A stretch of 64,000 nucleotides of DNA from Aulosira sp. ZfuVER01 (GCA_034530615.2 JAVRCV020000007.1:1-64000); one strand, 5' to 3'. Positions 1 to 64,000 are shown, counted from the stretch's first letter. Notes: generated by a model not told the origin, from the letters alone. A program made the numbers and translations.

Positions 1-94
1 TGTTTCCGATTTCCTTCCTGATTATACTCCTCCCGTAGTAACAAAAGAGGGATAAAATAGGAAATCACAATACTAAATTTATAGCAGCAATATA

Positions 95-700
95 ATGCGA
101 ATCTTATACTATACGCAGCGATCGCCTTACGCTCGTAAAGTGAGAATTGTCCTGGCAGAGAAGCAGCTATCTTGCGAACTGAAAGAAACAGATATTAACA
201 ATAAATCAAAAGAATTTCTCAGTTTATCTCCCATTGGGAAAGTTCCCCTATTAGTGGATGAAAATGGCCTCGTTTTTTGGGATTCAACGCTGATTGTGGA
301 GTATCTAGACGACACTTATCCTCAGCCCAGTTTTTATCCTAGCGATCGCATTGAGCGTTTGTGCTGTCGTCAGGGGGAAGAGTTAGCAGACAATTTGATA
401 GACAATGTTGTGGGATTGTGGTATGAAACTCGTAAAGGAAATCAAGCTGATTCTGGCACCCAAGCTAAATATCAGTCCAGCATTAATCGTGTTTTAGGTG
501 TTTTTGAGCAAAAGTTGACGGGATCAGCCTACCTATTTAATGAAACTCTGAGTGCTGTTGATGTTGCAGCTCTATCAGGGTTGGGTTACTACAGCCTAAG
601 ATTTGGCAATAATTGGCAGCAAGAGTATCCTGAATTAAGTCAATGGTATGAGGTATTGCATCAACGTCAGTCGGTTTCCTCTACCATGCCAAAAGCATAA
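95..700 (+). CDS. Glutathione S-transferase family protein
   Basis: N-terminal SPYARKVRI, SPIGKVPLL and WDSTLIVEYL GST motifs; helical C-domain with SAVDVA N-cap. Confidence 0.9.
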   Translation: MRILYYTQRSPYARKVRIVLAEKQLSCELKETDINNKSKEFLSLSPIGKVPLLVDENGLVFWDSTLIVEYLDDTYPQPSFYPSDRIERLCCRQGEELADNLIDNVVGLWYETRKGNQADSGTQAKYQSSINRVLGVFEQKLTGSAYLFNETLSAVDVAALSGLGYYSLRFGNNWQQEYPELSQWYEVLHQRQSVSSTMPKA

Positions 701-781
701 AGCAACTTAGCTTATTTTGATTGCTTGTGTTTAGAGGGCTACAACTATTTACGCCGAGCGCATATCGAATTCTAGAAAATA

Positions 782-930
782 ACACCAATTTGAAAAATGA
801 TTGCGACAGATGGAAATCTGAAATGCTTATCCAATAGATGTTTCACAATCCAAAATCTGTCTTGAAAAGTTTGCTCAACGGGGGGAACCCCCGCACGCAA
901 CTTTCCGCAAAATCTAAAATCCAAAATGGT
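782..930. repeat. Small intergenic repeat element (ACCAATTT...AAAATGGT ends, AAAATCY heptamers) with an inserted ~50-bp hairpin repeat
   Basis: Imperfect inverted ends; inner GTCTTGAAAAGTTT...GGGGGAACCCCC...AACTTTCCGC (~859-908) has a relative at ~54928-54980. Confidence 0.5.
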
Positions 931-950
931 ATAACCGTCTATTGGATGAA

Positions 951-1958
951 TTAAAATCTAACAACTACTTTGCCGCTATTTTGACCACTCAAGAGATATT
1001 GAACAGCGCGAGGAATAGATTCTAGACCTTGAAATTGAGTTGGGTCAATGGCAACTTTGAGTTTACCATTGTAGAAGAGATTTAACAGGCGATCGCGTGC
1101 CTCTGGTATATGTTCTTTATAATGGGGCATGAGAAAGCCTCGCACAGAAGCAGCTTTCCAAAATAGTTGGTGATAAATTCGGGGTTGAGTAATTTGTTCT
1201 ATGTCCTTCGCGTATTCGGAGATGAAACCAACCACCACTAAGCGTCCCCGCACTGCTAAGTTTTCCACGCAGGTATCGAAAACCTGTTTACCTACACAAT
1301 CAAAAATCAAATTAATCCCGTTGGGATATTCTTGCTTGAGGGCTTGGTTGAGGTTTTCTGTGCGATAGTTAATAATGCGATCGCATCCTAATTGTCTCAA
1401 TAACTTTGCCTTTGCCTCAGAACTGCAAGTACCAACGACATGATTACCTGCTAACTTTGCTAATTGCACCGCAATATGACCAGTTCCCCCTGCTGCTGCT
1501 GTCACTAAAACCACTTCATTACTTTTCATCTCCCCTACTTGTTCTAATGCAACTAAAGCTGATACACCTGTAGGCATTAGTGTTAGTAACTCTGGCGTTG
1601 CTTGGCGTACCTTAACTGCTAAGTTTGCATCTACAACTTGATATTCTCGATAACCACCACCACGCGCTGTCATGATGACAGCATCACCAATTTGAAAATC
1701 TTTGACATCTTCACCTATAGCAACCACCTCTCCCACTGCTTCCACACCCAAATCAAAGGGAGGAATTAAGTTTACATAGGGAACTTCACCACGACAAAGT
1801 AATGTATCAAAGCCACCATTAACGCCAGCGAATTTGTTTTGAATTAAAAGTTGATTAGCAGCAGGTTTTGTAAGAGAAACTTCGACTATTTCAATAGCAG
1901 ATTTAAAATCTTGATTCAGTTGCTTGGCTATTAACTTTCTATAGGTGGTTGCGTTCAT
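951..1958 (-). CDS. MDR-family NADP-dependent oxidoreductase (prostaglandin reductase/ZADH2-like)
   Basis: PFDLGVEAVG, VLVTAAAGGTGHIAVQLAK nucleotide-binding motif, C-terminal GKVVV. Confidence 0.88.
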   Translation of the reverse strand: MNATTYRKLIAKQLNQDFKSAIEIVEVSLTKPAANQLLIQNKFAGVNGGFDTLLCRGEVPYVNLIPPFDLGVEAVGEVVAIGEDVKDFQIGDAVIMTARGGGYREYQVVDANLAVKVRQATPELLTLMPTGVSALVALEQVGEMKSNEVVLVTAAAGGTGHIAVQLAKLAGNHVVGTCSSEAKAKLLRQLGCDRIINYRTENLNQALKQEYPNGINLIFDCVGKQVFDTCVENLAVRGRLVVVGFISEYAKDIEQITQPRIYHQLFWKAASVRGFLMPHYKEHIPEARDRLLNLFYNGKLKVAIDPTQFQGLESIPRAVQYLLSGQNSGKVVVRF

Positions 1959-1992
1959 TTCTAAAAATTGTAATTCCCTTACTTTGAGTTAT

Positions 1993-2025
1993 AGATCCCC
2001 GACTTCTTTAAGAAGTCGGGGATCT
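1993..2025. repeat. Palindromic repeat AGATCCCCGACTTC-TTTAA-GAAGTCGGGGATCT (possible terminator or mRNA stabiliser)
   Basis: Perfect 14-bp stem; related copies at 26967-26998 and 32981-33009. Confidence 0.75.
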
Positions 2026-2042
2026 GCTTGCTGACAAATGTT

Positions 2043-2846
2043 TTATGATGCTCCTAAAGCTTTATCCCACTCTAATTGATGAGCCAAACCATACTTGATA
2101 AAATCTTCTTCTTTAGCTTTATCGCTCTTACCAAAAACACCTAAGCTATAAGGATTATCTTGCATCCGTTCTGCGACTTGCTCTTTTTCAAATCTGATTA
2201 CTTCCTCTCTAGGTTGATCTGGTTTAAAAAAGTCTACAACCAAAACAGTTCTGTCATAATTAGTATAATTATGCGGACAGTGCGGATAGCTATGATCTAA
2301 AACCATGAATTCTCCTTCATGCCAATAAAGCTGCTCATGGCAGATTTTCATGGCTACATCACCCTCAGGGACAATTAATCCTAAATATCCACGATTCATG
2401 TGTGGATTATAGTTCACATGAAGTTTAATATCTAAACCTGGATGAAATGTTCCAAAATACGCATTTCTGATGATATTATCGTCGCTATAATTGACTTTTT
2501 CTATCGACTTAGCCAAATTTGGGAAATATTTCTCTCTTAATGTAAGTGCTTTTTTTGCTGCATCATCTGTTCCATAATCAGGATATTGTATTTGATGCAA
2601 TTGAATATATTCGTCAATGAATAAACCTTGAAATAAAATCCCAAAAGCACTGTATTTAGAACTGCCTTTGGTTTTAATAGTTTTACTTTTAGGCCCCAAA
2701 ACCTCATAAGTAAATTTTAAGTCTTCATTTGAAGCATTATTAATAAAGTATGTAAACTCATCTCTAATCATTTGCCAGTTATCTTGCAAGCTTTTGAGAA
2801 ACGGGAATTCTTGTGGATTCAGATGATATTCATTAAAACTTTCCAT
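2043..2846 (-). CDS. Aspartyl/asparaginyl beta-hydroxylase-domain Fe(II)/2OG oxygenase
   Basis: IKLH...YLGLIVP...WHEGEFMVLDHSYPH...N...RTVLVVDF matches the AspH/LpxO pattern. Confidence 0.8.
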   Translation of the reverse strand: MESFNEYHLNPQEFPFLKSLQDNWQMIRDEFTYFINNASNEDLKFTYEVLGPKSKTIKTKGSSKYSAFGILFQGLFIDEYIQLHQIQYPDYGTDDAAKKALTLREKYFPNLAKSIEKVNYSDDNIIRNAYFGTFHPGLDIKLHVNYNPHMNRGYLGLIVPEGDVAMKICHEQLYWHEGEFMVLDHSYPHCPHNYTNYDRTVLVVDFFKPDQPREEVIRFEKEQVAERMQDNPYSLGVFGKSDKAKEEDFIKYGLAHQLEWDKALGAS

Positions 2847-3033
2847 TGTCTTATTTCCTGAAGATGTTTTAATAAAAAACTGTTACAGCGCGAGCAAATG
2901 TTGCTTGCATCCCAGTACGATGTTGGAATTCCTGACTAACCTAGGTTGATGTTTTGTTCGTAGTGACAACTTCAGCCCTCAAAACCACGAGGACTAAAGT
3001 CCTCAAGACAAACCCTTTAACACTCATTCTAGT

Positions 3034-4521
3034 GTGAAGTCTATTGTGTCTGAACCTACTGTATTAGATAAAATAATCAAAAATGTGCGGGTAGTTCGTC
3101 CCCATGATGATACTGTCGAACTACTTGATTTAGGAATTAGAGATGGGAAATTTGCTGAAATTGCTCCTCATATTAGCCCAGACAAAGGTCAAGAAGTATT
3201 TGATGCCAACAATCTGCTAGGCTTTCCTGGGGTTGTGGATGCTCACATGCACATCGGTATATATCAACCCCTCAACCAAGATGCTGTGACTGAAAGCAAA
3301 GCAGCCGCAATGGGAGGCGTAACTACCAGCCTGAATTACATTCGTACAGGGCAGTATTATCTCAACAAAGGTGGCTCTTACAGAGATTTTTTCCCAGAAG
3401 TATTAGCCTTATCTGTAGGTAATTTTTTTGTAGATTACAGTTATCACGTTGCACCGATAGCTAGCCAGCATATCGAAGAAATACCGCTACTTTTTGAACA
3501 ATATGGTATATCTTCCTTTAAAATCTTCATGTTTTATGGCGGTTATGGGTTACATGGTTTGTCAGACCAGCAAAACCTCTTTTTGATGATTAATAAAGAG
3601 GAACGCTACGATTTTGCCCATTTTGAATTTATTATGCGCGGGCTAACACGCTTGATGGAAGCACATCCAGAAGCGCGAGATACTATTAGCTTGAGTTTGC
3701 ACTGTGAAGTTGCAGAAATTCTCAATGCCTATACAAAAATAGTTGAAAATGATGCTAGTCTTAGTGGACTGAAAGCTTACAGTGCAGCGCGTCCGCCTCA
3801 TTCTGAAGGTTTAGCAATTTGCATTGCTTCTTATTTAGTGCATGAAACTAACTGTGCAAATATCAATTTGTTGCACCTGAGTTCGCGTAAAGCAATGGAA
3901 GCAGCTTTGACTATGCAAACTGCTTTTCCTCATATCAATTTTCGGCGCGAAGTTACTGTGGGACATTTATTATTAGATGTTGATACTCCTAATGGTACTT
4001 GGGCAAAAGTAAATCCTCCGATCCGTCCCCGTGCTGATGTGGAATACTTATGGCAAGCAGTACTGAATAATCAAGTAGATTGGATAGTTAGCGACCATGC
4101 TTGCTGTTCGGCTGAACAAAAAAGAAGTGCTAAAGACCCGCATAATATTTGGTTAGCAAAGTCTGGTTTTGGGGGTACAGAATATTTACTTTCTGGTGTG
4201 TTGAGTGAAGGTAGTAAGCGGGGAATGTCTTATAACCAGATGGCAAAATTGCTTTCTTGGAACCCATCGCGGCGTTTTGGGTTGTTAGAAAAAGGTGATA
4301 TCGCCATTGGTTATGATGCAGACTTGGTGCTAGTAGACCCCAATGAAAGTTTTGTGGTACGTGCTGCTGAGTCAGAGTCACAGCAAGGTTACACACCGTT
4401 TGAAGGGGTGGAATTGACAGGACGGGTGAAGAGTACCTTTTTGCGCGGAAATCTGATTTATAACAACGGACAGGTTTTGGGTTCGCCTACTGGACGTTAT
4501 TTGAAACGTTCCCATTTTTAG
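3034..4521 (+). CDS. Cyclic amidohydrolase (allantoinase/dihydroorotase/hydantoinase-like)
   Basis: PGVVDAHMH, AAAMGGVTT, FKIFM (carboxylated Lys), LHCE, LHLS, KVNPPIR, SDHA, GYDADLVLVD; start may be GTG 3046. Confidence 0.9.
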   Translation: MKSIVSEPTVLDKIIKNVRVVRPHDDTVELLDLGIRDGKFAEIAPHISPDKGQEVFDANNLLGFPGVVDAHMHIGIYQPLNQDAVTESKAAAMGGVTTSLNYIRTGQYYLNKGGSYRDFFPEVLALSVGNFFVDYSYHVAPIASQHIEEIPLLFEQYGISSFKIFMFYGGYGLHGLSDQQNLFLMINKEERYDFAHFEFIMRGLTRLMEAHPEARDTISLSLHCEVAEILNAYTKIVENDASLSGLKAYSAARPPHSEGLAICIASYLVHETNCANINLLHLSSRKAMEAALTMQTAFPHINFRREVTVGHLLLDVDTPNGTWAKVNPPIRPRADVEYLWQAVLNNQVDWIVSDHACCSAEQKRSAKDPHNIWLAKSGFGGTEYLLSGVLSEGSKRGMSYNQMAKLLSWNPSRRFGLLEKGDIAIGYDADLVLVDPNESFVVRAAESESQQGYTPFEGVELTGRVKSTFLRGNLIYNNGQVLGSPTGRYLKRSHF

Positions 4522-4603
4522 GCATTAAATTAGCGCGGTTGCGCCAGTAGTGGACGATTTTTAGTTAAAACTGCGCTAAAGCGCAACTACGAACATTTTT
4601 TAT

Positions 4604-5590
4604 TTGGTTACTAGAGTGAAAGCAGCACGTATTTATAACTACAATGGTGCAACTGCTGTAAGGGTAGATGAGGTAGAAGTTTTGCCACCTGGGCCTGGTG
4701 AAGTCAGAATTCGGGTAAAGGCTGCGGGAATGAACAATTCTGACTTACAGACAACTTATGGAACCTATCGAGGATATGGTCATCAAGAATTACCCCTTAT
4801 CCTAGGACAGGAAGCGGCTGGTGAGGTTGATGCTGTTGGGTTAGGAGTGAAGGAATTTGTGCCCGGAATGCGTGTAGTTGGACGTGTGAGGGGTGCTTTT
4901 GCGGAAATGGCTTATGGTGTTGCAACTGAATTGTTACCTCTTGCTGATGAAGTGTCATTTACAGTAGCAGCCAGCTTACCTATTGCCTATCTAACTGCTG
5001 GGATGGCTTTGATTCACAAAGCCAATGTCCAGCCTGGAGAGTGGGTTTTGGTACATCCTGGGAGTGGCGGTGTTGGCAGCGCAGCAGTTCAACTGGCTCA
5101 ATTGCTAGGAGGGCGAGTTATTGCCACTGCGGGTAATCAGGCAAAGGTACAGCGATTACTTGAGTTAGGTGCATTACAGGTGATTGATTATAGTCTTCAA
5201 GATGTAGCTTCCGAAGTGCGGAGAATTACCGACAATTCAGGGGTACAGGTGGCGCTTGATGGTGCGGGGAAAGTCACCTTTGCTGATTGTATCGAAGCGA
5301 TCGCCAATAATGGTCGTATTGTCAGTTATGGTACTACCACTGGCATGGATGCTGCCCTGCCTCTGGGCAAACTGCTAGGGCGCAATGCAACAATTTACGG
5401 CATCGCTCTCTGGTATAACAGCGATTATCACTCTAGTTTGGCGACACTTCGGGATTTAGTGATTCCAGCAGTTGCTCAGGGAAAAATACAGCCGACAATT
5501 GATGAGATAGTTGATCTAGAAGAGGTGTCTGGGGCATTGATCAAAATGCAAAACCGCGATTTGATGGGGAAGATTATCGTGGTGCCGTAA
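4604..5590 (+). CDS. Zinc-independent quinone oxidoreductase (MDR family)
   Basis: PGPGEVRIRVKAAG, LGQEAAGEV, VLVHPGSGGVGSAAVQLA, GKIIV. Confidence 0.88.
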   Translation: MVTRVKAARIYNYNGATAVRVDEVEVLPPGPGEVRIRVKAAGMNNSDLQTTYGTYRGYGHQELPLILGQEAAGEVDAVGLGVKEFVPGMRVVGRVRGAFAEMAYGVATELLPLADEVSFTVAASLPIAYLTAGMALIHKANVQPGEWVLVHPGSGGVGSAAVQLAQLLGGRVIATAGNQAKVQRLLELGALQVIDYSLQDVASEVRRITDNSGVQVALDGAGKVTFADCIEAIANNGRIVSYGTTTGMDAALPLGKLLGRNATIYGIALWYNSDYHSSLATLRDLVIPAVAQGKIQPTIDEIVDLEEVSGALIKMQNRDLMGKIIVVP

Positions 5591-5636
5591 TTTCAAATCT
5601 GAATTTAAGCTCCAGTAATGTAGGGAGTATAAGAAC

Positions 5637-6452
5637 ATGAGCCAACGTATCAAGAGAGCATTTTTAGATACAGAAGATGGACAAATTCTTTACCGTATAG
5701 CTGGAGAAGGTGAACCCATACTTTTACTGCACATGACTCCCCGCAGTAGTGATGAATTTAAAGAATTAATGCCTATTTTGGCTGCCAACAAATTAGTCAT
5801 TGCAATGGATTTAATGGGATTAGGTGATTCTGACAAACCCCCCAGAGTTTATTCAGTTGCAGACTATGCCAAAAATGCGATCGCACTTTTAGACGAATTA
5901 GGCATAAACAAGGCAAGTATTTTCGGTAGTGTTACAGGAGGTTACATCGCTGGAGAAGTTGCAGCAGCTTACCCAGAACGAGTTGAAAAACTTATCCTCT
6001 GCAATGTAGTTGGATTAGACGAAGAGGAAACAAACAAGATTTTAAAGAGATATTCTCAAGGGTTTCAAATTCAAGAAGATGGCTCTCACCTGATGGAAAG
6101 ATGGCTAGCTCGTGTCAGTTACGTTGGACAGGGGGAGTTAAATCACCGTTGTGTTGTGGATGATTTGAAGGCTTTTAACTCTCCTGTCTACCCTGGTATA
6201 GCAGTGGCAAACTATTGTATTTCTGCCCAAGAGAGATTTCGTTTGATTAAGTGTCCAACTTTGATTTTGTCGGGAGAAAAGGCTTTAGAACCTTTGGAAA
6301 AAGTTGGGTTAGCCAAAGCTGAGAATCAATCTTGGCTCAAAGAAGTAATACCTCATAGTCAAAGTGTCGAACTAGAAGGTGGAACCCTTTGGATGGTCAA
6401 TCAAATGCCGGAAGAAATATTAAAAGTAGTACTCGATTTTCTAGAAAATTAG
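5637..6452 (+). CDS. Alpha/beta-hydrolase fold protein, non-canonical active site (paralog 1)
   Basis: PILLLH, AMDLMGLGDSDKP; elbow reads GSVTG, not GxSxG. Confidence 0.85.
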   Translation: MSQRIKRAFLDTEDGQILYRIAGEGEPILLLHMTPRSSDEFKELMPILAANKLVIAMDLMGLGDSDKPPRVYSVADYAKNAIALLDELGINKASIFGSVTGGYIAGEVAAAYPERVEKLILCNVVGLDEEETNKILKRYSQGFQIQEDGSHLMERWLARVSYVGQGELNHRCVVDDLKAFNSPVYPGIAVANYCISAQERFRLIKCPTLILSGEKALEPLEKVGLAKAENQSWLKEVIPHSQSVELEGGTLWMVNQMPEEILKVVLDFLEN

Positions 6453-6512
6453 TAAAGATTTGTGCTAAAAAGGTGCGCTACGCGACAACGCACCCTACAT
6501 TTTCATCTAAAA

Positions 6513-6974
6513 TTATTTGCGATCGTCTACCACGACATCAAAGTGTTTAACTTTGGTTTCTGGTTTTATGAGATATTGGTTATCTCTAGGAAGAGGTCTG
6601 ACTTTTTCAATGTCGTTTCCAGCAAACTTACGAATTGCATCTCGTGATTCCCAGTAAGAAATAACAGTAAATTCTGTATTATTTCCATCAATTCTGCGAA
6701 GTACTTGCGCTCCCAAATTACCAGGAATTGTCTCGATTTTTTTAATTCCAGATTCTACCAAATAAGCATAGTATTCATCGGCTTTCGATGTCGGGGTTAT
6801 ACCATGCCAAATACGAGCAACTACTTTCTTTGATTGGGTAGTAGCAGAATTATTAGGTATATTTTGTGCTGAAACTGTAAGGGTTTCAACCTGTGCAATA
6901 GCAGCCAGTGGCATAATCAAAACTGAAACCGCCAATCCACAAAGAATACCCGAAAAATTACTCGATCTAATCAT
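6513..6974 (-). CDS. Secreted ABM-like dimeric alpha/beta-barrel protein
   Basis: Signal-peptide-like N-terminus from ATG 6974 (ORF extends to 7022); VARIWHG...IPGNLG...FTVISYWESRDAIRKFAG. Confidence 0.7.
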   Translation of the reverse strand: MIRSSNFSGILCGLAVSVLIMPLAAIAQVETLTVSAQNIPNNSATTQSKKVVARIWHGITPTSKADEYYAYLVESGIKKIETIPGNLGAQVLRRIDGNNTEFTVISYWESRDAIRKFAGNDIEKVRPLPRDNQYLIKPETKVKHFDVVVDDRK

Positions 6975-7258
6975 TAGGCATCTCCAGGTGCATCTGACAC
7001 TACTATACCTACTTGCGATCAATCTCTATCAACTCTGGTAAATAATAAGCCATTATCATTTGTCAAAAAAAAGATTTAGTTTGATTAAGTGACCTTTTAG
7101 AAGAAGTATTAAAAGTAGTAGTTTATTTTTTGGAAAATCAGTAAGTACTTGTGCAAAATTAATTAAGAATTTTTGCAGAGAGGGAGAGCAGGGAACGAAA
7201 AATATAACTGCGTAGTAAATATATAAATAAATTTGCCTACCTATTTAGGAGGAAAACA

Positions 7259-8182
7259 ATGAACAACGAATTACCACTGATTATCGAGTGTCGTTGTAAC
7301 GAAATAGCCTATCGCCAGGACAATCCTGCTGTACCCTACTCTCCAAAAGACATTATCCGCGAAGCAGTTCGTGCCTGGGAAGCAGGGGCTTCGATTTTCC
7401 ATTGGCATGGGCGAGATCCTGATAGTGGCGAACCACGCAACGATGTTGAGCTTTATCTTGAAGTGATGCAGGGAATTCGTGAACAGACGGATCTTCTAAT
7501 CCATCCGACGCTTGGCTACATCACACAGAATCGGGTAGAGGATCGTGTCCGCCACATCTTGGCAGTGAATGACGATCCAGTGCTGCGGGTTGACATGGCA
7601 CCAGTGGATTTCGGTTCGCTCAACGTAGACTTCTGGAATCCCCAGGCGAAACAGTTTACTACTTACGATCAAGTGTATGTTAATACCCGTGAAAACCTCA
7701 AGGCGGTGCTTGAAGTATTCAAAAAACACAATATCTATGTCAGTTCAGTCTGTTGGGACGTAGGGCAAATGCGAACAGCGCGTTGCTTCCAGGAAATGGG
7801 ACTGCTGCCTCGGGAAACGCTTTGGGAGTTTGTCTTTACTGGGGAAGTAATGCCGGCTGGAGCTGCGGCGACTATACCGGGTTTGCAAGCGTTTATAGCT
7901 GAGGTTCCTACAGGGAACCAGTGGTTAGCACTTTGCTGGAATGGCGACGTAATGAGGGTGGCAGCTTGGGCAATCACCCTTGGCGGACACGTCGGCATTG
8001 GGCTGGGAGATTATGCTTACACTCGCTTTGGCAAGCCGAACAATGGTGAGTTAGTAGACAAGGTTGCAAAGATGGCGCATACGCTAGGTAGGGAAGTGGC
8101 AACGCCAGCGCAGGCACGTGAAATTTTGAAGATGCCGCCGCGAGTTTCCCAACGTAAAGAGCTACAGGCAACTGCTAACTAA
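7259..8182 (+). CDS. DUF849 / beta-keto acid cleavage enzyme (Kce-like) family protein
   Basis: NPAVPYSP, EAGASIFHWHGR, DFGSLN, LGGHVGIGLGD, N.ELV, GREVATPAQAREIL; AGGAGG RBS. Confidence 0.9.
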   Translation: MNNELPLIIECRCNEIAYRQDNPAVPYSPKDIIREAVRAWEAGASIFHWHGRDPDSGEPRNDVELYLEVMQGIREQTDLLIHPTLGYITQNRVEDRVRHILAVNDDPVLRVDMAPVDFGSLNVDFWNPQAKQFTTYDQVYVNTRENLKAVLEVFKKHNIYVSSVCWDVGQMRTARCFQEMGLLPRETLWEFVFTGEVMPAGAAATIPGLQAFIAEVPTGNQWLALCWNGDVMRVAAWAITLGGHVGIGLGDYAYTRFGKPNNGELVDKVAKMAHTLGREVATPAQAREILKMPPRVSQRKELQATAN

Positions 8183-8290
8183 GGCGGTGGAAAAAGTCTA
8201 GCAGCAAATTTCGCTAATTAATTGGCTTTGAGAATGTATGGTGGGCAATGCCCACCTAGAGAAAAATGTAACTGCGATCGCTCAAAAATC

Positions 8291-9112
8291 ATGAATCAAA
8301 AGATTAAACGAGCTTTTTTAGACACAGAAGATGGACAAATTCTTTACCGAGTCGGTGGAGAAGGTGAACCGATACTTTTACTGCACATGAACCCTCGCAG
8401 TAGTGATGAATATCGCGAACTTATGCCGATCCTGGCTCAACACAGACGAGTTATAGCAATGGATTTGATGGGGTTTGGTGATTCGGATAAACCACCGAGA
8501 ATGTATACAATCGCTGACTATGCCAAAACAGCGATCGCACTTTTAGATGAATTAGGTATCGAAAAAACCAGCATTATGGGCAACCATACAGGTGCTTTTG
8601 TGTCTGGTGAAATAGCAGCAACGTATAGCGATCGCGTTGACAAACTGATCTTAGGTAACGTAGCTGGTTTTGGTGAAGGAGGACAAGCAGAGCTATTTAG
8701 AAGATTTGAAGAAGGTTTTAATATCAAAGAAGATGGCTCTCACCTGATGGAAAGATGGTTAGCCCGTTCTCGATATGTAGGCTCTGCCGAATTAAATCAT
8801 CGTTGGGTTTTAGACGATTTAAAATGTTTTGGTCATCCTTTGTATGCAGTTTGGGCTGTAGGTAATTACTGTTTAGATGCACCAGAAAGATTTCGTGCCA
8901 TCAAGTGTCCAACGTTGATTATCTGGGGAATGGATGATGTCAAAGAATTTGAAAAACTAAGTTTAGCAAAAGCTGGCGATCGCTATTTTCTTTCTCAAGC
9001 AATTCCTCATGGCAAAGTAGTTGAATTTGACCAAGGAACAATTTGCATGATGAATCAAATAGCTGAAGAAGTATCGCAGGCAGTAATCAACTTTCTGAAC
9101 AATTCAGAATAG
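8291..9112 (+). CDS. Alpha/beta-hydrolase fold protein, non-canonical active site (paralog 2)
   Basis: Clear paralog of 5637-6452; ATG 8291 aligns with paralog start; elbow GNHTG. Confidence 0.85.
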   Translation: MNQKIKRAFLDTEDGQILYRVGGEGEPILLLHMNPRSSDEYRELMPILAQHRRVIAMDLMGFGDSDKPPRMYTIADYAKTAIALLDELGIEKTSIMGNHTGAFVSGEIAATYSDRVDKLILGNVAGFGEGGQAELFRRFEEGFNIKEDGSHLMERWLARSRYVGSAELNHRWVLDDLKCFGHPLYAVWAVGNYCLDAPERFRAIKCPTLIIWGMDDVKEFEKLSLAKAGDRYFLSQAIPHGKVVEFDQGTICMMNQIAEEVSQAVINFLNNSE

Positions 9113-9120
9113 TTCAGTCT

Positions 9121-9579
9121 CTAATTTTCGAGGACGGCTGTACACTTAATTTCTACGATTAGTCCTGGTGTAGATAAAGCAGTTATCCCAAATCCCGTCC
9201 AAGTAGGGTAATTATTAGTGAAATAGCGATCTTTTACTTTCATAAACAGTGGCAGGTGTGGAATAGTAAACTGTTTTTGTTCTGAACCATTAGCAGACTC
9301 AGCTTGCAAATTACCGAGATTCACCCCTGTCACATGGTAGGTAATCATCTCTACCACATCGTCAAAAGTGGCTCCTGCTGCTGTCAGTACCTTTTTCACA
9401 TTCTCGAAAGTCTGGACAAATTGGGCTTCTACTCCCTCTATTACCTGTAAATTTTCATCTCGTCCCACCTGTCCAGAGATATATAAAGTATTCCCTACCT
9501 TAATACCAGGGCAGTAGTGATACTTTTCATATAAGACTTCCATGCTTTGGGGAATAATGACTTCGCGAGTCTTCGCCAT
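9121..9579 (-). CDS. Rid (YjgF/YER057c/UK114) family protein
   Basis: LYISGQVG, FENVKKVLTAAGATFDDVV, PTWT, VEIKCTA. Confidence 0.88.
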   Translation of the reverse strand: MAKTREVIIPQSMEVLYEKYHYCPGIKVGNTLYISGQVGRDENLQVIEGVEAQFVQTFENVKKVLTAAGATFDDVVEMITYHVTGVNLGNLQAESANGSEQKQFTIPHLPLFMKVKDRYFTNNYPTWTGFGITALSTPGLIVEIKCTAVLEN

Positions 9580-9640
9580 CTAAGTAGCTCCACACTTTTC
9601 AACTAAAAATCAACCTCGTCCAACTTCAGAACGGAAGTTT

Positions 9641-10435
9641 TTAACCTCTCATGGCAGTGACAATCGAACGCGCAGCATCGGACAACAACCAGCCATCAGC
9701 AGCAGGTAGTACGAAATCATAGCCCTTAGCAAACAGTTCCCGACCTCCGGCGGCATGACGACTGACGCCCCCAAGCCAACAATTAGGGGTGGAGCGAACT
9801 ATCGCTTCGGCTTCCGCCAATAATCGGTTAAGTTCTGAATTATCGTAAGTTCCTAATTTAGTCAGTGCCGCAAAATCGTCAACTATGTCTGCCATCAGAT
9901 CGCCGGCTCCTAAAACTACCATATCGACGCCGTCAACTGCGGCAATTTCTCTAACATTCTCGAAACCCCGACGAGTTTCCACGATAACGGCTATAAGTAT
10001 GTTCTCCCGATAATTGGCAGGATACTCTAGCTCTGCTAAACCCCAGTTGGCTGCTCGAGACTCCGGATAACCCACACCTCGGTGTCCACCATGAGGTCGA
10101 TAGCGGGTTGCAGCAACGATTGCTCGCGCTTCATCTGCTGATTCTACAGTCGGCACGATTATACCTTCCACGCCCATCTCCAAGGCTCGCTTGATATAGA
10201 CTGGATCGTTTGAAGGCACACGCAAAATGCAGGTAACTTCTGTTGCCTGGGCGGCGCGGAGTTGCTGGACTAAGACGCCCATTTCCATAGCGCCATGTTC
10301 ATGGTCGATGATAAAAGCATCAAAACCACACATAGAAAGAAGCTCGATTGAGTCAGCATCTGCGAAAAAAATCCAGCAACCGATTGGTTGGGAACCGGTT
10401 TGCAGCATTTTCTTCAGTCTATTGGGTCTAAACAT
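9641..10435 (-). CDS. HpcH/HpaI class II pyruvate aldolase family protein
   Basis: GFDAFIIDHEHG, LRVP, IKRALEMG, IVETRRG, LGAGDL. Confidence 0.9.
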   Translation of the reverse strand: MFRPNRLKKMLQTGSQPIGCWIFFADADSIELLSMCGFDAFIIDHEHGAMEMGVLVQQLRAAQATEVTCILRVPSNDPVYIKRALEMGVEGIIVPTVESADEARAIVAATRYRPHGGHRGVGYPESRAANWGLAELEYPANYRENILIAVIVETRRGFENVREIAAVDGVDMVVLGAGDLMADIVDDFAALTKLGTYDNSELNRLLAEAEAIVRSTPNCWLGGVSRHAAGGRELFAKGYDFVLPAADGWLLSDAARSIVTAMRG

Positions 10436-10715
10436 AATTTTTTATCTATGATTACGCCAACCTACTTACTGGTCAATAAATCGACGCTTGCTAAAAATTA
10501 GACAATATTAAGATATTCGCATTACTGAGTAACAATTTGAGGATGCGATCGCTTTTTTTTATTATTTTGCAAGCAAAGTTCAAATTTCATAGTTTAGCGT
10601 CAAACATAGAGCGATCGCCAAAGATAAAAAATAAACTTATCTTCAAAAAACTTATTAAGAGTATTAGCTATTTGGGGAAAGATTCTCTATCCCCTTATTT
10701 TCCAAGTCAGCTTAA

Positions 10716-12104
10716 TTACTGAAGCCTCCGTTTCACTTCTTCAGCCAAATCTGCTAATGCTACTTCTATTTGTTCGCCTGATTTCAAATCTTTCAGCGAT
10801 GATTTTTGCGCTGCTGCTTCTTCCGAACCAATAATGACGCAGAATTGAATGCCTTGTTTATCAGCTAGCTGGAATTGCTTACCTAAGGGACGCTTATCAA
10901 AGTTAGTTATGACATTAATCCCCACCTTACGCAGATTTTGTGACACTTTTAAATAAATTGGCATCAAATCTTCTTGCATATTCACCACCATTACCTGTGC
11001 AGGTGTGGCGGCTAAGGTATTGAGAATCCCAGCTTTCAATAAGCGGCTAATTAAGCGGGTTAAACCGATGGAAATGCCGACACCAGGCATCTTTTCGCCT
11101 AAAAATGTGCCGACTAATTCTTCGTATCTGCCACCAGAGCAAATACTACCTAAGGCTTCGTGTCCTAATAGGGTAGTTTCGTAAACTGTACCTGTATAAT
11201 AATCAAGACCACGAGCGATCGCTAAATCAATACAAAAGCGATTTTCAGCTACTCCGAGATTTCGCACGCCTGTAATTACTGTTTCTAACTCGCTTACTCC
11301 TAAAGCAAATTGTTCTGCTTCTGGTAGATTTTGGGACAAATGCTTGAGTTTATCTAATACTTCGTCAACACTGCCATCGATTTTAATAAAGTCAATAATT
11401 TTTTGTGTCTGTTCAGCTAAAATATCTTCTTTTGCTAAATGCTGTTTGACTTTCTCTTCTCCTACTTTCTCTAGGGTATCAATAATACTAATGCAGGTTT
11501 TAATTTTATTTTCTGCTACCCCTACTGACTTAAAGAAACCTGTGAGGATTTTGCGATTATTGATGCGAATGAGAAAATCACCAATATTAATTGCTTCAAA
11601 TATCTCGGTGATAATTGCAGGCATCTGAGCATCATACAGCAAGCTTAATTGAGTGCGAGCAACCACATCAATATCACACTGGCGAAATTGTCGAAAACGC
11701 CCATCTTTGGCGCGTTCGCCACGAAATACCATATCCATTTGATAACGCGCAAAGGGAAAGGTTAATTCGTTGAGATGACGGGCAATATATGCTGCTAAAG
11801 GCACTGTTTGGTCAAATTTTAAAGCCCTCGCTTCGGAACCTGTTTCGCCTGCTTTGTCTTTCTCTGCTTGCCGATTTGGTGGCAGGATGGGGTCGATACC
11901 ATAAATAATATTATCACCCTGATTTCCCTTTGCCTGTAGTACTTCTAAGCGTTCTACAGCAGGTGTTTCGATGGGTGTAAATCCATAACTTTCAAAAACT
12001 CTGCGGATGGTATCTAGTAAGTACAACTCTAGGCGCTTTTCACTAGGAAGAAACTCTGGAAAGCCGCTAGGAGTAGAAAAATTAATTTTGTCACCTTTTG
12101 CCAT
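10716..12104 (-). CDS. hisS: Histidyl-tRNA synthetase
   Basis: ALKFDQTVP, FRGER..GRFRQFRQCDID, ARGLDYYTG, SGGRY, C-terminal anticodon-binding domain. Confidence 0.96.
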   Translation of the reverse strand: MAKGDKINFSTPSGFPEFLPSEKRLELYLLDTIRRVFESYGFTPIETPAVERLEVLQAKGNQGDNIIYGIDPILPPNRQAEKDKAGETGSEARALKFDQTVPLAAYIARHLNELTFPFARYQMDMVFRGERAKDGRFRQFRQCDIDVVARTQLSLLYDAQMPAIITEIFEAINIGDFLIRINNRKILTGFFKSVGVAENKIKTCISIIDTLEKVGEEKVKQHLAKEDILAEQTQKIIDFIKIDGSVDEVLDKLKHLSQNLPEAEQFALGVSELETVITGVRNLGVAENRFCIDLAIARGLDYYTGTVYETTLLGHEALGSICSGGRYEELVGTFLGEKMPGVGISIGLTRLISRLLKAGILNTLAATPAQVMVVNMQEDLMPIYLKVSQNLRKVGINVITNFDKRPLGKQFQLADKQGIQFCVIIGSEEAAAQKSSLKDLKSGEQIEVALADLAEEVKRRLQ

Positions 12105-12203
12105 AACCTACAGTGTCAGATTTAGACTTGAGCTTTTAGATTTTAGAGGAGAATGAGCTATCCCGTATATATTTAGAGCGATCGCATCTCCTTTTGAGAT
12201 GAT

Positions 12204-12743
12204 CTATTTATGTACTACTACTAAAGTCCCAACTTTTGCCCAGTTGTACAGTTGACGAGCCTGCTTAACTCGCAAATTCACACAACCGTGGCTCACTGGA
12301 GTACCAAAATTGTTATGCCAGTAAGCACCGTGAATGGCATAACCTTCATAAAAATACATGGCATAAGGGACATCAGGAATATCGTAGTCCTCGCCCCGCA
12401 TTCGGTTAATCCGATACTTGGAATTAATCTCAAACTTACCCTTGGGTGTAGGAGTTGCTCGTTTACCTGTGGAAATACGGAACGAATAAACTCGTTTTTT
12501 TCCTTCCCATGCCAATAAACGTTGCTCGGATAGGTCAATTTCAATCCAGCGCGGTTCAGATGTCTGTTTTTGGTCAGTGACAGTCTTGCTGTTAGTATCT
12601 CTTGGAGCAGCTTTAGCTGTTGTTAAATGAGAATCAAATGTGATTGGCGGCGACCAAGCAAATAAAGCCACCAACACTAAAAACATACTTGTACAGATAT
12701 TTCTTGAAAAATGTAACCAACTACTGTGAATTCTGCTTTGCAT
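12204..12743 (-). CDS. L,D-transpeptidase (YkuD domain), exported
   Basis: [35 protein letters not shown]. Confidence 0.92.
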
Positions 12744-13515
12744 GAAGTCTCACCTTCTAGTTCAGCTGCTCGAAATTAGATTTGTTGGAGAAATAAGGCA
12801 AAGAACGGTAAAACAGATAAAATTGCCTTTTCTTTTCAACCTTGAGTCTTTGCCTGTCTCTTGCACAATGTACTTTTGGCAGAAATCTCTTGAGTTGATG
12901 TAGACCTATAAGTAGAGTAGCTAAAGAATTGCAGTATTTTCCTCAATTTGTAAATATGCAATCTCGGTAAATAGACGTTATTAAAATCAAGATATTTTTT
13001 AGTTTTAATAGCGCCTAAAAGCGCCATAACTAGCACTTGGTCATTGCTATCTTTAATTAATTCACATCTAGCTAATTCCCACAGATAAGTTGAATACGAA
13101 TAGAAAAATCGTAATTAAATCTGTTGGTTATCTACATATTTACCAAAGACTTTATAAATTTTTCTGCCAAGATTTCCTGATATTCTACTGATGCGAGCGC
13201 TCTAGCTCAATTGCAGATTTGGTTTCGCTTCTACACCAATCTCTGACTGCTTGATGAGCAAGAATTAGAACCCGATCGTTTGTAAGTGCTGATAACTTGC
13301 CAGTAGATGCAAAATTTCCCTCAGATTCTTTTTGTATCTGGGATAATATACAGGATTGCTTAGATTGATGCCAATTTTTTCTAGCAGACTTTATACGTCT
13401 TATCCTCTATATGTTACTTCAATTTTAGTTAGCCCTATTCCAGAGATTCCCAGGAAATTTGAATAGGGGAATCTCTCAAAAATATAGTTTTATATTAGTT
13501 TGTAATTTAGGTTTG

Positions 13516-14028
13516 CTACTTATGAATAAACACTGGCGTTCCTACTGATGCCCAATTAAATAGCCATTTCGCATGGTTTGGGGCAACATTCACGCAGCCG
13601 TGACTGACTGGAGTACCAAATCTCCGATGCCAATAAGCACCGTGAATTCCGTAATTACCTTGGTAATACATTACATAAGGAACATCAGTAACATCGTAGT
13701 CACTGCCGCGCATTCTGGCAGTTTTAAGTTTGGTTTGAATTTTAAAATTACCAATGCGAGTAGGGGTAGATCTTTTACCTGTAGAAATAGTAACTGCATA
13801 AACAGGTTTTTGACCTTCCCAAGCAATTAGCCGTTGTTTGGATAGATCGATTTGAATCCAACGTTGATCTGATTTTTTGAGTGTCTCAATGTTTTTGGTA
13901 ATTGCCTCATCTTTTGCTTTGGCTGAAACTTCACACGCTCCCGGATTTACCACACTCAAGGAGAGTGTTACACCTGCAAGCAATATTGCTAGGCGGCGCA
14001 TCCAGTGATGATTAATCAAAATTTTCAT
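13516..14028 (-). CDS. L,D-transpeptidase (YkuD domain), exported; paralog of 12204-12743
   Basis: IQIDLSKQRL, GIHGAYW, VSHGCVNV. Confidence 0.92.
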   Translation of the reverse strand: MKILINHHWMRRLAILLAGVTLSLSVVNPGACEVSAKAKDEAITKNIETLKKSDQRWIQIDLSKQRLIAWEGQKPVYAVTISTGKRSTPTRIGNFKIQTKLKTARMRGSDYDVTDVPYVMYYQGNYGIHGAYWHRRFGTPVSHGCVNVAPNHAKWLFNWASVGTPVFIHK

Positions 14029-14052
14029 CGTAAATACACTTAAATAGGATGT

Positions 14053-14715
14053 TTAGGGAAAATTTTCAGTTATTACCCTAAAGTACCCTATCTGTTGTAT
14101 CAATTTTTTCACCTGTTCGGCAATCGCTGGCCAATTTTTCTCGGTTAATAAATGCTTTGGGAATAGTTGACTACTTAAACCTACAGCGATCGCTCCTGCG
14201 TGTAAAAAGTCTTTGGCATTCTCTAAATTGACTCCCCCAGTAGGAATCAAAGGAATTTTTCCCAATGGACCTTGGAGGCTTTTGATATAATTAGCACCTC
14301 CCACTGCTTCCACAGGAAACACTTTTACGCAGCTAGCGCCATGACTCCAGGCGGTGACAATTTCTGTAGGTGACAGCGCCCCAGGAATAATGGGTACATC
14401 TTGCGCTACTGCTGCTTGAATCATTGCTAAATCAACATGGGGTGTGAAGAGAAATTGCGCCCCACAGGCGATCGCTGTTTGTAACTGCTGGACGTTAAAT
14501 AGCGTCCCAGTCCCAATTGTACAGTTTGGTAATTCTGTGCGGAGTTGGCTAATTAATTGAGCGGCGCGATCGCTATTCCAGGTAATCTCAATTAGCTGCA
14601 TTCCCTCAGATGCTACAGTCAAAGCCATTTGTCTTGCCAATTCCATCTCTGACGCACGGATGACTGCGATCGCTCGGTGTTGTTTTAATTGTGATAACCA
14701 GACTAGATTAGACAT
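14053..14715 (-). CDS. eda: KDPG/KHG aldolase
   Basis: IAVIR, IEIT, IGTGT, PGALSPTEI, VKVFP (Schiff-base Lys), PTGGV. Confidence 0.9.
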   Translation of the reverse strand: MSNLVWLSQLKQHRAIAVIRASEMELARQMALTVASEGMQLIEITWNSDRAAQLISQLRTELPNCTIGTGTLFNVQQLQTAIACGAQFLFTPHVDLAMIQAAVAQDVPIIPGALSPTEIVTAWSHGASCVKVFPVEAVGGANYIKSLQGPLGKIPLIPTGGVNLENAKDFLHAGAIAVGLSSQLFPKHLLTEKNWPAIAEQVKKLIQQIGYFRVITENFP

Positions 14716-14908
14716 TTTGACTTGAAAGGCATGGGACGGCTACGCTATCGCCGCAATTAGTTGAATCTCAACTACTAGAGTGACATAGGAACAGCCATTT
14801 TCGCTCAAGCTTGCTGATTGAACCAAGCTATGACTTAAGATGCAGGATTTTGCCGCAGTGGAATTGGCAGAATACAGTGAGTGCCTCTCATGGGTTAAAA
14901 TCTCAACT

Positions 14909-15544
14909 TCAGTTAGTGTTTCGGTGCTGCAAAAACCACTCGTATAGTGCTGGATTGCTGTAAGTCTGCGTCCAAGAATCGTGTTCTGCTTCTGGATAAA
15001 TAGTAAATTTAATATTGCTACCGATTGCCTCTAGCGCCCTCACCATTTCTTCAGATTCATTAATCGCCACTACGCGATCGCGTGCCCCATGAAAGACCCA
15101 AATAGGCAAGTGCTTAATCTTATAAGCTTGTTTAGAGTCTCCACCACCACAAATCGGGGCGATCGCTGCAAACCTTTGAGGCTGGCTAATTGCCAAATGC
15201 CAGGTACCGTAACCTCCCATACTTAAACCAGTTAAGTAAATTCGCTGCAAATCAACTCGATAGTTGTGAATAACCTCATCAAGTAAGACATTCAAGCGAT
15301 ATACATCCCAATGTTCTCGCTGTGGGCATTGAGGGGACGCTACAACAAACGGAAAATCCAGTTGCTCTTCTACAATCCTGGCAACACCATGTCGTTTTAC
15401 CCAGTTCAAATTATCGCCTTTCTCACCAGCACCATGCAGAAACAGAATCATCGGGTGGCTTTGCTGCTCTTCATAGTTCTGAGGTAGAAACAGCAGGTAA
15501 TTGTAACTATTGGTCTGTGTAATCCCTTGTTGAGTAGAGTGCAT
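14909..15544 (-). CDS. Phospholipase/carboxylesterase-like serine hydrolase
   Basis: LFLHGAGE, GLSMGG nucleophile, FHGARD, AEHDSW. Confidence 0.88.
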   Translation of the reverse strand: MHSTQQGITQTNSYNYLLFLPQNYEEQQSHPMILFLHGAGEKGDNLNWVKRHGVARIVEEQLDFPFVVASPQCPQREHWDVYRLNVLLDEVIHNYRVDLQRIYLTGLSMGGYGTWHLAISQPQRFAAIAPICGGGDSKQAYKIKHLPIWVFHGARDRVVAINESEEMVRALEAIGSNIKFTIYPEAEHDSWTQTYSNPALYEWFLQHRNTN

Positions 15545-16058
15545 ATTTGTACATTAATTAACGCAATTTACGAGGCAAAAAACTTAAAAAATAAGTATGT
15601 ATTTATACAAATAACTAAGCATTAAAAATATAAATGTTTCTAGATAAAAATTTCGTTCTTAAATCTTTTCTCTTCTCTTGCTACCATAGCTACTCTAGCA
15701 TCCAGAGCCTTGAATTGATGATGTATTAACCAAAGTGATTGATTGCTGATCGTGCTAACAAACCCAGGCAAATTTTGATTATAAATTTTATATTACTACT
15801 TAAGTAAGACTGTTTATATTCCTAAAGATAGAACAGCACAGACATGATTACAAAGTATAAAAATAACAATATACAATTTGGCTTGCCAGGTCAAAGTGAA
15901 GCAATAGAATTTTTTTGAAGGATGAGCATATTGCTTATCCAGGGCGAAAAGATGCCTGCATAGATAAGTAATGTAAAAAGGTGTATTTTACCAAATTTTT
16001 CTAAGGATTTTTTGGCAAGAGGGTGTATGCTACTAGACCTTTTTAGGAGAAATTTTAA

Positions 16059-16973
16059 ATGCAAACTCAACTATGCCAATCATACTATGAAGAAAATGGT
16101 TATTTTATTTGTCGTAATTTAATACCTTTAGAGTTAATTGATAATTTACTCGATTTGTATGCTCAACAAATTGTGACATCAACACATCCATTTTTTCGGC
16201 AGAATACTGGTAAATACGAAATTAATCATCTGAATGAGTTTGGCTATGCCACACAGTCTTTTTTGGATATTCACGATTATAAGAAATATCCGAAATTTAG
16301 CGATACCGCAAAAGAAATATTTTGTAGTGAAAAAATTCAAGATGCATTAAGAGAGATCGCGGGATATGAGTCTTTTAATTTAATGCAAACGATGTTATTT
16401 GATGCAAACACAGAAACACAACCACATCAGGATTGGTGGTATTTAGATACCGTACCCAATGGATATTTAATAGGTGTTTGGATTGCCTTAGAAGATATCA
16501 ATGAAAATGCTGGGCGTTTCTATATAATACCAAAAACAAATAAAAACCCTGATTTTCATAGTGACAAACCAAATATATCTGTCAGTGAGTGGCTAGAACG
16601 AATTAATGAATATGTAAGTATGCATCAACAACATATTATGGCTCCTGACTTAAAGAAGGGAGATGTTCTATTTTTCAACTCGAAAACTATTCATGGTTCT
16701 TTACCAACTATTAATTCTCGCTTTTCAAGAAAATCTTTGACAGCACATTATCTTCCCTCTCGCTATCAATTTGGTAATCTTTTTACAACTAAAAATTACA
16801 TTAATTATAAAATTTATAAAGAAGTAAAATTCTATCGAAGTAAACCAGATTTTACTTTAATGAATGATTTTAAACTGAGGATGAAAAGTGTTGTTTATAA
16901 TTCACCTATATTACTTAAAATAATGCGTCAATTGTACAGCAAGTTTATCAGCATAACAATCAAACAGAAATAA
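16059..16973 (+). CDS. Phytanoyl-CoA dioxygenase (PhyH) family Fe(II)/2OG oxygenase
   Basis: PHQDWWY, VWIALED...NAG, KGDVLFF...IHGS, RKSLTAHY. Confidence 0.88.
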   Translation: MQTQLCQSYYEENGYFICRNLIPLELIDNLLDLYAQQIVTSTHPFFRQNTGKYEINHLNEFGYATQSFLDIHDYKKYPKFSDTAKEIFCSEKIQDALREIAGYESFNLMQTMLFDANTETQPHQDWWYLDTVPNGYLIGVWIALEDINENAGRFYIIPKTNKNPDFHSDKPNISVSEWLERINEYVSMHQQHIMAPDLKKGDVLFFNSKTIHGSLPTINSRFSRKSLTAHYLPSRYQFGNLFTTKNYINYKIYKEVKFYRSKPDFTLMNDFKLRMKSVVYNSPILLKIMRQLYSKFISITIKQK

Positions 16974-17570
16974 TTACTGAGTGATTTTGGAGACTCAATA
17001 TTTGTCATAAAAGGATGCAACGATTACCTAAAAATTTGGTTCTCGTTGCTTTTTAAATTTGTAAATTTTTTACCCGGTACATCTTCTACAAAGTTGAGAG
17101 TTACTATAATTTGTAATTAGTAAGCGATGGCTATTTAATTAGCAATTCTCTAGTTGAATGTTAATAAGTTTTGTAATGCCTCAATTGAGAGTTATTTAAT
17201 TTGATTTCGCTGGTCAATGGGTTAGGTGCGCTTTTTTTAAAGCGGCTACAACGGTTTATGAATACGACTTTAATTTCAGAGATGATAGATAAGGCTATTG
17301 CTTGGTAATTACTGTAAAGTTCAGATCATTAAAGAAATAAACTGATTTTAGTATTCCTCACAAATCATTCTCTAGGTAGAGCAACTCAGAAAGCTGGATG
17401 CACAATTAGCCAGATGGAGGCGATGTGATGAGTTTTTACACTGAGTTTAGATAACGTATTCTTTTTGTCTTTCATATTTTTTGTGCAGGCGTGAGAATCT
17501 ACATTCCTATACGAAAAATTTTTGAATTTTTGGTCAGTGGTTAACTTGGAATGAACAAAGAGTTAGAAAT

Positions 17571-18908
17571 ATGCCAGAAGCAGCGATAAGCAACTTAGTC
17601 GATGCGGTGCGTAGATCTGCATACCAACTGACAGGATCAACCGCAGACTACGATCCATTGATGAAGTTAATCGGTAATGCCCGCTTTGTCCTGATTGGCG
17701 AAGTTTCCCACGGTACTCATGAGTTCTACGAACAACGGGCTGAGATTACCAAACGGCTGATTCAAGAAAAAGGCTTTACAGCCGTTGCTGTAGAGGCAGA
17801 CTGGCCCGATGCTTACCGTGTTAATCGTTATGTGCGTGGTGTTAGCGAAGATCCAACCCCTGCGGAAGCATTGTCAGATTTTCGACGCTTCCCTGCTTGG
17901 ATGTGGCGTAATACCGACGTATTAAAATTTATCAATTGGTTAAGGGAATATAATGATGTTCTAGGGAAAAAGGCTCTAAAAGTTGGCTTCTATGGGCTAG
18001 ACCTTTATAGTATGTACGCTTCAATAGCAGAGGTTCTCAACTATCTCGATCGAATTGATCCAGAAGCCGGCCAACGTGCCCGTTATCGCTACTCATGCTT
18101 TGAGCATTTTGGTGAAGATAGCCAGCACTATGGTTATGCTGCTAGTTTTGGACTGAGTGAATCCTGCGAACAAGAGGTAATTAATCAGTTGCGAGAACTG
18201 CAACGTCATACTACTGAGTCCAAAAATCATAATCCTGTAGCAGATGAGTTGTTCTACATTGAGCAAAACGCGCGATTGGTGAAGAATGCTGAAGCTTACT
18301 ACCGCTCTATGTTTCAAGAACGGGTGTCTTCCTGGAATATTCGCGATCGCCACATGGCAGAAACTCTAGATCGACTGACAACTCATTTAGATCGACAAAG
18401 ACAACCAAACAAAGTTGTAGTTTGGGAACACAATTCCCACTTGGGCGATGCTAGAGCAACAGCTATGGGTAGGGGTGGAGAGATAAATCTTGGTCAATTA
18501 GTGCGCGAACAGTATGGTAATGAATCAGTCCTGATCGGCTTTAGCACCTATACAGGTACAGTTACCGCCGCTTCTGATTGGGGAGGTAGAGCCGAACTGA
18601 AGCTAATTCGCCCTGCTTTGGCAAACAGTTACGAAGCGTTGTTTCATGAGACAGGATTACCACAGTTTTGGTTACAACTAAGAGATAATTCAACAATTCC
18701 AGGAATAGAAAAACGGCGTTTAGAAAGAGCAATCGGTGTGATTTACCAACCAGAAACCGAGCGCATCAGTCACTACTTTTATGCTTGTCTCCCTGAGCAA
18801 TTTGATGCCATTATTCACATAGACGACACCAAGGGAGTACAACCCTTAGACCGTAATATCCAAGAGAATATAGGCGATCCCCCAGAAACTTTTCCTTTTG
18901 CTGTTTGA
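17571..18908 (+). CDS. Erythromycin esterase family protein
   Basis: LIGEVSHGTHEFY, AVEADWPDA, GFYGLDLYS, WNIRDRHM, WEHNSH, ERAIGVIY, PETFPF. Confidence 0.92.
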   Translation: MPEAAISNLVDAVRRSAYQLTGSTADYDPLMKLIGNARFVLIGEVSHGTHEFYEQRAEITKRLIQEKGFTAVAVEADWPDAYRVNRYVRGVSEDPTPAEALSDFRRFPAWMWRNTDVLKFINWLREYNDVLGKKALKVGFYGLDLYSMYASIAEVLNYLDRIDPEAGQRARYRYSCFEHFGEDSQHYGYAASFGLSESCEQEVINQLRELQRHTTESKNHNPVADELFYIEQNARLVKNAEAYYRSMFQERVSSWNIRDRHMAETLDRLTTHLDRQRQPNKVVVWEHNSHLGDARATAMGRGGEINLGQLVREQYGNESVLIGFSTYTGTVTAASDWGGRAELKLIRPALANSYEALFHETGLPQFWLQLRDNSTIPGIEKRRLERAIGVIYQPETERISHYFYACLPEQFDAIIHIDDTKGVQPLDRNIQENIGDPPETFPFAV

Positions 18909-19046
18909 GGTAAAAGCATCACTAATGACAGATGAAGTGTCTGCTAATTTACATTAAGCTTAAGCATCCTCAGCGCTGATCTCCGCGCAAGACAGGCCAA
19001 ATCCTGATATGAGGACTGAGCGACCAATGTCGTGAAGAGTTGGTAA

Positions 19047-20021
19047 ATGGCAAAGGTAACAGACTTTAAAGACTATTACAGGATTCTGGGGGTAGATAAA
19101 AAAGCTACACCAGACGAAATCAAACGGGCATATCGCAAACTTGCCCGTAAAAATCATCCTGACTTAAATCCTGGAGATCAAAAAGCCGAGGAACGCTTTA
19201 AAGAAATTAATGAAGCGAATGAAGTACTATCTGATCCAGAGAAGCGGCGGAAGTACGACCAATTTGGGCAGTATTGGAATCAGGTCAATCAGGTTGGAAC
19301 ACCCCCGCCGAGAAGTGCAGGTGTAGGCGTTCAAGGCTTTGATTTTGACCAATATAGCGATTTTGACTCATTTATTAACGATCTGCTGGGGCGCTATAGT
19401 ACTCCAGGTAGCACAGGACAAGGACATAGAACCTATACTTATCGTACTGCTACAGGACAACCTAGTGGATTTACTAGCCAACCACCTACTGATGCAGAAG
19501 CTGCGATCGCTCTTACTTTTGCAGAGGCCTTTCATGGTACGCAAAAGCGTCTGCAAGTAAATAGTGAGACAATTAACGTGCGGATTCCACCAGGAGCTAC
19601 CCCAGGAAGCCGAGTTCGGATTAAGGGGAAAGGTCATTCTAGCCCCTTTTCCCAACAACGGGGAGACTTGTATTTGACAATTGAAATTCTGCCCCATTCC
19701 TTCTTTAAATTTGAAGGCGATAACATTACCTGTGAAGTGCCAATTCGACCAGATGAAGCAGTTTTAGGCACAGAAATTAATGTACCGACTCCCGATGGCA
19801 GTATTAATGTCAAAGTGCCACCAGGAGTACATTCTGGTCAATCCCTACGAATACGGGGTAAAGGCTGGAAGTTACCCCAAGGTAAACAAAGTGACCTGAT
19901 AATCAAGCTCCAAATTGTGCCTCCTAAAGATCTCAGCCCTATTGAAATAGAAGCTTACGAAACAATTCAAGCACACAGCAACTTTAATCCCCGCGCTCAG
20001 TTGCAGGAGGTAAAACTATGA
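19047..20021 (+). CDS. cbpA: DnaJ-class co-chaperone (CbpA-like; J domain plus C-terminal domain, no Zn finger)
   Basis: DYYRILGV, HPD, EANEVLSDPEKR, GDLYL. Confidence 0.85.
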   Translation: MAKVTDFKDYYRILGVDKKATPDEIKRAYRKLARKNHPDLNPGDQKAEERFKEINEANEVLSDPEKRRKYDQFGQYWNQVNQVGTPPPRSAGVGVQGFDFDQYSDFDSFINDLLGRYSTPGSTGQGHRTYTYRTATGQPSGFTSQPPTDAEAAIALTFAEAFHGTQKRLQVNSETINVRIPPGATPGSRVRIKGKGHSSPFSQQRGDLYLTIEILPHSFFKFEGDNITCEVPIRPDEAVLGTEINVPTPDGSINVKVPPGVHSGQSLRIRGKGWKLPQGKQSDLIIKLQIVPPKDLSPIEIEAYETIQAHSNFNPRAQLQEVKL

Positions 20022-20320
20022 CCGAGTTCAGCCTTTCTCAAACAGTTGTTTCCCAGGATGGAGAGCCACTTTACTCCTATGAATATGCAGCAATGGTGAC
20101 AGAGACATCCACTGTCTTGGTAGAACGCTTTGCGGCGTTGGGATTGATTGAACCTATAGGGGTGATGCTGCACCAGCGTGATATTACTCGGATTGCCCAA
20201 ATTCAACGCCTGCGTCGGGATTTAGGATTGAATTTAGTGGGAGCAGCAATGGTGCTAGATATGGCGCAAGAAATTGCTCAGTTGCGTGCCCAGATCCAGG
20301 TATATCAATCAATGAAGTAA
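20018..20320 (+). CDS. cbpM: Chaperone modulator CbpM-like (MerR-type HTH)
   Basis: Overlaps cbpA stop (ATGA); RLRRDLGLNLVG..VLDM motif. Confidence 0.8.
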   Translation: MTEFSLSQTVVSQDGEPLYSYEYAAMVTETSTVLVERFAALGLIEPIGVMLHQRDITRIAQIQRLRRDLGLNLVGAAMVLDMAQEIAQLRAQIQVYQSMK

Positions 20321-20340
20321 AATTGTAGATTTTCGCTAAC

Positions 20341-20958
20341 CTAATTTTGGCTATCAGAAGCAACGCGATCGCAATAAAAGCTCAAAGGATTTTTCGCAGA
20401 GGGATGACCCGCCTGCGCGAACACACGCCCCAGATTATCCTTAACTTTCGCGAGAATCGTACCTTGACCGCTAATTTGCACGAGATAATCCCCTCCATTC
20501 ACACCCTGGTTTAGTCCAGGGTGTGGCGTTTTCTGCTTTGTCGCCTTAAAGCTGAGTTTGCCTGTTAAAGGAGCATATTCGTTAGGTTCAGCAGTAAACG
20601 ATTCAAATAACTGTATCAGGGAATTAGTTAGCACTGTACCTGAACCCGCCTCAAGCTGAAGTATGCGGGAAGTAGACTCGTGTTCCCAACGACTGAACTT
20701 CTGCGACTGTATAAAATCTAGTGCAAAAGAAGTCTGTTGTTGATTGTTCTGACCTGGAGTGTTGATTTGTAAAAGTTCAATGTTAGACCACTTGGTGACT
20801 GCACATTCCAATACTGGCGTTACTTGTTGAGTTACCCCAAATTTTGGCAATGGCAAAGCAGTTACTCGTGAAACTGCGCTGCAAATACAGCTAACCGCCA
20901 CACTACCAATAACTATGATGCTCAAACGCAGTAATTGAGGACGGGCAGATAAGTTCAT
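20341..20958 (-). CDS. Hypothetical exported protein
   Basis: 205-aa ORF with hydrophobic N-terminal signal; no motif recognised. Confidence 0.6.
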   Translation of the reverse strand: MNLSARPQLLRLSIIVIGSVAVSCICSAVSRVTALPLPKFGVTQQVTPVLECAVTKWSNIELLQINTPGQNNQQQTSFALDFIQSQKFSRWEHESTSRILQLEAGSGTVLTNSLIQLFESFTAEPNEYAPLTGKLSFKATKQKTPHPGLNQGVNGGDYLVQISGQGTILAKVKDNLGRVFAQAGHPSAKNPLSFYCDRVASDSQN

Positions 20959-21285
20959 AGTCAGAAACTTGGCTAATTCCTATAGGATAAAAATTTCAGC
21001 AAAATGAACTATACCGCTCGTTTAGTGCGTGGTCAACAGTCAGAAGCTATTTATAAAGTAAATCTAAAGGCGATGATGAGGGCAATCTCACAAGAGCTAA
21101 GATACACCATATACAGTATATATACATAGTCGCTCATAGCATGAAAGTCTTATCCCACAAACTTAGCTTTGGCATAAATTTTGCTCAATACCTTAATAGC
21201 AAAAATTAGTTCAAATTTCTCAAGCCCTATATCTCCCCTCTGAAGTGTCAAAGTTAAGTAAACTACTTCTAAACCTAGACAACTT

Positions 21286-22623
21286 TTATTTTTTCACTAA
21301 AATGTATGCTGTTGTATATTCAGGTAATGTGCTGACATACCGCCCAAAATCATTGTAATTCTGAAAAATACCTGCTAAAAAGTCGAGTTGATGAAGGTTT
21401 GGTAAAAAGGCTCCGCCAGTATCGGCAATCACTCCCATTTGTAGCTGTTTTCGCCCACCTCTATTATGCTCAAGCACAATTACTTTACCTAAACCAATAT
21501 TGAGGACATCACCAGCAAAAGTTACTCCTGGTTTGATAGATATTTTGGCATCTATCTTGTATCCATAGCCTTTAATAGCATCAACTTTTCTAAAATACCA
21601 GTAACGCTTTTGCGCTGTTGCTTTTAATCCCCTAACATAAGGGATTTCATTACTTCTATCAACATTAAAATATCCCTGCGTTCCATCTGTAAATTTAATT
21701 AATATTGTGCCCTCCATCAGTGCTTCTTCAAAACCATTGCGAGTTAAATATGCAAGGGGTTCAACTTTGCCGAATTCTTTACCGCCAGGCTCATAAATAC
21801 CTGATAGCACATCTTGTTTTGTATACCTTGTATAAAATTTATCAGTACCAATATTATCTTTTAAACTATAAACTGGGATGTTGTAAGTAGATGTCTTTTT
21901 CTGAGAACCTGGATGAACAAATACAGCATATTTGGTGAGTCTTAGCTGTTTTTGATTTTTGCTTTTAGGGTTATAAGCAGTCCATTTTATAACTCGAAAA
22001 TTGTTATTGATGAAATTAGGATCTTGTAAACGAGTAGTTCTATTATTGGCAATATCTGCCTTGAGAACTGCAATCATGAAATCTAAAGTTTTGAGAACAT
22101 CTTCTACAGTAACTCCTTGAGTATCAAGCAGCCCTTTACGTAAAATATCAGGGTCTTGGGCTGCATAATCTTGGTAATATTTTCTGGTATTTGAGAGAAC
22201 AGTTAGTAAATCTGTTGCTTTGAAATTCATCTTTGCCGTTGGTAGTTTTCCATCTGCAAAAACCTGATTACCATTAACACTAAATTTATATTTTTTTAAC
22301 TCATCAATAACTGCATAAGGTGTAGATGCTGATATCAAATTCTGCCCAGATGCAGGAATATTTTCCTGGCTTTGATTCTCACTCAAAAGATTTAGCAAAC
22401 TTGTGGCGACTATCTGAGCAGACTGAATGAAGGGTAAGGTAATACCTGCTTGAGTTAATGGCTGTTCCTGCTCAGTAAAAGAGACATTTTGTGCTGTTTG
22501 ATTTTGTTGAGATAGCTGTTTAGTTTTTGACTGAGTATATATATGGTTACTACTTAAACCAAAAAGTAATAAAGTAGCAAAACCTACTGTAGAGCGTAAT
22601 TTTTTACTGGATAGTATACTCAT
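21286..22623 (-). CDS. MltA-like / 3D-domain lytic transglycosylase-like exported protein
   Basis: Signal peptide; LTKY, LMEGT, C-terminal IADTGGAF...QLDFLAG. Confidence 0.65.
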   Translation of the reverse strand: MSILSSKKLRSTVGFATLLLFGLSSNHIYTQSKTKQLSQQNQTAQNVSFTEQEQPLTQAGITLPFIQSAQIVATSLLNLLSENQSQENIPASGQNLISASTPYAVIDELKKYKFSVNGNQVFADGKLPTAKMNFKATDLLTVLSNTRKYYQDYAAQDPDILRKGLLDTQGVTVEDVLKTLDFMIAVLKADIANNRTTRLQDPNFINNNFRVIKWTAYNPKSKNQKQLRLTKYAVFVHPGSQKKTSTYNIPVYSLKDNIGTDKFYTRYTKQDVLSGIYEPGGKEFGKVEPLAYLTRNGFEEALMEGTILIKFTDGTQGYFNVDRSNEIPYVRGLKATAQKRYWYFRKVDAIKGYGYKIDAKISIKPGVTFAGDVLNIGLGKVIVLEHNRGGRKQLQMGVIADTGGAFLPNLHQLDFLAGIFQNYNDFGRYVSTLPEYTTAYILVKK

Positions 22624-22715
22624 GTTCTTAAAAAAATTTCTCTTGGTAGATAATAGTTGTACTTAGCCAATATCTGAACCACTGGCTCTAAAAAAGTTCC
22701 CTGGAGGTGTTATTT

Positions 22716-22920
22716 GGGGACAAAGGGGACAAGGAGGACAAGGTGAGACCAGCGCTGCGGGAGGGTTTCCAACGCCACTTGCTTCAAGTCGGGTAACCCG
22801 CCCAACGCAGTGGCTCCTCCACAGGCGACTGGCGTTAGCGACGAAGGAGCGTCACCCGAAGGGGAGAAAAGGGAGACAGGGGAGAAATAACCAATATGCC
22901 CAATGCCCAATGCCCAATGA
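22716..22920 (+). repeat. Composite repeat (GGGGACAAG nonamers, nested hairpin repeats, CCCAATG heptamers)
   Basis: Visible tandem units; nested hairpin elements at 22746-22835. Confidence 0.8.
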
Positions 22921-23367
22921 CTAGCGTAGCCGTTCTTCTTGGATAAGAGTACGTTGGTAAATTTGATGATTTTTAAACCAATGCCAAGTCCGGGCACGAT
23001 AGTTATTGTCAGGGCTAATTTGAATCATTTCATACAAAGACATTTCTGGTGCTGTCTTATAAGAAAACGATAATATAACTGTAGAATCGTCTACTTCCCA
23101 AGCTTTTCCGAGAATACGATCGGTATCAAAAAACAAGGTTTTATCTCGATAGATACCAGGAAATTCATACTCTTCTTTTTTCCCATCAGACCATTTGTAG
23201 CGATTAATTTGGTAGTAAGGATGGGGACTATTTTCGGGAAATTGACAGCTTAGGTGAGATTCATATCTATCAAGGATTTTTCCGGCTGTATCTACTACTG
23301 TATACGTACCTACCCACTCTCCTTCATGACGGACAAGCACGGGCATTCCTTCTCGGATTGTAGACAT
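22921..23367 (-). CDS. Small beta-barrel-like protein (DUF3598/calycin-like, tentative)
   Basis: HEGEWVGTY (GxWxG calycin-type start), strand-rich, ends RARTWHWF...TLIQEER; AAGGAG RBS before ATG 23367. Confidence 0.6.
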   Translation of the reverse strand: MSTIREGMPVLVRHEGEWVGTYTVVDTAGKILDRYESHLSCQFPENSPHPYYQINRYKWSDGKKEEYEFPGIYRDKTLFFDTDRILGKAWEVDDSTVILSFSYKTAPEMSLYEMIQISPDNNYRARTWHWFKNHQIYQRTLIQEERLR

Positions 23368-23426
23368 ATCAAACTCCTTTAAATTGGCTACGATCAATCA
23401 ATTATCAGGTTTGAATTTCTTCTTAC

Positions 23427-24842
23427 TTAATTATCAAACCACCAAGGATCGTTTGCAGAATTGGTTTTGATCAAAAAAGCTTTTTTCCGCATGAACCGTT
23501 TCAACGCTGCTGCACCCATACGCGATCCGCCCAGACCAGAGAATTTGAAGGAATTTTTTTCTCCTTCGTGCATGATAGCGGTAAGTGCAGCATCGTTAAT
23601 ACTAATTGCTCCTGCTTCTATTTGCTGGGCAACTTCTAATGCTAATTCTTCAGATCCAGCAAACACAGCTGCACTCAGTCCATAAATTGAGTCATTGGCT
23701 AATTGAATTGCTTCCTCAATTTTAGAAAATGGCATGATTGGCATAATCGGGCCAAAAGTTTCTTCAGTCATTACTTTCATAGAATGGTTGACCTGAGTCA
23801 AAACTGTGGGACGACACCACCAACCACCTCCTAATTCTTCAACTTTTCCTCCACAGTGCATTACTGCTCCCTTATCTAATGCATCTAGAAGCTGGTCGCT
23901 AATAATTGCGGCTTGTTTTTCAGAAATTATTGGGCCAAGTTCTCCAGTTTCTAATGTAGGGTGAGCTAATTTTAGTTTTTGGGCTTTAGTTACTAACTGG
24001 GCAACAAATTTCTCAAATATAGATTCAGCAACATAAATTCGCTCAATGGAAAGACATGATTGTCCGGTGTTGACAACTGCACCCCATAAAATAGCTGAGG
24101 TTGCTAAGTCTAAATTAGCTGATTCTAAAACGATCGCTGGGTCTTTGCCCCCTAGTTCTAAAAATACTGGAATAAACTTTTTCGCTGCTAGTTCGCCAAC
24201 TTTTCGCCCTGTGGCTACGCTACCCGTAAAACAAACTAAATCTACATATTCAATGAGAGCAGCACCTGTTTCACCTGCTCCTTCAATAAAAGTAAATACA
24301 TCGCGCAATTTGGGCACAGCGTTGAGTGCTGTCATCAGTGGAGCTACAAAGCGGGGAGCAATCTCACTAGGTTTGACAACCACAGCACAGCCCGCTAGCA
24401 ATGCAGGAATAGCATCAATCGTAGACAGCAATAAGGGAAAATTCCACGGACTAATAACCCCAACTAAGGAATAAGGAACGGCGGTTTGTTGTAGGGCGAT
24501 AAATGGAATTGCTGTATTTTTTGCCGACTCATGCAGCAATTCTGGTGCTAATCGACACCAGCGGTCAATTCCAGAGATAAAGGAGTCAATTTCCATTTCC
24601 GAGATGGACAATCTGCCCGTATCATTAACCAAAGCCTCAGTTAAGCGATCGCGTTCTGATAATATCGCTTGCTTCCATTCCTGTAATGCTTCAATTCTCG
24701 CTTCTACACTCAGCTGTTGCCAACGCACTTGCGCCCTCCGCAGCCGATTGCATAGCTGCGCCAGTAGCTTTGGCGGCGGCGGTATAATCACATAGTCAAA
24801 TTTTCCCGTCCGAGGATTACGAACATCTATTGATTTGGTCAT
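23427..24842 (-). CDS. Aldehyde dehydrogenase
   Basis: ISPWNFP, KPSE, FTGS, LELGGKDP, GQSCLS, EETFGP, YGLSAAVF. Confidence 0.95.
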   Translation of the reverse strand: MTKSIDVRNPRTGKFDYVIIPPPPKLLAQLCNRLRRAQVRWQQLSVEARIEALQEWKQAILSERDRLTEALVNDTGRLSISEMEIDSFISGIDRWCRLAPELLHESAKNTAIPFIALQQTAVPYSLVGVISPWNFPLLLSTIDAIPALLAGCAVVVKPSEIAPRFVAPLMTALNAVPKLRDVFTFIEGAGETGAALIEYVDLVCFTGSVATGRKVGELAAKKFIPVFLELGGKDPAIVLESANLDLATSAILWGAVVNTGQSCLSIERIYVAESIFEKFVAQLVTKAQKLKLAHPTLETGELGPIISEKQAAIISDQLLDALDKGAVMHCGGKVEELGGGWWCRPTVLTQVNHSMKVMTEETFGPIMPIMPFSKIEEAIQLANDSIYGLSAAVFAGSEELALEVAQQIEAGAISINDAALTAIMHEGEKNSFKFSGLGGSRMGAAALKRFMRKKAFLIKTNSANDPWWFDN

Positions 24843-24923
24843 TGGTCATTTGTCATTGGTCATTGGTTATTTCTCCCCTGTCTCCCTTGTCTCCCTTGTC
24901 CCCCTTGTCCCCTCATCTCCCCA
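24835..24923. repeat. STRR-type TT(G/T)GTCA heptamers plus CCCTTGTC(C/T) nonamers
   Basis: Tandem units in the nitrilase-ALDH spacer, overlapping the ALDH start codon. Confidence 0.85.
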
Positions 24924-25967
24924 TCAAATCACTCCTAACTTGGCTAGGCGTTCTATAGTGGCTTGTTGTGTTTGCAGAAAGTGTTGGCGGTCTACTTCTG
25001 TTTCCAGCATAGTGTTTGGTGGGTAAAATTGTGACTGGAGGTAACTTTGGGCATATAGCTCGAATCGTTGCCGGGAAAGTAAATTATTTAACCCTGGTCG
25101 GCGGCGATCGCGTCTTAAGGCGGCTAAGTCAATCTCTGCAAAGGCTGCTATACTTTCGCCTGTAGTTGTCTCTGCTAAAACTATTCCCCGATGGTCAATA
25201 ATTTTAGAACCCCCATCAGCAGAAGCGATCGGGATAGGGATATTAGCGATGCCTGCTGTATTTGCAGAAACTACGTATGCAGTATTTTCCACCGCACGGG
25301 TGATTTTGGCTGCATCTTTGGGTGTGAGTGCTTTGCTATAAACTTCCGAGGTGGAGTGGAGAAAAATTTCCGCCCCACGCATTGTTAAACAGCGTGCGAC
25401 TTCCGGATACAATATTTCTTCTGATGCTAAAGCCGCTAAATTGCCGATCGCAGTTTTCGCAACAGGAAAAACTCCTTCTAATCCATAACAGTCAAGATAT
25501 TTATCCCAAACATCATGGGGTGTAGGGGCAAACATCGAATTTAGCCGCCGATACCGCAAGACAACGTTTCCTGATGGGTCGATCGCAAAGCAGGTTTGGA
25601 AGTATAACCCAGGAAAGTTAGGGTCAACTTCGTAGGCGTTCCCAGCTAAAAAGATACGATGTTTTTGCGCGATTTGACCAAGAGCTTCATACTCAGCACC
25701 ATCCATTTCCAAACAAGCTTTTTCAGCCCACACCCCCAGAGATTCACCTAGAGGGAAACCTGTGAGGAAATATTCTGGTAAAACAATTAAACGACAGTCA
25801 AAGCCGATAAAAGCAATACTGGCAGCGATTTGCTGTGCCAAGCGGTTGATAGTATTTTTGATTAAAGAACGAGCTTCAGTGCGATCGCGTGCTTGATTGA
25901 CGGCATGACAGGTAACTTGCAGTGCCAAGGCTCGATAGGAATCTAAATTATCGGTGTGGGCTGTCAT
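24924..25967 (-). CDS. Nitrilase-superfamily carbon-nitrogen hydrolase with atypical triad
   Basis: LIVLPEYFLTG, YFQTCFAIDPSG..VLRYRRL, LASEEILYPEVARCL..RGAE, GGSKIID..G. Confidence 0.88.
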   Translation of the reverse strand: MTAHTDNLDSYRALALQVTCHAVNQARDRTEARSLIKNTINRLAQQIAASIAFIGFDCRLIVLPEYFLTGFPLGESLGVWAEKACLEMDGAEYEALGQIAQKHRIFLAGNAYEVDPNFPGLYFQTCFAIDPSGNVVLRYRRLNSMFAPTPHDVWDKYLDCYGLEGVFPVAKTAIGNLAALASEEILYPEVARCLTMRGAEIFLHSTSEVYSKALTPKDAAKITRAVENTAYVVSANTAGIANIPIPIASADGGSKIIDHRGIVLAETTTGESIAAFAEIDLAALRRDRRRPGLNNLLSRQRFELYAQSYLQSQFYPPNTMLETEVDRQHFLQTQQATIERLAKLGVI

Positions 25968-25985
25968 AGATGCTGAGTGGAAATT

Positions 25986-26762
25986 TTAACTGCCACTCTT
26001 TAGAATACGATCGCCACCCCAGAGTGATCGCACTAATTTTGCTGTTAATTCTGCTCCTAACAATCGCACAGCCATTTGGTTATCTGGGTCGCCTTCGGCA
26101 CTTGTACGGCGCAGCCATAAATCACGCTTTGCTAAAGCTATCCGTGCATTTTCAGGGACAGGTTCAGCTTCCTCTACCCAGATTAACCAACGATCTAACA
26201 TTTCATGAGCAATCGTGCGAATCAGTTCGATAGATTCTTCAGTAGCTGAGGCGGTATAGCAAAGTCTGATAGGTGATTGAAACAACCGAATATAAACACT
26301 CTTGCTGGTGAATAATGTCAAACGCGGATCGTCCTGCAATTTGAGGAAAGTCTGATTAACTGGCTCATAGTAACGTTCCAGATATTCCATATTAGTCAAA
26401 AGCTCAGTTCTAGGAATGTAATCGATGTAGAAGAAAAGATTTGGAGTTATGCCAAACTCAAAAGCTAGATGGGGAACTTGGATGTGCGAACCTAACCAAG
26501 TGGTTAAACGCATCACACCAAAGTTCAATTTTCCGGTGTTTCTTAACCGAGAATGAATTAGCCAGTCAATTTCTTCTCCCGAAAAAGCAGTGAAAGAACC
26601 TGTAATATTGCCAGTCGGACTGCTGTATTCCTGTAAATCTTGTGTAGAAGGGTCTGATTTTAAATCAAAACGAGCCTCTATCTTCTGGCGGAGTTCGTTT
26701 GTGATATTCCACAACTGCTCAAATATTTTGGTATTGTCTACATCAGGTTGCTGCTCAATCAT
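25986..26762 (-). CDS. Red chlorophyll catabolite reductase-like ferredoxin-dependent bilin reductase
   Basis: IDWLIHS, VPHLAFEFG, IDYIPRTELL...YLERYYEP, SVYIR..QSP resemble the RCCR/FDBR pattern. Confidence 0.72.
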   Translation of the reverse strand: MIEQQPDVDNTKIFEQLWNITNELRQKIEARFDLKSDPSTQDLQEYSSPTGNITGSFTAFSGEEIDWLIHSRLRNTGKLNFGVMRLTTWLGSHIQVPHLAFEFGITPNLFFYIDYIPRTELLTNMEYLERYYEPVNQTFLKLQDDPRLTLFTSKSVYIRLFQSPIRLCYTASATEESIELIRTIAHEMLDRWLIWVEEAEPVPENARIALAKRDLWLRRTSAEGDPDNQMAVRLLGAELTAKLVRSLWGGDRILKSGS

Positions 26763-27036
26763 GATTAGCCTCTGCTACCTTTCGATACACTTAATTTAAA
26801 CAACCTAGAGCTTACTTATGAAAATTTCTAATCAGTAATTCTTAATTCTTAATTAAAACCAGTAGGGTGCGTTGTCGTATAGCGAATGCACCGTCAACAA
26901 TTCAAAATGTTAGACCCTCAGTAATCACACATCCTACGATTGAATGGCACTGAAATAAAGTGATTTAGATCCCCGACTTTTCAAGAAGTCGGGGATCTGG
27001 GCAACAATTTTTCCTTAAGTAAGTGACATTCAGTAA

Positions 27037-28191
27037 TTACTTAAATTTAGATGCTAACAGTTGAGCAATTTGCTGATTAATACTTGTCAGATTAAATTGC
27101 TGAATAGCCCTTTTTTTGGCATTATTAACCATAGTTGTAATCTTGTGTCTCTCTTGAAGACAAGTATTAATTACTTGTGCTAGTTCTTGAGAATCTCCTG
27201 GTGGAAATAAAAAACCATTAACTCCAGCTTCGATTAATTCCATTGCACCCCCAGCTTTAGTTGCAACCACAGGTGTACCGCATAGCATAGCTTCAACAAT
27301 TACTCTGCCAAAGGGTTCTGCAACAGTGGAGGTATGAGCAACTAAGTCACAAGCTGCCATTAATTGAGGAACATCGGCACGAAAGCCTAAAAATTTAACG
27401 CGGTTTTCTAACCCTAATGTAGCAACTTGTTGGTGTAGTTGTTGCACATAATCTTGTTCGCCAAATAATGCATCGCCAACTAAAATTACTGTTACTTGTT
27501 GCGGACATTGGGCTAGTGCATCAATTAAAATATGCTGTCCTTTCCACGGTGAAAGCCGACTGAAGTGACCAACTACAAATTTGCCAACTAATCCTAATTG
27601 TTGCTGTAGTTGTCTAACATCAGATTCGCTAGTTTGATAAATTTTTGGTTCAAAGCCGTTATAGACAACTGTAGTGAGGTTTGCAAATCCTCCTGCTTGC
27701 ACAAAAGCTGTTTGACTTGCTTGGGAATTGGCAATTACTAACGATGCAAAATGATTAGCTAAGTTAACAGCAATACGTCTATTAGTTTGGCTAAAATGTT
27801 CTTTTGAGAGAATATCATGCAAATGATACACCAGAGGACGACGAGCAAAAAAACTAGCGATCGCGCCTATGACTAATGCTTTTTGGGTGTTAGCATAAAT
27901 TAAATCGTATCTTCTAGCTCTTTTTACTACTTTAATTATGAGTGGAATTATTTGCCTGAGACTTTTTAATGCTTGGAAAAAACCACTAGATTTTTTAACT
28001 TGAATTGATTGATTTGTTAAAACTTCTACGGGAATTTGATTTTGCTGTAGTAAAGTTTTAAATGCTCCATCTGCAAATAAGCCTACAAGAGAGCGATCGC
28101 AGTAAGGTTTAGCAATATCTATCAAACATAATTCTGCTCCCCCTGGCTTACCACTTTGGTCTAAAAAAAGAATTTTCAGCATATTTGTCAT
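27037..28191 (-). CDS. Glycosyltransferase family 4
   Basis: PGGAE, RLSPWKGQ, EPFGRVIVEAM; likely start ATG 28182. Confidence 0.92.
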   Translation of the reverse strand: MTNMLKILFLDQSGKPGGAELCLIDIAKPYCDRSLVGLFADGAFKTLLQQNQIPVEVLTNQSIQVKKSSGFFQALKSLRQIIPLIIKVVKRARRYDLIYANTQKALVIGAIASFFARRPLVYHLHDILSKEHFSQTNRRIAVNLANHFASLVIANSQASQTAFVQAGGFANLTTVVYNGFEPKIYQTSESDVRQLQQQLGLVGKFVVGHFSRLSPWKGQHILIDALAQCPQQVTVILVGDALFGEQDYVQQLHQQVATLGLENRVKFLGFRADVPQLMAACDLVAHTSTVAEPFGRVIVEAMLCGTPVVATKAGGAMELIEAGVNGFLFPPGDSQELAQVINTCLQERHKITTMVNNAKKRAIQQFNLTSINQQIAQLLASKFK

Positions 28192-28319
28192 TTGTCATTT
28201 GTCATTGGTCATTGGGCATTGGGCAATAGTCATTTCTCGCTTGTCCCCCTTGTCCCCCTTGTCCCATTTCTTCCCACACTCCCCACACTCCCCACACTCC
28301 CCACACTCCCTTGTCCCCT
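28185..28319. repeat. STRR heptamers plus CCCCACACT and CCCCTTGTC tandem repeats
   Basis: Tandem units between the two GT4 genes. Confidence 0.85.
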
Positions 28320-29492
28320 CTAGCCCCCATTCCCCAATAAAACCTGCCGCACTTGCTGGGCTATTTTATGCCAGTTAAAGTTTGTGGCGGCGTATTGGTG
28401 ACAGGCTTCGCGGGAAGGAATTAGTATGCTTCCGAGTAAGACTTGTTCTAATTTCTCGGCAATAGCTGAAACTTCTGTAGAATCAGTAATTAAATCTGGA
28501 GATAATGGTTCTAAAATTTCTGGCATTCCCCCAACGGGAGTACATAAAACAGGAGTACCACAAGCAAGAGATTCTAATATTGCTAATCCAAACCCTTCAA
28601 AAGATTGACTGGGCATAATTGTTAAGTCAGCAGCTTGGTAAGCTAAAGGTAGCTGTTCATCAGGGATAAAACCTAAAAATTTAACGTTGTCTTCTAGCCC
28701 CAATTCTTTAGCTTGTTGTTGTAGTAAAGCTTGTATATGACCACGCCCGGCGATCGCCAGCCAAACATCAGGAATTTTTGGTTTAATTATTGCTAGTGCT
28801 TGCAATAATTTATCTAGGCCAACTCGATGCACTAAACGGCGAGATGTAAATAATATCTGGCGGCTATCAGGCCAGCCTAATTTGCTTCTAGCTTCTTGTG
28901 GTGAAAGATTGGCTTGAAATTTATTAATATCCACTCCACCTGGGATAATGTGAATTTTATTCCAAGGAACTTGATATTGTTGATGTAAGATTTTACCAAA
29001 TGCTTTGCTAAGAACAATAAAGCGATCGCAGCGTTTATAAGTGCTTTGTTCTATTAGCCAACGTTTGAGTAAAACACTCAATATCTGACTATTTACTTCC
29101 TCTTGACTCTCAGATGCCCAAGGGCCATGAAAGTTAAATGTAATTGGCACTCCTTTGGGTAAAAGATCCAAAATTGGGAAGCTATATAATGCAAAATGCA
29201 GGTTAATTGCATCTGGCTTACCTACTCTGGTTTTCTTAAAATTATTGCGAATAGACCACAATCTTCGCCAAACTACACTATCTGGTTCGGCTAAATTAGT
29301 TAGCTTGATTGACGGATTTATTGCTGTTTTTGGTAAACCAACTCCACATAATTCAACAAAGTCTTGATTGGCTGCTAATTGATGAGTTAATTCATAAATA
29401 TAGCGTTCTAATCCTCCAGGTGTTTGGGGAAACCAGCCCATTCCCAGGGTGAGGATAGATGCTGAAGCGAAATTGTCTTTGTTACCTTCCAT
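28320..29492 (-). CDS. Glycosyltransferase family 4
   Basis: PGGLERY, FHGPW, RRLVHRVG, EGFGLAILESLACG. Confidence 0.92.
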   Translation of the reverse strand: MEGNKDNFASASILTLGMGWFPQTPGGLERYIYELTHQLAANQDFVELCGVGLPKTAINPSIKLTNLAEPDSVVWRRLWSIRNNFKKTRVGKPDAINLHFALYSFPILDLLPKGVPITFNFHGPWASESQEEVNSQILSVLLKRWLIEQSTYKRCDRFIVLSKAFGKILHQQYQVPWNKIHIIPGGVDINKFQANLSPQEARSKLGWPDSRQILFTSRRLVHRVGLDKLLQALAIIKPKIPDVWLAIAGRGHIQALLQQQAKELGLEDNVKFLGFIPDEQLPLAYQAADLTIMPSQSFEGFGLAILESLACGTPVLCTPVGGMPEILEPLSPDLITDSTEVSAIAEKLEQVLLGSILIPSREACHQYAATNFNWHKIAQQVRQVLLGNGG

Positions 29493-29728
29493 CTATTTTA
29501 CTCCTGTGATTTATTGAACTTGCTTCCGTTAGTTTTCATACCAAGCTCAACTGCTTTTTTGGAATTCAAGCATAAATTAATGTTGCTATTCTTTCTATTC
29601 GACGCTCTACTATATCATCAGTACTTTTAATATAAAAACTCAGGAAATTTTTGCGGCAAAATCCCCAGTGATACCAATTCACAAAAATCCTGATCCAGAT
29701 AGATTTTTCGTAGGGGTTCAGTAATGCT

Positions 29729-29925
29729 CATTGGTGTCAACTTAACGTGAAAGGCTTTGTTGCTCAAGATATTTGATCCCCCTAAATCCCCCTTTTTAAG
29801 GGGGACTTTGATTCTTTTCCCCCCTTAAAAAAGGGGGGTTAGGGGGGATCAAAAGTTTATGGTGCTAAGAGAGATAACCTCAAAGACTTACCCTGTATAC
29901 ATCTAAGCTTAAGTTGACACAGGTG
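29729..29925. mobile_element. 197-bp MITE with 17-bp imperfect TIRs and 9-bp TSD
   Basis: CATTGGTGTCAACTTAA ... TTAAGTTGACACAGGTG flanked by AGTAATGCT at 29720-29728 and 29926-29934. Confidence 0.85.
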
Positions 29926-30343
29926 AGTAATGCTCAACCCCTACCCACGTATTTGTACGTTTATTAAATCGAAATTTTTATATGGATTAAAACTATCAAC
30001 AAAAAATAAGTTTTAGCAGGATTATCTGTTTTAATCTATTTATATTCGACTGTCAAATAGTAAATCTAAACTTGTATTCTTATTGACCATATAGTATGGG
30101 TAAGGATGAAGATTATACTTCCATGTTAATTAAATACTGAATTATTTTCATATCACAATGTCAGTTTATATAGAAATATTCTGTATCTAGTTTTACTATA
30201 TTTGATAATAAAAAAGTAACTATTAATACTTTGATAAAAGATATGCGATCGCCTAGAGAAATAAATTTAAAAATACGTGTGATTTTGATAAAGTTTTAAT
30301 AAATCCTAGCTGTTTAACGTCATGTCTTTGTTATTTATGTATA

Positions 30344-30435
30344 TACAGCAGATGGCAATTGGCTGAAGTACACAACCGAAGTCTAAAAGTTAAGGATAAA
30401 GCCTGTTTTACTTTGGAATTTTGAATTCTGCTGTA
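30344..30435. repeat. Short MITE-like element with TACAGCAG/CTGCTGTA ends
   Basis: Short terminal inverted repeats; internal TTTTGAA-like heptamers. Confidence 0.45.
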
Positions 30436-30733
30436 GATGGATTTAATAATTTATTATTTAGGACTAGACAATTTAAAGTAACCGAGCGCAAAATAAACCT
30501 AGAAGTCTAGAATAAGTAATATTTCTGAGCTAAAGGTCAAAATCTTATTTTTTTGACAATTAATTTGGATTTTAATCATTAGCTAATACCATTTATTAAT
30601 TGCGAAGTATCACCTAATACATTACCTCTAGTTGAGAATTTTAGGTTCTCATGACTAACTAGTAGCCATAATATTCTCTGAGGCGATAAAATTGAGCTTT
30701 TTATGCCTTACCTATATAAATTCGGGAGATTAT

Positions 30734-32956
30734 ATGAACTTTAGATTAATCCCAAAATTCGGCAGAATCTGCCATAAAATTGACCAATTGTTCAAGAAAA
30801 TGTTTCGGCAGCAAAGTTTTAATCAGAGAAAGTTTGTCACATTTTTACTTTGTTTGACAATCGGAATAATTGTTAGTTCTACTGCCCTCACAACACGCTG
30901 GACTGTCAGTGGAACGCCCACAAATACGTACAAAACATCTTGGATTGGTAATACTTTTGGTGGTGGCAAAGATTGGGTACAAAACAACATAGAAGGAATG
31001 TATGTTGCTGCCAATGGCACAGTCTATACCAATAGTATTTGGGATGAAGCAGGTAGGGAAGCCGGAATCTATAAAGATGGCAAAATTGTTGGTATGGCTG
31101 ATGATACTCACGGATGGAGTCGTACAGGTGGCAAAGCCGTAACAGTAGATAGTAAATATATTTACTTAGCCATAACTCAAGGATCGATTGGCAAAACCGA
31201 GAAAGATTATCCGCCAGATGGAACAACTTGGTACTGTGTGAGACGCTATGACTTATCTGGAAAACCTGTGCCGTTTGCTGGCGGACGTGGTTGGGATAAA
31301 AGTATGCTAATTGCTAGCACCAAAAGTGAAGTTACAGGATTAGCAACTGCAAACAAAGAATTATATATAAGTGATTCGGCTGCTAACCGCATTCGCGTTT
31401 ATAGTACCGAAACAATGCAAGAACTACGCAGTTTTAGCTTTACCAATCCAGGCGCAATAACTGTCGATCGCAAAGGTAATCTGTGGATTATTCAAAGTAA
31501 ACAAGGTAGTAATCCAGCCAAAATTCTGTATTATTCTCAAACTGGAAAGCAATTACCTCAAGAGATTACTCAAGTTGTCGAACCAAGTGCGATCGCCATC
31601 GATCCTCAAGGTAGGCTTTTAGTGGCAGAAAACGGGCCGCTTCAGCAAGTATTGATTTATAACGTTACAGAAAAGCCAGTGCAGGTTGGGACTTTCGGCA
31701 CTCAAGGCGGTGTTTATGCTGGTAATCCTGGAGAAGTTCAAGATTTGAAATTTTACGGAATTACAGGAGTAGGGGCAGATGCCGCAGGTAATATTTATGT
31801 AAATAGTAATGGTTTCAACAGATCGGGAACCGATTTAAGGAAGTTTTCACCATCAGGAACAAAACTCTGGCAATTATTGGGATTGCTATTTGTCGATAAT
31901 GCAGATGCAGATCCGCAAACTGATGGAGTTGATGTCTTCACCAAGCAAGAACACTTTGTGATGGACTACAGCCAGCCATCTGGGAAGCAATGGATTTATA
32001 AGAATTACACTCTCAATCCTTTCAAATACCCTCAAGATCCACGTCTGCATACATCCCCAGATGCTACCTTTGTCCGCCGCATCCAAGGTAAGCCATATTT
32101 GTTCATCACAAATATGTACAGCAGCTTTCTGCAAATTTATCGTTTTGATGCAGACAACAAAAGTAAAATAGCCATCCCATCGGGAATGTTTGTTGGTACT
32201 AATGCTGAAGGTAAACCATCAATCTCTGGTAACTGGCCGCCAAATCAACCAGAAAAAGGCGAATGGATTTGGCGCGATCGCAATGGTAATGGTGCGTTCG
32301 ATCAGGGTGAGTACGACAAGAGCGAAGATTATCCCTACTTGGGAGGCTGGTGGGTAGACAGTAAAGGAGATGTCTGGAAAACCTTGCGCACTCAAGATAA
32401 AATTGGTATCCGCCACTATCCGCTACAGGGACTAGATACTCATGGTAATCCCATTTATGGGTATAGTTCCATGAAAAAGCAAAAGACGCCGAGTATGTTT
32501 ACCGATTTGCGGCGGATTGAGTATTTCCCGGAAACAGATACCATGTATTTGTCAGGCTTTACAGTAGACAACCCGGCGAAAGGTGATGATACTGGCGTTG
32601 TCGGATCTGAAATTATCCGGTTTGATAATTGGAGTCGAGAAAATCCTACTCCCCGTTGGCGCATCGTAGTTCCTCACGACATCACAGGGAAGCGCGAAGT
32701 CTCTACCGCCGCCATGAGTGTAGCAGGAGACTATGTATTTACCGTCACATTTAAAACAGCAGAAGTACACGTTTACAACGCCGCAACGGGAGTGCAAGTA
32801 CAACATTTCAAACCCGGCCCAGAAGTTGCAGGTGAAAGTGGTTGGATTGATATACCTCATGGTATTCGTGCTTTTCGCCGTTCCAATGGTGAGTATTTAG
32901 TATTCGTTGAAGAAGATTGGAAAGGAAAAGTAATTATCTATCAACTCAAAAGATAA
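30734..32956 (+). CDS. Exported NHL-repeat/beta-propeller protein
   Basis: N-terminal TM/signal; repeats such as PGAITVDRKGNLWI, PSAIAIDPQGRLLVAE, GVGADAAGNIYV; GGGAGA before ATG 30734 (ORF from 30692). Confidence 0.75.
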   Translation: MNFRLIPKFGRICHKIDQLFKKMFRQQSFNQRKFVTFLLCLTIGIIVSSTALTTRWTVSGTPTNTYKTSWIGNTFGGGKDWVQNNIEGMYVAANGTVYTNSIWDEAGREAGIYKDGKIVGMADDTHGWSRTGGKAVTVDSKYIYLAITQGSIGKTEKDYPPDGTTWYCVRRYDLSGKPVPFAGGRGWDKSMLIASTKSEVTGLATANKELYISDSAANRIRVYSTETMQELRSFSFTNPGAITVDRKGNLWIIQSKQGSNPAKILYYSQTGKQLPQEITQVVEPSAIAIDPQGRLLVAENGPLQQVLIYNVTEKPVQVGTFGTQGGVYAGNPGEVQDLKFYGITGVGADAAGNIYVNSNGFNRSGTDLRKFSPSGTKLWQLLGLLFVDNADADPQTDGVDVFTKQEHFVMDYSQPSGKQWIYKNYTLNPFKYPQDPRLHTSPDATFVRRIQGKPYLFITNMYSSFLQIYRFDADNKSKIAIPSGMFVGTNAEGKPSISGNWPPNQPEKGEWIWRDRNGNGAFDQGEYDKSEDYPYLGGWWVDSKGDVWKTLRTQDKIGIRHYPLQGLDTHGNPIYGYSSMKKQKTPSMFTDLRRIEYFPETDTMYLSGFTVDNPAKGDDTGVVGSEIIRFDNWSRENPTPRWRIVVPHDITGKREVSTAAMSVAGDYVFTVTFKTAEVHVYNAATGVQVQHFKPGPEVAGESGWIDIPHGIRAFRRSNGEYLVFVEEDWKGKVIIYQLKR

Positions 32957-33443
32957 TCGCAGTTTTCGCCCATTTATTAAAACCCCGACTTCTTAAAGAA
33001 GTAGGGGTTATTTAAACAGCAAAATTGTACAAAATTACCCAGTATTTGTTTATTTTTAATTACATTTCTACGCCTATGTTTATATTTGGCTTTTGCATGA
33101 CTTTAAAAATATCAATGTAAGTAGAATATAAACATTATTAGCGCAAATTAAAATGAAGTTATTTTTGTATTTTAATGTAAATTCAAGTTTGATGATTGTC
33201 ATTTATTATTGTTATTCATTTTACTAAAACTTTATATTTTTCTTGTAAAGAATCAACCACTTTTACACAAAAAATAAATATTATTGATGACAACTCCTAG
33301 TAATTAAATTATGATTTTATAACAACAAAAACAAATTTTGAGGAGTAAATAATTTCTCATAAATTCAAGAGCATTTTGCCAAGATTAACCAAATATCCGA
33401 ACTGAAATTATGAACTATCAAAGCCTAAATCAAGCGAATAGTT

Positions 33444-34229
33444 ATGAATATAAAAATTTATTTACAGCGGTTACAAAAACTAATTCCCCATACTTGGCTT
33501 GAGCAGATACAATATCTGCACTCTAGCTTACTCTTGCGATGGATCGTGCAGAATAGAAGCCAGCCATTAACATTAAATCACAAATCAGCAATGGTGTTTT
33601 CTCCTCACCAAGATGATGAAACATTTGGTTGTGGCGGGATGATTGCTCTGAAACGAGAACATGGTGTATCTGTAGTAGTAGCTTTTCTCACTGATGGACA
33701 GGGAGCGGGTAGTTCTCAGGCCAATTCTCAAACTAAAATTACTCATATTCGTAAACAAGAAGCAGAAAGTGCATTAGGAATTTTAGGAGTAAATCCATCA
33801 GAAATATATTTTTTGGAAAAACCAGATGGCACTTTACCTCATTTAAATGAGGAAGAAAGACAAGAGACTATTAAACAGTTAGCTGAATTGTTAAAGCATT
33901 ACAAACCAGAGGAAGTATACGTACCTCATCGTAAAGACTGCCATCGAGATCATGAAGCCACTTATCAATTAGTGAAATCTGCGATCGCTCAAGCAGGAAT
34001 TACAGTTGAATTGTTACAATATCCTATTTGGTTGTTCTGGAGAGCGCCATTATTTATTCTGCTGAAATTGCCGGATATAGCCGCAGCTTACTATCTCTCA
34101 ATCGCATCAGTTCAAGACAAAAAAAATAGAGCAATTTCTTCATATTGTTCTCAAATACATAGCCTACCTCGTGGCTTTATGCAGCGATTTTCTGGATCGC
34201 CTGAAATATTTTTTAAATCTGAGCCCTAA
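33444..34229 (+). CDS. PIG-L/LmbE family deacetylase
   Basis: SPHQDDE, LTDG, RKQEA..AL..LG, DCHRDH. Confidence 0.9.
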   Translation: MNIKIYLQRLQKLIPHTWLEQIQYLHSSLLLRWIVQNRSQPLTLNHKSAMVFSPHQDDETFGCGGMIALKREHGVSVVVAFLTDGQGAGSSQANSQTKITHIRKQEAESALGILGVNPSEIYFLEKPDGTLPHLNEEERQETIKQLAELLKHYKPEEVYVPHRKDCHRDHEATYQLVKSAIAQAGITVELLQYPIWLFWRAPLFILLKLPDIAAAYYLSIASVQDKKNRAISSYCSQIHSLPRGFMQRFSGSPEIFFKSEP

Positions 34230-34383
34230 TATTTGGGTATCAGCATAGTTTTTGACTAAATACCACCCTCTTCATCTGGGTAGCAAACAGACAAGGCATA
34301 GAAGACTATTTTCTTCTTTGTGCCTTAGTGTCTCTGTGGTTCTAAATAATTTCTAATACTTTTTATCTGTGGAGTAAATTTAA

Positions 34384-35493
34384 ATGCGGATACTACACCT
34401 CACCAATCATGTACAACAAATTGGTAACGGAATTGTAAATGTGGCAGTAGACCTAGCTTGTTTGCAAGCAGACAATGGTCATTATGTTGCCGTAGCCTCA
34501 GCTGGTGGAGAATACGAAGCATTACTTGCACGTCATGACGTTCAACACTTTCACCTCGATCAGTCGAGAACACCAGTAAATGCGATCAAAGCTACTTGGC
34601 GTTATCGAGAGATTATCCAAGAGTTTCAGCCAGATATTGTTCATGCACACATGATGACGGGGGTTATGCTAGCAGGACTTTTGAGAAACGGTAGTGAATA
34701 TAGTTTAGTTTCTACCGTACACAATGAGTTTCAGCGTAGTGCTGTACTAATGGGATTGGCAGATCGAGTCATTGCAGTTAGTAATGCCGTAGCCGATTCA
34801 ATGGTTCGACGTGGTATACCTAAGAGTAAGTTACGGGTGGTATCTAACGGTACATTAAATAGCCCCCGCAATCGTAGCATTAAAGATTACCAACCATTGC
34901 CTTTGTGCCACCCAGCAATTACTACAGTAGCCGGGATGTATACCCGCAAAGGCATTGTTGAATTAATAGAAGCATTTGTCAAAATTGCTACAGACTTTCC
35001 GCAAGCACATTTATATTTAGTCGGAAACGGCCCCGATCGCGCAATGTTTGAGACGATGGTGCAAAATACACCTTTTGCAGACCGGATTCATTTTGAAGGC
35101 TTTCAGGCAGAACCACAACGCTATATGCTCTCAAGTGATATCTTCGTTCTCGCTTCTCACTGCGAATCTTTCGGATTAGTGCTAACAGAAGCGCGGGAAG
35201 CAGGTTGTGCAATTATTGCTAGCGATGTCGATGGGATTCCAGAGACTTTAGATCGGGGACAAGCTGGTTTATTAGTACCACCAAAAGATAGTCAGACGTT
35301 AGCGAATGCTTTAGGACATTTGCTCAACGATCCGCAACAACTACAAAAGTTGAAATATCAAGCCAAACAAAACCTAGAACGGTTCAGCGCCACGCGGGTT
35401 AACGAAGAAACGCTAAGTGTCTATTATGAATTAATCGATAACTACAGTGTGTTTAATGTACTAAGAACGGAAGAACTTGCAGTGAGTAAATAA
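34384..35493 (+). CDS. Glycosyltransferase family 4
   Basis: PDIVHAH, RKG, ESFGLVLTEAR, DVDGIPE. Confidence 0.92.
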   Translation: MRILHLTNHVQQIGNGIVNVAVDLACLQADNGHYVAVASAGGEYEALLARHDVQHFHLDQSRTPVNAIKATWRYREIIQEFQPDIVHAHMMTGVMLAGLLRNGSEYSLVSTVHNEFQRSAVLMGLADRVIAVSNAVADSMVRRGIPKSKLRVVSNGTLNSPRNRSIKDYQPLPLCHPAITTVAGMYTRKGIVELIEAFVKIATDFPQAHLYLVGNGPDRAMFETMVQNTPFADRIHFEGFQAEPQRYMLSSDIFVLASHCESFGLVLTEAREAGCAIIASDVDGIPETLDRGQAGLLVPPKDSQTLANALGHLLNDPQQLQKLKYQAKQNLERFSATRVNEETLSVYYELIDNYSVFNVLRTEELAVSK

Positions 35494-35537
35494 ATTTCTA
35501 CATTAACATTTGGGAACTCAAACAAAAGTTATCTTCA

Positions 35538-35789
35538 TTACGAGTTATCACCCCGACGGCTAGCAATTTCTTTCTCTATCTCCTCCTGATTTAACAATGG
35601 CCCACCCGCAGTAACAATTTTGTCCCGGAGAGAACGCAAACGCTCACCAAGCTGGCTTTTAGCAGTACGGGTTAACAATTGCAGGTCTACCGTTTTCAGG
35701 TGGAGAAATTCTACAAATTCTAAAACCTGCTGCTGTTTATCTGGCGACAGGAGCCGCCACTTTTCTAATAAATCTTGTTCTGGAATCAT
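35538..35789 (-). CDS. Small DUF2281-like protein (antitoxin-like, orphan)
   Basis: LSPDKQQQVLEFVEFL motif; C-terminal EIEKEIASRRG. Confidence 0.65.
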   Translation of the reverse strand: MIPEQDLLEKWRLLSPDKQQQVLEFVEFLHLKTVDLQLLTRTAKSQLGERLRSLRDKIVTAGGPLLNQEEIEKEIASRRGDNS

Positions 35790-35857
35790 TGATAATTGAC
35801 CCGATCAACTTCTGGATTCAAAGTATCTAAATCTATTGTCTGCTAATTTTTTATTGC

Positions 35858-38467
35858 TTATAACCAATTACCTACCAGAACAAAAGCAGCCCAAAAATAG
35901 GGATGTTGGTATTCAGGATTTGCCATAATTTTGAGTTGCGCCTGTCGTAATATCTCAGCTTTGCTAAGTTTAGGGTTGTTTAACTGCTGATAAAATTCTT
36001 TCATTAAGTTGGCGGTTGATTCGTCGTTGACTGACCACAGGCTAGCAATAGTACTCTTGGCTCCAGAACGCAAAGCAAACCCAGCTAATCCCAAAGTAGC
36101 GCGATTATCACCCGCTGCTGTTTGACAGGCACTCATCACTAATAGTTCAATTGGTTCTAAGATTCCCAGCCTTCTTTTTTGGAATAATCGATCAAAATCT
36201 AGAAAAGAAATGCGATCGCTCCATGTCAGCAAGAAAGTTTCCTCTGGATTAGAACTAAATTGACCGTGAGTCGCCAGGTGAACTATGGGGAATGGTTGAT
36301 TTTCCAGGGCTTTTTTCAAACTATCGCGAGTAAATTGGGCATTGAGCAAGATTTTTGATGCAACTTTCGTCGTTACTTCTTTAATTTCTCCGCTAACAGC
36401 AGGTAGAGAACTGAAGCCTTGACGTGCTTCTGCAAGTCCAGCTGCTAACACACCTAGTTTTTGACGTTGGAGTCCTTGGGGAAATAACTGTAAGCCTGGA
36501 CTGAGGGCAACACTATATTTTTCTATCAAATAGCGATCGCCATCGTGAAGCGCTGCCATTGGCAAGTTGCGCAAAAAACCGTCTAAGATAAATACTAAAG
36601 TCTTGACATTACTACTTTTAAGTCTCTCTTCCGCAGGTGCAATCAGCCATTTATAAACTTTTTGAGACAGTCGGAAACTCTCTTCGCGGATATAACCACG
36701 GGACATATAAGAATAAAGGTGCTTGAGGGTATTTTCAATTTGTTTTTTTGACAGTTGGGTGCTGTAGTGGTGCAAGGGTTGATTGGGAATAGACAGGATA
36801 ACTTCCAGGCGATCGCTGAGAATAATCGGGTAGATAACAGCAGCTTGCACGTCGATTTTATCGATAGCGACAGGATGGGTATCCACACAAGCATCCTTAA
36901 AATAATTATCTAATTCCGCTAGTTGTAGGTCTTCTATTACTAGACGCGCTTGTTTGAGGTTGCTTTGATCGTCACCTTTTTGTAGCAACAGGCTGACATA
37001 ATCTCGATAGATAGGTTCAATACTTTCTCTAAAATCAAACTGAACATCGGGATTAATGGCGACTAGATCGCTGCGTAGGAATTGTAAGTGATTAAAAGCA
37101 ATCTCATAAGCTGCGATCGCACTCTTAATATCTCCTTGTTGTTTAGCTATTGTGCCCGACTGTGCCGCAGTCCGAGCCACCAAATCAGCCGCATCCATTT
37201 CTTGGGCAATTTTTTGTGCCTGTTTTGTTAGTCTTTCGGCATCTGTTAACTGGCCGTTTTGTTGATAGAGTTTACCTAATTGTTGCAGAGAGTAAGCCTC
37301 GGCTCTGAAATCTTTGATTTCTCTAGCTTGTTCGATAGCTTTTGCTAACAATTGGGCAGTTTGAGCAGCATTAGAATTCTCTTTTGCACGCTCGATTGCC
37401 ATCAAACTTTCTGCAAAATTTATTCTGGCATAAATCGCAGGGCGGCTAGGAGAAAGTGAGTCTATATTAGTTGCAATTGCTGGAATTAAAGCTTTTGCCG
37501 CTTCCCATCTTTGCAGTTTTACTAACAAGCTAAACTGATTTAATTGGGCTACTAATTTAGCTTGTATTTCTGGAGATAAATTAATTGCTTCTTGGTAGTC
37601 TATTAAAGCAACATCATATTTATGTAAATCTTTAGCAACATTACCACGACTGAACAAAACTCCACTCACATCAGCTGGAGAGTTAAATTGTTTACTAATT
37701 GCCAAACTTTTCTCTAGAGTTGTATTTGATTGTCGCAAATCGCCAATAGTTTGCAGCGCTACTCCTAAACTTCTGAATCCTTGAGCTTTCAGCAGGCTAT
37801 CAGGTTGATTTTGCAGTTCTGCAACCAGTGCTTCTAATAGGGTTTTGGCGCGACGATATTGCCCTAAAGTTTGCAAACCCTGTGCCTGATTAATTTGACT
37901 GATGAGTTTGCCTGTTTTATCTCCAGTGCGATCGTAGATTTCTGCTGCTTGCTTCCAGGTATCGATAGCAGTTTCGGTTTGTCCTTGCAGTAGTTGGATT
38001 GTGCCTTGGGTATTTAATGCTTGAGCTAATAGTAAGTTAATCTGCTTATCCGGTTTGTTAAAGCTTTTTAATAAATTCAGACTTTCTGCAATTGTAGTTT
38101 GGGATTGTTGCGTTTTTCCTAAATCTTTATATACCGAAGCTAAATAATTCAATGCTTGAATTTGTCTAACAATTTCTTTTTGCTCTTGATAAGAATTTAA
38201 AGCATTCTCCCATACCTTAGCTGCTTCTGTATATTGACCATTTTGATAGTAATTTTTCCCTTGTTGTAATAAATCTGAAGTATTAGATAATTCTTCTGCT
38301 ATGCGATACGGCTCTGGTAATTTTGATGGAATTGCCACAGCAGTAATACTTTTATTGACTAATAATATAGTCAACATCAAGCTTGTTAAAAACAATATTA
38401 CAAGCCAGATATTTCTTTTTAGAATTAACCAAAAATATCGTAACATTGGTTTTTTATAAACTTTCAA
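35858..38467 (-). CDS. TPR-CHAT (caspase-like) domain protein with N-terminal TM/signal
   Basis: TPR repeats; LRNLPMAAL, VHLATHG, VMSACQTA, ASLWSVND, HPYFWAAF; ATG alternative at 38446. Confidence 0.92.
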   Translation of the reverse strand: MKVYKKPMLRYFWLILKRNIWLVILFLTSLMLTILLVNKSITAVAIPSKLPEPYRIAEELSNTSDLLQQGKNYYQNGQYTEAAKVWENALNSYQEQKEIVRQIQALNYLASVYKDLGKTQQSQTTIAESLNLLKSFNKPDKQINLLLAQALNTQGTIQLLQGQTETAIDTWKQAAEIYDRTGDKTGKLISQINQAQGLQTLGQYRRAKTLLEALVAELQNQPDSLLKAQGFRSLGVALQTIGDLRQSNTTLEKSLAISKQFNSPADVSGVLFSRGNVAKDLHKYDVALIDYQEAINLSPEIQAKLVAQLNQFSLLVKLQRWEAAKALIPAIATNIDSLSPSRPAIYARINFAESLMAIERAKENSNAAQTAQLLAKAIEQAREIKDFRAEAYSLQQLGKLYQQNGQLTDAERLTKQAQKIAQEMDAADLVARTAAQSGTIAKQQGDIKSAIAAYEIAFNHLQFLRSDLVAINPDVQFDFRESIEPIYRDYVSLLLQKGDDQSNLKQARLVIEDLQLAELDNYFKDACVDTHPVAIDKIDVQAAVIYPIILSDRLEVILSIPNQPLHHYSTQLSKKQIENTLKHLYSYMSRGYIREESFRLSQKVYKWLIAPAEERLKSSNVKTLVFILDGFLRNLPMAALHDGDRYLIEKYSVALSPGLQLFPQGLQRQKLGVLAAGLAEARQGFSSLPAVSGEIKEVTTKVASKILLNAQFTRDSLKKALENQPFPIVHLATHGQFSSNPEETFLLTWSDRISFLDFDRLFQKRRLGILEPIELLVMSACQTAAGDNRATLGLAGFALRSGAKSTIASLWSVNDESTANLMKEFYQQLNNPKLSKAEILRQAQLKIMANPEYQHPYFWAAFVLVGNWL

Positions 38468-38561
38468 TTTGTTATTTTTGTTTCTTTTATGACTGACACA
38501 AGGTACAAATTTATCGTGGTTGTCAATACCTGCACTGTAGGAGTTTAGCGATGCGAACCCC

Positions 38562-41500
38562 CTACGATAGATGTGTTTTTTTATAATTTGATAAACTGTG
38601 ACAATTCGGATATTTATTTATTTCTGGAGGTGCCGATGCTACTAATTCCACTTCTCCTTTTGCATTAATTATCCAATTTGTTGCTGCCACAATTAACTGT
38701 CTTGTTGGCGGCAAAGAATTATTTGCTTGATTGCGACTTTGGGTAGTTGTAAAATCTCGCATATCAGACAACAAAGTTTGACTGCGAATAGTTGCCGTTG
38801 GATCTGCTGGTAATCCACCTCTTCCCGTGATGGTGAATGAATTACCTTCAGTTGCGGCACAACTAGCAATTATGCGATCGCGCGGATCGTTTGGTTTTTC
38901 TGGTAATGCCACCAATTCCGCACTGCGATTCCCCTCTGGATTATTAATCGATACAGTTCCCGCAACGCCGAACTGAGAACTGGCAGTAATATCGCTCCCA
39001 GAGGTAATTTGCTGTTGAGATGCGATACCAAAAAGACCTGTGGCTGTAATATCAACATTGCCACCACGACCGAAGAAAGCGTTGGCTGTGATATCACTAT
39101 TTTCTGCTGGCACGGTGACAATAAAATTCGTGTCTATTTTAATGTTGCCACCATCACCACCTGCACCAGCATTCCCCGCCGTTGTGGAAATGCGACTTCC
39201 CCGGCGTAACAATAAAAAATCTGGTAAATTCAGAGCAATATTACCGCCATTGGTGCTGGCTGTCTCCGCAGAAATTAAAGCTTGATTGTCGAGGGTTAAT
39301 TGGTTTGCTTGAATCTCGATATTGCCACCAATCCCGGCACCTTGGCTATCAACTGCAATAGCTGCACCATCCCTGATTTCTACAAGTTCGGGATCGATGA
39401 AGATATTGCCACCATTTCCAGTAGAACCCGGAGTGGTATTGGAAAATAGGCCTGTGTTTGTACCGGAGAGGAAAACTCTATCCTTGGCTTGAACTACTAT
39501 ATTGCCTGCATCGCCTTTACCTTCAGTCAATGCTTCTAACTCTGCGCCATTGGTGACAGATAAAAAGGGTGTGGTAATTTGCAGTGTTCCGCCTTTTCCT
39601 GTTGCACCCTCTAAGGTGCTGACAAAAGCACCGCTAGGCTTAAAAGGTTGACCAGGATTACCATCGAAAGCAACTGATTCGCTAGCATTGATAAAAATAT
39701 TACCTGCATCACCGGGAGCAATCGTACTAGCACTAATACCCGCACCATTTTTCACCGAAAGTTCGCTAGTCTTGATGTCAATTACATTACCTTGACCTTG
39801 GGAACCTGGTAAAACTTCACTAATAATGCCGCTAGGAATGACTACGGGTTGAGGAAGATTTGGGTTTGAGAATAAAATTGCCCCATCGATGACAATGGAT
39901 TTTGCTGCTTCTATTTCAATTCTGCCTGCATTCCCACGCCCGACAGTCGTGGCTCGAATTTGCCCTCCCTGTTGCAGAGATAGGGAGCCAGTTTTAATTT
40001 TAATAATGCCGCCATTGCCTTGAGCGCTAGGAAAAACAATGCTACTAAAACCACTAAAAGCGCCAATATCAGAGGTTCCAGAAAGGGCGATCGCATCTGT
40101 AGCATTAACTGTAATATTACCAGCGTTGCCTACACCTTCTGTTTGCGAAAATACCTGACCACCATTGGTTGCTACAAAGTTCTTCGTATTAATCTCGACA
40201 TCGCCAGCTTTACCCCCATCTGCGCTTAAGGTTTGACTTCCTAACCTGGAGTTATTTAAAGAAATGGCATCAGCATTAACAATGACGTTACCAGCATCAC
40301 CACCACGAGTCAGATTTGATAATTCTGCTTGGTTTGCTTCTAAGGAATTAGCGTTAATAATTAGCTTCCCGCCTGGGCCTGTTGCACCTGTACGCAAATT
40401 ACTTTGTACATAGTTACTCAAAGAAATTAATGGTGCATTCAGCGTCACATCACCACCTTGACCAGAACCATAAGCAGCACTTTCAATATAAGAATCTCCT
40501 AGAGGTGCTGGTTCTTGAATAATCGCTGATTGACTTTTAAAGGTAATGTTTCCTCCAGTTGAACCATAGGAAAAAATTTGCGATCCAGAAGGCATGAAAA
40601 TATCACCTTTAGCTAACAGTGTGATATTTCCACCAGGATTGGAAAACAAGAAATTAGAGAAATCAATTCCTGAAGCATCAACAAATTTGGGAGTGGTAAT
40701 TTTTCCGCGTGAGTCAATTACAATGTCACCACCGCCAGAAGCACCAGCAAATGTTCCTAGCAGGAATTTAACGGTAATATCACCTGATAAAGCAGTATTG
40801 GGTTGATATTGATTGGTTAAAAAAATCAGCCCTCCTTGATTAATAATTTGATTGATGGTGATATTAGCATTGCTAGGACTGCCATTATTAGGAGGAGAAA
40901 AAACATCTGTATCTCCTGTAATTCCTGCTGGGTTGAAAGCGGTTGTTCCGGCTCTGATATCAACAGTAGGTTTGACACTTCCATTAATCGGAACTTGCGT
41001 TACGCCATCAGCCAGCGTCACTGTTTCATTAATAAAATTAGTCGTATCGGGACTAGTAATAGTTAGATTATCTATTGTGACGCTGCCACCTGCAAAAATA
41101 TGAATGGAGGCTCCTGTATAACTATTAAAACTGACATCTCCACTCGCCCTAATAATTGGGTCATCACTGCTGGCTAAATCTCCGCCATTACCATTTATTT
41201 GTTCCAGGCGAAAGTTACCATTACTAAAAAATTGCGCGTTCCCACCAATAGAATTGGCTGAACGCAACAGCATATTTTCACCAGCAAACAAGCCACTAGC
41301 AGGATGATTTAAAGCAAAGATGTCTATTTTATTGCCTTGGACTAATAGTTGTTTACCAGCAGAGGCGACGAAAGGATTATTGAAGGTATCTCGGATTTTG
41401 ACAGTATCGCTAGCTTGCAAAGTTAAATTATGAGCTGCTTCCAACTGTCCTTGTAAGTCAAGATTTTGACCAACTAAGGTCAAATCTTTCCCTACGGATA

Positions 41501-42068
41501 AGTTACCAGAATTAGCGATGCCACTTTCGGGAGCTAACCAACTATCTAACCCCAGAGGCTGGTTGATAGTTAGTAGAGAAGGCGCTTTTGGGTTTTGGGT
41601 ACTGAATTTTTCACCGTTCTCTAATAACAGGCTGTTGCTGGTGCTGGCGAAAAACGAACCGGAGATATCTAGACGTGCATTTTGACCGAAAATAATCCCA
41701 TTAGGATTTATCAAATAGAGGTTGGCGCTACCTAAAACCCCCAACGTCCCGAAAATCTTAGAGGCTTGATTTCCTGTAACTCGTCCTAAGATATTTTCTA
41801 TTCCAGCAGGATTAGCAAAATAGACTCGTTGCTGATTCCTGACGTTGAAATCTTGGAAACTGTGAAATAGATTACCACCTCGAATCGCCCCACCATCAAT
41901 ACGATTTATCAGATCATCTTGGTGTTGAACATTCGGGGTAACAACCGAGCGTTCAGACCCTAAACTATTGTCAGGGATAATCTGTGCCAATACACCTGTA
42001 GTTAAGCCTAGCGTACAGGCGATCGCTCCACCGCTTGCCAGAATATTGATTAGCTTGTAGTGCACCAT
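38562..42068 (-). CDS. Filamentous haemagglutinin N-terminal (TPS-domain) exoprotein
   Basis: Signal then AQIIPDNSLG, NLFHSFQDFNV, NILGRVTG, NPNGIIFG; many GxAGxIxI beta-helix repeats; C-terminal FTITGRGGLP. Confidence 0.92.
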   Translation of the reverse strand: MVHYKLINILASGGAIACTLGLTTGVLAQIIPDNSLGSERSVVTPNVQHQDDLINRIDGGAIRGGNLFHSFQDFNVRNQQRVYFANPAGIENILGRVTGNQASKIFGTLGVLGSANLYLINPNGIIFGQNARLDISGSFFASTSNSLLLENGEKFSTQNPKAPSLLTINQPLGLDSWLAPESGIANSGNLSVGKDLTLVGQNLDLQGQLEAAHNLTLQASDTVKIRDTFNNPFVASAGKQLLVQGNKIDIFALNHPASGLFAGENMLLRSANSIGGNAQFFSNGNFRLEQINGNGGDLASSDDPIIRASGDVSFNSYTGASIHIFAGGSVTIDNLTITSPDTTNFINETVTLADGVTQVPINGSVKPTVDIRAGTTAFNPAGITGDTDVFSPPNNGSPSNANITINQIINQGGLIFLTNQYQPNTALSGDITVKFLLGTFAGASGGGDIVIDSRGKITTPKFVDASGIDFSNFLFSNPGGNITLLAKGDIFMPSGSQIFSYGSTGGNITFKSQSAIIQEPAPLGDSYIESAAYGSGQGGDVTLNAPLISLSNYVQSNLRTGATGPGGKLIINANSLEANQAELSNLTRGGDAGNVIVNADAISLNNSRLGSQTLSADGGKAGDVEINTKNFVATNGGQVFSQTEGVGNAGNITVNATDAIALSGTSDIGAFSGFSSIVFPSAQGNGGIIKIKTGSLSLQQGGQIRATTVGRGNAGRIEIEAAKSIVIDGAILFSNPNLPQPVVIPSGIISEVLPGSQGQGNVIDIKTSELSVKNGAGISASTIAPGDAGNIFINASESVAFDGNPGQPFKPSGAFVSTLEGATGKGGTLQITTPFLSVTNGAELEALTEGKGDAGNIVVQAKDRVFLSGTNTGLFSNTTPGSTGNGGNIFIDPELVEIRDGAAIAVDSQGAGIGGNIEIQANQLTLDNQALISAETASTNGGNIALNLPDFLLLRRGSRISTTAGNAGAGGDGGNIKIDTNFIVTVPAENSDITANAFFGRGGNVDITATGLFGIASQQQITSGSDITASSQFGVAGTVSINNPEGNRSAELVALPEKPNDPRDRIIASCAATEGNSFTITGRGGLPADPTATIRSQTLLSDMRDFTTTQSRNQANNSLPPTRQLIVAATNWIINAKGEVELVASAPPEINKYPNCHSLSNYKKTHLS

Positions 42069-42098
42069 CTGTTAGTTGCTTCACTGTGGAAAATCGAG

Positions 42099-44441
42099 TT
42101 AAAAAATAAAATCAGCTATATTGACCGCAGTGACTCCTATCAAAGTGATGCTACCACCATTTAAAGAGGTCAGATCTAAAGTTAGATTGCAATTGTTCAG
42201 CGAAGCAAGCTGATCCTTTGCATTAATAACACCATCCCTATTGCTATCCAAAACGCCTTTGGTTAGACCCAGTTGACTGATGTCAATTTTGTCTTGATGT
42301 CGGCAAAAGTCGGTAATTGTGTCGTTACCAAAGTCAGCACTAAAGATGAACCGATCCTTTCCTTCACCACCAGTTAAGCAATCATCACCTCTACCACCTG
42401 TAATTAAATCATCGCCGCAACCGCCACAAATCGTATCATTGCCGTCGAATCCAGATAATGTATCAGCACAATTTCCGCCTTTAATTACATCATCAAACCG
42501 AGTGCCAATAATCGTATCGCTGGCATTGTCACTTCCACGTAAAGTAAAGTCGGGAATTGCCTGAGGAACAATCAAATTTTGAAAAGAAAAATCAAAGTTA
42601 GCTGCTTTTTTCCCAGATGCAAAAGTTACTTCTTTCACATTACTATCAATCGTAATGCTAGAAACTAACCAATTATTTTTATAGCCGCCTAATTCTTGTA
42701 ATCGGGTGTTAATTTTACCATCTTGATTAGAATCTATAATGTTAATGTTGACTCCAGTCGGAACTGTAAAATTAAAAGAATTAAAGGCAGCTTGTAAATC
42801 ACTAAAAGATGAATTTTGAGTTTTGTTATTACTATCAGTTAACGTTACACCTGTATCCGTCACCGAAAGATTCACAAAATTTTTGAGTCCTGGAGAAAAT
42901 TGACCAACTTCAAATGTTAGGTCTTCTGTTTGAATCCCATTATTGAAAGTAAATAAACCGTTAGTATAACGATCGCGGCTATAAACGCCATCTTCAACAA
43001 AAGCCGAAAGCGTGTTGATTACTGCTTGTTCATCTTGAGTATTGGCTAAATTTCCATCAGATCCGAGATTATTCCAAGCTGCTAAATCAGCTAAATATTC
43101 TGGATCGTCACTTTTAACCCACGTCGCTGTAAATCCAGCAATACCTGTATTACCATTAGGTAAGAATTCTGATTGATTAAAGTAGGGATAGCCGAGGCTG
43201 ATAGAGCCAGAATCCGGATCGGGATTAAAGAAAAAAGAGGCGTTTGAATTATTAGGATTATTGAGATTTTCAATCGAATAAACTTTGAATGGCTGTCCGT
43301 TATTTAACGTTCCTTGAAGTTTATAAGTAGAGACATCTAGGCGACTATCAGCTGCAATTGCGCCAGAATTTAGGTTTTCTCCGTTGATAGCAACAACTTC
43401 AGCCTTATTTTGAATATTTAAAAAACCGAAATTTACCCTATCCTGACTTGCATCCTTTTGCACATTATAGTTGAGGAAAAATACTCCGTTAAAAGGAGTT
43501 TCATAATATTCTGGCAGGGCTGAATTTAGATTGCCTGTATTAGGGTCAATTGTTCCTAACCTACCTGTTAAATTAACAGGTGTAATGTAATCGGTACTAA
43601 CTTTAGCATTGACGGTAATAGTTTTCGATGCACCAGGCGCAATTTTGTCAAACAAGACCTCAACTGTTTGCGCGTTGTTATCTGTATCGATGCTCTTACT
43701 ACCATCAAGATTGGCAAAACTGACAAAATCTAAACCAATTGGCAGCTTTTGTCTAAGATCATCAATAATTTTGACGCCTTTTGCATTACTAAAACCATTA
43801 TTGGTGACAGTAATTGTAAAAGTTACTTCATCACCGGGAAGGGCAAAAAACTGATCTGCTTTGCCATCACTGTTATTATCAATCGCTTGTTTAATATTGC
43901 TAAAAGGTTGTTGATTAACTAGGGTAAATTTTGTATCTAAAGCCAGATTCACAACAGGTGCAAGCACACTTGTATAGTCATCTTCATGGGGGTTGTGATT
44001 ATTGACAACTGAATCTGGATCTTTCTGATTGGCGGCAATAATTTCTGCGACATTTTTATAAGCAGAAGCTCTATCTGCTTTCAGAACTGTAGCTGTAATA
44101 GTTAGCGTTGCATCACATCCTGAGGCGATACAACCAACATTCCAAATACCAGTCTTGCTGTCATAATTTCCCACACTAGGTTCAGCACAGACAAAGCTAA
44201 AACCAGAAGGTAGTAAATCTTTGATTTTCACTCCTGTTGCATTGGCTGAACCACTATTCTTCAATGTCAGTGTAAAAGTAGCTTCATCACCTACAAATAG
44301 GGAGGTATCAGATATTGTTTGACTTAGTGATAAATCGGCTAGCAAAGGTTTACACTTGCCTTTATCTCTATCTTTTGATGAGGAATCAAACTTTTTGAAA
44401 CGATGGGATGAATCAGAAAATCTAGAACTTTGATTATTCAT
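42099..44441 (-). CDS. DUF11-domain surface protein with C-terminal RTX (haemolysin-type Ca-binding) repeats
   Basis: ADLSLSQT..GDEATFTLTLKNSG..ATGVKIKDLLPSG (DUF11, second copy later); GGxGxD repeats, DFGNDTITDF, DKIDIS, DFIF terminus; ORF extends to TTG 44468. Confidence 0.85.
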   Translation of the reverse strand: MNNQSSRFSDSSHRFKKFDSSSKDRDKGKCKPLLADLSLSQTISDTSLFVGDEATFTLTLKNSGSANATGVKIKDLLPSGFSFVCAEPSVGNYDSKTGIWNVGCIASGCDATLTITATVLKADRASAYKNVAEIIAANQKDPDSVVNNHNPHEDDYTSVLAPVVNLALDTKFTLVNQQPFSNIKQAIDNNSDGKADQFFALPGDEVTFTITVTNNGFSNAKGVKIIDDLRQKLPIGLDFVSFANLDGSKSIDTDNNAQTVEVLFDKIAPGASKTITVNAKVSTDYITPVNLTGRLGTIDPNTGNLNSALPEYYETPFNGVFFLNYNVQKDASQDRVNFGFLNIQNKAEVVAINGENLNSGAIAADSRLDVSTYKLQGTLNNGQPFKVYSIENLNNPNNSNASFFFNPDPDSGSISLGYPYFNQSEFLPNGNTGIAGFTATWVKSDDPEYLADLAAWNNLGSDGNLANTQDEQAVINTLSAFVEDGVYSRDRYTNGLFTFNNGIQTEDLTFEVGQFSPGLKNFVNLSVTDTGVTLTDSNNKTQNSSFSDLQAAFNSFNFTVPTGVNINIIDSNQDGKINTRLQELGGYKNNWLVSSITIDSNVKEVTFASGKKAANFDFSFQNLIVPQAIPDFTLRGSDNASDTIIGTRFDDVIKGGNCADTLSGFDGNDTICGGCGDDLITGGRGDDCLTGGEGKDRFIFSADFGNDTITDFCRHQDKIDISQLGLTKGVLDSNRDGVINAKDQLASLNNCNLTLDLTSLNGGSITLIGVTAVNIADFIF

Positions 44442-45278
44442 AAGAAAAGTTGAGTTAGTCAGCGTCAATATTTCCCAGCCTAAAGCATGAAAATGTTAAA
44501 ACTTTAAAGGTGATACCCTTCACCCTTGATAAATGAACCTACAGAATCGCGCTTACACAAGCAAAAGCTAGCTACTCTGTGCTTTGTATTACTTAGTTTG
44601 GAAATACCGAATTTTTTGTTATTTCCTGCAAGGTTAAAAGAGTTTGATCGGGAGCAAATTATATTCGCCTATAGTTGGCAAATATCTGCTTACTTGAATG
44701 TTAATAACCTTACTTTTTAAATATGCTCTAAAACTTCTAGTGATACATCAATAGAAATCTTTGACAAGAGAATACATACAAATCCTCAAAATCTTGGACA
44801 TATACATGGCTTTATATGAAGTTTTGCATTCATAATAGGCATCCAAAAGATATTCTTTTTAGTTATTAAAGCACAATGTAATTAAATTATAAAAATCTAA
44901 GTAATATCTTTAAAGAAACTGTCTAGGAAGATGTTCTATAAATAAATTGTTAAGTAGCTAGTCTTTGCAGCACAAGTATGTATACAAAATTATTGTTAGC
45001 TTGAAAATACCTCAGAGGCTTATACTGCAAGGTTAAAGTGTAAAATTAATTTTGCTGAGATACTAAATCTCTTATTTTATTTTGCAGATAGAAAAAATGA
45101 TGTTCTTATTTAAATCTTCATAATTACGAAATCAGTGCTGAGTAATCGACGTTAATATCAACGGAAGCTGACTCAACAATATTGAGATAAGAATAATTAA
45201 CCACCGATACACGCCGATAAATCGAAATGTTTAATAAATATCTATGAGGGTCAAGAGTCAAAATTCCACCAGTTTTTT

Positions 45279-45364
45279 GTGAGCGATCGCTTAGGATGCA
45301 AAAGATTGGGAAGCGTTTTGTCTCCTTGTTAGGTAGGGTATTTATTCACGCAAAGACGTAGAGA
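45279..45364 (+). repeat. ~85-bp direct repeat copy 1 (begins with HIP1)
   Basis: GTGAGCGATCGCTT...AAAGATTGGGAAGCGTTTTGTCTCC...TCACGCA; second copy at 46028-46110. Confidence 0.85.
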
Positions 45365-45455
45365 ATTGCCTCAACTTTTGGGCAAGCAACTCATATTTTG
45401 CTCCGATTGGTTGCCTTACAATAGACTCTAAACACTTGAAGTTGCAAAGCAGGCG

Positions 45456-45733
45456 ATGAATAGTACCGACAATTCCCCAATCGATTATAGGTCGTCAGAA
45501 GATGTGGTATCTGTGATAGAACTACAGCGCCAGCTTAATGAGTTACTCAAGCAATTATCGCCGGAGCGATTACAGGTGCTTACTGATTTTGCGGCTTACT
45601 TAGCAAATGCTGAAAGCGAAGCTGCAACCCAAGAAATTTAGCAATTCCTGGCTTACTAGAGCGAATTAAGCAAAATCAAGCAACCTCTAAAACCGATTAC
45701 ACAAACTGGAGAAATCTTCGCTCTGATGTATGA
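45456..45733 (+). pseudogene. Frameshifted antitoxin-like gene
   Basis: ORF stops at TAG 45639-41; restoring one base at GAAATTTAGCA gives ...ATQEILAIPGLLERIKQNQATSKTDYTNWRNLRSDV* ending 45733, overlapping the toxin ATG. Confidence 0.75.
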
Positions 45734-45989
45734 AGTTCTTCTGCATCCTGATGCCTAAAAGGTTTATATTAATGCTGACAAAGCCCTAGCGAAGAAAATT
45801 GCCCGATGTTTGCAGCAGCTAGAGCAAACTCCCCAGTCGCACCCCAACATCAAAGCTCTCAAGGGAGATTATGCAGGGTACTATCGTTACCGAATCGGGG
45901 ACTACAGGGTAATCTATTCGATAAACGATGAACTGATGCAAGTATTTGTTGTGGCGATCGCTCATCGCAGTGAAGCGTATCAGCCGTGA
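45726..45989 (+). pseudogene. RelE/ParE-family toxin with premature stop
   Basis: MYEVLLHPDA*KVYINADKALAKKIARCLQQLEQTP..NIKALKGDYAGYYRYRIGDYRVIYSI...VVAIAHRSEAYQP; TAA at 45756-58. Confidence 0.85.
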
Positions 45990-46027
45990 AGATGAGTTTG
46001 TAAGAGCTATGCTAACAACTCTAAGAA

Positions 46028-46110
46028 GTGAGCGATCGCTTGAGGCGTGAAAGATTGGGAAGCGTTTTGTCTCCGTTTTAGGGAGAGTAACTCACGCAGA
46101 GACGCAGAGA
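46028..46110 (+). repeat. ~85-bp direct repeat copy 2
   Basis: Aligns to 45279-45364. Confidence 0.85.
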
Positions 46111-46123
46111 CGCAGAGAGAAGA

Positions 46124-46348
46124 TTAGGAGAAGGCTAACCGTTGTTTAACCTCTTCCCAACTATAACCATTTGCGGGGTTTTTCTGGTAATTTTCTAAAC
46201 GTCGATCTAGTTCCTTTTGTTGCGCTTGACTTAAGGGAAGTTGCTCTTGCTGTTCTAAAATGCTGTTCCATAAATCTTCAGCAAGTTGGATACGTTCTGC
46301 AACGCTGAGTTCATAAATGTCAACTTTCAAGAGGGGATGGGAACTCAT
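46124..46348 (-). CDS. Putative addiction module component (TIGR02574-type antitoxin), orphan
   Basis: LSVAERIQLAEDLWNSI...QQKELDRRL...SWEEVKQRL. Confidence 0.85.
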   Translation of the reverse strand: MSSHPLLKVDIYELSVAERIQLAEDLWNSILEQQEQLPLSQAQQKELDRRLENYQKNPANGYSWEEVKQRLAFS

Positions 46349-46467
46349 GATGACAGAGTTAGAGTTTAGCTTTTACTCAATATTACAGCATTGCCGCTTG
46401 AGGTCGTGGGAAGGTGGTTGGCGCTCGCATAACCCTTTAGACAAGCAAATAATCTTTGTCGGTGATA

Positions 46468-46635
46468 GGTTGTCTTACAATATACACTAAACCTTGAATT
46501 TGCTCTCTTAGGCGATGAATACTACAGATAATTTTCCACTGGAGGATAAACAGTCTGTGGTTTTGGTATCTGTGACAGAATTACAGCGACAGCTTAATGA
46601 CTTACTTCAGTAAGTATCGCTAGAGCGATTAATGG
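46468..46635 (+). pseudogene. Second, truncated copy of the antitoxin upstream region and 5' end
   Basis: ATG 46515 MNTTDNFPLEDKQSVVLVSVTELQRQLNDLLQ*VSLERL vs MNSTDNSPIDYRSSEDVVSVIELQRQLNELLKQLSPERL; upstream GGTTGYCTTACAATA...CTTGAA...AGGCG also duplicated. Confidence 0.8.
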
Positions 46636-46659
46636 TAGCCAAACTTATGGGAAAAGTGT

Positions 46660-48051
46660 ATGTCCAGTGAAAAGAAAAAGCCGGATAGCGAATTTGATAT
46701 TTTCATTGCTAACTCTGTTTATCCAGATGTCGCCCCCATATTTACATATAGTCCAAAGTCACTTGATACGATCAAAGACGACTGTTTTATAGTAATTGAT
46801 ACAAATGCATTGCTTGTCCCTTACAGTATTGGTAAGGAAAGCCTTGAACAAATTCAAATAACTTATGAAAAGCTTGTAGGTGAAAAAAGATTATTGATCC
46901 CAGCCCAAGTTGTAAGAGAGTTTGCCCGAAACAGAGCTAATAAGCTTACTGAACTATTTCAACAATTGAATCGCAAAAGAAATAACTCTCAAGGTTTACA
47001 AAAAGGTAAATATCCTTTACTGGAGTCCCTTCCAGAGTATCAAGAATCAGTACGACTTGAAGGTGAAATAGATAAATTATTGCATCAATATAGGGAATCA
47101 CTTGGCAAGGTGTTAGATCATGTCCGCAATTGGGCTTGGAATGATCCCGTTAGTATTTTATATAGTAAGCTTTTCACTCAAGATGTTGTTTTTGATTACA
47201 ATTTAGAAAAACCCTTTATACAAGATGATTTGAATCGGCGGCAGCTTCATAACTTGCCTCCGGGTTATAAGGATGCTGGAAAACAGGATGAAGGGATAGG
47301 AGATCTTCTCATATGGCATACCATACTTGAAATAGGTAGGACTCATAAAAAAAGTGTAATTTTTGTGTCAGGTGATGAAAAAGCAGACTGGTGGCATAGA
47401 AGTGAAAGCCAAGCTCTCTATCCACGATATGAATTAGTGGATGAGTTTCGTAGAAATTCTGAGGGGCAATCGTTCCATATTATTGCCTTCTCTCGACTTC
47501 TAAATCTTTATGGAGCTAGTGATAAAGTAGTTCAAGAAGTTCGCAAAGAAGAAGTTTTTACACGAGGGGATGAAATTAGATCTGCACAAGCTATCAGAAG
47601 TTCTTTTGACGAACTAATAAGAAAAGAGGTAGTAGCAGTATTAGCCATTCAAAGTTGGTTGAAAACTACTTATGCTATTAATGAGATATATGTAGGGACT
47701 GATCAACTTAGGTTTCTATTAAAAGATAGCCGTGTACCTGCCGATATAGCTTTTGTTGATGATTCACAAAATATTACAGCAGTGGAAGTAATGTTTATGG
47801 ATATTGACAGGGTTCAATCACCAACGCTGCGTATGAGATTAAGAGATAGAAGTCTTTCAGGCTATTACGCAGTCAGTGAAGGCAAGATAAGTACCTATAT
47901 GATTGTAGTTGTAGGAGATAGTGAAGAAACTGTTATTGAAGCAGCAACTAAGTTGGACAGGTCTAGTTCAAGGATTGCAAAAGTATCCTATATATTAGGA
48001 TATCTTGATCAAGATGGTGAGTTTCAAAAGGTATTTAGTGAAACAGACTAA
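46660..48051 (+). CDS. PIN-like domain protein (PIN_8-type) with extra C-terminal domain
   Basis: IVIDTNALL, IPAQVVREF, LPPGYKD, GDLLIWHTI, IFVSGDEKADWW, ELVDEF. Confidence 0.8.
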   Translation: MSSEKKKPDSEFDIFIANSVYPDVAPIFTYSPKSLDTIKDDCFIVIDTNALLVPYSIGKESLEQIQITYEKLVGEKRLLIPAQVVREFARNRANKLTELFQQLNRKRNNSQGLQKGKYPLLESLPEYQESVRLEGEIDKLLHQYRESLGKVLDHVRNWAWNDPVSILYSKLFTQDVVFDYNLEKPFIQDDLNRRQLHNLPPGYKDAGKQDEGIGDLLIWHTILEIGRTHKKSVIFVSGDEKADWWHRSESQALYPRYELVDEFRRNSEGQSFHIIAFSRLLNLYGASDKVVQEVRKEEVFTRGDEIRSAQAIRSSFDELIRKEVVAVLAIQSWLKTTYAINEIYVGTDQLRFLLKDSRVPADIAFVDDSQNITAVEVMFMDIDRVQSPTLRMRLRDRSLSGYYAVSEGKISTYMIVVVGDSEETVIEAATKLDRSSSRIAKVSYILGYLDQDGEFQKVFSETD

Positions 48052-48080
48052 CTTAAAATATGCTGTAAATAATTTTTTCT

Positions 48081-48500
48081 ATGAACCAATTCAATTATAT
48101 TTTTAAACAAAATTTGAGGAATAAAATCAATAATCAAATTCTGGAGCATCCTTTTACAGATTATTGGGATATTTTTGTTCTTAAACATCAACATCCAATT
48201 AATATTTCTCTCCATATTGTAGGAATATTCTTTTTTTACGGATTGCTCTTTTCTGCTTGTAAGGTACAAAATTTCTGGTTACTCTTGGGCTTGCCATTAA
48301 CTCAGTTAATTGGATTAACTGGACATTTTTTATTTGAGCGTAGCTATATAGATTTACAAGATGCTGTGTTTTCTTGGCGGGCTTCTTACTGTTTAGGTCG
48401 AATGTTACTGAGGGTTGTAATGGGGAAATATCAAGATGACATTCGCCAACGCCAAGAGATATTAAATAATTATCAATCAAGTAAGTATGCAAATATTTAA
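48081..48500 (+). CDS. Mpo1-like (DUF962) membrane protein
   Basis: KHQHPINISLHIVG and GHFLFE His motifs around TM helices. Confidence 0.7.
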   Translation: MNQFNYIFKQNLRNKINNQILEHPFTDYWDIFVLKHQHPINISLHIVGIFFFYGLLFSACKVQNFWLLLGLPLTQLIGLTGHFLFERSYIDLQDAVFSWRASYCLGRMLLRVVMGKYQDDIRQRQEILNNYQSSKYANI

Positions 48501-49515
48501 TAATTGGAATGTAGTTGCTAAGGGTTGGTATATTGCCTGTTCTAGTAACGACTTACCTAAAAGCAAAGCAAAATCTATAGAAATTTGCGGTCAAAGAATT
48601 GTCATCTTTCGGGGTGAAGATGGACTAGTACGTGCTTTAGATGCTTACTGTCCTCATTTGGGAACAGATTTAGGAATTGGACAGGTTGATGGTAATTGGA
48701 TTCGTTGTGCATTTCATCAATGGGCGTTTGATGAAACAGGATTATGCCAAAATATTCCCTGTCAATCAGAAATTCCGGCTAAAGCGAAAGTACAAGCTTA
48801 TGCAACAGCAGAAAAGTATGGGTTTATCTGGATTTATCCTGATGCGGTAGCGCCTGAAGGGGTGGCTGATTTTGATGAATTAAAGGGTAAAGAAATTATT
48901 GCACAACCTGATACGGCATTTGAAAGAAGTTGTCATCACCATATTTGTATGATGAATGGTATTGATGCCCAACATTTAAAAACAATTCATCGTTTAGATA
49001 TCAAAATGGATTTGTCGCTACATCGCAGCGAATTAGGTACACAAATTGACTTTACAATGCGGGGGCAATTTCCTCAAACAACTTGGCGAGAAAGGTTAGG
49101 GCAAAGATTTTTGGGTTCTACCTATGAGTATTCTATGCGCTATGCTCATGGTTGCATTGGCTTATTAACAATGATGAAAAAAGTGCGGCTTTTCCCACCG
49201 TTGCACATGATTTATGCTTACACTCCAATTGCGCCAGGAAGAACGCGCATTCAACCAATTTATGTATCAGAAAAACGTAAAGGAATTGGAGGATATTTGC
49301 TGAGTAAGTTTTTGCTAATCTGTACTCGGTTGGCTTACTATATGCTCAGAGATGAAGATGGCAAGATTTACGATAATATTCGCTTTAATACAAACTTACT
49401 CCTGAGTATTGATACGCCATTAGCTAAATATATGGAGTATGTAAATCAGTTAGAACCTTCTCGGTGGTCACAAAAGATAGTAAATGCTTTTACATCTGAG
49501 CATAGTGAAGCATAA
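48487..49515 (+). CDS. Rieske non-heme iron oxygenase
   Basis: YCPHLG...RCAFHQW (2Fe-2S); NGIDAQHLKTIH mononuclear Fe motif; EDGKIY. Confidence 0.92.
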   Translation: MQIFNNWNVVAKGWYIACSSNDLPKSKAKSIEICGQRIVIFRGEDGLVRALDAYCPHLGTDLGIGQVDGNWIRCAFHQWAFDETGLCQNIPCQSEIPAKAKVQAYATAEKYGFIWIYPDAVAPEGVADFDELKGKEIIAQPDTAFERSCHHHICMMNGIDAQHLKTIHRLDIKMDLSLHRSELGTQIDFTMRGQFPQTTWRERLGQRFLGSTYEYSMRYAHGCIGLLTMMKKVRLFPPLHMIYAYTPIAPGRTRIQPIYVSEKRKGIGGYLLSKFLLICTRLAYYMLRDEDGKIYDNIRFNTNLLLSIDTPLAKYMEYVNQLEPSRWSQKIVNAFTSEHSEA

Positions 49516-49564
49516 CCCAACATTTAGAATTAGTGTTTATTGGGTTTACTAACGTAAATATACC

Positions 49565-49894
49565 CTAGAAGCGATCGCACTCTATTTCAATCTCTTGAAA
49601 GTCATAATAAATTGAGTCTTCTCTCGCAAAATTATCTTCATCTAAGTAAAGCAAATAATGTTGTTGATATTCGCTAAGAAATCTGTGTACTGCTGGCAAA
49701 ATCTGCTTGATTAGCCAAGGAGAACTTTCATCTGATGGTGGCTGCCAGTACTTTTCTGCATGAAAAACCTGCTCTGCTGAAATTCTTTCACCTTTATCAA
49801 TAATGCCAGGATTTTCCAGTAGCCAATAAGCCCATCGATATCCTGCATCAATATATTTTTTGCAGTCTAAACAAGCAAAATAGCAACAATTCAT
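49565..49894 (-). CDS. Hypothetical protein with CxxC motif
   Basis: 109 aa, FACLDCKKY; flanked by REP-like palindromes. Confidence 0.6.
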   Translation of the reverse strand: MNCCYFACLDCKKYIDAGYRWAYWLLENPGIIDKGERISAEQVFHAEKYWQPPSDESSPWLIKQILPAVHRFLSEYQQHYLLYLDEDNFAREDSIYYDFQEIEIECDRF

Positions 49895-50177
49895 AAAGTT
49901 AATAAAATTAAACTTTAGGGTGTATTATCACTTTAGTGCAATGCACCATCAAAAATTCAAGGTGCGTTAGCCTTTGGCATAACACACCCTACTTTTAATG
50001 TCTAAATTCTTCTTCAATAACTACGGTTTGTCGAGTATCATTAAAGTACTAATAAGTAATAAGTATTGTAAATAACCATTCTGAGATCTGTCACATTACT
50101 CCGTAACAACACTAATTTGCTAGATAAAGTGTTAATACAAAACATCTATTAATCAGATTTTAGGTAAATTCCACATA

Positions 50178-50918
50178 ATGAAGAGTTGGCTGGTTCCTGT
50201 TCAAAAGCTGCAACCAAGCGATCGCATGGCCATGTATGCATTGCTAAATAATCACTTTAAAGGTGTAACCTGGGATGTATTCCAGGCGGATCTAAAGCGC
50301 AAAAACTGGGTGTTGTTGTTGAGAGAAGAAATAACTAATACGCTCAAAGGCTTTTCTACCCTGATGTTGTGTCAGACGAATTTTGCTGGAGAGAAGATTA
50401 CTGTAGTTTATTCTGGCGATACGATTGTCGATCCCAGTGCTTGGTCAAGTACAACACTACCGCGAACTTGGATAGCCGCAGTCAATTTTCTGCGCGAGTA
50501 TTATGCGAACGATAAAATGTACTGGCTGCTAATTTGCTCTGGTTTTCGTACCTATCGCTTTCTCCCTACATTTTGGCAAGAGTTTTACCCCCGCCATGAT
50601 GTAGCAACACCTGCGAATGTTGCGAATTTGATGGCAAATCTGGCACAGGAATACTATGGTGATGCTTACCAAGAAGCAACTGGTATCGTCCGCTTTCAAC
50701 ATCCGCAAATTCTGCGGGAAGGTTTAATAGAAATCCCCACAGGAAAACAAACTAATCCCCATATCCAATTTTTCGAGGAAAAAAACCCAGGCTATCAACT
50801 TGGTGATGAATTGGTTTGTTTAACTGAAATTCGGTATGAGAATCTCACCCGCGCTGGACAAAGAATGTGGCAGTCAGAATCGTTGTTAGAATTTGTGCAA
50901 GATTCTGTACCGATCTAA
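50178..50918 (+). CDS. Uncharacterised GNAT-like/acyltransferase-like protein
   Basis: FQADL.RKNWVLLL...LKGFST...VVYSGDTIVDP.AW...YWLLICSGFRTYRFLP; fold call is inference. Confidence 0.55.
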   Translation: MKSWLVPVQKLQPSDRMAMYALLNNHFKGVTWDVFQADLKRKNWVLLLREEITNTLKGFSTLMLCQTNFAGEKITVVYSGDTIVDPSAWSSTTLPRTWIAAVNFLREYYANDKMYWLLICSGFRTYRFLPTFWQEFYPRHDVATPANVANLMANLAQEYYGDAYQEATGIVRFQHPQILREGLIEIPTGKQTNPHIQFFEEKNPGYQLGDELVCLTEIRYENLTRAGQRMWQSESLLEFVQDSVPI

Positions 50919-50943
50919 AACCTATACGTCCATCAACTTGTGT

Positions 50944-52650
50944 ATGAGATTGAAAAACGACGAGATAGCAATACCTACTACCCTGGAAGCACCACAGCTT
51001 TTCAGTGTCAGTCGCTTGTTTAGTAACCTACGCGGCGATTTAGCGGGAGGACTGACAGCGGCGGTGGTAGCCTTACCTTTAGCATTAGCTTTTGCTGTGG
51101 CTAGTGGTGTGGAACCAAAGGCGGGACTATACACTGCTATTGTGGCAGGAATTGTTGCAGCAATCTTTGGGGGTTCGCCTGTACAGATTACAGGGCCTAC
51201 AGGTGCAATGGCTGTGATTTTGGTGGGAATTGTCGCTAAGTACGGCTTAGAGAAAGTTTGGATTGCTGGGGTAATAGCTGGGATAATCCAGATTGCTTTA
51301 GGGGTTGCTAAACTCGGGCAATTAGTCAAGTTTATTCCTTACCCGGTGACGGCAGGCTTTACTAATGGTATTGCCGTTATTATTTTTTGTGGTCAGTTAA
51401 ATAATTTCTTTGGCTTACAACTACCGCGTCAAGAACATTTTTTGCCGGGACTTTGGCAAAGTTTAACTCATCTAGAAGCGTTAAACTGGGCAGCTGTTGT
51501 ATTAGGAATGCTGGTGATTGCAACCAATATTTTATGGCCCAAGATTAACACTACAATACCAGGTTCTTTAATGGGGCTGGTGTTAGCAACAGCGATCGCA
51601 TCTTATTTACATCTTGATGTCCCCACAATTGGAGCCATTCCCCAAGCTTTACCGATGCTCCAAGGTATTCCCCACTGGAATGATTTTGGCTTGATTCGGG
51701 AACTGATTAATCCAGCTTTGGCTTTAGCAGCACTGGGAAGTATTGAATCGTTACTCTCAGCAGTTGTAGCTGATGGTATGACTGTGAGCGAGAAACACAA
51801 TAGCGATCGCGAATTAATTGGTCAAGGGTTAGCAAATATTATTATTCCATTTTTTGGTGGTATTCCAGCCACAGGTGCGATCGCGCGAACTGCTGTCAAT
51901 GTCCGTTCTGGCGGTAAAACCCGACTGTCTGGGGTAATTCATGGCGTTGCTTTAGCCATTATTGTGTTAACTTTAGCACCCCTAGCAGCGCAGATTCCCT
52001 TAGCAGCACTGGCTGGAATTTTGATGGTGGTTAGTCTGCGGATGATTGAGTGGGAAGCCATTGGCTTACTGCTACGTGCTACCTACTCCGACTTTGCGGT
52101 GATGATTCTCACCTGGTTAGTGACAATATTATTTGACTTGGTTCTCGCTGTTGAAGTGGGATTAATTGCAGCCGGAGCCTTATTTATCAAACGCATGAGC
52201 GATTTAAGCTTGGCGAAAATCCCGGAAACGGAAGTATTTCCCCCTGGTATTCCTCTGGAATTAAGCAAAGAAATTGCGGTGTATCGCGTAGATGGCCCCG
52301 TATTTTTTGGTGCTGCGGAAAGGTTTGTTACCTTTCTACGGGAGCAACCAGAAGTGAAGTATTTAATTCTGCGGTTGCGGTTTGTGCCCAATATGGATAC
52401 GACTGGATTAGTAGCTTTAGAGGATATTTATCACGACTTAGAACGGCATAATTGCCGCTTAATTCTCACAGGTTTACAACCCCAAGTTCAACAATTACTA
52501 GAACGCTCAGGATTGTTAAAAACGATTGGATTATCAAATTGTTTTGAAACAACAACAGATGCTATTTACTCTATAACTCCGCAATCTTCTCAACCTGTAG
52601 CAGCTAATTTTCCATCAAAAGAATTGATGGCATTAAATGATGAAAATTAA
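50944..52650 (+). CDS. SulP/SLC26 inorganic anion transporter with STAS domain
   Basis: GDLAGGLTAAVVALPLALAFA, GPTGAM, ESLLSA, RELIGQGLAN, ATGAIART; STAS GPVFFGAA, DTTGL; ORF from 50893. Confidence 0.93.
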   Translation: MRLKNDEIAIPTTLEAPQLFSVSRLFSNLRGDLAGGLTAAVVALPLALAFAVASGVEPKAGLYTAIVAGIVAAIFGGSPVQITGPTGAMAVILVGIVAKYGLEKVWIAGVIAGIIQIALGVAKLGQLVKFIPYPVTAGFTNGIAVIIFCGQLNNFFGLQLPRQEHFLPGLWQSLTHLEALNWAAVVLGMLVIATNILWPKINTTIPGSLMGLVLATAIASYLHLDVPTIGAIPQALPMLQGIPHWNDFGLIRELINPALALAALGSIESLLSAVVADGMTVSEKHNSDRELIGQGLANIIIPFFGGIPATGAIARTAVNVRSGGKTRLSGVIHGVALAIIVLTLAPLAAQIPLAALAGILMVVSLRMIEWEAIGLLLRATYSDFAVMILTWLVTILFDLVLAVEVGLIAAGALFIKRMSDLSLAKIPETEVFPPGIPLELSKEIAVYRVDGPVFFGAAERFVTFLREQPEVKYLILRLRFVPNMDTTGLVALEDIYHDLERHNCRLILTGLQPQVQQLLERSGLLKTIGLSNCFETTTDAIYSITPQSSQPVAANFPSKELMALNDEN

Positions 52651-52921
52651 CCGCCGATTAAGGGGGATAAACGCCGATTAACGCAGATAAGTTGCGAAGT
52701 TAAAATGTAGCGGCATGACACAACTAAAGTTTGGCATTAGATTTATTGTTTAGAAAGCGCTAAAGCGCAACTACGAACATTTTCTATTGCATCATTTTAG
52801 TTGTGTCAGTGCAGTAGGGTGTGTTATCGCTTTAGCGTAACCCAGTATCAACAATTCTTTTAAATATAGATATTCCCAATTCAAACACGTTAAATACTTC
52901 TGGTAAAAAAGTATAAATTCT

Positions 52922-53977
52922 ATGCATTGTCCCAGCCCAAATTTAATCTTTAATAATCCGAGAAAATTTGTTGAGGGATGGTATTGGGCATTACCATCAC
53001 AAAAGTTAAAGATTGGCAAGGTGAAAGCTGTAACATTACTGGGTAGAAACCTAGCAATTTATCGGGGAGTCAGTGGCCAGGTGGTAGCGGTGGATGCTTA
53101 TTGTCCGCACATGGGCGCACATTTAGCTGAGGGTAAGGTAGAAGGTGATAGTATTCGCTGCTTTTTCCATAATTGGAAATATGATGAACGCGGAATTTGT
53201 ATAGACGTTCCTTCTCAAGGTAAACCTTTACCTGTATGTATCAAAACTTGGTCAACGGCAGAAAAATACGGCATGATTTGGGTGTGGGTAGGAGAAGAAA
53301 AGCCAAGTTCGCTACCTTTTGTCCCAGAATTAGAACAGGTAGACTGTGATTATGTATTGGGGACTCGGTTTATCAAAAACTGCCATCCCAATGTGTTGTT
53401 GATTAATGCGATTGATGCTCACCACTTTAATACAGTTCACAATCTACCTTTAGAAATTGTATTTGATTCCCAAGACTTCAACTCTCACGCTATTACATTC
53501 AGCAATACTACACGCGGTGGTGATGATTCCTGGTTAATCCGTCTGATTCGTCCCTTATACCGCAATGAAGTTACTTATAGTATGTGCTATTGGTATGGCA
53601 GCACTGGTACTGTCACACTAGGGCCAGATTTTCTGCACTTTTACATCATATTTGCGCTGCGAATGACCGAAGGTGGCAAAACCGAAGGGCAAACAATTTT
53701 AGTGACTCCCAAGCGACATGGATATTTAGGATGGGGTGTCAATCGCGCTTTACTGTGGTTAACGCAGCAGGTTGGTAATTACTTCGCTAAAGGCGATACG
53801 CAAGTATTTCAGACAATTCAGTTTGATTTGAAGACACCCACCAAAGCAGATCAATCGATTCTGCAATTTATCCAGCACGTTAATTGCCAAAAAGCCTTAA
53901 GTTGGGGAACCTGGGAAGTTGTTGATAATCCAGAAAAGAGCGATCGCTCTTCTTCATCTACCTCTGTAATGTTTTAG
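52922..53977 (+). CDS. Rieske non-heme iron oxygenase
   Basis: YCPHMGAHL...RCFFHNW; NAIDAHHFNTVH; GDTQVF. Confidence 0.92.
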   Translation: MHCPSPNLIFNNPRKFVEGWYWALPSQKLKIGKVKAVTLLGRNLAIYRGVSGQVVAVDAYCPHMGAHLAEGKVEGDSIRCFFHNWKYDERGICIDVPSQGKPLPVCIKTWSTAEKYGMIWVWVGEEKPSSLPFVPELEQVDCDYVLGTRFIKNCHPNVLLINAIDAHHFNTVHNLPLEIVFDSQDFNSHAITFSNTTRGGDDSWLIRLIRPLYRNEVTYSMCYWYGSTGTVTLGPDFLHFYIIFALRMTEGGKTEGQTILVTPKRHGYLGWGVNRALLWLTQQVGNYFAKGDTQVFQTIQFDLKTPTKADQSILQFIQHVNCQKALSWGTWEVVDNPEKSDRSSSSTSVMF

Positions 53978-53978
53978 C

Positions 53979-54887
53979 ATGACTAACATATATAACATTG
54001 CCGGACTCGACCTGCCGCACGCAGCCCCCGATAACCGATTGCGACGTATACTCAAAGCAGCATTGCCAAATCACAGCAATAATTCTCCGCAGCAGCAATC
54101 AGATTATTGGGATGCGAAATTTTTCAACTTGCATCAAGTCCAAATCTTTCAACAAGCAAGTATAGCCGAACAATCTGCCATACTTGGACTTACTAATCGC
54201 AGCCTGTTAGAGGAATCTTATTTTATTGAGAAAGTAGGCATTGGCTATATGGCAAAGATGGTACTGTTAGCAGAAACAGTTGAGGAGCGAATGCTCTATG
54301 CAATGTTTAGCGCTGATGAAGCTACCCACCTCAACCAAATAACCAATTTTTTACCAGAATCAGAACCAACTAACAGCAACGATCCATTTCTGAGTTTACT
54401 AGCCCAAGTTGTTGAAAGTGCAGACAAAACAGTATTGTTATTTGTGCTTCAGGTAGTACTAGAAGGATGGGGTTTAAGCCATTACCGACGCCTAGCCAAA
54501 GAATGCCACAATCCAGTCTTGGCAGAAGTGTTCGCCAGTTTCCTACACGCAGAAGCACGCCATCACGGTACAGGAACCACCTTATTTAACCAAAATCCAG
54601 TTTCAGCTGACAGCCAAGCAACCATCCTTGATGTGTTGGCAAAATTTCTGTTTATGGTGCAAGTGGGGCCGCAAAACGTCTTATCAGCCATTGAACAAAT
54701 CAAAGGACATCTGACGCGATCGCAAAAAATCCAAATCCTCGAACAATTAGACACCCAAACCCATAGTGGAACCAGATTACAAATATTGCGATCGCTCATA
54801 CAACCAACATCAGCAAAAACCATCCTCCAAACCCTAGATGAACAAGGAGCCTTTGCACCCCTCCCCCCTCATCAATGCGTATATTAA
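53979..54887 (+). CDS. Ferritin-like diiron-carboxylate protein
   Basis: IEK...DEATH...LEGWG...AEARH (E..ExxH twice). Confidence 0.82.
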   Translation: MTNIYNIAGLDLPHAAPDNRLRRILKAALPNHSNNSPQQQSDYWDAKFFNLHQVQIFQQASIAEQSAILGLTNRSLLEESYFIEKVGIGYMAKMVLLAETVEERMLYAMFSADEATHLNQITNFLPESEPTNSNDPFLSLLAQVVESADKTVLLFVLQVVLEGWGLSHYRRLAKECHNPVLAEVFASFLHAEARHHGTGTTLFNQNPVSADSQATILDVLAKFLFMVQVGPQNVLSAIEQIKGHLTRSQKIQILEQLDTQTHSGTRLQILRSLIQPTSAKTILQTLDEQGAFAPLPPHQCVY

Positions 54888-55022
54888 AAATTCACAGATA
54901 CCTCTAATCAAACCTCTGCGTCACTTTGTCTTGAAAAGTTTCCTACGCCGGGAAACCCGGCTTCGAGGAACTTTTCGCTGCGTAAACCTCCGCGCCACTC
55001 TGCGTTAAAAATAAAATCTTTT

Positions 55023-56201
55023 ATGGAAACTACTACATCCAAACTATCAGATAACCCAACTACCTATCGCAAACTACAAATTAACCACACCCGCAACAAA
55101 CAGCAGGATCATACCGCTTTAATGGATGAAGCAACCGCCAAATTCCACTACAAAGATTGCCAAAACGAATATTGGAACCCCGAAGAATTTTCCCTACTTT
55201 ACGGTACACCTTTATGGGAGCAATCCAGCCAACACCAGCGCATTATCTTAAACCAACTTTACTGGGTAGCATACTACTCACAAATCGTTTCCGCCGAGAT
55301 TGCAACCATCTATTTTAATCAAACTAGTGCAGCCGGACTTTACGCTCAAGAAGACTTTCGCTTAATTTGCGATACCTTAGATTTAGAATCCTCGCAAGAA
55401 CGGGCGCACATTAACGCCTTTCGCACAATTGCCAAACAAGTTGAGCAAGCATTATTTGGGGAACTCATATTCACTTACCCCATGCGCGGCCCCTTTACCG
55501 AAACGATGGTTTATGCCGATACTAACGCCTTAAAAACTTGGTGGAAAAAGATTCAATTACAATACTTTGGCTTGATTTCTGCAAATAATACCTTTTTGGC
55601 TTGTCAATATTTCACAGTCCGAGGAGTGCGGACACTCAATGGCAAATTAGTACAGCACAAACTCAGCAATTATTATCAAAAGCATCCTCATCAAAATACT
55701 ACTCCAATTCCTGCCAAAATCTCTTACTATCACTTTTTGGATGAAAGCTTTCACTTCAATAGTTCGACAATTTTATCTCACGATGTTGTCACTTGCCTTC
55801 CTACACCAACTGCATTTGAACGACTAGTTGCTAATTTAGGATTGCTAGGATGTCAGCGCGATCACTTTCACTTTTCATCGGCAATTAACGGGATTTTTTG
55901 GTACGATCCAGCGCTATATTCTCAGATTTATCGCGTGCTGATATCGCCCATTTTTGCTATGAGCGACAAGGATGCTAAAGAAATGATCCGCCGCTGTTTT
56001 ACAGAAGAGTCAGAAGGGCTGCATCGTAGCTTTTTAACTCATCAAGAAGCAATGGCGTCTTATAAAGTGTATGTGGAAAAACTCGATTACCTTTGGCATA
56101 GGAATCGAGAAATGTCACTCATGGCGTATAATTCAATTCCTCAATATTTGGCGACTCAACAAAAAGCTTTTCAACGTTTTAAACAGCAGGTTCAAGTATA
56201 A
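55023..56201 (+). CDS. AurF/CylC-like dimetal-carboxylate enzyme (candidate halogenase or N-oxygenase)
   Basis: YW.PE.SLLYGTPLWE.SS..Q...LNQLYW, SAE, LDLESSQERAHI, HFLDESFH (ExxH plus HxxDExxH). Confidence 0.75.
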   Translation: METTTSKLSDNPTTYRKLQINHTRNKQQDHTALMDEATAKFHYKDCQNEYWNPEEFSLLYGTPLWEQSSQHQRIILNQLYWVAYYSQIVSAEIATIYFNQTSAAGLYAQEDFRLICDTLDLESSQERAHINAFRTIAKQVEQALFGELIFTYPMRGPFTETMVYADTNALKTWWKKIQLQYFGLISANNTFLACQYFTVRGVRTLNGKLVQHKLSNYYQKHPHQNTTPIPAKISYYHFLDESFHFNSSTILSHDVVTCLPTPTAFERLVANLGLLGCQRDHFHFSSAINGIFWYDPALYSQIYRVLISPIFAMSDKDAKEMIRRCFTEESEGLHRSFLTHQEAMASYKVYVEKLDYLWHRNREMSLMAYNSIPQYLATQQKAFQRFKQQVQV

Positions 56202-56273
56202 CGATATCCAAGAAAAACTCCTCAAGACGCAATTACACCTCCTGACTTGAAGGAGCAAGGGGAGATGGGGAGG

Positions 56274-56493
56274 CCTGACAAGTGTAGGTTTTTTACAGCA
56301 ACGCGGAAAATGGGACAAGGGGAGCCACTGCGTTGCGCGGGTTTCCAAGGCACTCCGTTGGGCAGCTTCGCCGACTTGAAGGAAGTGCCGTCGCGTTGTA
56401 GCAAGTGGCGTGGACAAGGAAGAAAAAGCCTTATTCCTATGTTCAAATGAGAGTGCTAACTCACCCTTTTTTGTAAAACCTACACCTGTGAGC
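56274..56493. mobile_element. 220-bp MITE with imperfect TIRs and near-perfect 9-bp TSD, carrying nested hairpin repeats
   Basis: CCTGACAAGTGTAGGTTTTTTACA ... TGTAAAACCTACACCTGTGAGC; flanks ATGGGGAGG (56265-73) and ATGGGGAAG (56494-502). Confidence 0.72.
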
Positions 56494-56622
56494 ATGGGGA
56501 AGCTGGAGGAGAAAAACACTTTCATGCTTGGCAATGAAAAAATTTCATTGGGACTGCCTTATTTTCAAGCTAGCGTCGGATTTTGGTAGCCAACATTGCA
56601 AAAAAACTTAACACACATTTTA

Positions 56623-56672
56623 TGCACACGTGTGCAAAAATAAAATCATCGACTAATGCACACGTGTGCATT
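56623..56672. promoter_or_regulatory. Two perfect palindromic operators TGCACACGTGTGCA (LacI/GalR-type; HrmR/FrtR candidate)
   Basis: Copies at 56623-56636 and 56657-56670 (second extends to an 18-bp palindrome 56655-56672), 30-80 bp upstream of the inositol oxygenase ATG. Confidence 0.8.
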
Positions 56673-56702
56673 GACAATCAAACAACCATTTAAAAACCCG
56701 AT

Positions 56703-57596
56703 ATGTCTCGCACACTAAATGCCATAGAGCAAGCTCAAAACCATCCCTTACATTCCCTAGAAGAATGGGAACAAGACTTACTCAATCGCTATCCCGATCC
56801 AGAAAGCATAGTTAAAGAAGGTAAGGCTAGCGCAGAGTACAGAAATTATGAAACTACTACTAGAGATACTGTTAAAGAATTTTATCGATTAAATCATATT
56901 AATCAAACCTATGATTTCGTATTAAAGAAAGAAGAAGATTTTTCTAAGTTTGATAAGAAAGAAATGTCAATTTGGGATGCTTTGGAATTTTTGAATCAAT
57001 TAGTAGATGATTCAGATCCAGATACAGACTTAGACCAATTACAACACTTGTTACAAACATCAGAAGCTATTCGTGCTGATGGTCATCCTGACTGGATGGT
57101 ACTTACCGGCTTTTTCCATGATATGGGGAAAGTACTTTGTCTGTTTGGTGAACCTCAATGGGCGACTGTAGGCGATACCTATCCTGTAGGTTGTGCATTC
57201 TCTGACAAAATTGTTTTCTCGGAATTTTTTCAAGAGAATCCGGATTACAATAACCCAAAATATAACACTAAATATGGTGTTTATCAGTCGAATTGTGGAT
57301 TGAGTAATGTACATATGTCATGGGGACATGATGAGTATTTTTATCGCATCATGAAACCCTATTTACCTGAACCTGCATTGTACATCCTCCGCTATCACTC
57401 ATTTTATCCGCAACATCGAGAAAATGCATACGAACATTTGATGGATGAACGCGATCGCGAAATGTTTAAGTGGGTGAAGTTATTCAATCCCTACGATTTG
57501 TATTCTAAAAATCCTAATCCTCCAGATTGGCAACAACTCAAGCCATTCTATGAAGATTTAGTGGCTAAATATTTACCCCCGACCATCAAATTCTAA
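56703..57596 (+). CDS. hrmE: myo-inositol oxygenase family protein (hrmE-like)
   Basis: FYRLNHINQT, LVDDSDPD, HLLQTSEAIR, FHDMGK, QWATVGDTYPVGC, MSWGHDEY, RYHSFYP, FNPYDLYSK. Confidence 0.88.
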   Translation: MSRTLNAIEQAQNHPLHSLEEWEQDLLNRYPDPESIVKEGKASAEYRNYETTTRDTVKEFYRLNHINQTYDFVLKKEEDFSKFDKKEMSIWDALEFLNQLVDDSDPDTDLDQLQHLLQTSEAIRADGHPDWMVLTGFFHDMGKVLCLFGEPQWATVGDTYPVGCAFSDKIVFSEFFQENPDYNNPKYNTKYGVYQSNCGLSNVHMSWGHDEYFYRIMKPYLPEPALYILRYHSFYPQHRENAYEHLMDERDREMFKWVKLFNPYDLYSKNPNPPDWQQLKPFYEDLVAKYLPPTIKF

Positions 57597-58527
57597 AGCT
57601 TCAATAGTAACAAAGGTAAGGGTCAGAACACTACACACACATCATATTTAATAGAGCTTGTTGTGCATCATGTTTAAAAGTGATTGAGCAAGCTTAAATC
57701 AGGTGAAGTGTTTCCAAAACTGAACTGCGTCTTGGCAAAGGTAAACTTATAAAACGAGTGTGTAGATGTGCTGGCGCAACAATTAGTCCACAAGTTTTGT
57801 ATTTAGCGCTATTTTATTACGTTAGGTAGAGGAAAATCATAAATTTTTGTAATATTAACCTCTGGAATAGCGATAACAACTTCTGTTAACCAGCATAATT
57901 GGCTCAAGCCGGAAAACAATACGGCAGGCTTTTCAGGCAAATTGCTGTACTTATTATACATGAACATGTCTGTTATTTCTGTTTAATACTTTACGGTTGT
58001 TCAATAATAATGAGCAAACAGCTTACTTGCAAAAATCTAGAATTGTCAATCGAATATTTACCTACCATGCTGTTAACTTTTATGAATGTGTCTGAAAGTG
58101 TGGGGATGAATTTAGTTAAACTGATAAATAAGCTTAAATCTGCTTATATATCAGCGATACCTCTCTAGAAATAGAGAAATAAAATACTCTTATTCCTTGA
58201 GGAAAAGTGTTTTGAGAAAAGAGGTTTATTTTGGCTGGCTTACAAAATAAACGCATAAAACTCGTCTTTATTCACATACTTTCAAATACAGATCACAAAA
58301 AAATGTAAAGATTTGAAGGATTTGAAAGAGTCTAGTTTTGCTTTAAATCCCAAAAAATTTATTTAGTGGAACTCTGAGAAATAACTCAAATCAAGTTAAA
58401 ACACAACAGATTTGAGCAGAGTTTAACTCTCAAAAGTTAGCAGTGCCACTAACTTAGGTCTGAAGTCTTCAGGCCTAGTAGATATTGTGGTGACATTGCA
58501 GATATTTAAATGCGTTTTTGGATATAG

Positions 58528-59541
58528 ATGAATATGAAGAGAATGGCGATCGCAGTTAGCATCTTAGGTTTAATCAGTGGTACTGTTGTTGGTTGCTCAA
58601 ATGGCACTGACAACGACAACGCTGCTACTAACACTGATACCAATACTGCTATCAACACTAGCGCCCACAGTACAGAGAACGGGAAATTACGAACCATTGG
58701 TGTTAGCCTGGGTGACTTAGGTAATCCTTTTTATGTAGCAGTGCAGAAAGGCGCTGAGAGACAAGCCAAGAAAATAGGGAATGGTATCAGAGTTAATTCG
58801 GTTTCCAGTGGCTTTGACCTCAACCAACAAACTAACCAAATCGAAAATTTCACCGCCGCGAATACTGACCTAATTATCCTCAGTGCGGTGGACAAAAAAG
58901 GCGTCAAACCAGCAATCGACCAAGCCAGAAAAGCAGGTAGGGTTGTGGTTGCGGTAGATTCAGCCGTTGATGCAGATGTGGATGCAATGATTAGCTCCAA
59001 CAATACCCAAGCTGGAGAGGTTGCTTGCAAATATATAGGCGATCGCCTTAAAGGTCAAGGTAATGTAGTCATCCTCAACGGTACGCAGATGGACTCCATA
59101 GTCCAGCGCGTTGAAGGCTGTATGACTTCATTGTCCAAATATCCGGGAATCAAAATCCTCTCTAAAGATCAGAATGCAGAAGGGACAAGGGATGGCGGAC
59201 TCAGAGTTATGACAGACTTGCTCACAACCTTTCCCAAGATTGATGCGGTTTTTGCCACTAACGATCAGAGTGGGGTAGGCGCAGATTTAGCCGCCAAGCA
59301 AGCAAGACGCAAAGAATTTTTTATTGTTGGGGTTGACGGTTCGCCAGATGCAACCAAAGCAATGGAAGACAAAGATGGTGTATTTGCGGCAACTGCTGCT
59401 CAAAATCCAGCAGGGATGGCTGAACAAGCGGTTCAAGTTGGTAACGATGTCATCCAAGGCAAAAAACTGAGTAATCCCAACATTCTGGTTCCAGTCAAGT
59501 TAGTCACCCGTGAGAACCTTAGCAGCTATCAAGGCTGGTAG
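58528..59541 (+). CDS. Monosaccharide ABC transporter substrate-binding lipoprotein 1 (RbsB/FrtA-like)
   Basis: Lipobox VVGC; LGNPFY, VVAVD, VFATND, IVGVDG, TAAQNP. Confidence 0.92.
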   Translation: MNMKRMAIAVSILGLISGTVVGCSNGTDNDNAATNTDTNTAINTSAHSTENGKLRTIGVSLGDLGNPFYVAVQKGAERQAKKIGNGIRVNSVSSGFDLNQQTNQIENFTAANTDLIILSAVDKKGVKPAIDQARKAGRVVVAVDSAVDADVDAMISSNNTQAGEVACKYIGDRLKGQGNVVILNGTQMDSIVQRVEGCMTSLSKYPGIKILSKDQNAEGTRDGGLRVMTDLLTTFPKIDAVFATNDQSGVGADLAAKQARRKEFFIVGVDGSPDATKAMEDKDGVFAATAAQNPAGMAEQAVQVGNDVIQGKKLSNPNILVPVKLVTRENLSSYQGW

Positions 59542-59544
59542 TGA

Positions 59545-59626
59545 AGAGGTAGGGAGCAGAGAAGGGGGACAAGGGGGACAAGGAAGACAAGGGGGAAATA
59601 ACCAATGCCCAATGCCCCATGCCCAA
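59545..59626 (+). repeat. GGGGACAAG plus CCCAATG/CCCCATG composite repeat
   Basis: Spacer between the two binding-protein genes; similar block at ~60690-60810. Confidence 0.8.
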
Positions 59627-59652
59627 CTCAAAAACTTTTTTAATGAGGAGAT

Positions 59653-60687
59653 ATGAATGTGAACAAGATTGCGATCGCAGCTAGCATATTAGGCATTCTC
59701 AGTGGTACTGTGATTGGTTGCTCAAATGGCGCTCAAACTGACAATACTGCTACTAACACGGATACTAACACAACCACCAAGACTGCTAGCAATACTAGTG
59801 CCCAGACAAAGACTACCACTGGAGACAAACAATTACGCTCGGTAGCTTTCACCGCTGGGGATTTAAGTAACCCCTTTTTCGTCCTGATGGGTAAGGAAAT
59901 TGAGGCAGAAGCCAAGAAAATCGGCGGCAATGATGTCAAAGTTAGTGTGGTTTCCAGTGCCTATGACCTCAACCAACAAGCCAACCAAATTGAAAACTTT
60001 ACGGCTTCCAATACTGATGTGATTATCCTGAATGCTGCTGATAAAAGTGGCATTAAGCCCGCTGTGGATAAAGCCAAGCAAGCAGGTAGAGTCGTAGTTG
60101 CAGTAGATACAGGTGCAGAGGGAGTAGACGCCACCGTTACCACTAACAATGTGCAAGCGGGAGAAGTTGCTTGTCAATATATTGCTGACCGCCTCAAAGG
60201 CAAAGGCAATATGGTAATCGTCAATGGCCCGGCGGTGGACTCAGTGATTCAACGAGTGAGTGGCTGCGAGAAAGTAATAGCCAAATATCCTGATATCAAA
60301 ATCCTCTCCAAAAACCAGAATGCAGAAGGCAGTCGGGATGGCGGACTGAGAGTGATGACTGACCTACTGACAACCTTCCCTAAGATAGATGCTGTGTTTG
60401 CCATCAACGATCCGAGTGGAGTAGGAGCAGAACTAGCAGCGATCCAAGCACAACGCAAGGATTTCTTTATTGTTGGGGTCGATGGTGCGCCAGAAGCAAT
60501 CAAAGCGATCGCCAATAAAGATGGTATCTATGCGGCGACTGCTACCCAAAATCCACGAGGGATGGCTAGAGAAGCAGTGAAGGTGGGCAACGACATCTTA
60601 CACGGTAAAAAACCGCCTAATTCCACCATTCTGATTCCAGTCAAGCTGATCACAAAAGATAACGTTGCTACAGAAAAAGGCTGGTAA
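59653..60687 (+). CDS. Monosaccharide ABC transporter substrate-binding lipoprotein 2
   Basis: Paralog of 58528-59541; lipobox VIGC; GAGGAG RBS. Confidence 0.92.
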   Translation: MNVNKIAIAASILGILSGTVIGCSNGAQTDNTATNTDTNTTTKTASNTSAQTKTTTGDKQLRSVAFTAGDLSNPFFVLMGKEIEAEAKKIGGNDVKVSVVSSAYDLNQQANQIENFTASNTDVIILNAADKSGIKPAVDKAKQAGRVVVAVDTGAEGVDATVTTNNVQAGEVACQYIADRLKGKGNMVIVNGPAVDSVIQRVSGCEKVIAKYPDIKILSKNQNAEGSRDGGLRVMTDLLTTFPKIDAVFAINDPSGVGAELAAIQAQRKDFFIVGVDGAPEAIKAIANKDGIYAATATQNPRGMAREAVKVGNDILHGKKPPNSTILIPVKLITKDNVATEKGW

Positions 60688-60846
60688 GGAGAAAAGGCAA
60701 GGGAGCAGGGAGCAGGGGACAAGGGGGACAAGGGGGATGAGAGAGAAATAACTAAGAACTCTGGACTCTTGACCAATGCCCAATGCCCCATGCCCCATGC
60801 CCCATGCCCACTCACAAATTTTAAATTGTGTTTACAGGATGTGTTC

Positions 60847-62400
60847 ATGACAATAAGTACTGAAACTTCTTTTCCTGATACACCAACTGCCACCCCTGTA
60901 TTAGAAATGCAGGGTATTACAAAACGATTTCATGGTGTACCGGCGCTGCAAAATGTCAATCTCACGATTTATCCGGGAGAAGTTCACGCTCTCATGGGCG
61001 AGAATGGAGCAGGTAAAAGTACATTGATGAAAATCCTGGCTGGGGCTTACATTGCCGATGAAGGTGAGATTCGCATCAATGGTCAACCCATAAAAATTAC
61101 TGACCCAGCAACAGCACGACAAGCCGGAATTAATCTCATCTATCAAGAACTGAATGTTGCACCTAATTTAACCGTTACCGAAAATATGTTTATGGGTAGC
61201 GAGTTAAGGCGGGGTCAGTTTTTAGACCGCCAAGGCATGGAACAGGAAGCAAGGCAAGTGCTGCAAAGTCTCGGTGCTAGTTTTGCTACAACTGATATAG
61301 TTGGTACTCTCTCAATTGCCGAACAGCAGCAGGTAGAAATTGCCCGCGCCTTGAAGGATAAAAGCCGCATCCTCGTGATGGATGAGCCAACAGCTGCACT
61401 ATCTGACCGCGAGACTGAGCGTTTGTTTGAGGTAATTCGCAAACTCCGGGATGACGGCATTGCCATTATCTACATCAGCCATCGCATGGAAGAAGTGTAT
61501 GCCTTAGCGAACCGGATTAGCGTACTGCGCGATGGTCAATACGTTGGGAGTCTGACAAGGGATGAAATTTCTGCCCAGCGATTGGTGCAGATGATGGTCG
61601 GTCGTCCCATGCAGGATTTTTACGAACATCAGCGGCGAACAGATTTTGGGCCAGTGGTGCTGGAAGTGAGAAATCTCAGCGATGGCCGCAAGATTGAACC
61701 AGCTAGTTTTGAAATTCATGCAGGCGAAATTCTCGGTCTAGCCGGGTTAGTTGGTGCAGGACGTACTGAACTATCCCGGCTGATTTTTGGTGCTGACCGC
61801 AAAGTCAGTGGTGAAGTAATTCTGGATGGTAAAAGACTAGATATTAATAATCCCAGTGATGCCATTGCTGCCGGCATTGGCTATGTTCCAGAAGACCGCA
61901 AAGACCAAGGTTTGTTTCTGGAGATGAGTTCCCGAAAGAATATTGCCCTCAACAGGCTCAAACAGGATGCAAAGGCTGGGGTTGTGAACTGGGGTTCAGT
62001 AAATAAAATTGCCACAGACGCGGTGGAAAACTTTCATATCCGGCTTGCCAACCTGGAAATTAGAGCCGTGGATCTTTCCGGTGGTAATCAGCAAAAGCTG
62101 CTGCTGGCGCGCTGGCTAGCGATTAAGCCGAAAGTATTGATGCTGGATGAGCCAACACGCGGTGTAGATATCGGTGCCAAAAGCGAAATTTACCGAATTA
62201 TGAGTGAATTGGCAGCACAAGGCATTGCGATTTTGATGGTTTCCAGCGAACTACCAGAGATTGTCGGTATGAGCGATCGCGTTTTGGTGATGCGAGAAGG
62301 GCAGCTAGTAGGCGAACTTGACGGCAGCCTCGGCAAAGAAATTACCCAAGAAAACATTATGCACTATGCCACTGGAGCAGGGGAGGTACTAGGATCATGA
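60847..62400 (+). CDS. Sugar ABC transporter ATP-binding protein (two NBDs, RbsA/FrtB-like)
   Basis: [24 protein letters not shown] 60847 (upstream extension to 60769 is repeat-derived). Confidence 0.95.
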
Positions 62401-63392
62401 GCCAAACTGTCAGACCCACCAAAGATAGACATGGCGCACAACCCGTATCGCGTCAGCGTCAATCAATTAACAATCTCATCCAAGTAGCGGGTATTTTACC
62501 GATTCTGCTACTTATCTGCATCTTATTTGCGTTTTTGACACCTAGTTTCCTCACACCTGGGAATGCCGTCAATATATTACGACAGGCATCTATCAATATT
62601 GTGCTGGCAACAGGAATGACCTTTGTCATCCTGACTGGTGGTATTGACCTTTCAGTTGGATCAATATTGGCTGTTTCTGCGGTAGTAGCACTGCTAGTAT
62701 CCTTGGTTCCAGGTTTGGGTTGGGCGGCGGTCATTGCTGGGTTGCTCACAGGATTAGTTTTGGGCTTACTGAACGGTGCTTTAATCACCTTTTTAGATGT
62801 GCCACCCTTCATTGTGACCCTAGGTTCACTTACCGCCTTGCGGGGTGTTGCCTATTTGGTCGCCAAGGGCACAACAGTTATTAACCGTGACATCAATTTT
62901 GCTTGGGTAGGTAATAGCTATTTGGGCCCCTTTCCTTGGCTGGTAGTCATTGCCCTACTAGCTGTTCTAGCTAGTTGGTTTATCCTCCGACAGACTGTGT
63001 TAGGAGTGCAGATATATGCCGTAGGTGGTAACGAACGGGCAGCACGATTAACGGGTATCAAAGTTAATCGCGTTTTACTATTTGTCTATGGTGTGAGTGG
63101 ATTACTAGCAGGTTTGGCAGGAATCATGAGTGCTAGCCGTTTATATAGTGCTAGTGGTTTGTTGGGTCAAGGTTATGAATTGGATGCGATCGCCGCTGTA
63201 ATTTTAGGTGGTACTAGCTTTACAGGCGGTATTGGTACTATTGGTGGCACCCTGCTAGGTGCATTGATTATTGCGATTCTCAACAATGGTTTGACTTTGT
63301 TGAACCTATCTTACTTCTGGCAACTAGTCGTCAAAGGTCTAGTAATTATTTTAGCGGTCATGATCGATCGCCTCCGCAGACGTACCAGATGA
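62397..63392 (+). CDS. Sugar ABC transporter permease (RbsC/FrtC-like)
   Basis: [51 protein letters not shown]. Confidence 0.95.
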
Positions 63393-63850
63393 TTGAGAAT
63401 CAAAAGATTTAATGCGATATGCAGCTTAATCTTCTGTTACAAGTCCAGCAAATTTTCACGGTACTCTAATCTGAAGATTAAGCTCCTAACAAGCAGTATG
63501 AGCTAGTGGCTGACTATTAAAACACTCTATTAAGCTATCGAATCAAAGTTTCAATTAACGCCTCACTCGTTGCCAAAACTGTACTAATTTAAGCAATACA
63601 ACGATCCGACTAGAGCGCATCCCCCTCAAAATATTTTTTTCTTTTCCCTTTATAAATCCAGGGGTTTGAGATTATCTCTCTGTAATGCTGACCTCTCTGC
63701 CATGTGTAGCTGCTTCCCCATAGGGGATGGTAACAGCTAGCCTACACAACGCTCGCCGTAGGATGCCCGACGAAGGGCTGTAGGGCAAACATCCTATGGG
63801 TGAAGGTTAAACCAAAGAAGCAGGTTTTTAAAGTTATCTCGTTTAATACC

Positions 63851-64000
63851 ATGCTAAAAAATTTTTTGTACAGTTTTCCCCTTTTATTTTTGCTATGCCC
63901 AGCAGCCTGGGCATTACCCGCAAACGATAATTTAAAAATTGCTGATGCCGCAGATAATAACACCAACTTGCAGGGACAGGTAAACTCTGTTTCTCAACTT
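63851..64000 (+). CDS. 5' end of an SLH-domain/OprB-type carbohydrate porin (truncated by window)
   Basis: MLKNFLYSFPLLFLLCPAAWALPAND...QGQVNSVSQL: signal peptide plus the QVxSVSQL motif that precedes the SLH domain of cyanobacterial porins; absent from the ORF track. Confidence 0.7.
   Translation, partial: MLKNFLYSFPLLFLLCPAAWALPANDNLKIADAADNNTNLQGQVNSVSQL

What the first reader, a model, noticed from the sequence alone, without database searches (positions are those of the whole stretch)
48081..56201. Oxygenase-dense, PKS/NRPS-free cluster built around a CylC/AurF-like dimetal enzyme
Seen: seven co-oriented genes: Mpo1/DUF962, Rieske, GNAT-like, SulP, second Rieske, ferritin-like diiron, CylC/AurF-like. 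Five are predicted iron/O2 enzymes, and there is no ACP, fatty acyl-AMP ligase, PKS or NRPS. Known: characterised CylC-type halogenases chlorinate unactivated carbons of ACP-bound fatty acyl chains; yeast Mpo1 is a fatty-acid alpha-oxidation dioxygenase. I recall Rieske-associated CylC homologs being noted in genome surveys without a product, so the cluster type may be catalogued but its chemistry appears unknown. Inference: makes a halogenated or N-oxidised lipid-like metabolite from a free or membrane-bound substrate.
Basis: partly seen in the sequence, partly recalled or inferred. Interest (0 to 1): 0.85.

Follow-up and report, generated by a model that had tools for sequence, protein, structure and literature searches.

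The report
Fragment of orphan CylC-like oxygenase cassette
Six of the seven genes are one piece of a widespread, already catalogued set of iron-oxygenase genes built around a relative of the chlorinating enzyme CylC; its product is unknown and is likely an oxidised, possibly chlorinated, lipid, while the transporter gene in the middle is a passenger.

Summary
They are not a self-contained cluster.

Six of them (Mpo1-like, Rieske A, GNAT-fold, Rieske B, ferritin-like diiron, CylC-like) belong to the 'Rieske-containing' CylC-homologue cluster catalogued by Eusebio et al. 2021, which has no known product. This scan has met the same cluster type in at least 8 other genomes.

Elsewhere the cassette also carries a 2Fe-2S ferredoxin, a third Rieske oxygenase, a membrane fatty-acid hydroxylase, a hexapeptide acyltransferase, a GH3 adenylating amide synthetase and an amidohydrolase. 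It is syntenic in Cyanobacteria, Sericytochromatia, Bdellovibrionota, Myxococcota and Planctomycetota. In this genome those genes are intact but scattered over three further places.

SulP and the downstream MIOX are absent from all 25 related cyanobacterial loci, so they are passengers.

The CylC-like protein keeps both halogenase motifs. It sits in a sister clade to the ACP-dependent halogenases and carries Gln where they, and the AurF family, have Glu (38 of 38 against 22 of 22).

Halogenation remains possible but untested; N-oxidation is unlikely. This is a new, rearranged member of a known orphan cluster type, of moderate interest.

The parts
48081..48500 (+). Mpo1-like (DUF962) small membrane protein; accessory member of the cassette
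   Evidence: PF06127 at 35.8 bits against a cut-off of 24. Four invariant His plus E86 and D91/D94 in 8 orthologues. One hydrophobic segment by a hydropathy scan. Found in 14 of 401 phylum genomes, all 14 among the 35 that hold the CylC-like orthologue. Adjacent in 8 of 25 loci. Fused to the amidohydrolase in L037 and L050.
48487..49515 (+). Rieske A: Rieske [2Fe-2S] plus mononuclear-iron oxygenase, alpha-only KshA/SxtT/VanA type
   Evidence: Rieske domain at 86.8 bits. CPH...CAFH and D-x2-H-x4-H are read in the translation. Best solved relatives are KshA (E 1.9e-21), SxtDIOX/SxtT and NdmA. An orthologue at 44% identity or more lies in 16 of 25 loci. Overlaps the Mpo1-like gene by 14 nt.
49516..50177 (.). 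Unusually long spacer (662 nt) holding a short dispersed repeat
   Evidence: Positions about 380-480 of the spacer match 20 other places in the genome. The same spacer is 157-258 nt in L033 and L035. The antisense ORF at 49565-49894 has no NCBIfam hit and was not scanned against Pfam.
50178..50918 (+). GNAT-fold protein of a family without a Pfam model; predicted acyltransferase
   Evidence: AF2 pLDDT 89.2 and pTM 0.85. Foldseek PDB E 1.8e-6. VIA-wide Z 12.7 to NatD, 11.5 to LasI and 10.8 to FeeM, which does not discriminate among GNATs. In 22 of 25 loci. dN/dS 0.16 against the same-genus genome.
50944..52650 (+). SulP/SLC26 anion transporter with STAS domain: a passenger inside the cluster (the ORF can be read from TTG at 50893; ATG at 50944 is the likelier start)
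   Evidence: Pfam 290.9 bits; NCBIfam DauA 446.8 bits, below its 614 cut-off. In 0 of 25 ortholog loci. Its orthologues (81-96% identity) occur in 12 other genomes of the 60 searched in this family, including G098 and G065, which lack the CylC-like gene. Beside cluster genes in only 1 of 9 loci, the same-genus genome.
52922..53977 (+). Rieske B: second Rieske/mononuclear-iron oxygenase; core member
   Evidence: Rieske domain at 80.5 bits. CPH...CFFH and D-x2-H-x4-H in the translation. KshA E 6.7e-25 and SxtDIOX/SxtT about 1e-19. In 23 of 25 loci. dN/dS 0.14.
53979..54887 (+). Ferritin-like diiron-carboxylate protein; core member, starts 1 nt after Rieske B ends
   Evidence: Invariant E84, E114, H117, E162, E192 and H195 in 20 orthologues. 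AF2 pLDDT 87.8. Only weak fold matches, all ferritin-like: PaaA-like 4mud at E 6.6e-3, plus ADO, R2lox and RNR R2. In 23 of 25 loci.
55023..56201 (+). CylC-like dimetal-carboxylate enzyme of the Rieske/PriA clade
   Evidence: PF28091 'CylC-like'. E92, E122-x2-Q125-E126-x2-H129 and H237-x2-D240-E241-x2-H244 are invariant. Q211 is present in 38 of 38 clade members, against E in 12 of 12 FAAL/ACP-linked, 2 of 2 BrtJ-like and 8 of 8 AurF-family rows. The clade has support 100/99. It is the only copy in the genome. dN/dS 0.086.

Best explanation
The six genes Mpo1-like, Rieske A, GNAT-fold, Rieske B, ferritin-like and CylC-like are one fragment of the 'Rieske-containing' CylC-homologue cassette. 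That cassette is kept together or co-inherited in several bacterial phyla. It is predicted to tailor a fatty-acyl-derived, probably amide-linked, lipid by iron/O2 chemistry that may include chlorination.

Shown:
- The cassette, its gene order and its spread across phyla.
- Its dispersal in this genome into four places: window 48.1-56.2 kb; Fer2 plus Rieske C at C7:68.2-69.8 kb, inverted; FA_hydroxylase, hexapeptide transferase and GH3 on C8; the amidohydrolase on C83.
- Purifying selection on the window genes.
- SulP and MIOX are not members.

Inferred working model:
- GH3 would adenylate a carboxylic acid and join it to an amine.
- The GNAT-fold protein and the membrane-anchored hexapeptide transferase would add or move acyl groups.
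- The ferredoxin would feed electrons to three Rieske monooxygenases.
- The membrane FA_hydroxylase, the ferritin-like protein and the CylC-like protein would functionalise unactivated C-H bonds by hydroxylation, desaturation or chlorination.
- The Mpo1-like protein would shorten a 2-hydroxy acyl chain by alpha-oxidation.
- The amidohydrolase would release or recycle the amide.
- The substrate would be free or membrane-bound rather than carrier-bound.
For: Cluster type in print: Eusebio 2021 lists 36 Rieske-containing clusters with no product, no carrier protein, acyltransferases and desaturases, and proposes fatty-acid-derived substrates.

Synteny in 25 cyanobacterial and Sericytochromatia loci: GNAT in 22, Rieske B in 23, ferritin-like in 23, Rieske A in 16 and Mpo1-like in 8. 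In 6 of the 13 of those loci whose flanking ORFs I sent to Pfam, the run Fer2, Rieske C, FA_hydroxylase, hexapeptide transferase, GH3 was confirmed.

Synteny in 19 non-cyanobacterial loci: CylC-like followed by Fer2 and Rieske C in 17, GH3 in 15.

Co-inheritance: 34 of the 35 genomes with the CylC-like orthologue have a GH3 hit. The one miss is an 81%-complete genome. All 32 GH3 hits at E <= 1e-80 fall inside those 35 genomes. This holds even where the genes lie megabases apart (G184, G206). Mpo1-like is in 14 of 401 genomes, all 14 among the 35.

Own genome: full-length intact copies of all the missing members.

Purifying selection: dN/dS 0.09-0.19 at dS about 0.6 against the same-genus genome.

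Membrane link: hydrophobic segments in Mpo1-like, FA_hydroxylase and the hexapeptide transferase.

Active site: both halogenase motifs are present (motifs as given).
Against: - No product, substrate or activity is known for any member of this clade (searches found none).
- The CylC-like protein is in the sister clade to the proven halogenases.
- It carries Gln at the position whose Ala variant abolishes chlorination in NocO.
- The GNAT fold match does not point to a substrate.
- Rieske oxygenases plus an amidohydrolase would also fit a catabolic pathway.
- The amide-lipid idea rests on family names alone (GH3, GNAT, Mpo1, FA_hydroxylase).
- Co-expression of the four scattered pieces is untested.
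- Related genomes are not independent, so the co-occurrence counts overstate the support.
Confidence: 0.55

Rival explanations
1. Same cassette and same kind of lipid substrate, but the CylC-like enzyme of this clade is a hydroxylase, desaturase or other oxidase rather than a halogenase, so the product carries no halogen.
For: - The clade is separate from all proven halogenases (support 100/99).
- Gln replaces the Glu that is invariant in 14 of 14 halogenase-type and 8 of 8 AurF-family rows.
- NocO E252A is inactive.
- By recollection, not from any call: no chlorinated lipid is reported from the much-studied Synechocystis strains that carry the core genes.
Against: - Eight of the nine signature residues, including the halogenase-specific Gln of ExxQExxH, are invariant.
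- Gln can still accept a hydrogen bond and cannot fill the coordination site proposed to hold chloride. The change is therefore compatible with, or even favourable to, halide binding.
Confidence: 0.3
2. One reading: a self-contained seven-gene cluster, SulP included, that makes a halogenated or N-oxidised lipid. SulP might supply the anion.
For: - The seven genes are co-oriented with short gaps. SulP starts 25 nt after the GNAT gene.
- The RieskeA-GNAT-SulP order is kept in the same-genus genome.
- By recollection: some SLC26 transporters carry halides.
Against: - SulP is in 0 of 25 ortholog loci.
- Its orthologues lie away from cluster genes in 8 of 9 loci, and occur in genomes without the cassette.
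- Its dS (0.28) is half that of its neighbours (0.57-0.61).
- The cassette needs genes that lie outside the seven.
- The protein is outside the AurF family.
Confidence: 0.07
3. The cassette is catabolic or detoxifying. Rieske mono-oxygenases or demethylases with their ferredoxin, plus an amidohydrolase, would break down an exogenous or membrane-derived compound.
For: - The nearest solved Rieske relatives include degradative enzymes: KshA, DdmC, NdmA/B and phthalate dioxygenase.
- Rieske C has a VanA_C domain.
- An amidohydrolase is present.
Against: - Two to three acyltransferases and an ATP-dependent amide synthetase are conjugating, not degrading, enzymes.
- No conserved regulator or uptake system was seen in the Pfam scans of the loci.
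- SxtT-type biosynthetic Rieske enzymes are equally close.
Confidence: 0.08

Closest known systems
'Rieske-containing' (and 'PriA-containing') CylC-homologue gene clusters, Eusebio et al. 2021, BMC Genomics 22:633 (PMC8406957)
   Same: - A single CylC homologue of the Rieske/PriA clade.
- Two to four Rieske proteins.
- A ferritin-like protein.
- A fatty-acid hydroxylase/sterol desaturase family protein and acyltransferases.
- No carrier protein.
- No known product.
- Members dispersed in some genomes, as the paper reports for Synechocystis.
   Different: - This copy is split over four places in the genome.
- It has a SulP gene between the GNAT and Rieske B genes.
- A sugar/inositol uptake island lies between the CylC-like gene and an inverted Fer2-Rieske C pair.
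- The passages I read do not mention GH3, the Mpo1-like protein or the amidohydrolase as members. I did not see the paper's supplementary figures S4/S5 or Table S4, which may show them.
CylC / NocO / BrtJ dimetal-carboxylate halogenases (Biochemistry 2025, PMC12101540)
   Same: - Pfam CylC-like.
- ExxQExxH and HxxDExxH motifs and the helix-1 Glu.
- A predicted 3-His/3-Glu diiron site.
- Monophyletic with them against the AurF family.
   Different: - 25-31% identity, and about 390 against 452-467 residues.
- Sister clade, not within.
- Gln in place of the Glu equivalent to NocO E252 / AurF E196. That paper mentions 'a small subset' with Gln; here it is shown to define the whole Rieske clade, 38 of 38.
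- No FAAL, ACP or PKS neighbours, whereas all 13 paralogue loci I examined have them.
AurF / CmlI arylamine N-oxygenases (PF11583)
   Same: - Ferritin-like four-helix-bundle diiron fold family.
- Shared E...ExxH...HxxDExxH skeleton.
   Different: - Below the Pfam cut-off, 21.9 against 29.6 bits.
- No hit to any solved AurF or CmlI chain by sequence or profile.
- Gln where the 8 AurF-family rows have Asp or Glu.
- Gln at the seventh-ligand Glu.
- Separated from the AurF family in the tree.

Membership tests
Dimetal-carboxylate halogenases (CylC/NocO/BrtJ) | ExxQExxH motif | tested here: met
   E122, Q125, E126 and H129 are invariant in 52 of 52 CylC-like rows. The motif is as defined.
Dimetal-carboxylate halogenases (CylC/NocO/BrtJ) | HxxDExxH motif plus the helix-1 Glu | tested here: met
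   H237, D240, E241, H244 and E92 are invariant in 52 of 52 rows.
Dimetal-carboxylate halogenases (CylC/NocO/BrtJ) | Ninth signature residue: the Glu equivalent to NocO E252 / AurF E196 | tested here: not met
   Q211 here and in 38 of 38 Rieske-clade rows. Glu in 12 of 12 FAAL/ACP-linked, 2 of 2 BrtJ-like and 8 of 8 AurF-family rows. NocO E252A keeps its iron but loses activity.
Dimetal-carboxylate halogenases (CylC/NocO/BrtJ) | Groups within the clade that holds the characterised, carrier-dependent halogenases | tested here: not met
   Falls in the sister clade (38 rows, 100/99). The FAAL/ACP-linked plus BrtJ-like rows form their own clade (14 rows, 100/99). The outgroup is 8 PF11583 proteins. 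The 'canonical' rows were identified by context, not by name.
Dimetal-carboxylate halogenases (CylC/NocO/BrtJ) | Acyl-ACP substrate: FAAL and ACP genes alongside | tested here: not met
   No PP-binding or AMP-binding domain in the 48 window ORFs scanned. No PP-binding match on contig C7.
Dimetal-carboxylate halogenases (CylC/NocO/BrtJ) | O2- and halide-dependent C-H halogenation | not testable with these tools
   Needs an enzyme assay or the metabolite.
AurF/CmlI N-oxygenases (PF11583) | Score over the Pfam gathering cut-off | tested here: not met
   21.9 bits against 29.6. G000 has no PF11583 match at E <= 1e-10.
AurF/CmlI N-oxygenases (PF11583) | Seven-ligand site with the third-helix Glu, and Asp/Glu before ExxH | tested here: not met
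   Q211 and Q125, where the 8 AurF-family rows have Glu (8 of 8) and Asp or Glu (8 of 8).
'Rieske-containing' CylC-homologue cluster (Eusebio 2021) | Two to four Rieske-domain proteins with a single CylC homologue of the Rieske/PriA clade | tested here: met
   Rieske A and B lie in the window. Rieske C lies at C7:68263-69282. There is one CylC-like gene in the genome.
'Rieske-containing' CylC-homologue cluster (Eusebio 2021) | Sterol desaturase / fatty-acid hydroxylase family protein in the cluster | tested here: inconclusive
   Not in the window. An intact FA_hydroxylase orthologue (77-81% identity) lies on another contig, C8:68364-69104, beside the hexapeptide transferase and GH3. The paper says 'most', not all, clusters contain one.
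Mpo1 / DUF962 (PF06127) | Pfam score over the cut-off, and conserved His residues | tested here: met
   35.8 bits against 24. H23, H36, H45 and H82 are invariant in 8 orthologues. That conserved His residues are needed in yeast Mpo1 is recalled, not checked here. The dioxygenase activity is not testable.
GNAT acyl-CoA N-acyltransferase superfamily | GNAT fold | tested here: met
   Foldseek E 1.8e-6. VIA Z 10-12.7 over about 140-170 residues to many GNATs. No Pfam model matches at the default threshold; Acetyltransf_9 matches 5 of 19 members, with a best E of 0.039.
Rieske non-haem iron oxygenase, alpha3 KshA/VanA/SxtT type | CxH...CxxH Rieske ligands and D-x2-H-x4-H iron motif | tested here: met
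   Both motifs are read in both translations.
SulP/SLC26 as a member of this cluster | Conserved with the other genes | tested here: not met
   In 0 of 25 ortholog loci and 1 of 9 SulP-orthologue loci.

The most novel reading that the evidence does not exclude
The Rieske-clade CylC-like enzymes are carrier-protein-independent C-H halogenases in which the superfamily's seventh-ligand Glu has been replaced outright by Gln to free a halide site. The 10-12 gene cassette, shared by cyanobacteria, Sericytochromatia and predatory Bdellovibrionota, makes a so far unseen chlorinated, heavily oxidised lipoamino-acid-type membrane lipid or signal.
Probability: 0.22. Interest if true: 0.75.

Novelty: new member of a known kind. 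Interest (0 to 1): 0.4.

Why it matters
The Rieske clade is the largest category of CylC-homologue clusters in cyanobacteria: 36 of 95 in Eusebio 2021. It reaches into at least four other phyla, yet neither its product nor the reaction of its CylC-like enzyme is known.

A halogenase or oxidase for unactivated carbons that does not need an ACP-tethered substrate would be a useful biocatalyst. A lipid shared by phototrophs and bacterial predators would be of biological interest.

This particular locus adds three things:
- It shows that the set stays intact and under purifying selection when scattered.
- It separates passengers (SulP, MIOX) from members.
- It ties the Glu-to-Gln change to the whole clade.

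It does not reveal the chemistry.

Tried and rejected
- **Solved structures by sequence.** The CylC-like protein gave no hit to any solved chain, either as a single sequence or as a 30-row profile, at E <= 10. The GNAT profile gave nothing meaningful.
- **Ferritin-like protein.** The PDB profile gave only weak MiaE, ADO and designed-diiron hits, E 0.03-0.6. Foldseek gave no match at E <= 0.001.
- **Expression.** The look-up of sequencing runs listed no RNA holder, so co-expression could not be looked at.
- **Complex prediction.** I wanted to ask complex prediction whether the ferritin-like and CylC-like proteins bind. The queue was full and no job ran, so this stays open.
- **Apparent fusion.** A 741-aa ferritin-like/CylC-like 'fusion' ORF in L050 and G055/G115 was rejected. 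The two genes are in different frames and the long ORF is an upstream over-extension.
- **Amidohydrolase as oxygenase.** I considered whether the amidohydrolase is an 'amidohydrolase-related dinuclear oxygenase'. Those belong to PF04909 (passages read), whereas this one matches Amidohydro_1/3.
- **Terminators and promoters.** The scan gave no more sites than shuffled sequence.
- **Literature.** Searches for a characterised product found none: 'dimetal-carboxylate halogenase' from 2022; sll0263-sll0266; GH3 + Rieske + fatty acid hydroxylase + cyanobacteria + gene cluster; CylC + Synechocystis + diiron; GH3 + Rieske + cyanobacteria to 2020.
- **A 2014 mention.** I could not confirm this.
- **Iron response.** sll0266 is down-regulated on iron starvation in PMC3516471 (one table row read).

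Full report
**1. Observation**

The window has seven co-oriented ORFs at 48081-56201.

| Coordinates | Identity | Evidence |
|---|---|---|
| 48081-48500 | Mpo1-like | 35.8 bits, cut-off 24 |
| 48487-49515 | Rieske A | 86.8 bits |
| 50178-50918 | no family hit | see below |
| 50893/50944-52650 | Sulfate_transp + STAS | 290.9 and 72.8 bits |
| 52922-53977 | Rieske B | 80.5 bits |
| 53979-54887 | Ferritin_2 | 27.2 bits |
| 55023-56201 | weak AurF | 21.9 bits, below the 29.6 cut-off |

- The 246-aa protein folds with confidence (pLDDT 89.2) into a GNAT fold. Foldseek gives E 1.8e-6. VIA gives Z 10-12.7 to many GNATs, including LasI and FeeM, with nothing standing out.
- The ferritin-like protein has invariant E84, E114-x2-H117, E162 and E192-x2-H195 in 20 orthologues. 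Its fold matches are weak and all ferritin-like.
- The last protein carries the newer Pfam family PF28091 'CylC-like' in precomputed annotations.
- Both Rieske proteins show CxH...CxxH and D-x2-H-x4-H in their translations. Their nearest solved relatives are KshA, SxtT/SxtDIOX, DdmC and NdmA/B.
- No PP-binding, AMP-binding, PKS or NRPS domain occurs in the 48 window ORFs scanned. None of the genome's 24 PP-binding matches is on this contig.

**2. What it belongs to**

Eusebio et al. 2021 (PMC8406957; passages read) sorted 95 clusters with CylC homologues into seven categories.
- The most abundant category, n = 36, is 'Rieske-containing'. It has two to four Rieske proteins, mostly a sterol-desaturase family protein, one CylC homologue, no carrier protein and no known product.
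- A related 'PriA-containing' type occurs in Synechocystis, where the remaining functions are dispersed in the genome.
- The homologues of these two types form one well-supported clade, sister to all others. They share a similarity-network cluster with a few deltaproteobacterial and melainabacterial sequences.
- The authors propose substrates from central fatty-acid metabolism and note that activity may not be limited to halogenation.

This scan has also met the same cluster type in at least 8 other genomes.

**3. Distribution and synteny**

In 401 genomes of the phylum, 35 hold an orthologue (54-100% identity, E < 1e-150). A further 12 hold only weaker or partial matches, most of them paralogues at 30-38% identity.

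I fetched 20 kb around 25 orthologues and compared them with the window's proteins.

| Gene | Loci with it, of 25 |
|---|---|
| GNAT | 22 |
| Rieske B | 23 |
| Ferritin-like | 23 |
| Rieske A | 16 |
| Mpo1-like | 8 |
| SulP | 0 |
| MIOX | 0 |
| Upstream PIN protein | 0 |

The usual order is: amidohydrolase, Mpo1-like, Rieske A, GNAT, Rieske B, ferritin-like, CylC-like, then five more genes. In 6 of the 13 loci whose ORFs I sent to Pfam, those five were confirmed as a 2Fe-2S ferredoxin, a third Rieske oxygenase (VanA_C type), FA_hydroxylase, a hexapeptide-repeat transferase and a GH3-family enzyme. In L037 and L050 the amidohydrolase and the Mpo1-like domain are one 731-732-aa protein.

A scan of one genome per species found 436 relatives. 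Named contigs with 57-85% identical proteins come from Sericytochromatia, Bacteriovoracaceae/Halobacteriovorax, Silvanigrellaceae, Oligoflexia, Myxococcota and Planctomycetota. Others come from bins labelled Flavobacteriaceae, Sulfitobacter, Elusimicrobia, Gammaproteobacteria and Rickettsiales. In 19 such loci the CylC-like gene is followed by Fer2 and Rieske C in 17, and GH3 is present in 15. An SDR often lies between the GNAT and ferritin-like genes.

**4. Co-inheritance**
- A GH3 homologue is found in 34 of the 35 genomes with the CylC-like orthologue. The miss, G115, is 81% complete.
- All 32 genomes with a GH3 hit at E <= 1e-80 are among those 35. The 13 hits in other genomes are weaker, E from 2e-67 to 1e-24.
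- This holds where the two genes lie far apart on one chromosome (G184, G206).
- The Mpo1-like protein is found in 14 of 401 genomes, all among the 35.
- Related genomes are not independent, so these counts show linkage of the set, not a statistic.

**5. This genome**

The other members are present and full-length but scattered.
- Fer2 and Rieske C lie at C7:68263-69780 on the opposite strand.
- FA_hydroxylase, hexapeptide transferase and GH3 lie at C8:68364-71300, with a weak PlsC-type acyltransferase before them and an SDR after.
- The amidohydrolase lies at C83:48424-50121.
- Between the CylC-like gene and the inverted Fer2-Rieske C pair lie MIOX, two sugar-binding proteins, an ABC ATPase and permease, an OprB porin, an MFS sugar transporter and an aldose epimerase. 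This is a sugar/inositol island, not part of the cassette.
- In the same-genus genome G180 the breaks differ. RieskeA-GNAT-SulP sit on one contig. Rieske B, ferritin-like, CylC-like, Fer2, a DNA methylase, Rieske C, FA_hydroxylase and the hexapeptide transferase sit on another.
- The spacers carry short repeats with 10-39 other matches in the genome.
- The window genes are under purifying selection against G180: dN/dS is 0.086 for CylC-like, 0.19 for ferritin-like, 0.14 for Rieske B and 0.16 for GNAT, at dS about 0.6.

**6. SulP**
- Its orthologues (81-96% identity) occur in 12 other genomes of the 60 searched in this family, two of which (G098, G065) lack the CylC-like gene.
- In the nine loci fetched, cluster genes flank it only in the same-genus genome.
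- Its dS against G180 is 0.28, half that of its neighbours.
- It is a passenger. The idea that it supplies halide has no support beyond adjacency in one genus.

**7. The CylC-like protein**
- Paralogues of 452-467 aa at 25-31% identity lie beside AMP-binding and/or PP-binding genes in 13 of 13 loci. Among the ORFs I sent, 11 loci had a PP-binding gene and 10 an AMP-binding gene. I use these as the carrier-dependent type.
- Two 402-418-aa paralogues sit with a KAS III-like enzyme, a glycosyltransferase and an ABC exporter. I call these BrtJ-like from context; the label rests on recollection of the bartoloside cluster.
- I rooted a tree with eight proteins that pass the PF11583 cut-off. In it the CylC-like proteins split into the carrier-dependent plus BrtJ-like clade (14 rows) and the Rieske clade (38 rows, including the window). 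Each clade has support 100/99 (quick tree).
- The motifs that define the halogenases are ExxQExxH and HxxDExxH. Both, together with the helix-1 Glu, are invariant in all 52 CylC-like rows.
- At window position 211 the Rieske clade has Gln in 38 of 38 rows. The other 14 CylC-like rows and all 8 AurF-family rows have Glu.
- By the NocO paper this is the residue equivalent to AurF E196 and NocO E252. It is predicted to swing out of the first sphere and leave a site for chloride. Its Ala variant keeps iron but loses activity. [quoted passage not shown]
- My addition is that the Gln marks the entire Rieske clade. It neither proves nor excludes halogenation. Gln cannot occupy the metal site and can still accept a hydrogen bond.

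**8. Mechanism**

The shown part is the parts list and its linkage. The rest is inferred from family names.
- An adenylating amide synthetase (GH3), two or three acyltransferases and an amidohydrolase point to an acyl-amide conjugate.
- Three hydrophobic members (Mpo1-like, FA_hydroxylase, hexapeptide transferase) point to a membrane-associated substrate.
- A ferredoxin-fed battery of three Rieske, two soluble diiron and one membrane diiron enzymes points to several C-H functionalisations.
- My odds for 'oxidised acyl-derived, probably amide-linked lipid' are about 0.55. Within that, halogenation by the CylC-like enzyme is roughly even.

**9. Verdict**

The locus is real and correctly read gene by gene. 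It is a rearranged fragment of a known orphan cluster type, with one passenger gene inside it. The chemistry stays unknown. The locus is of moderate interest as an instance; the cluster type as a whole remains a good target.

Noticed in passing
window 56703-63392, continuing to G000:C7:~68200: MIOX (370.9 bits), two paralogous sugar-binding proteins, an ABC ATPase and a permease are followed by an OprB porin, an MFS sugar transporter and an aldose 1-epimerase. This looks like an inositol/sugar uptake island wedged between the CylC-like gene and the inverted Fer2-Rieske C pair.
   Followed up: partly
window 50944-52650: Against the same-genus genome, SulP has dS 0.28 while the flanking cluster genes have 0.57-0.61. 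This may mean a different history, such as recent exchange, or stronger codon constraint.
   Followed up: no
window 49516-50177, 52651-52921, 54888-55022, 56202-56702: Each spacer in the cluster carries short dispersed repeats, with 20, 25, 10 and 39 other matches in the genome respectively. They may be linked to the rearrangements of the cassette in this genus.
   Followed up: partly
window 46660-48051: A PIN_8-domain protein (126.3 bits) ends 29 nt before the Mpo1-like gene on the same strand. It is found in none of the 25 related loci.
   Followed up: partly
G000:C33:22552-23556 (L176:4505-5617): A second copy of Rieske B (58% identity) stands alone, near a TldD/PmbA-type peptidase gene and a Cas6-like gene.
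   Followed up: no
L037:3418-5613 and L050:2891-5089: The amidohydrolase and the Mpo1-like domain are fused in one 731-732-aa protein in two distant genomes. This argues that the two act on the same molecule.
   Followed up: partly
tree: The Sericytochromatia and non-cyanobacterial CylC-like proteins form one group (SH-aLRT 99) nested among those of photosynthetic cyanobacteria. Sericytochromatia rows are mixed with Bacteriovoracaceae and Myxococcota rows. This suggests transfer of the cassette between phyla. No topology test was run.
   Followed up: no
window 35858-44468 (- strand): A CHAT-TPR protein (869 aa), a TPS-secretion-domain protein (1168 aa) and a DUF11/RTX-repeat protein (789 aa) lie in a row upstream of the cluster.
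   Followed up: no
window 23427-26762 (- strand): An RCC-reductase-like protein lies next to a CN-hydrolase and an aldehyde dehydrogenase. Other oxygenase-type genes in the window are Asp/Arg hydroxylase-like at 2043-2846 and PhyH at 16059-16973.
   Followed up: no
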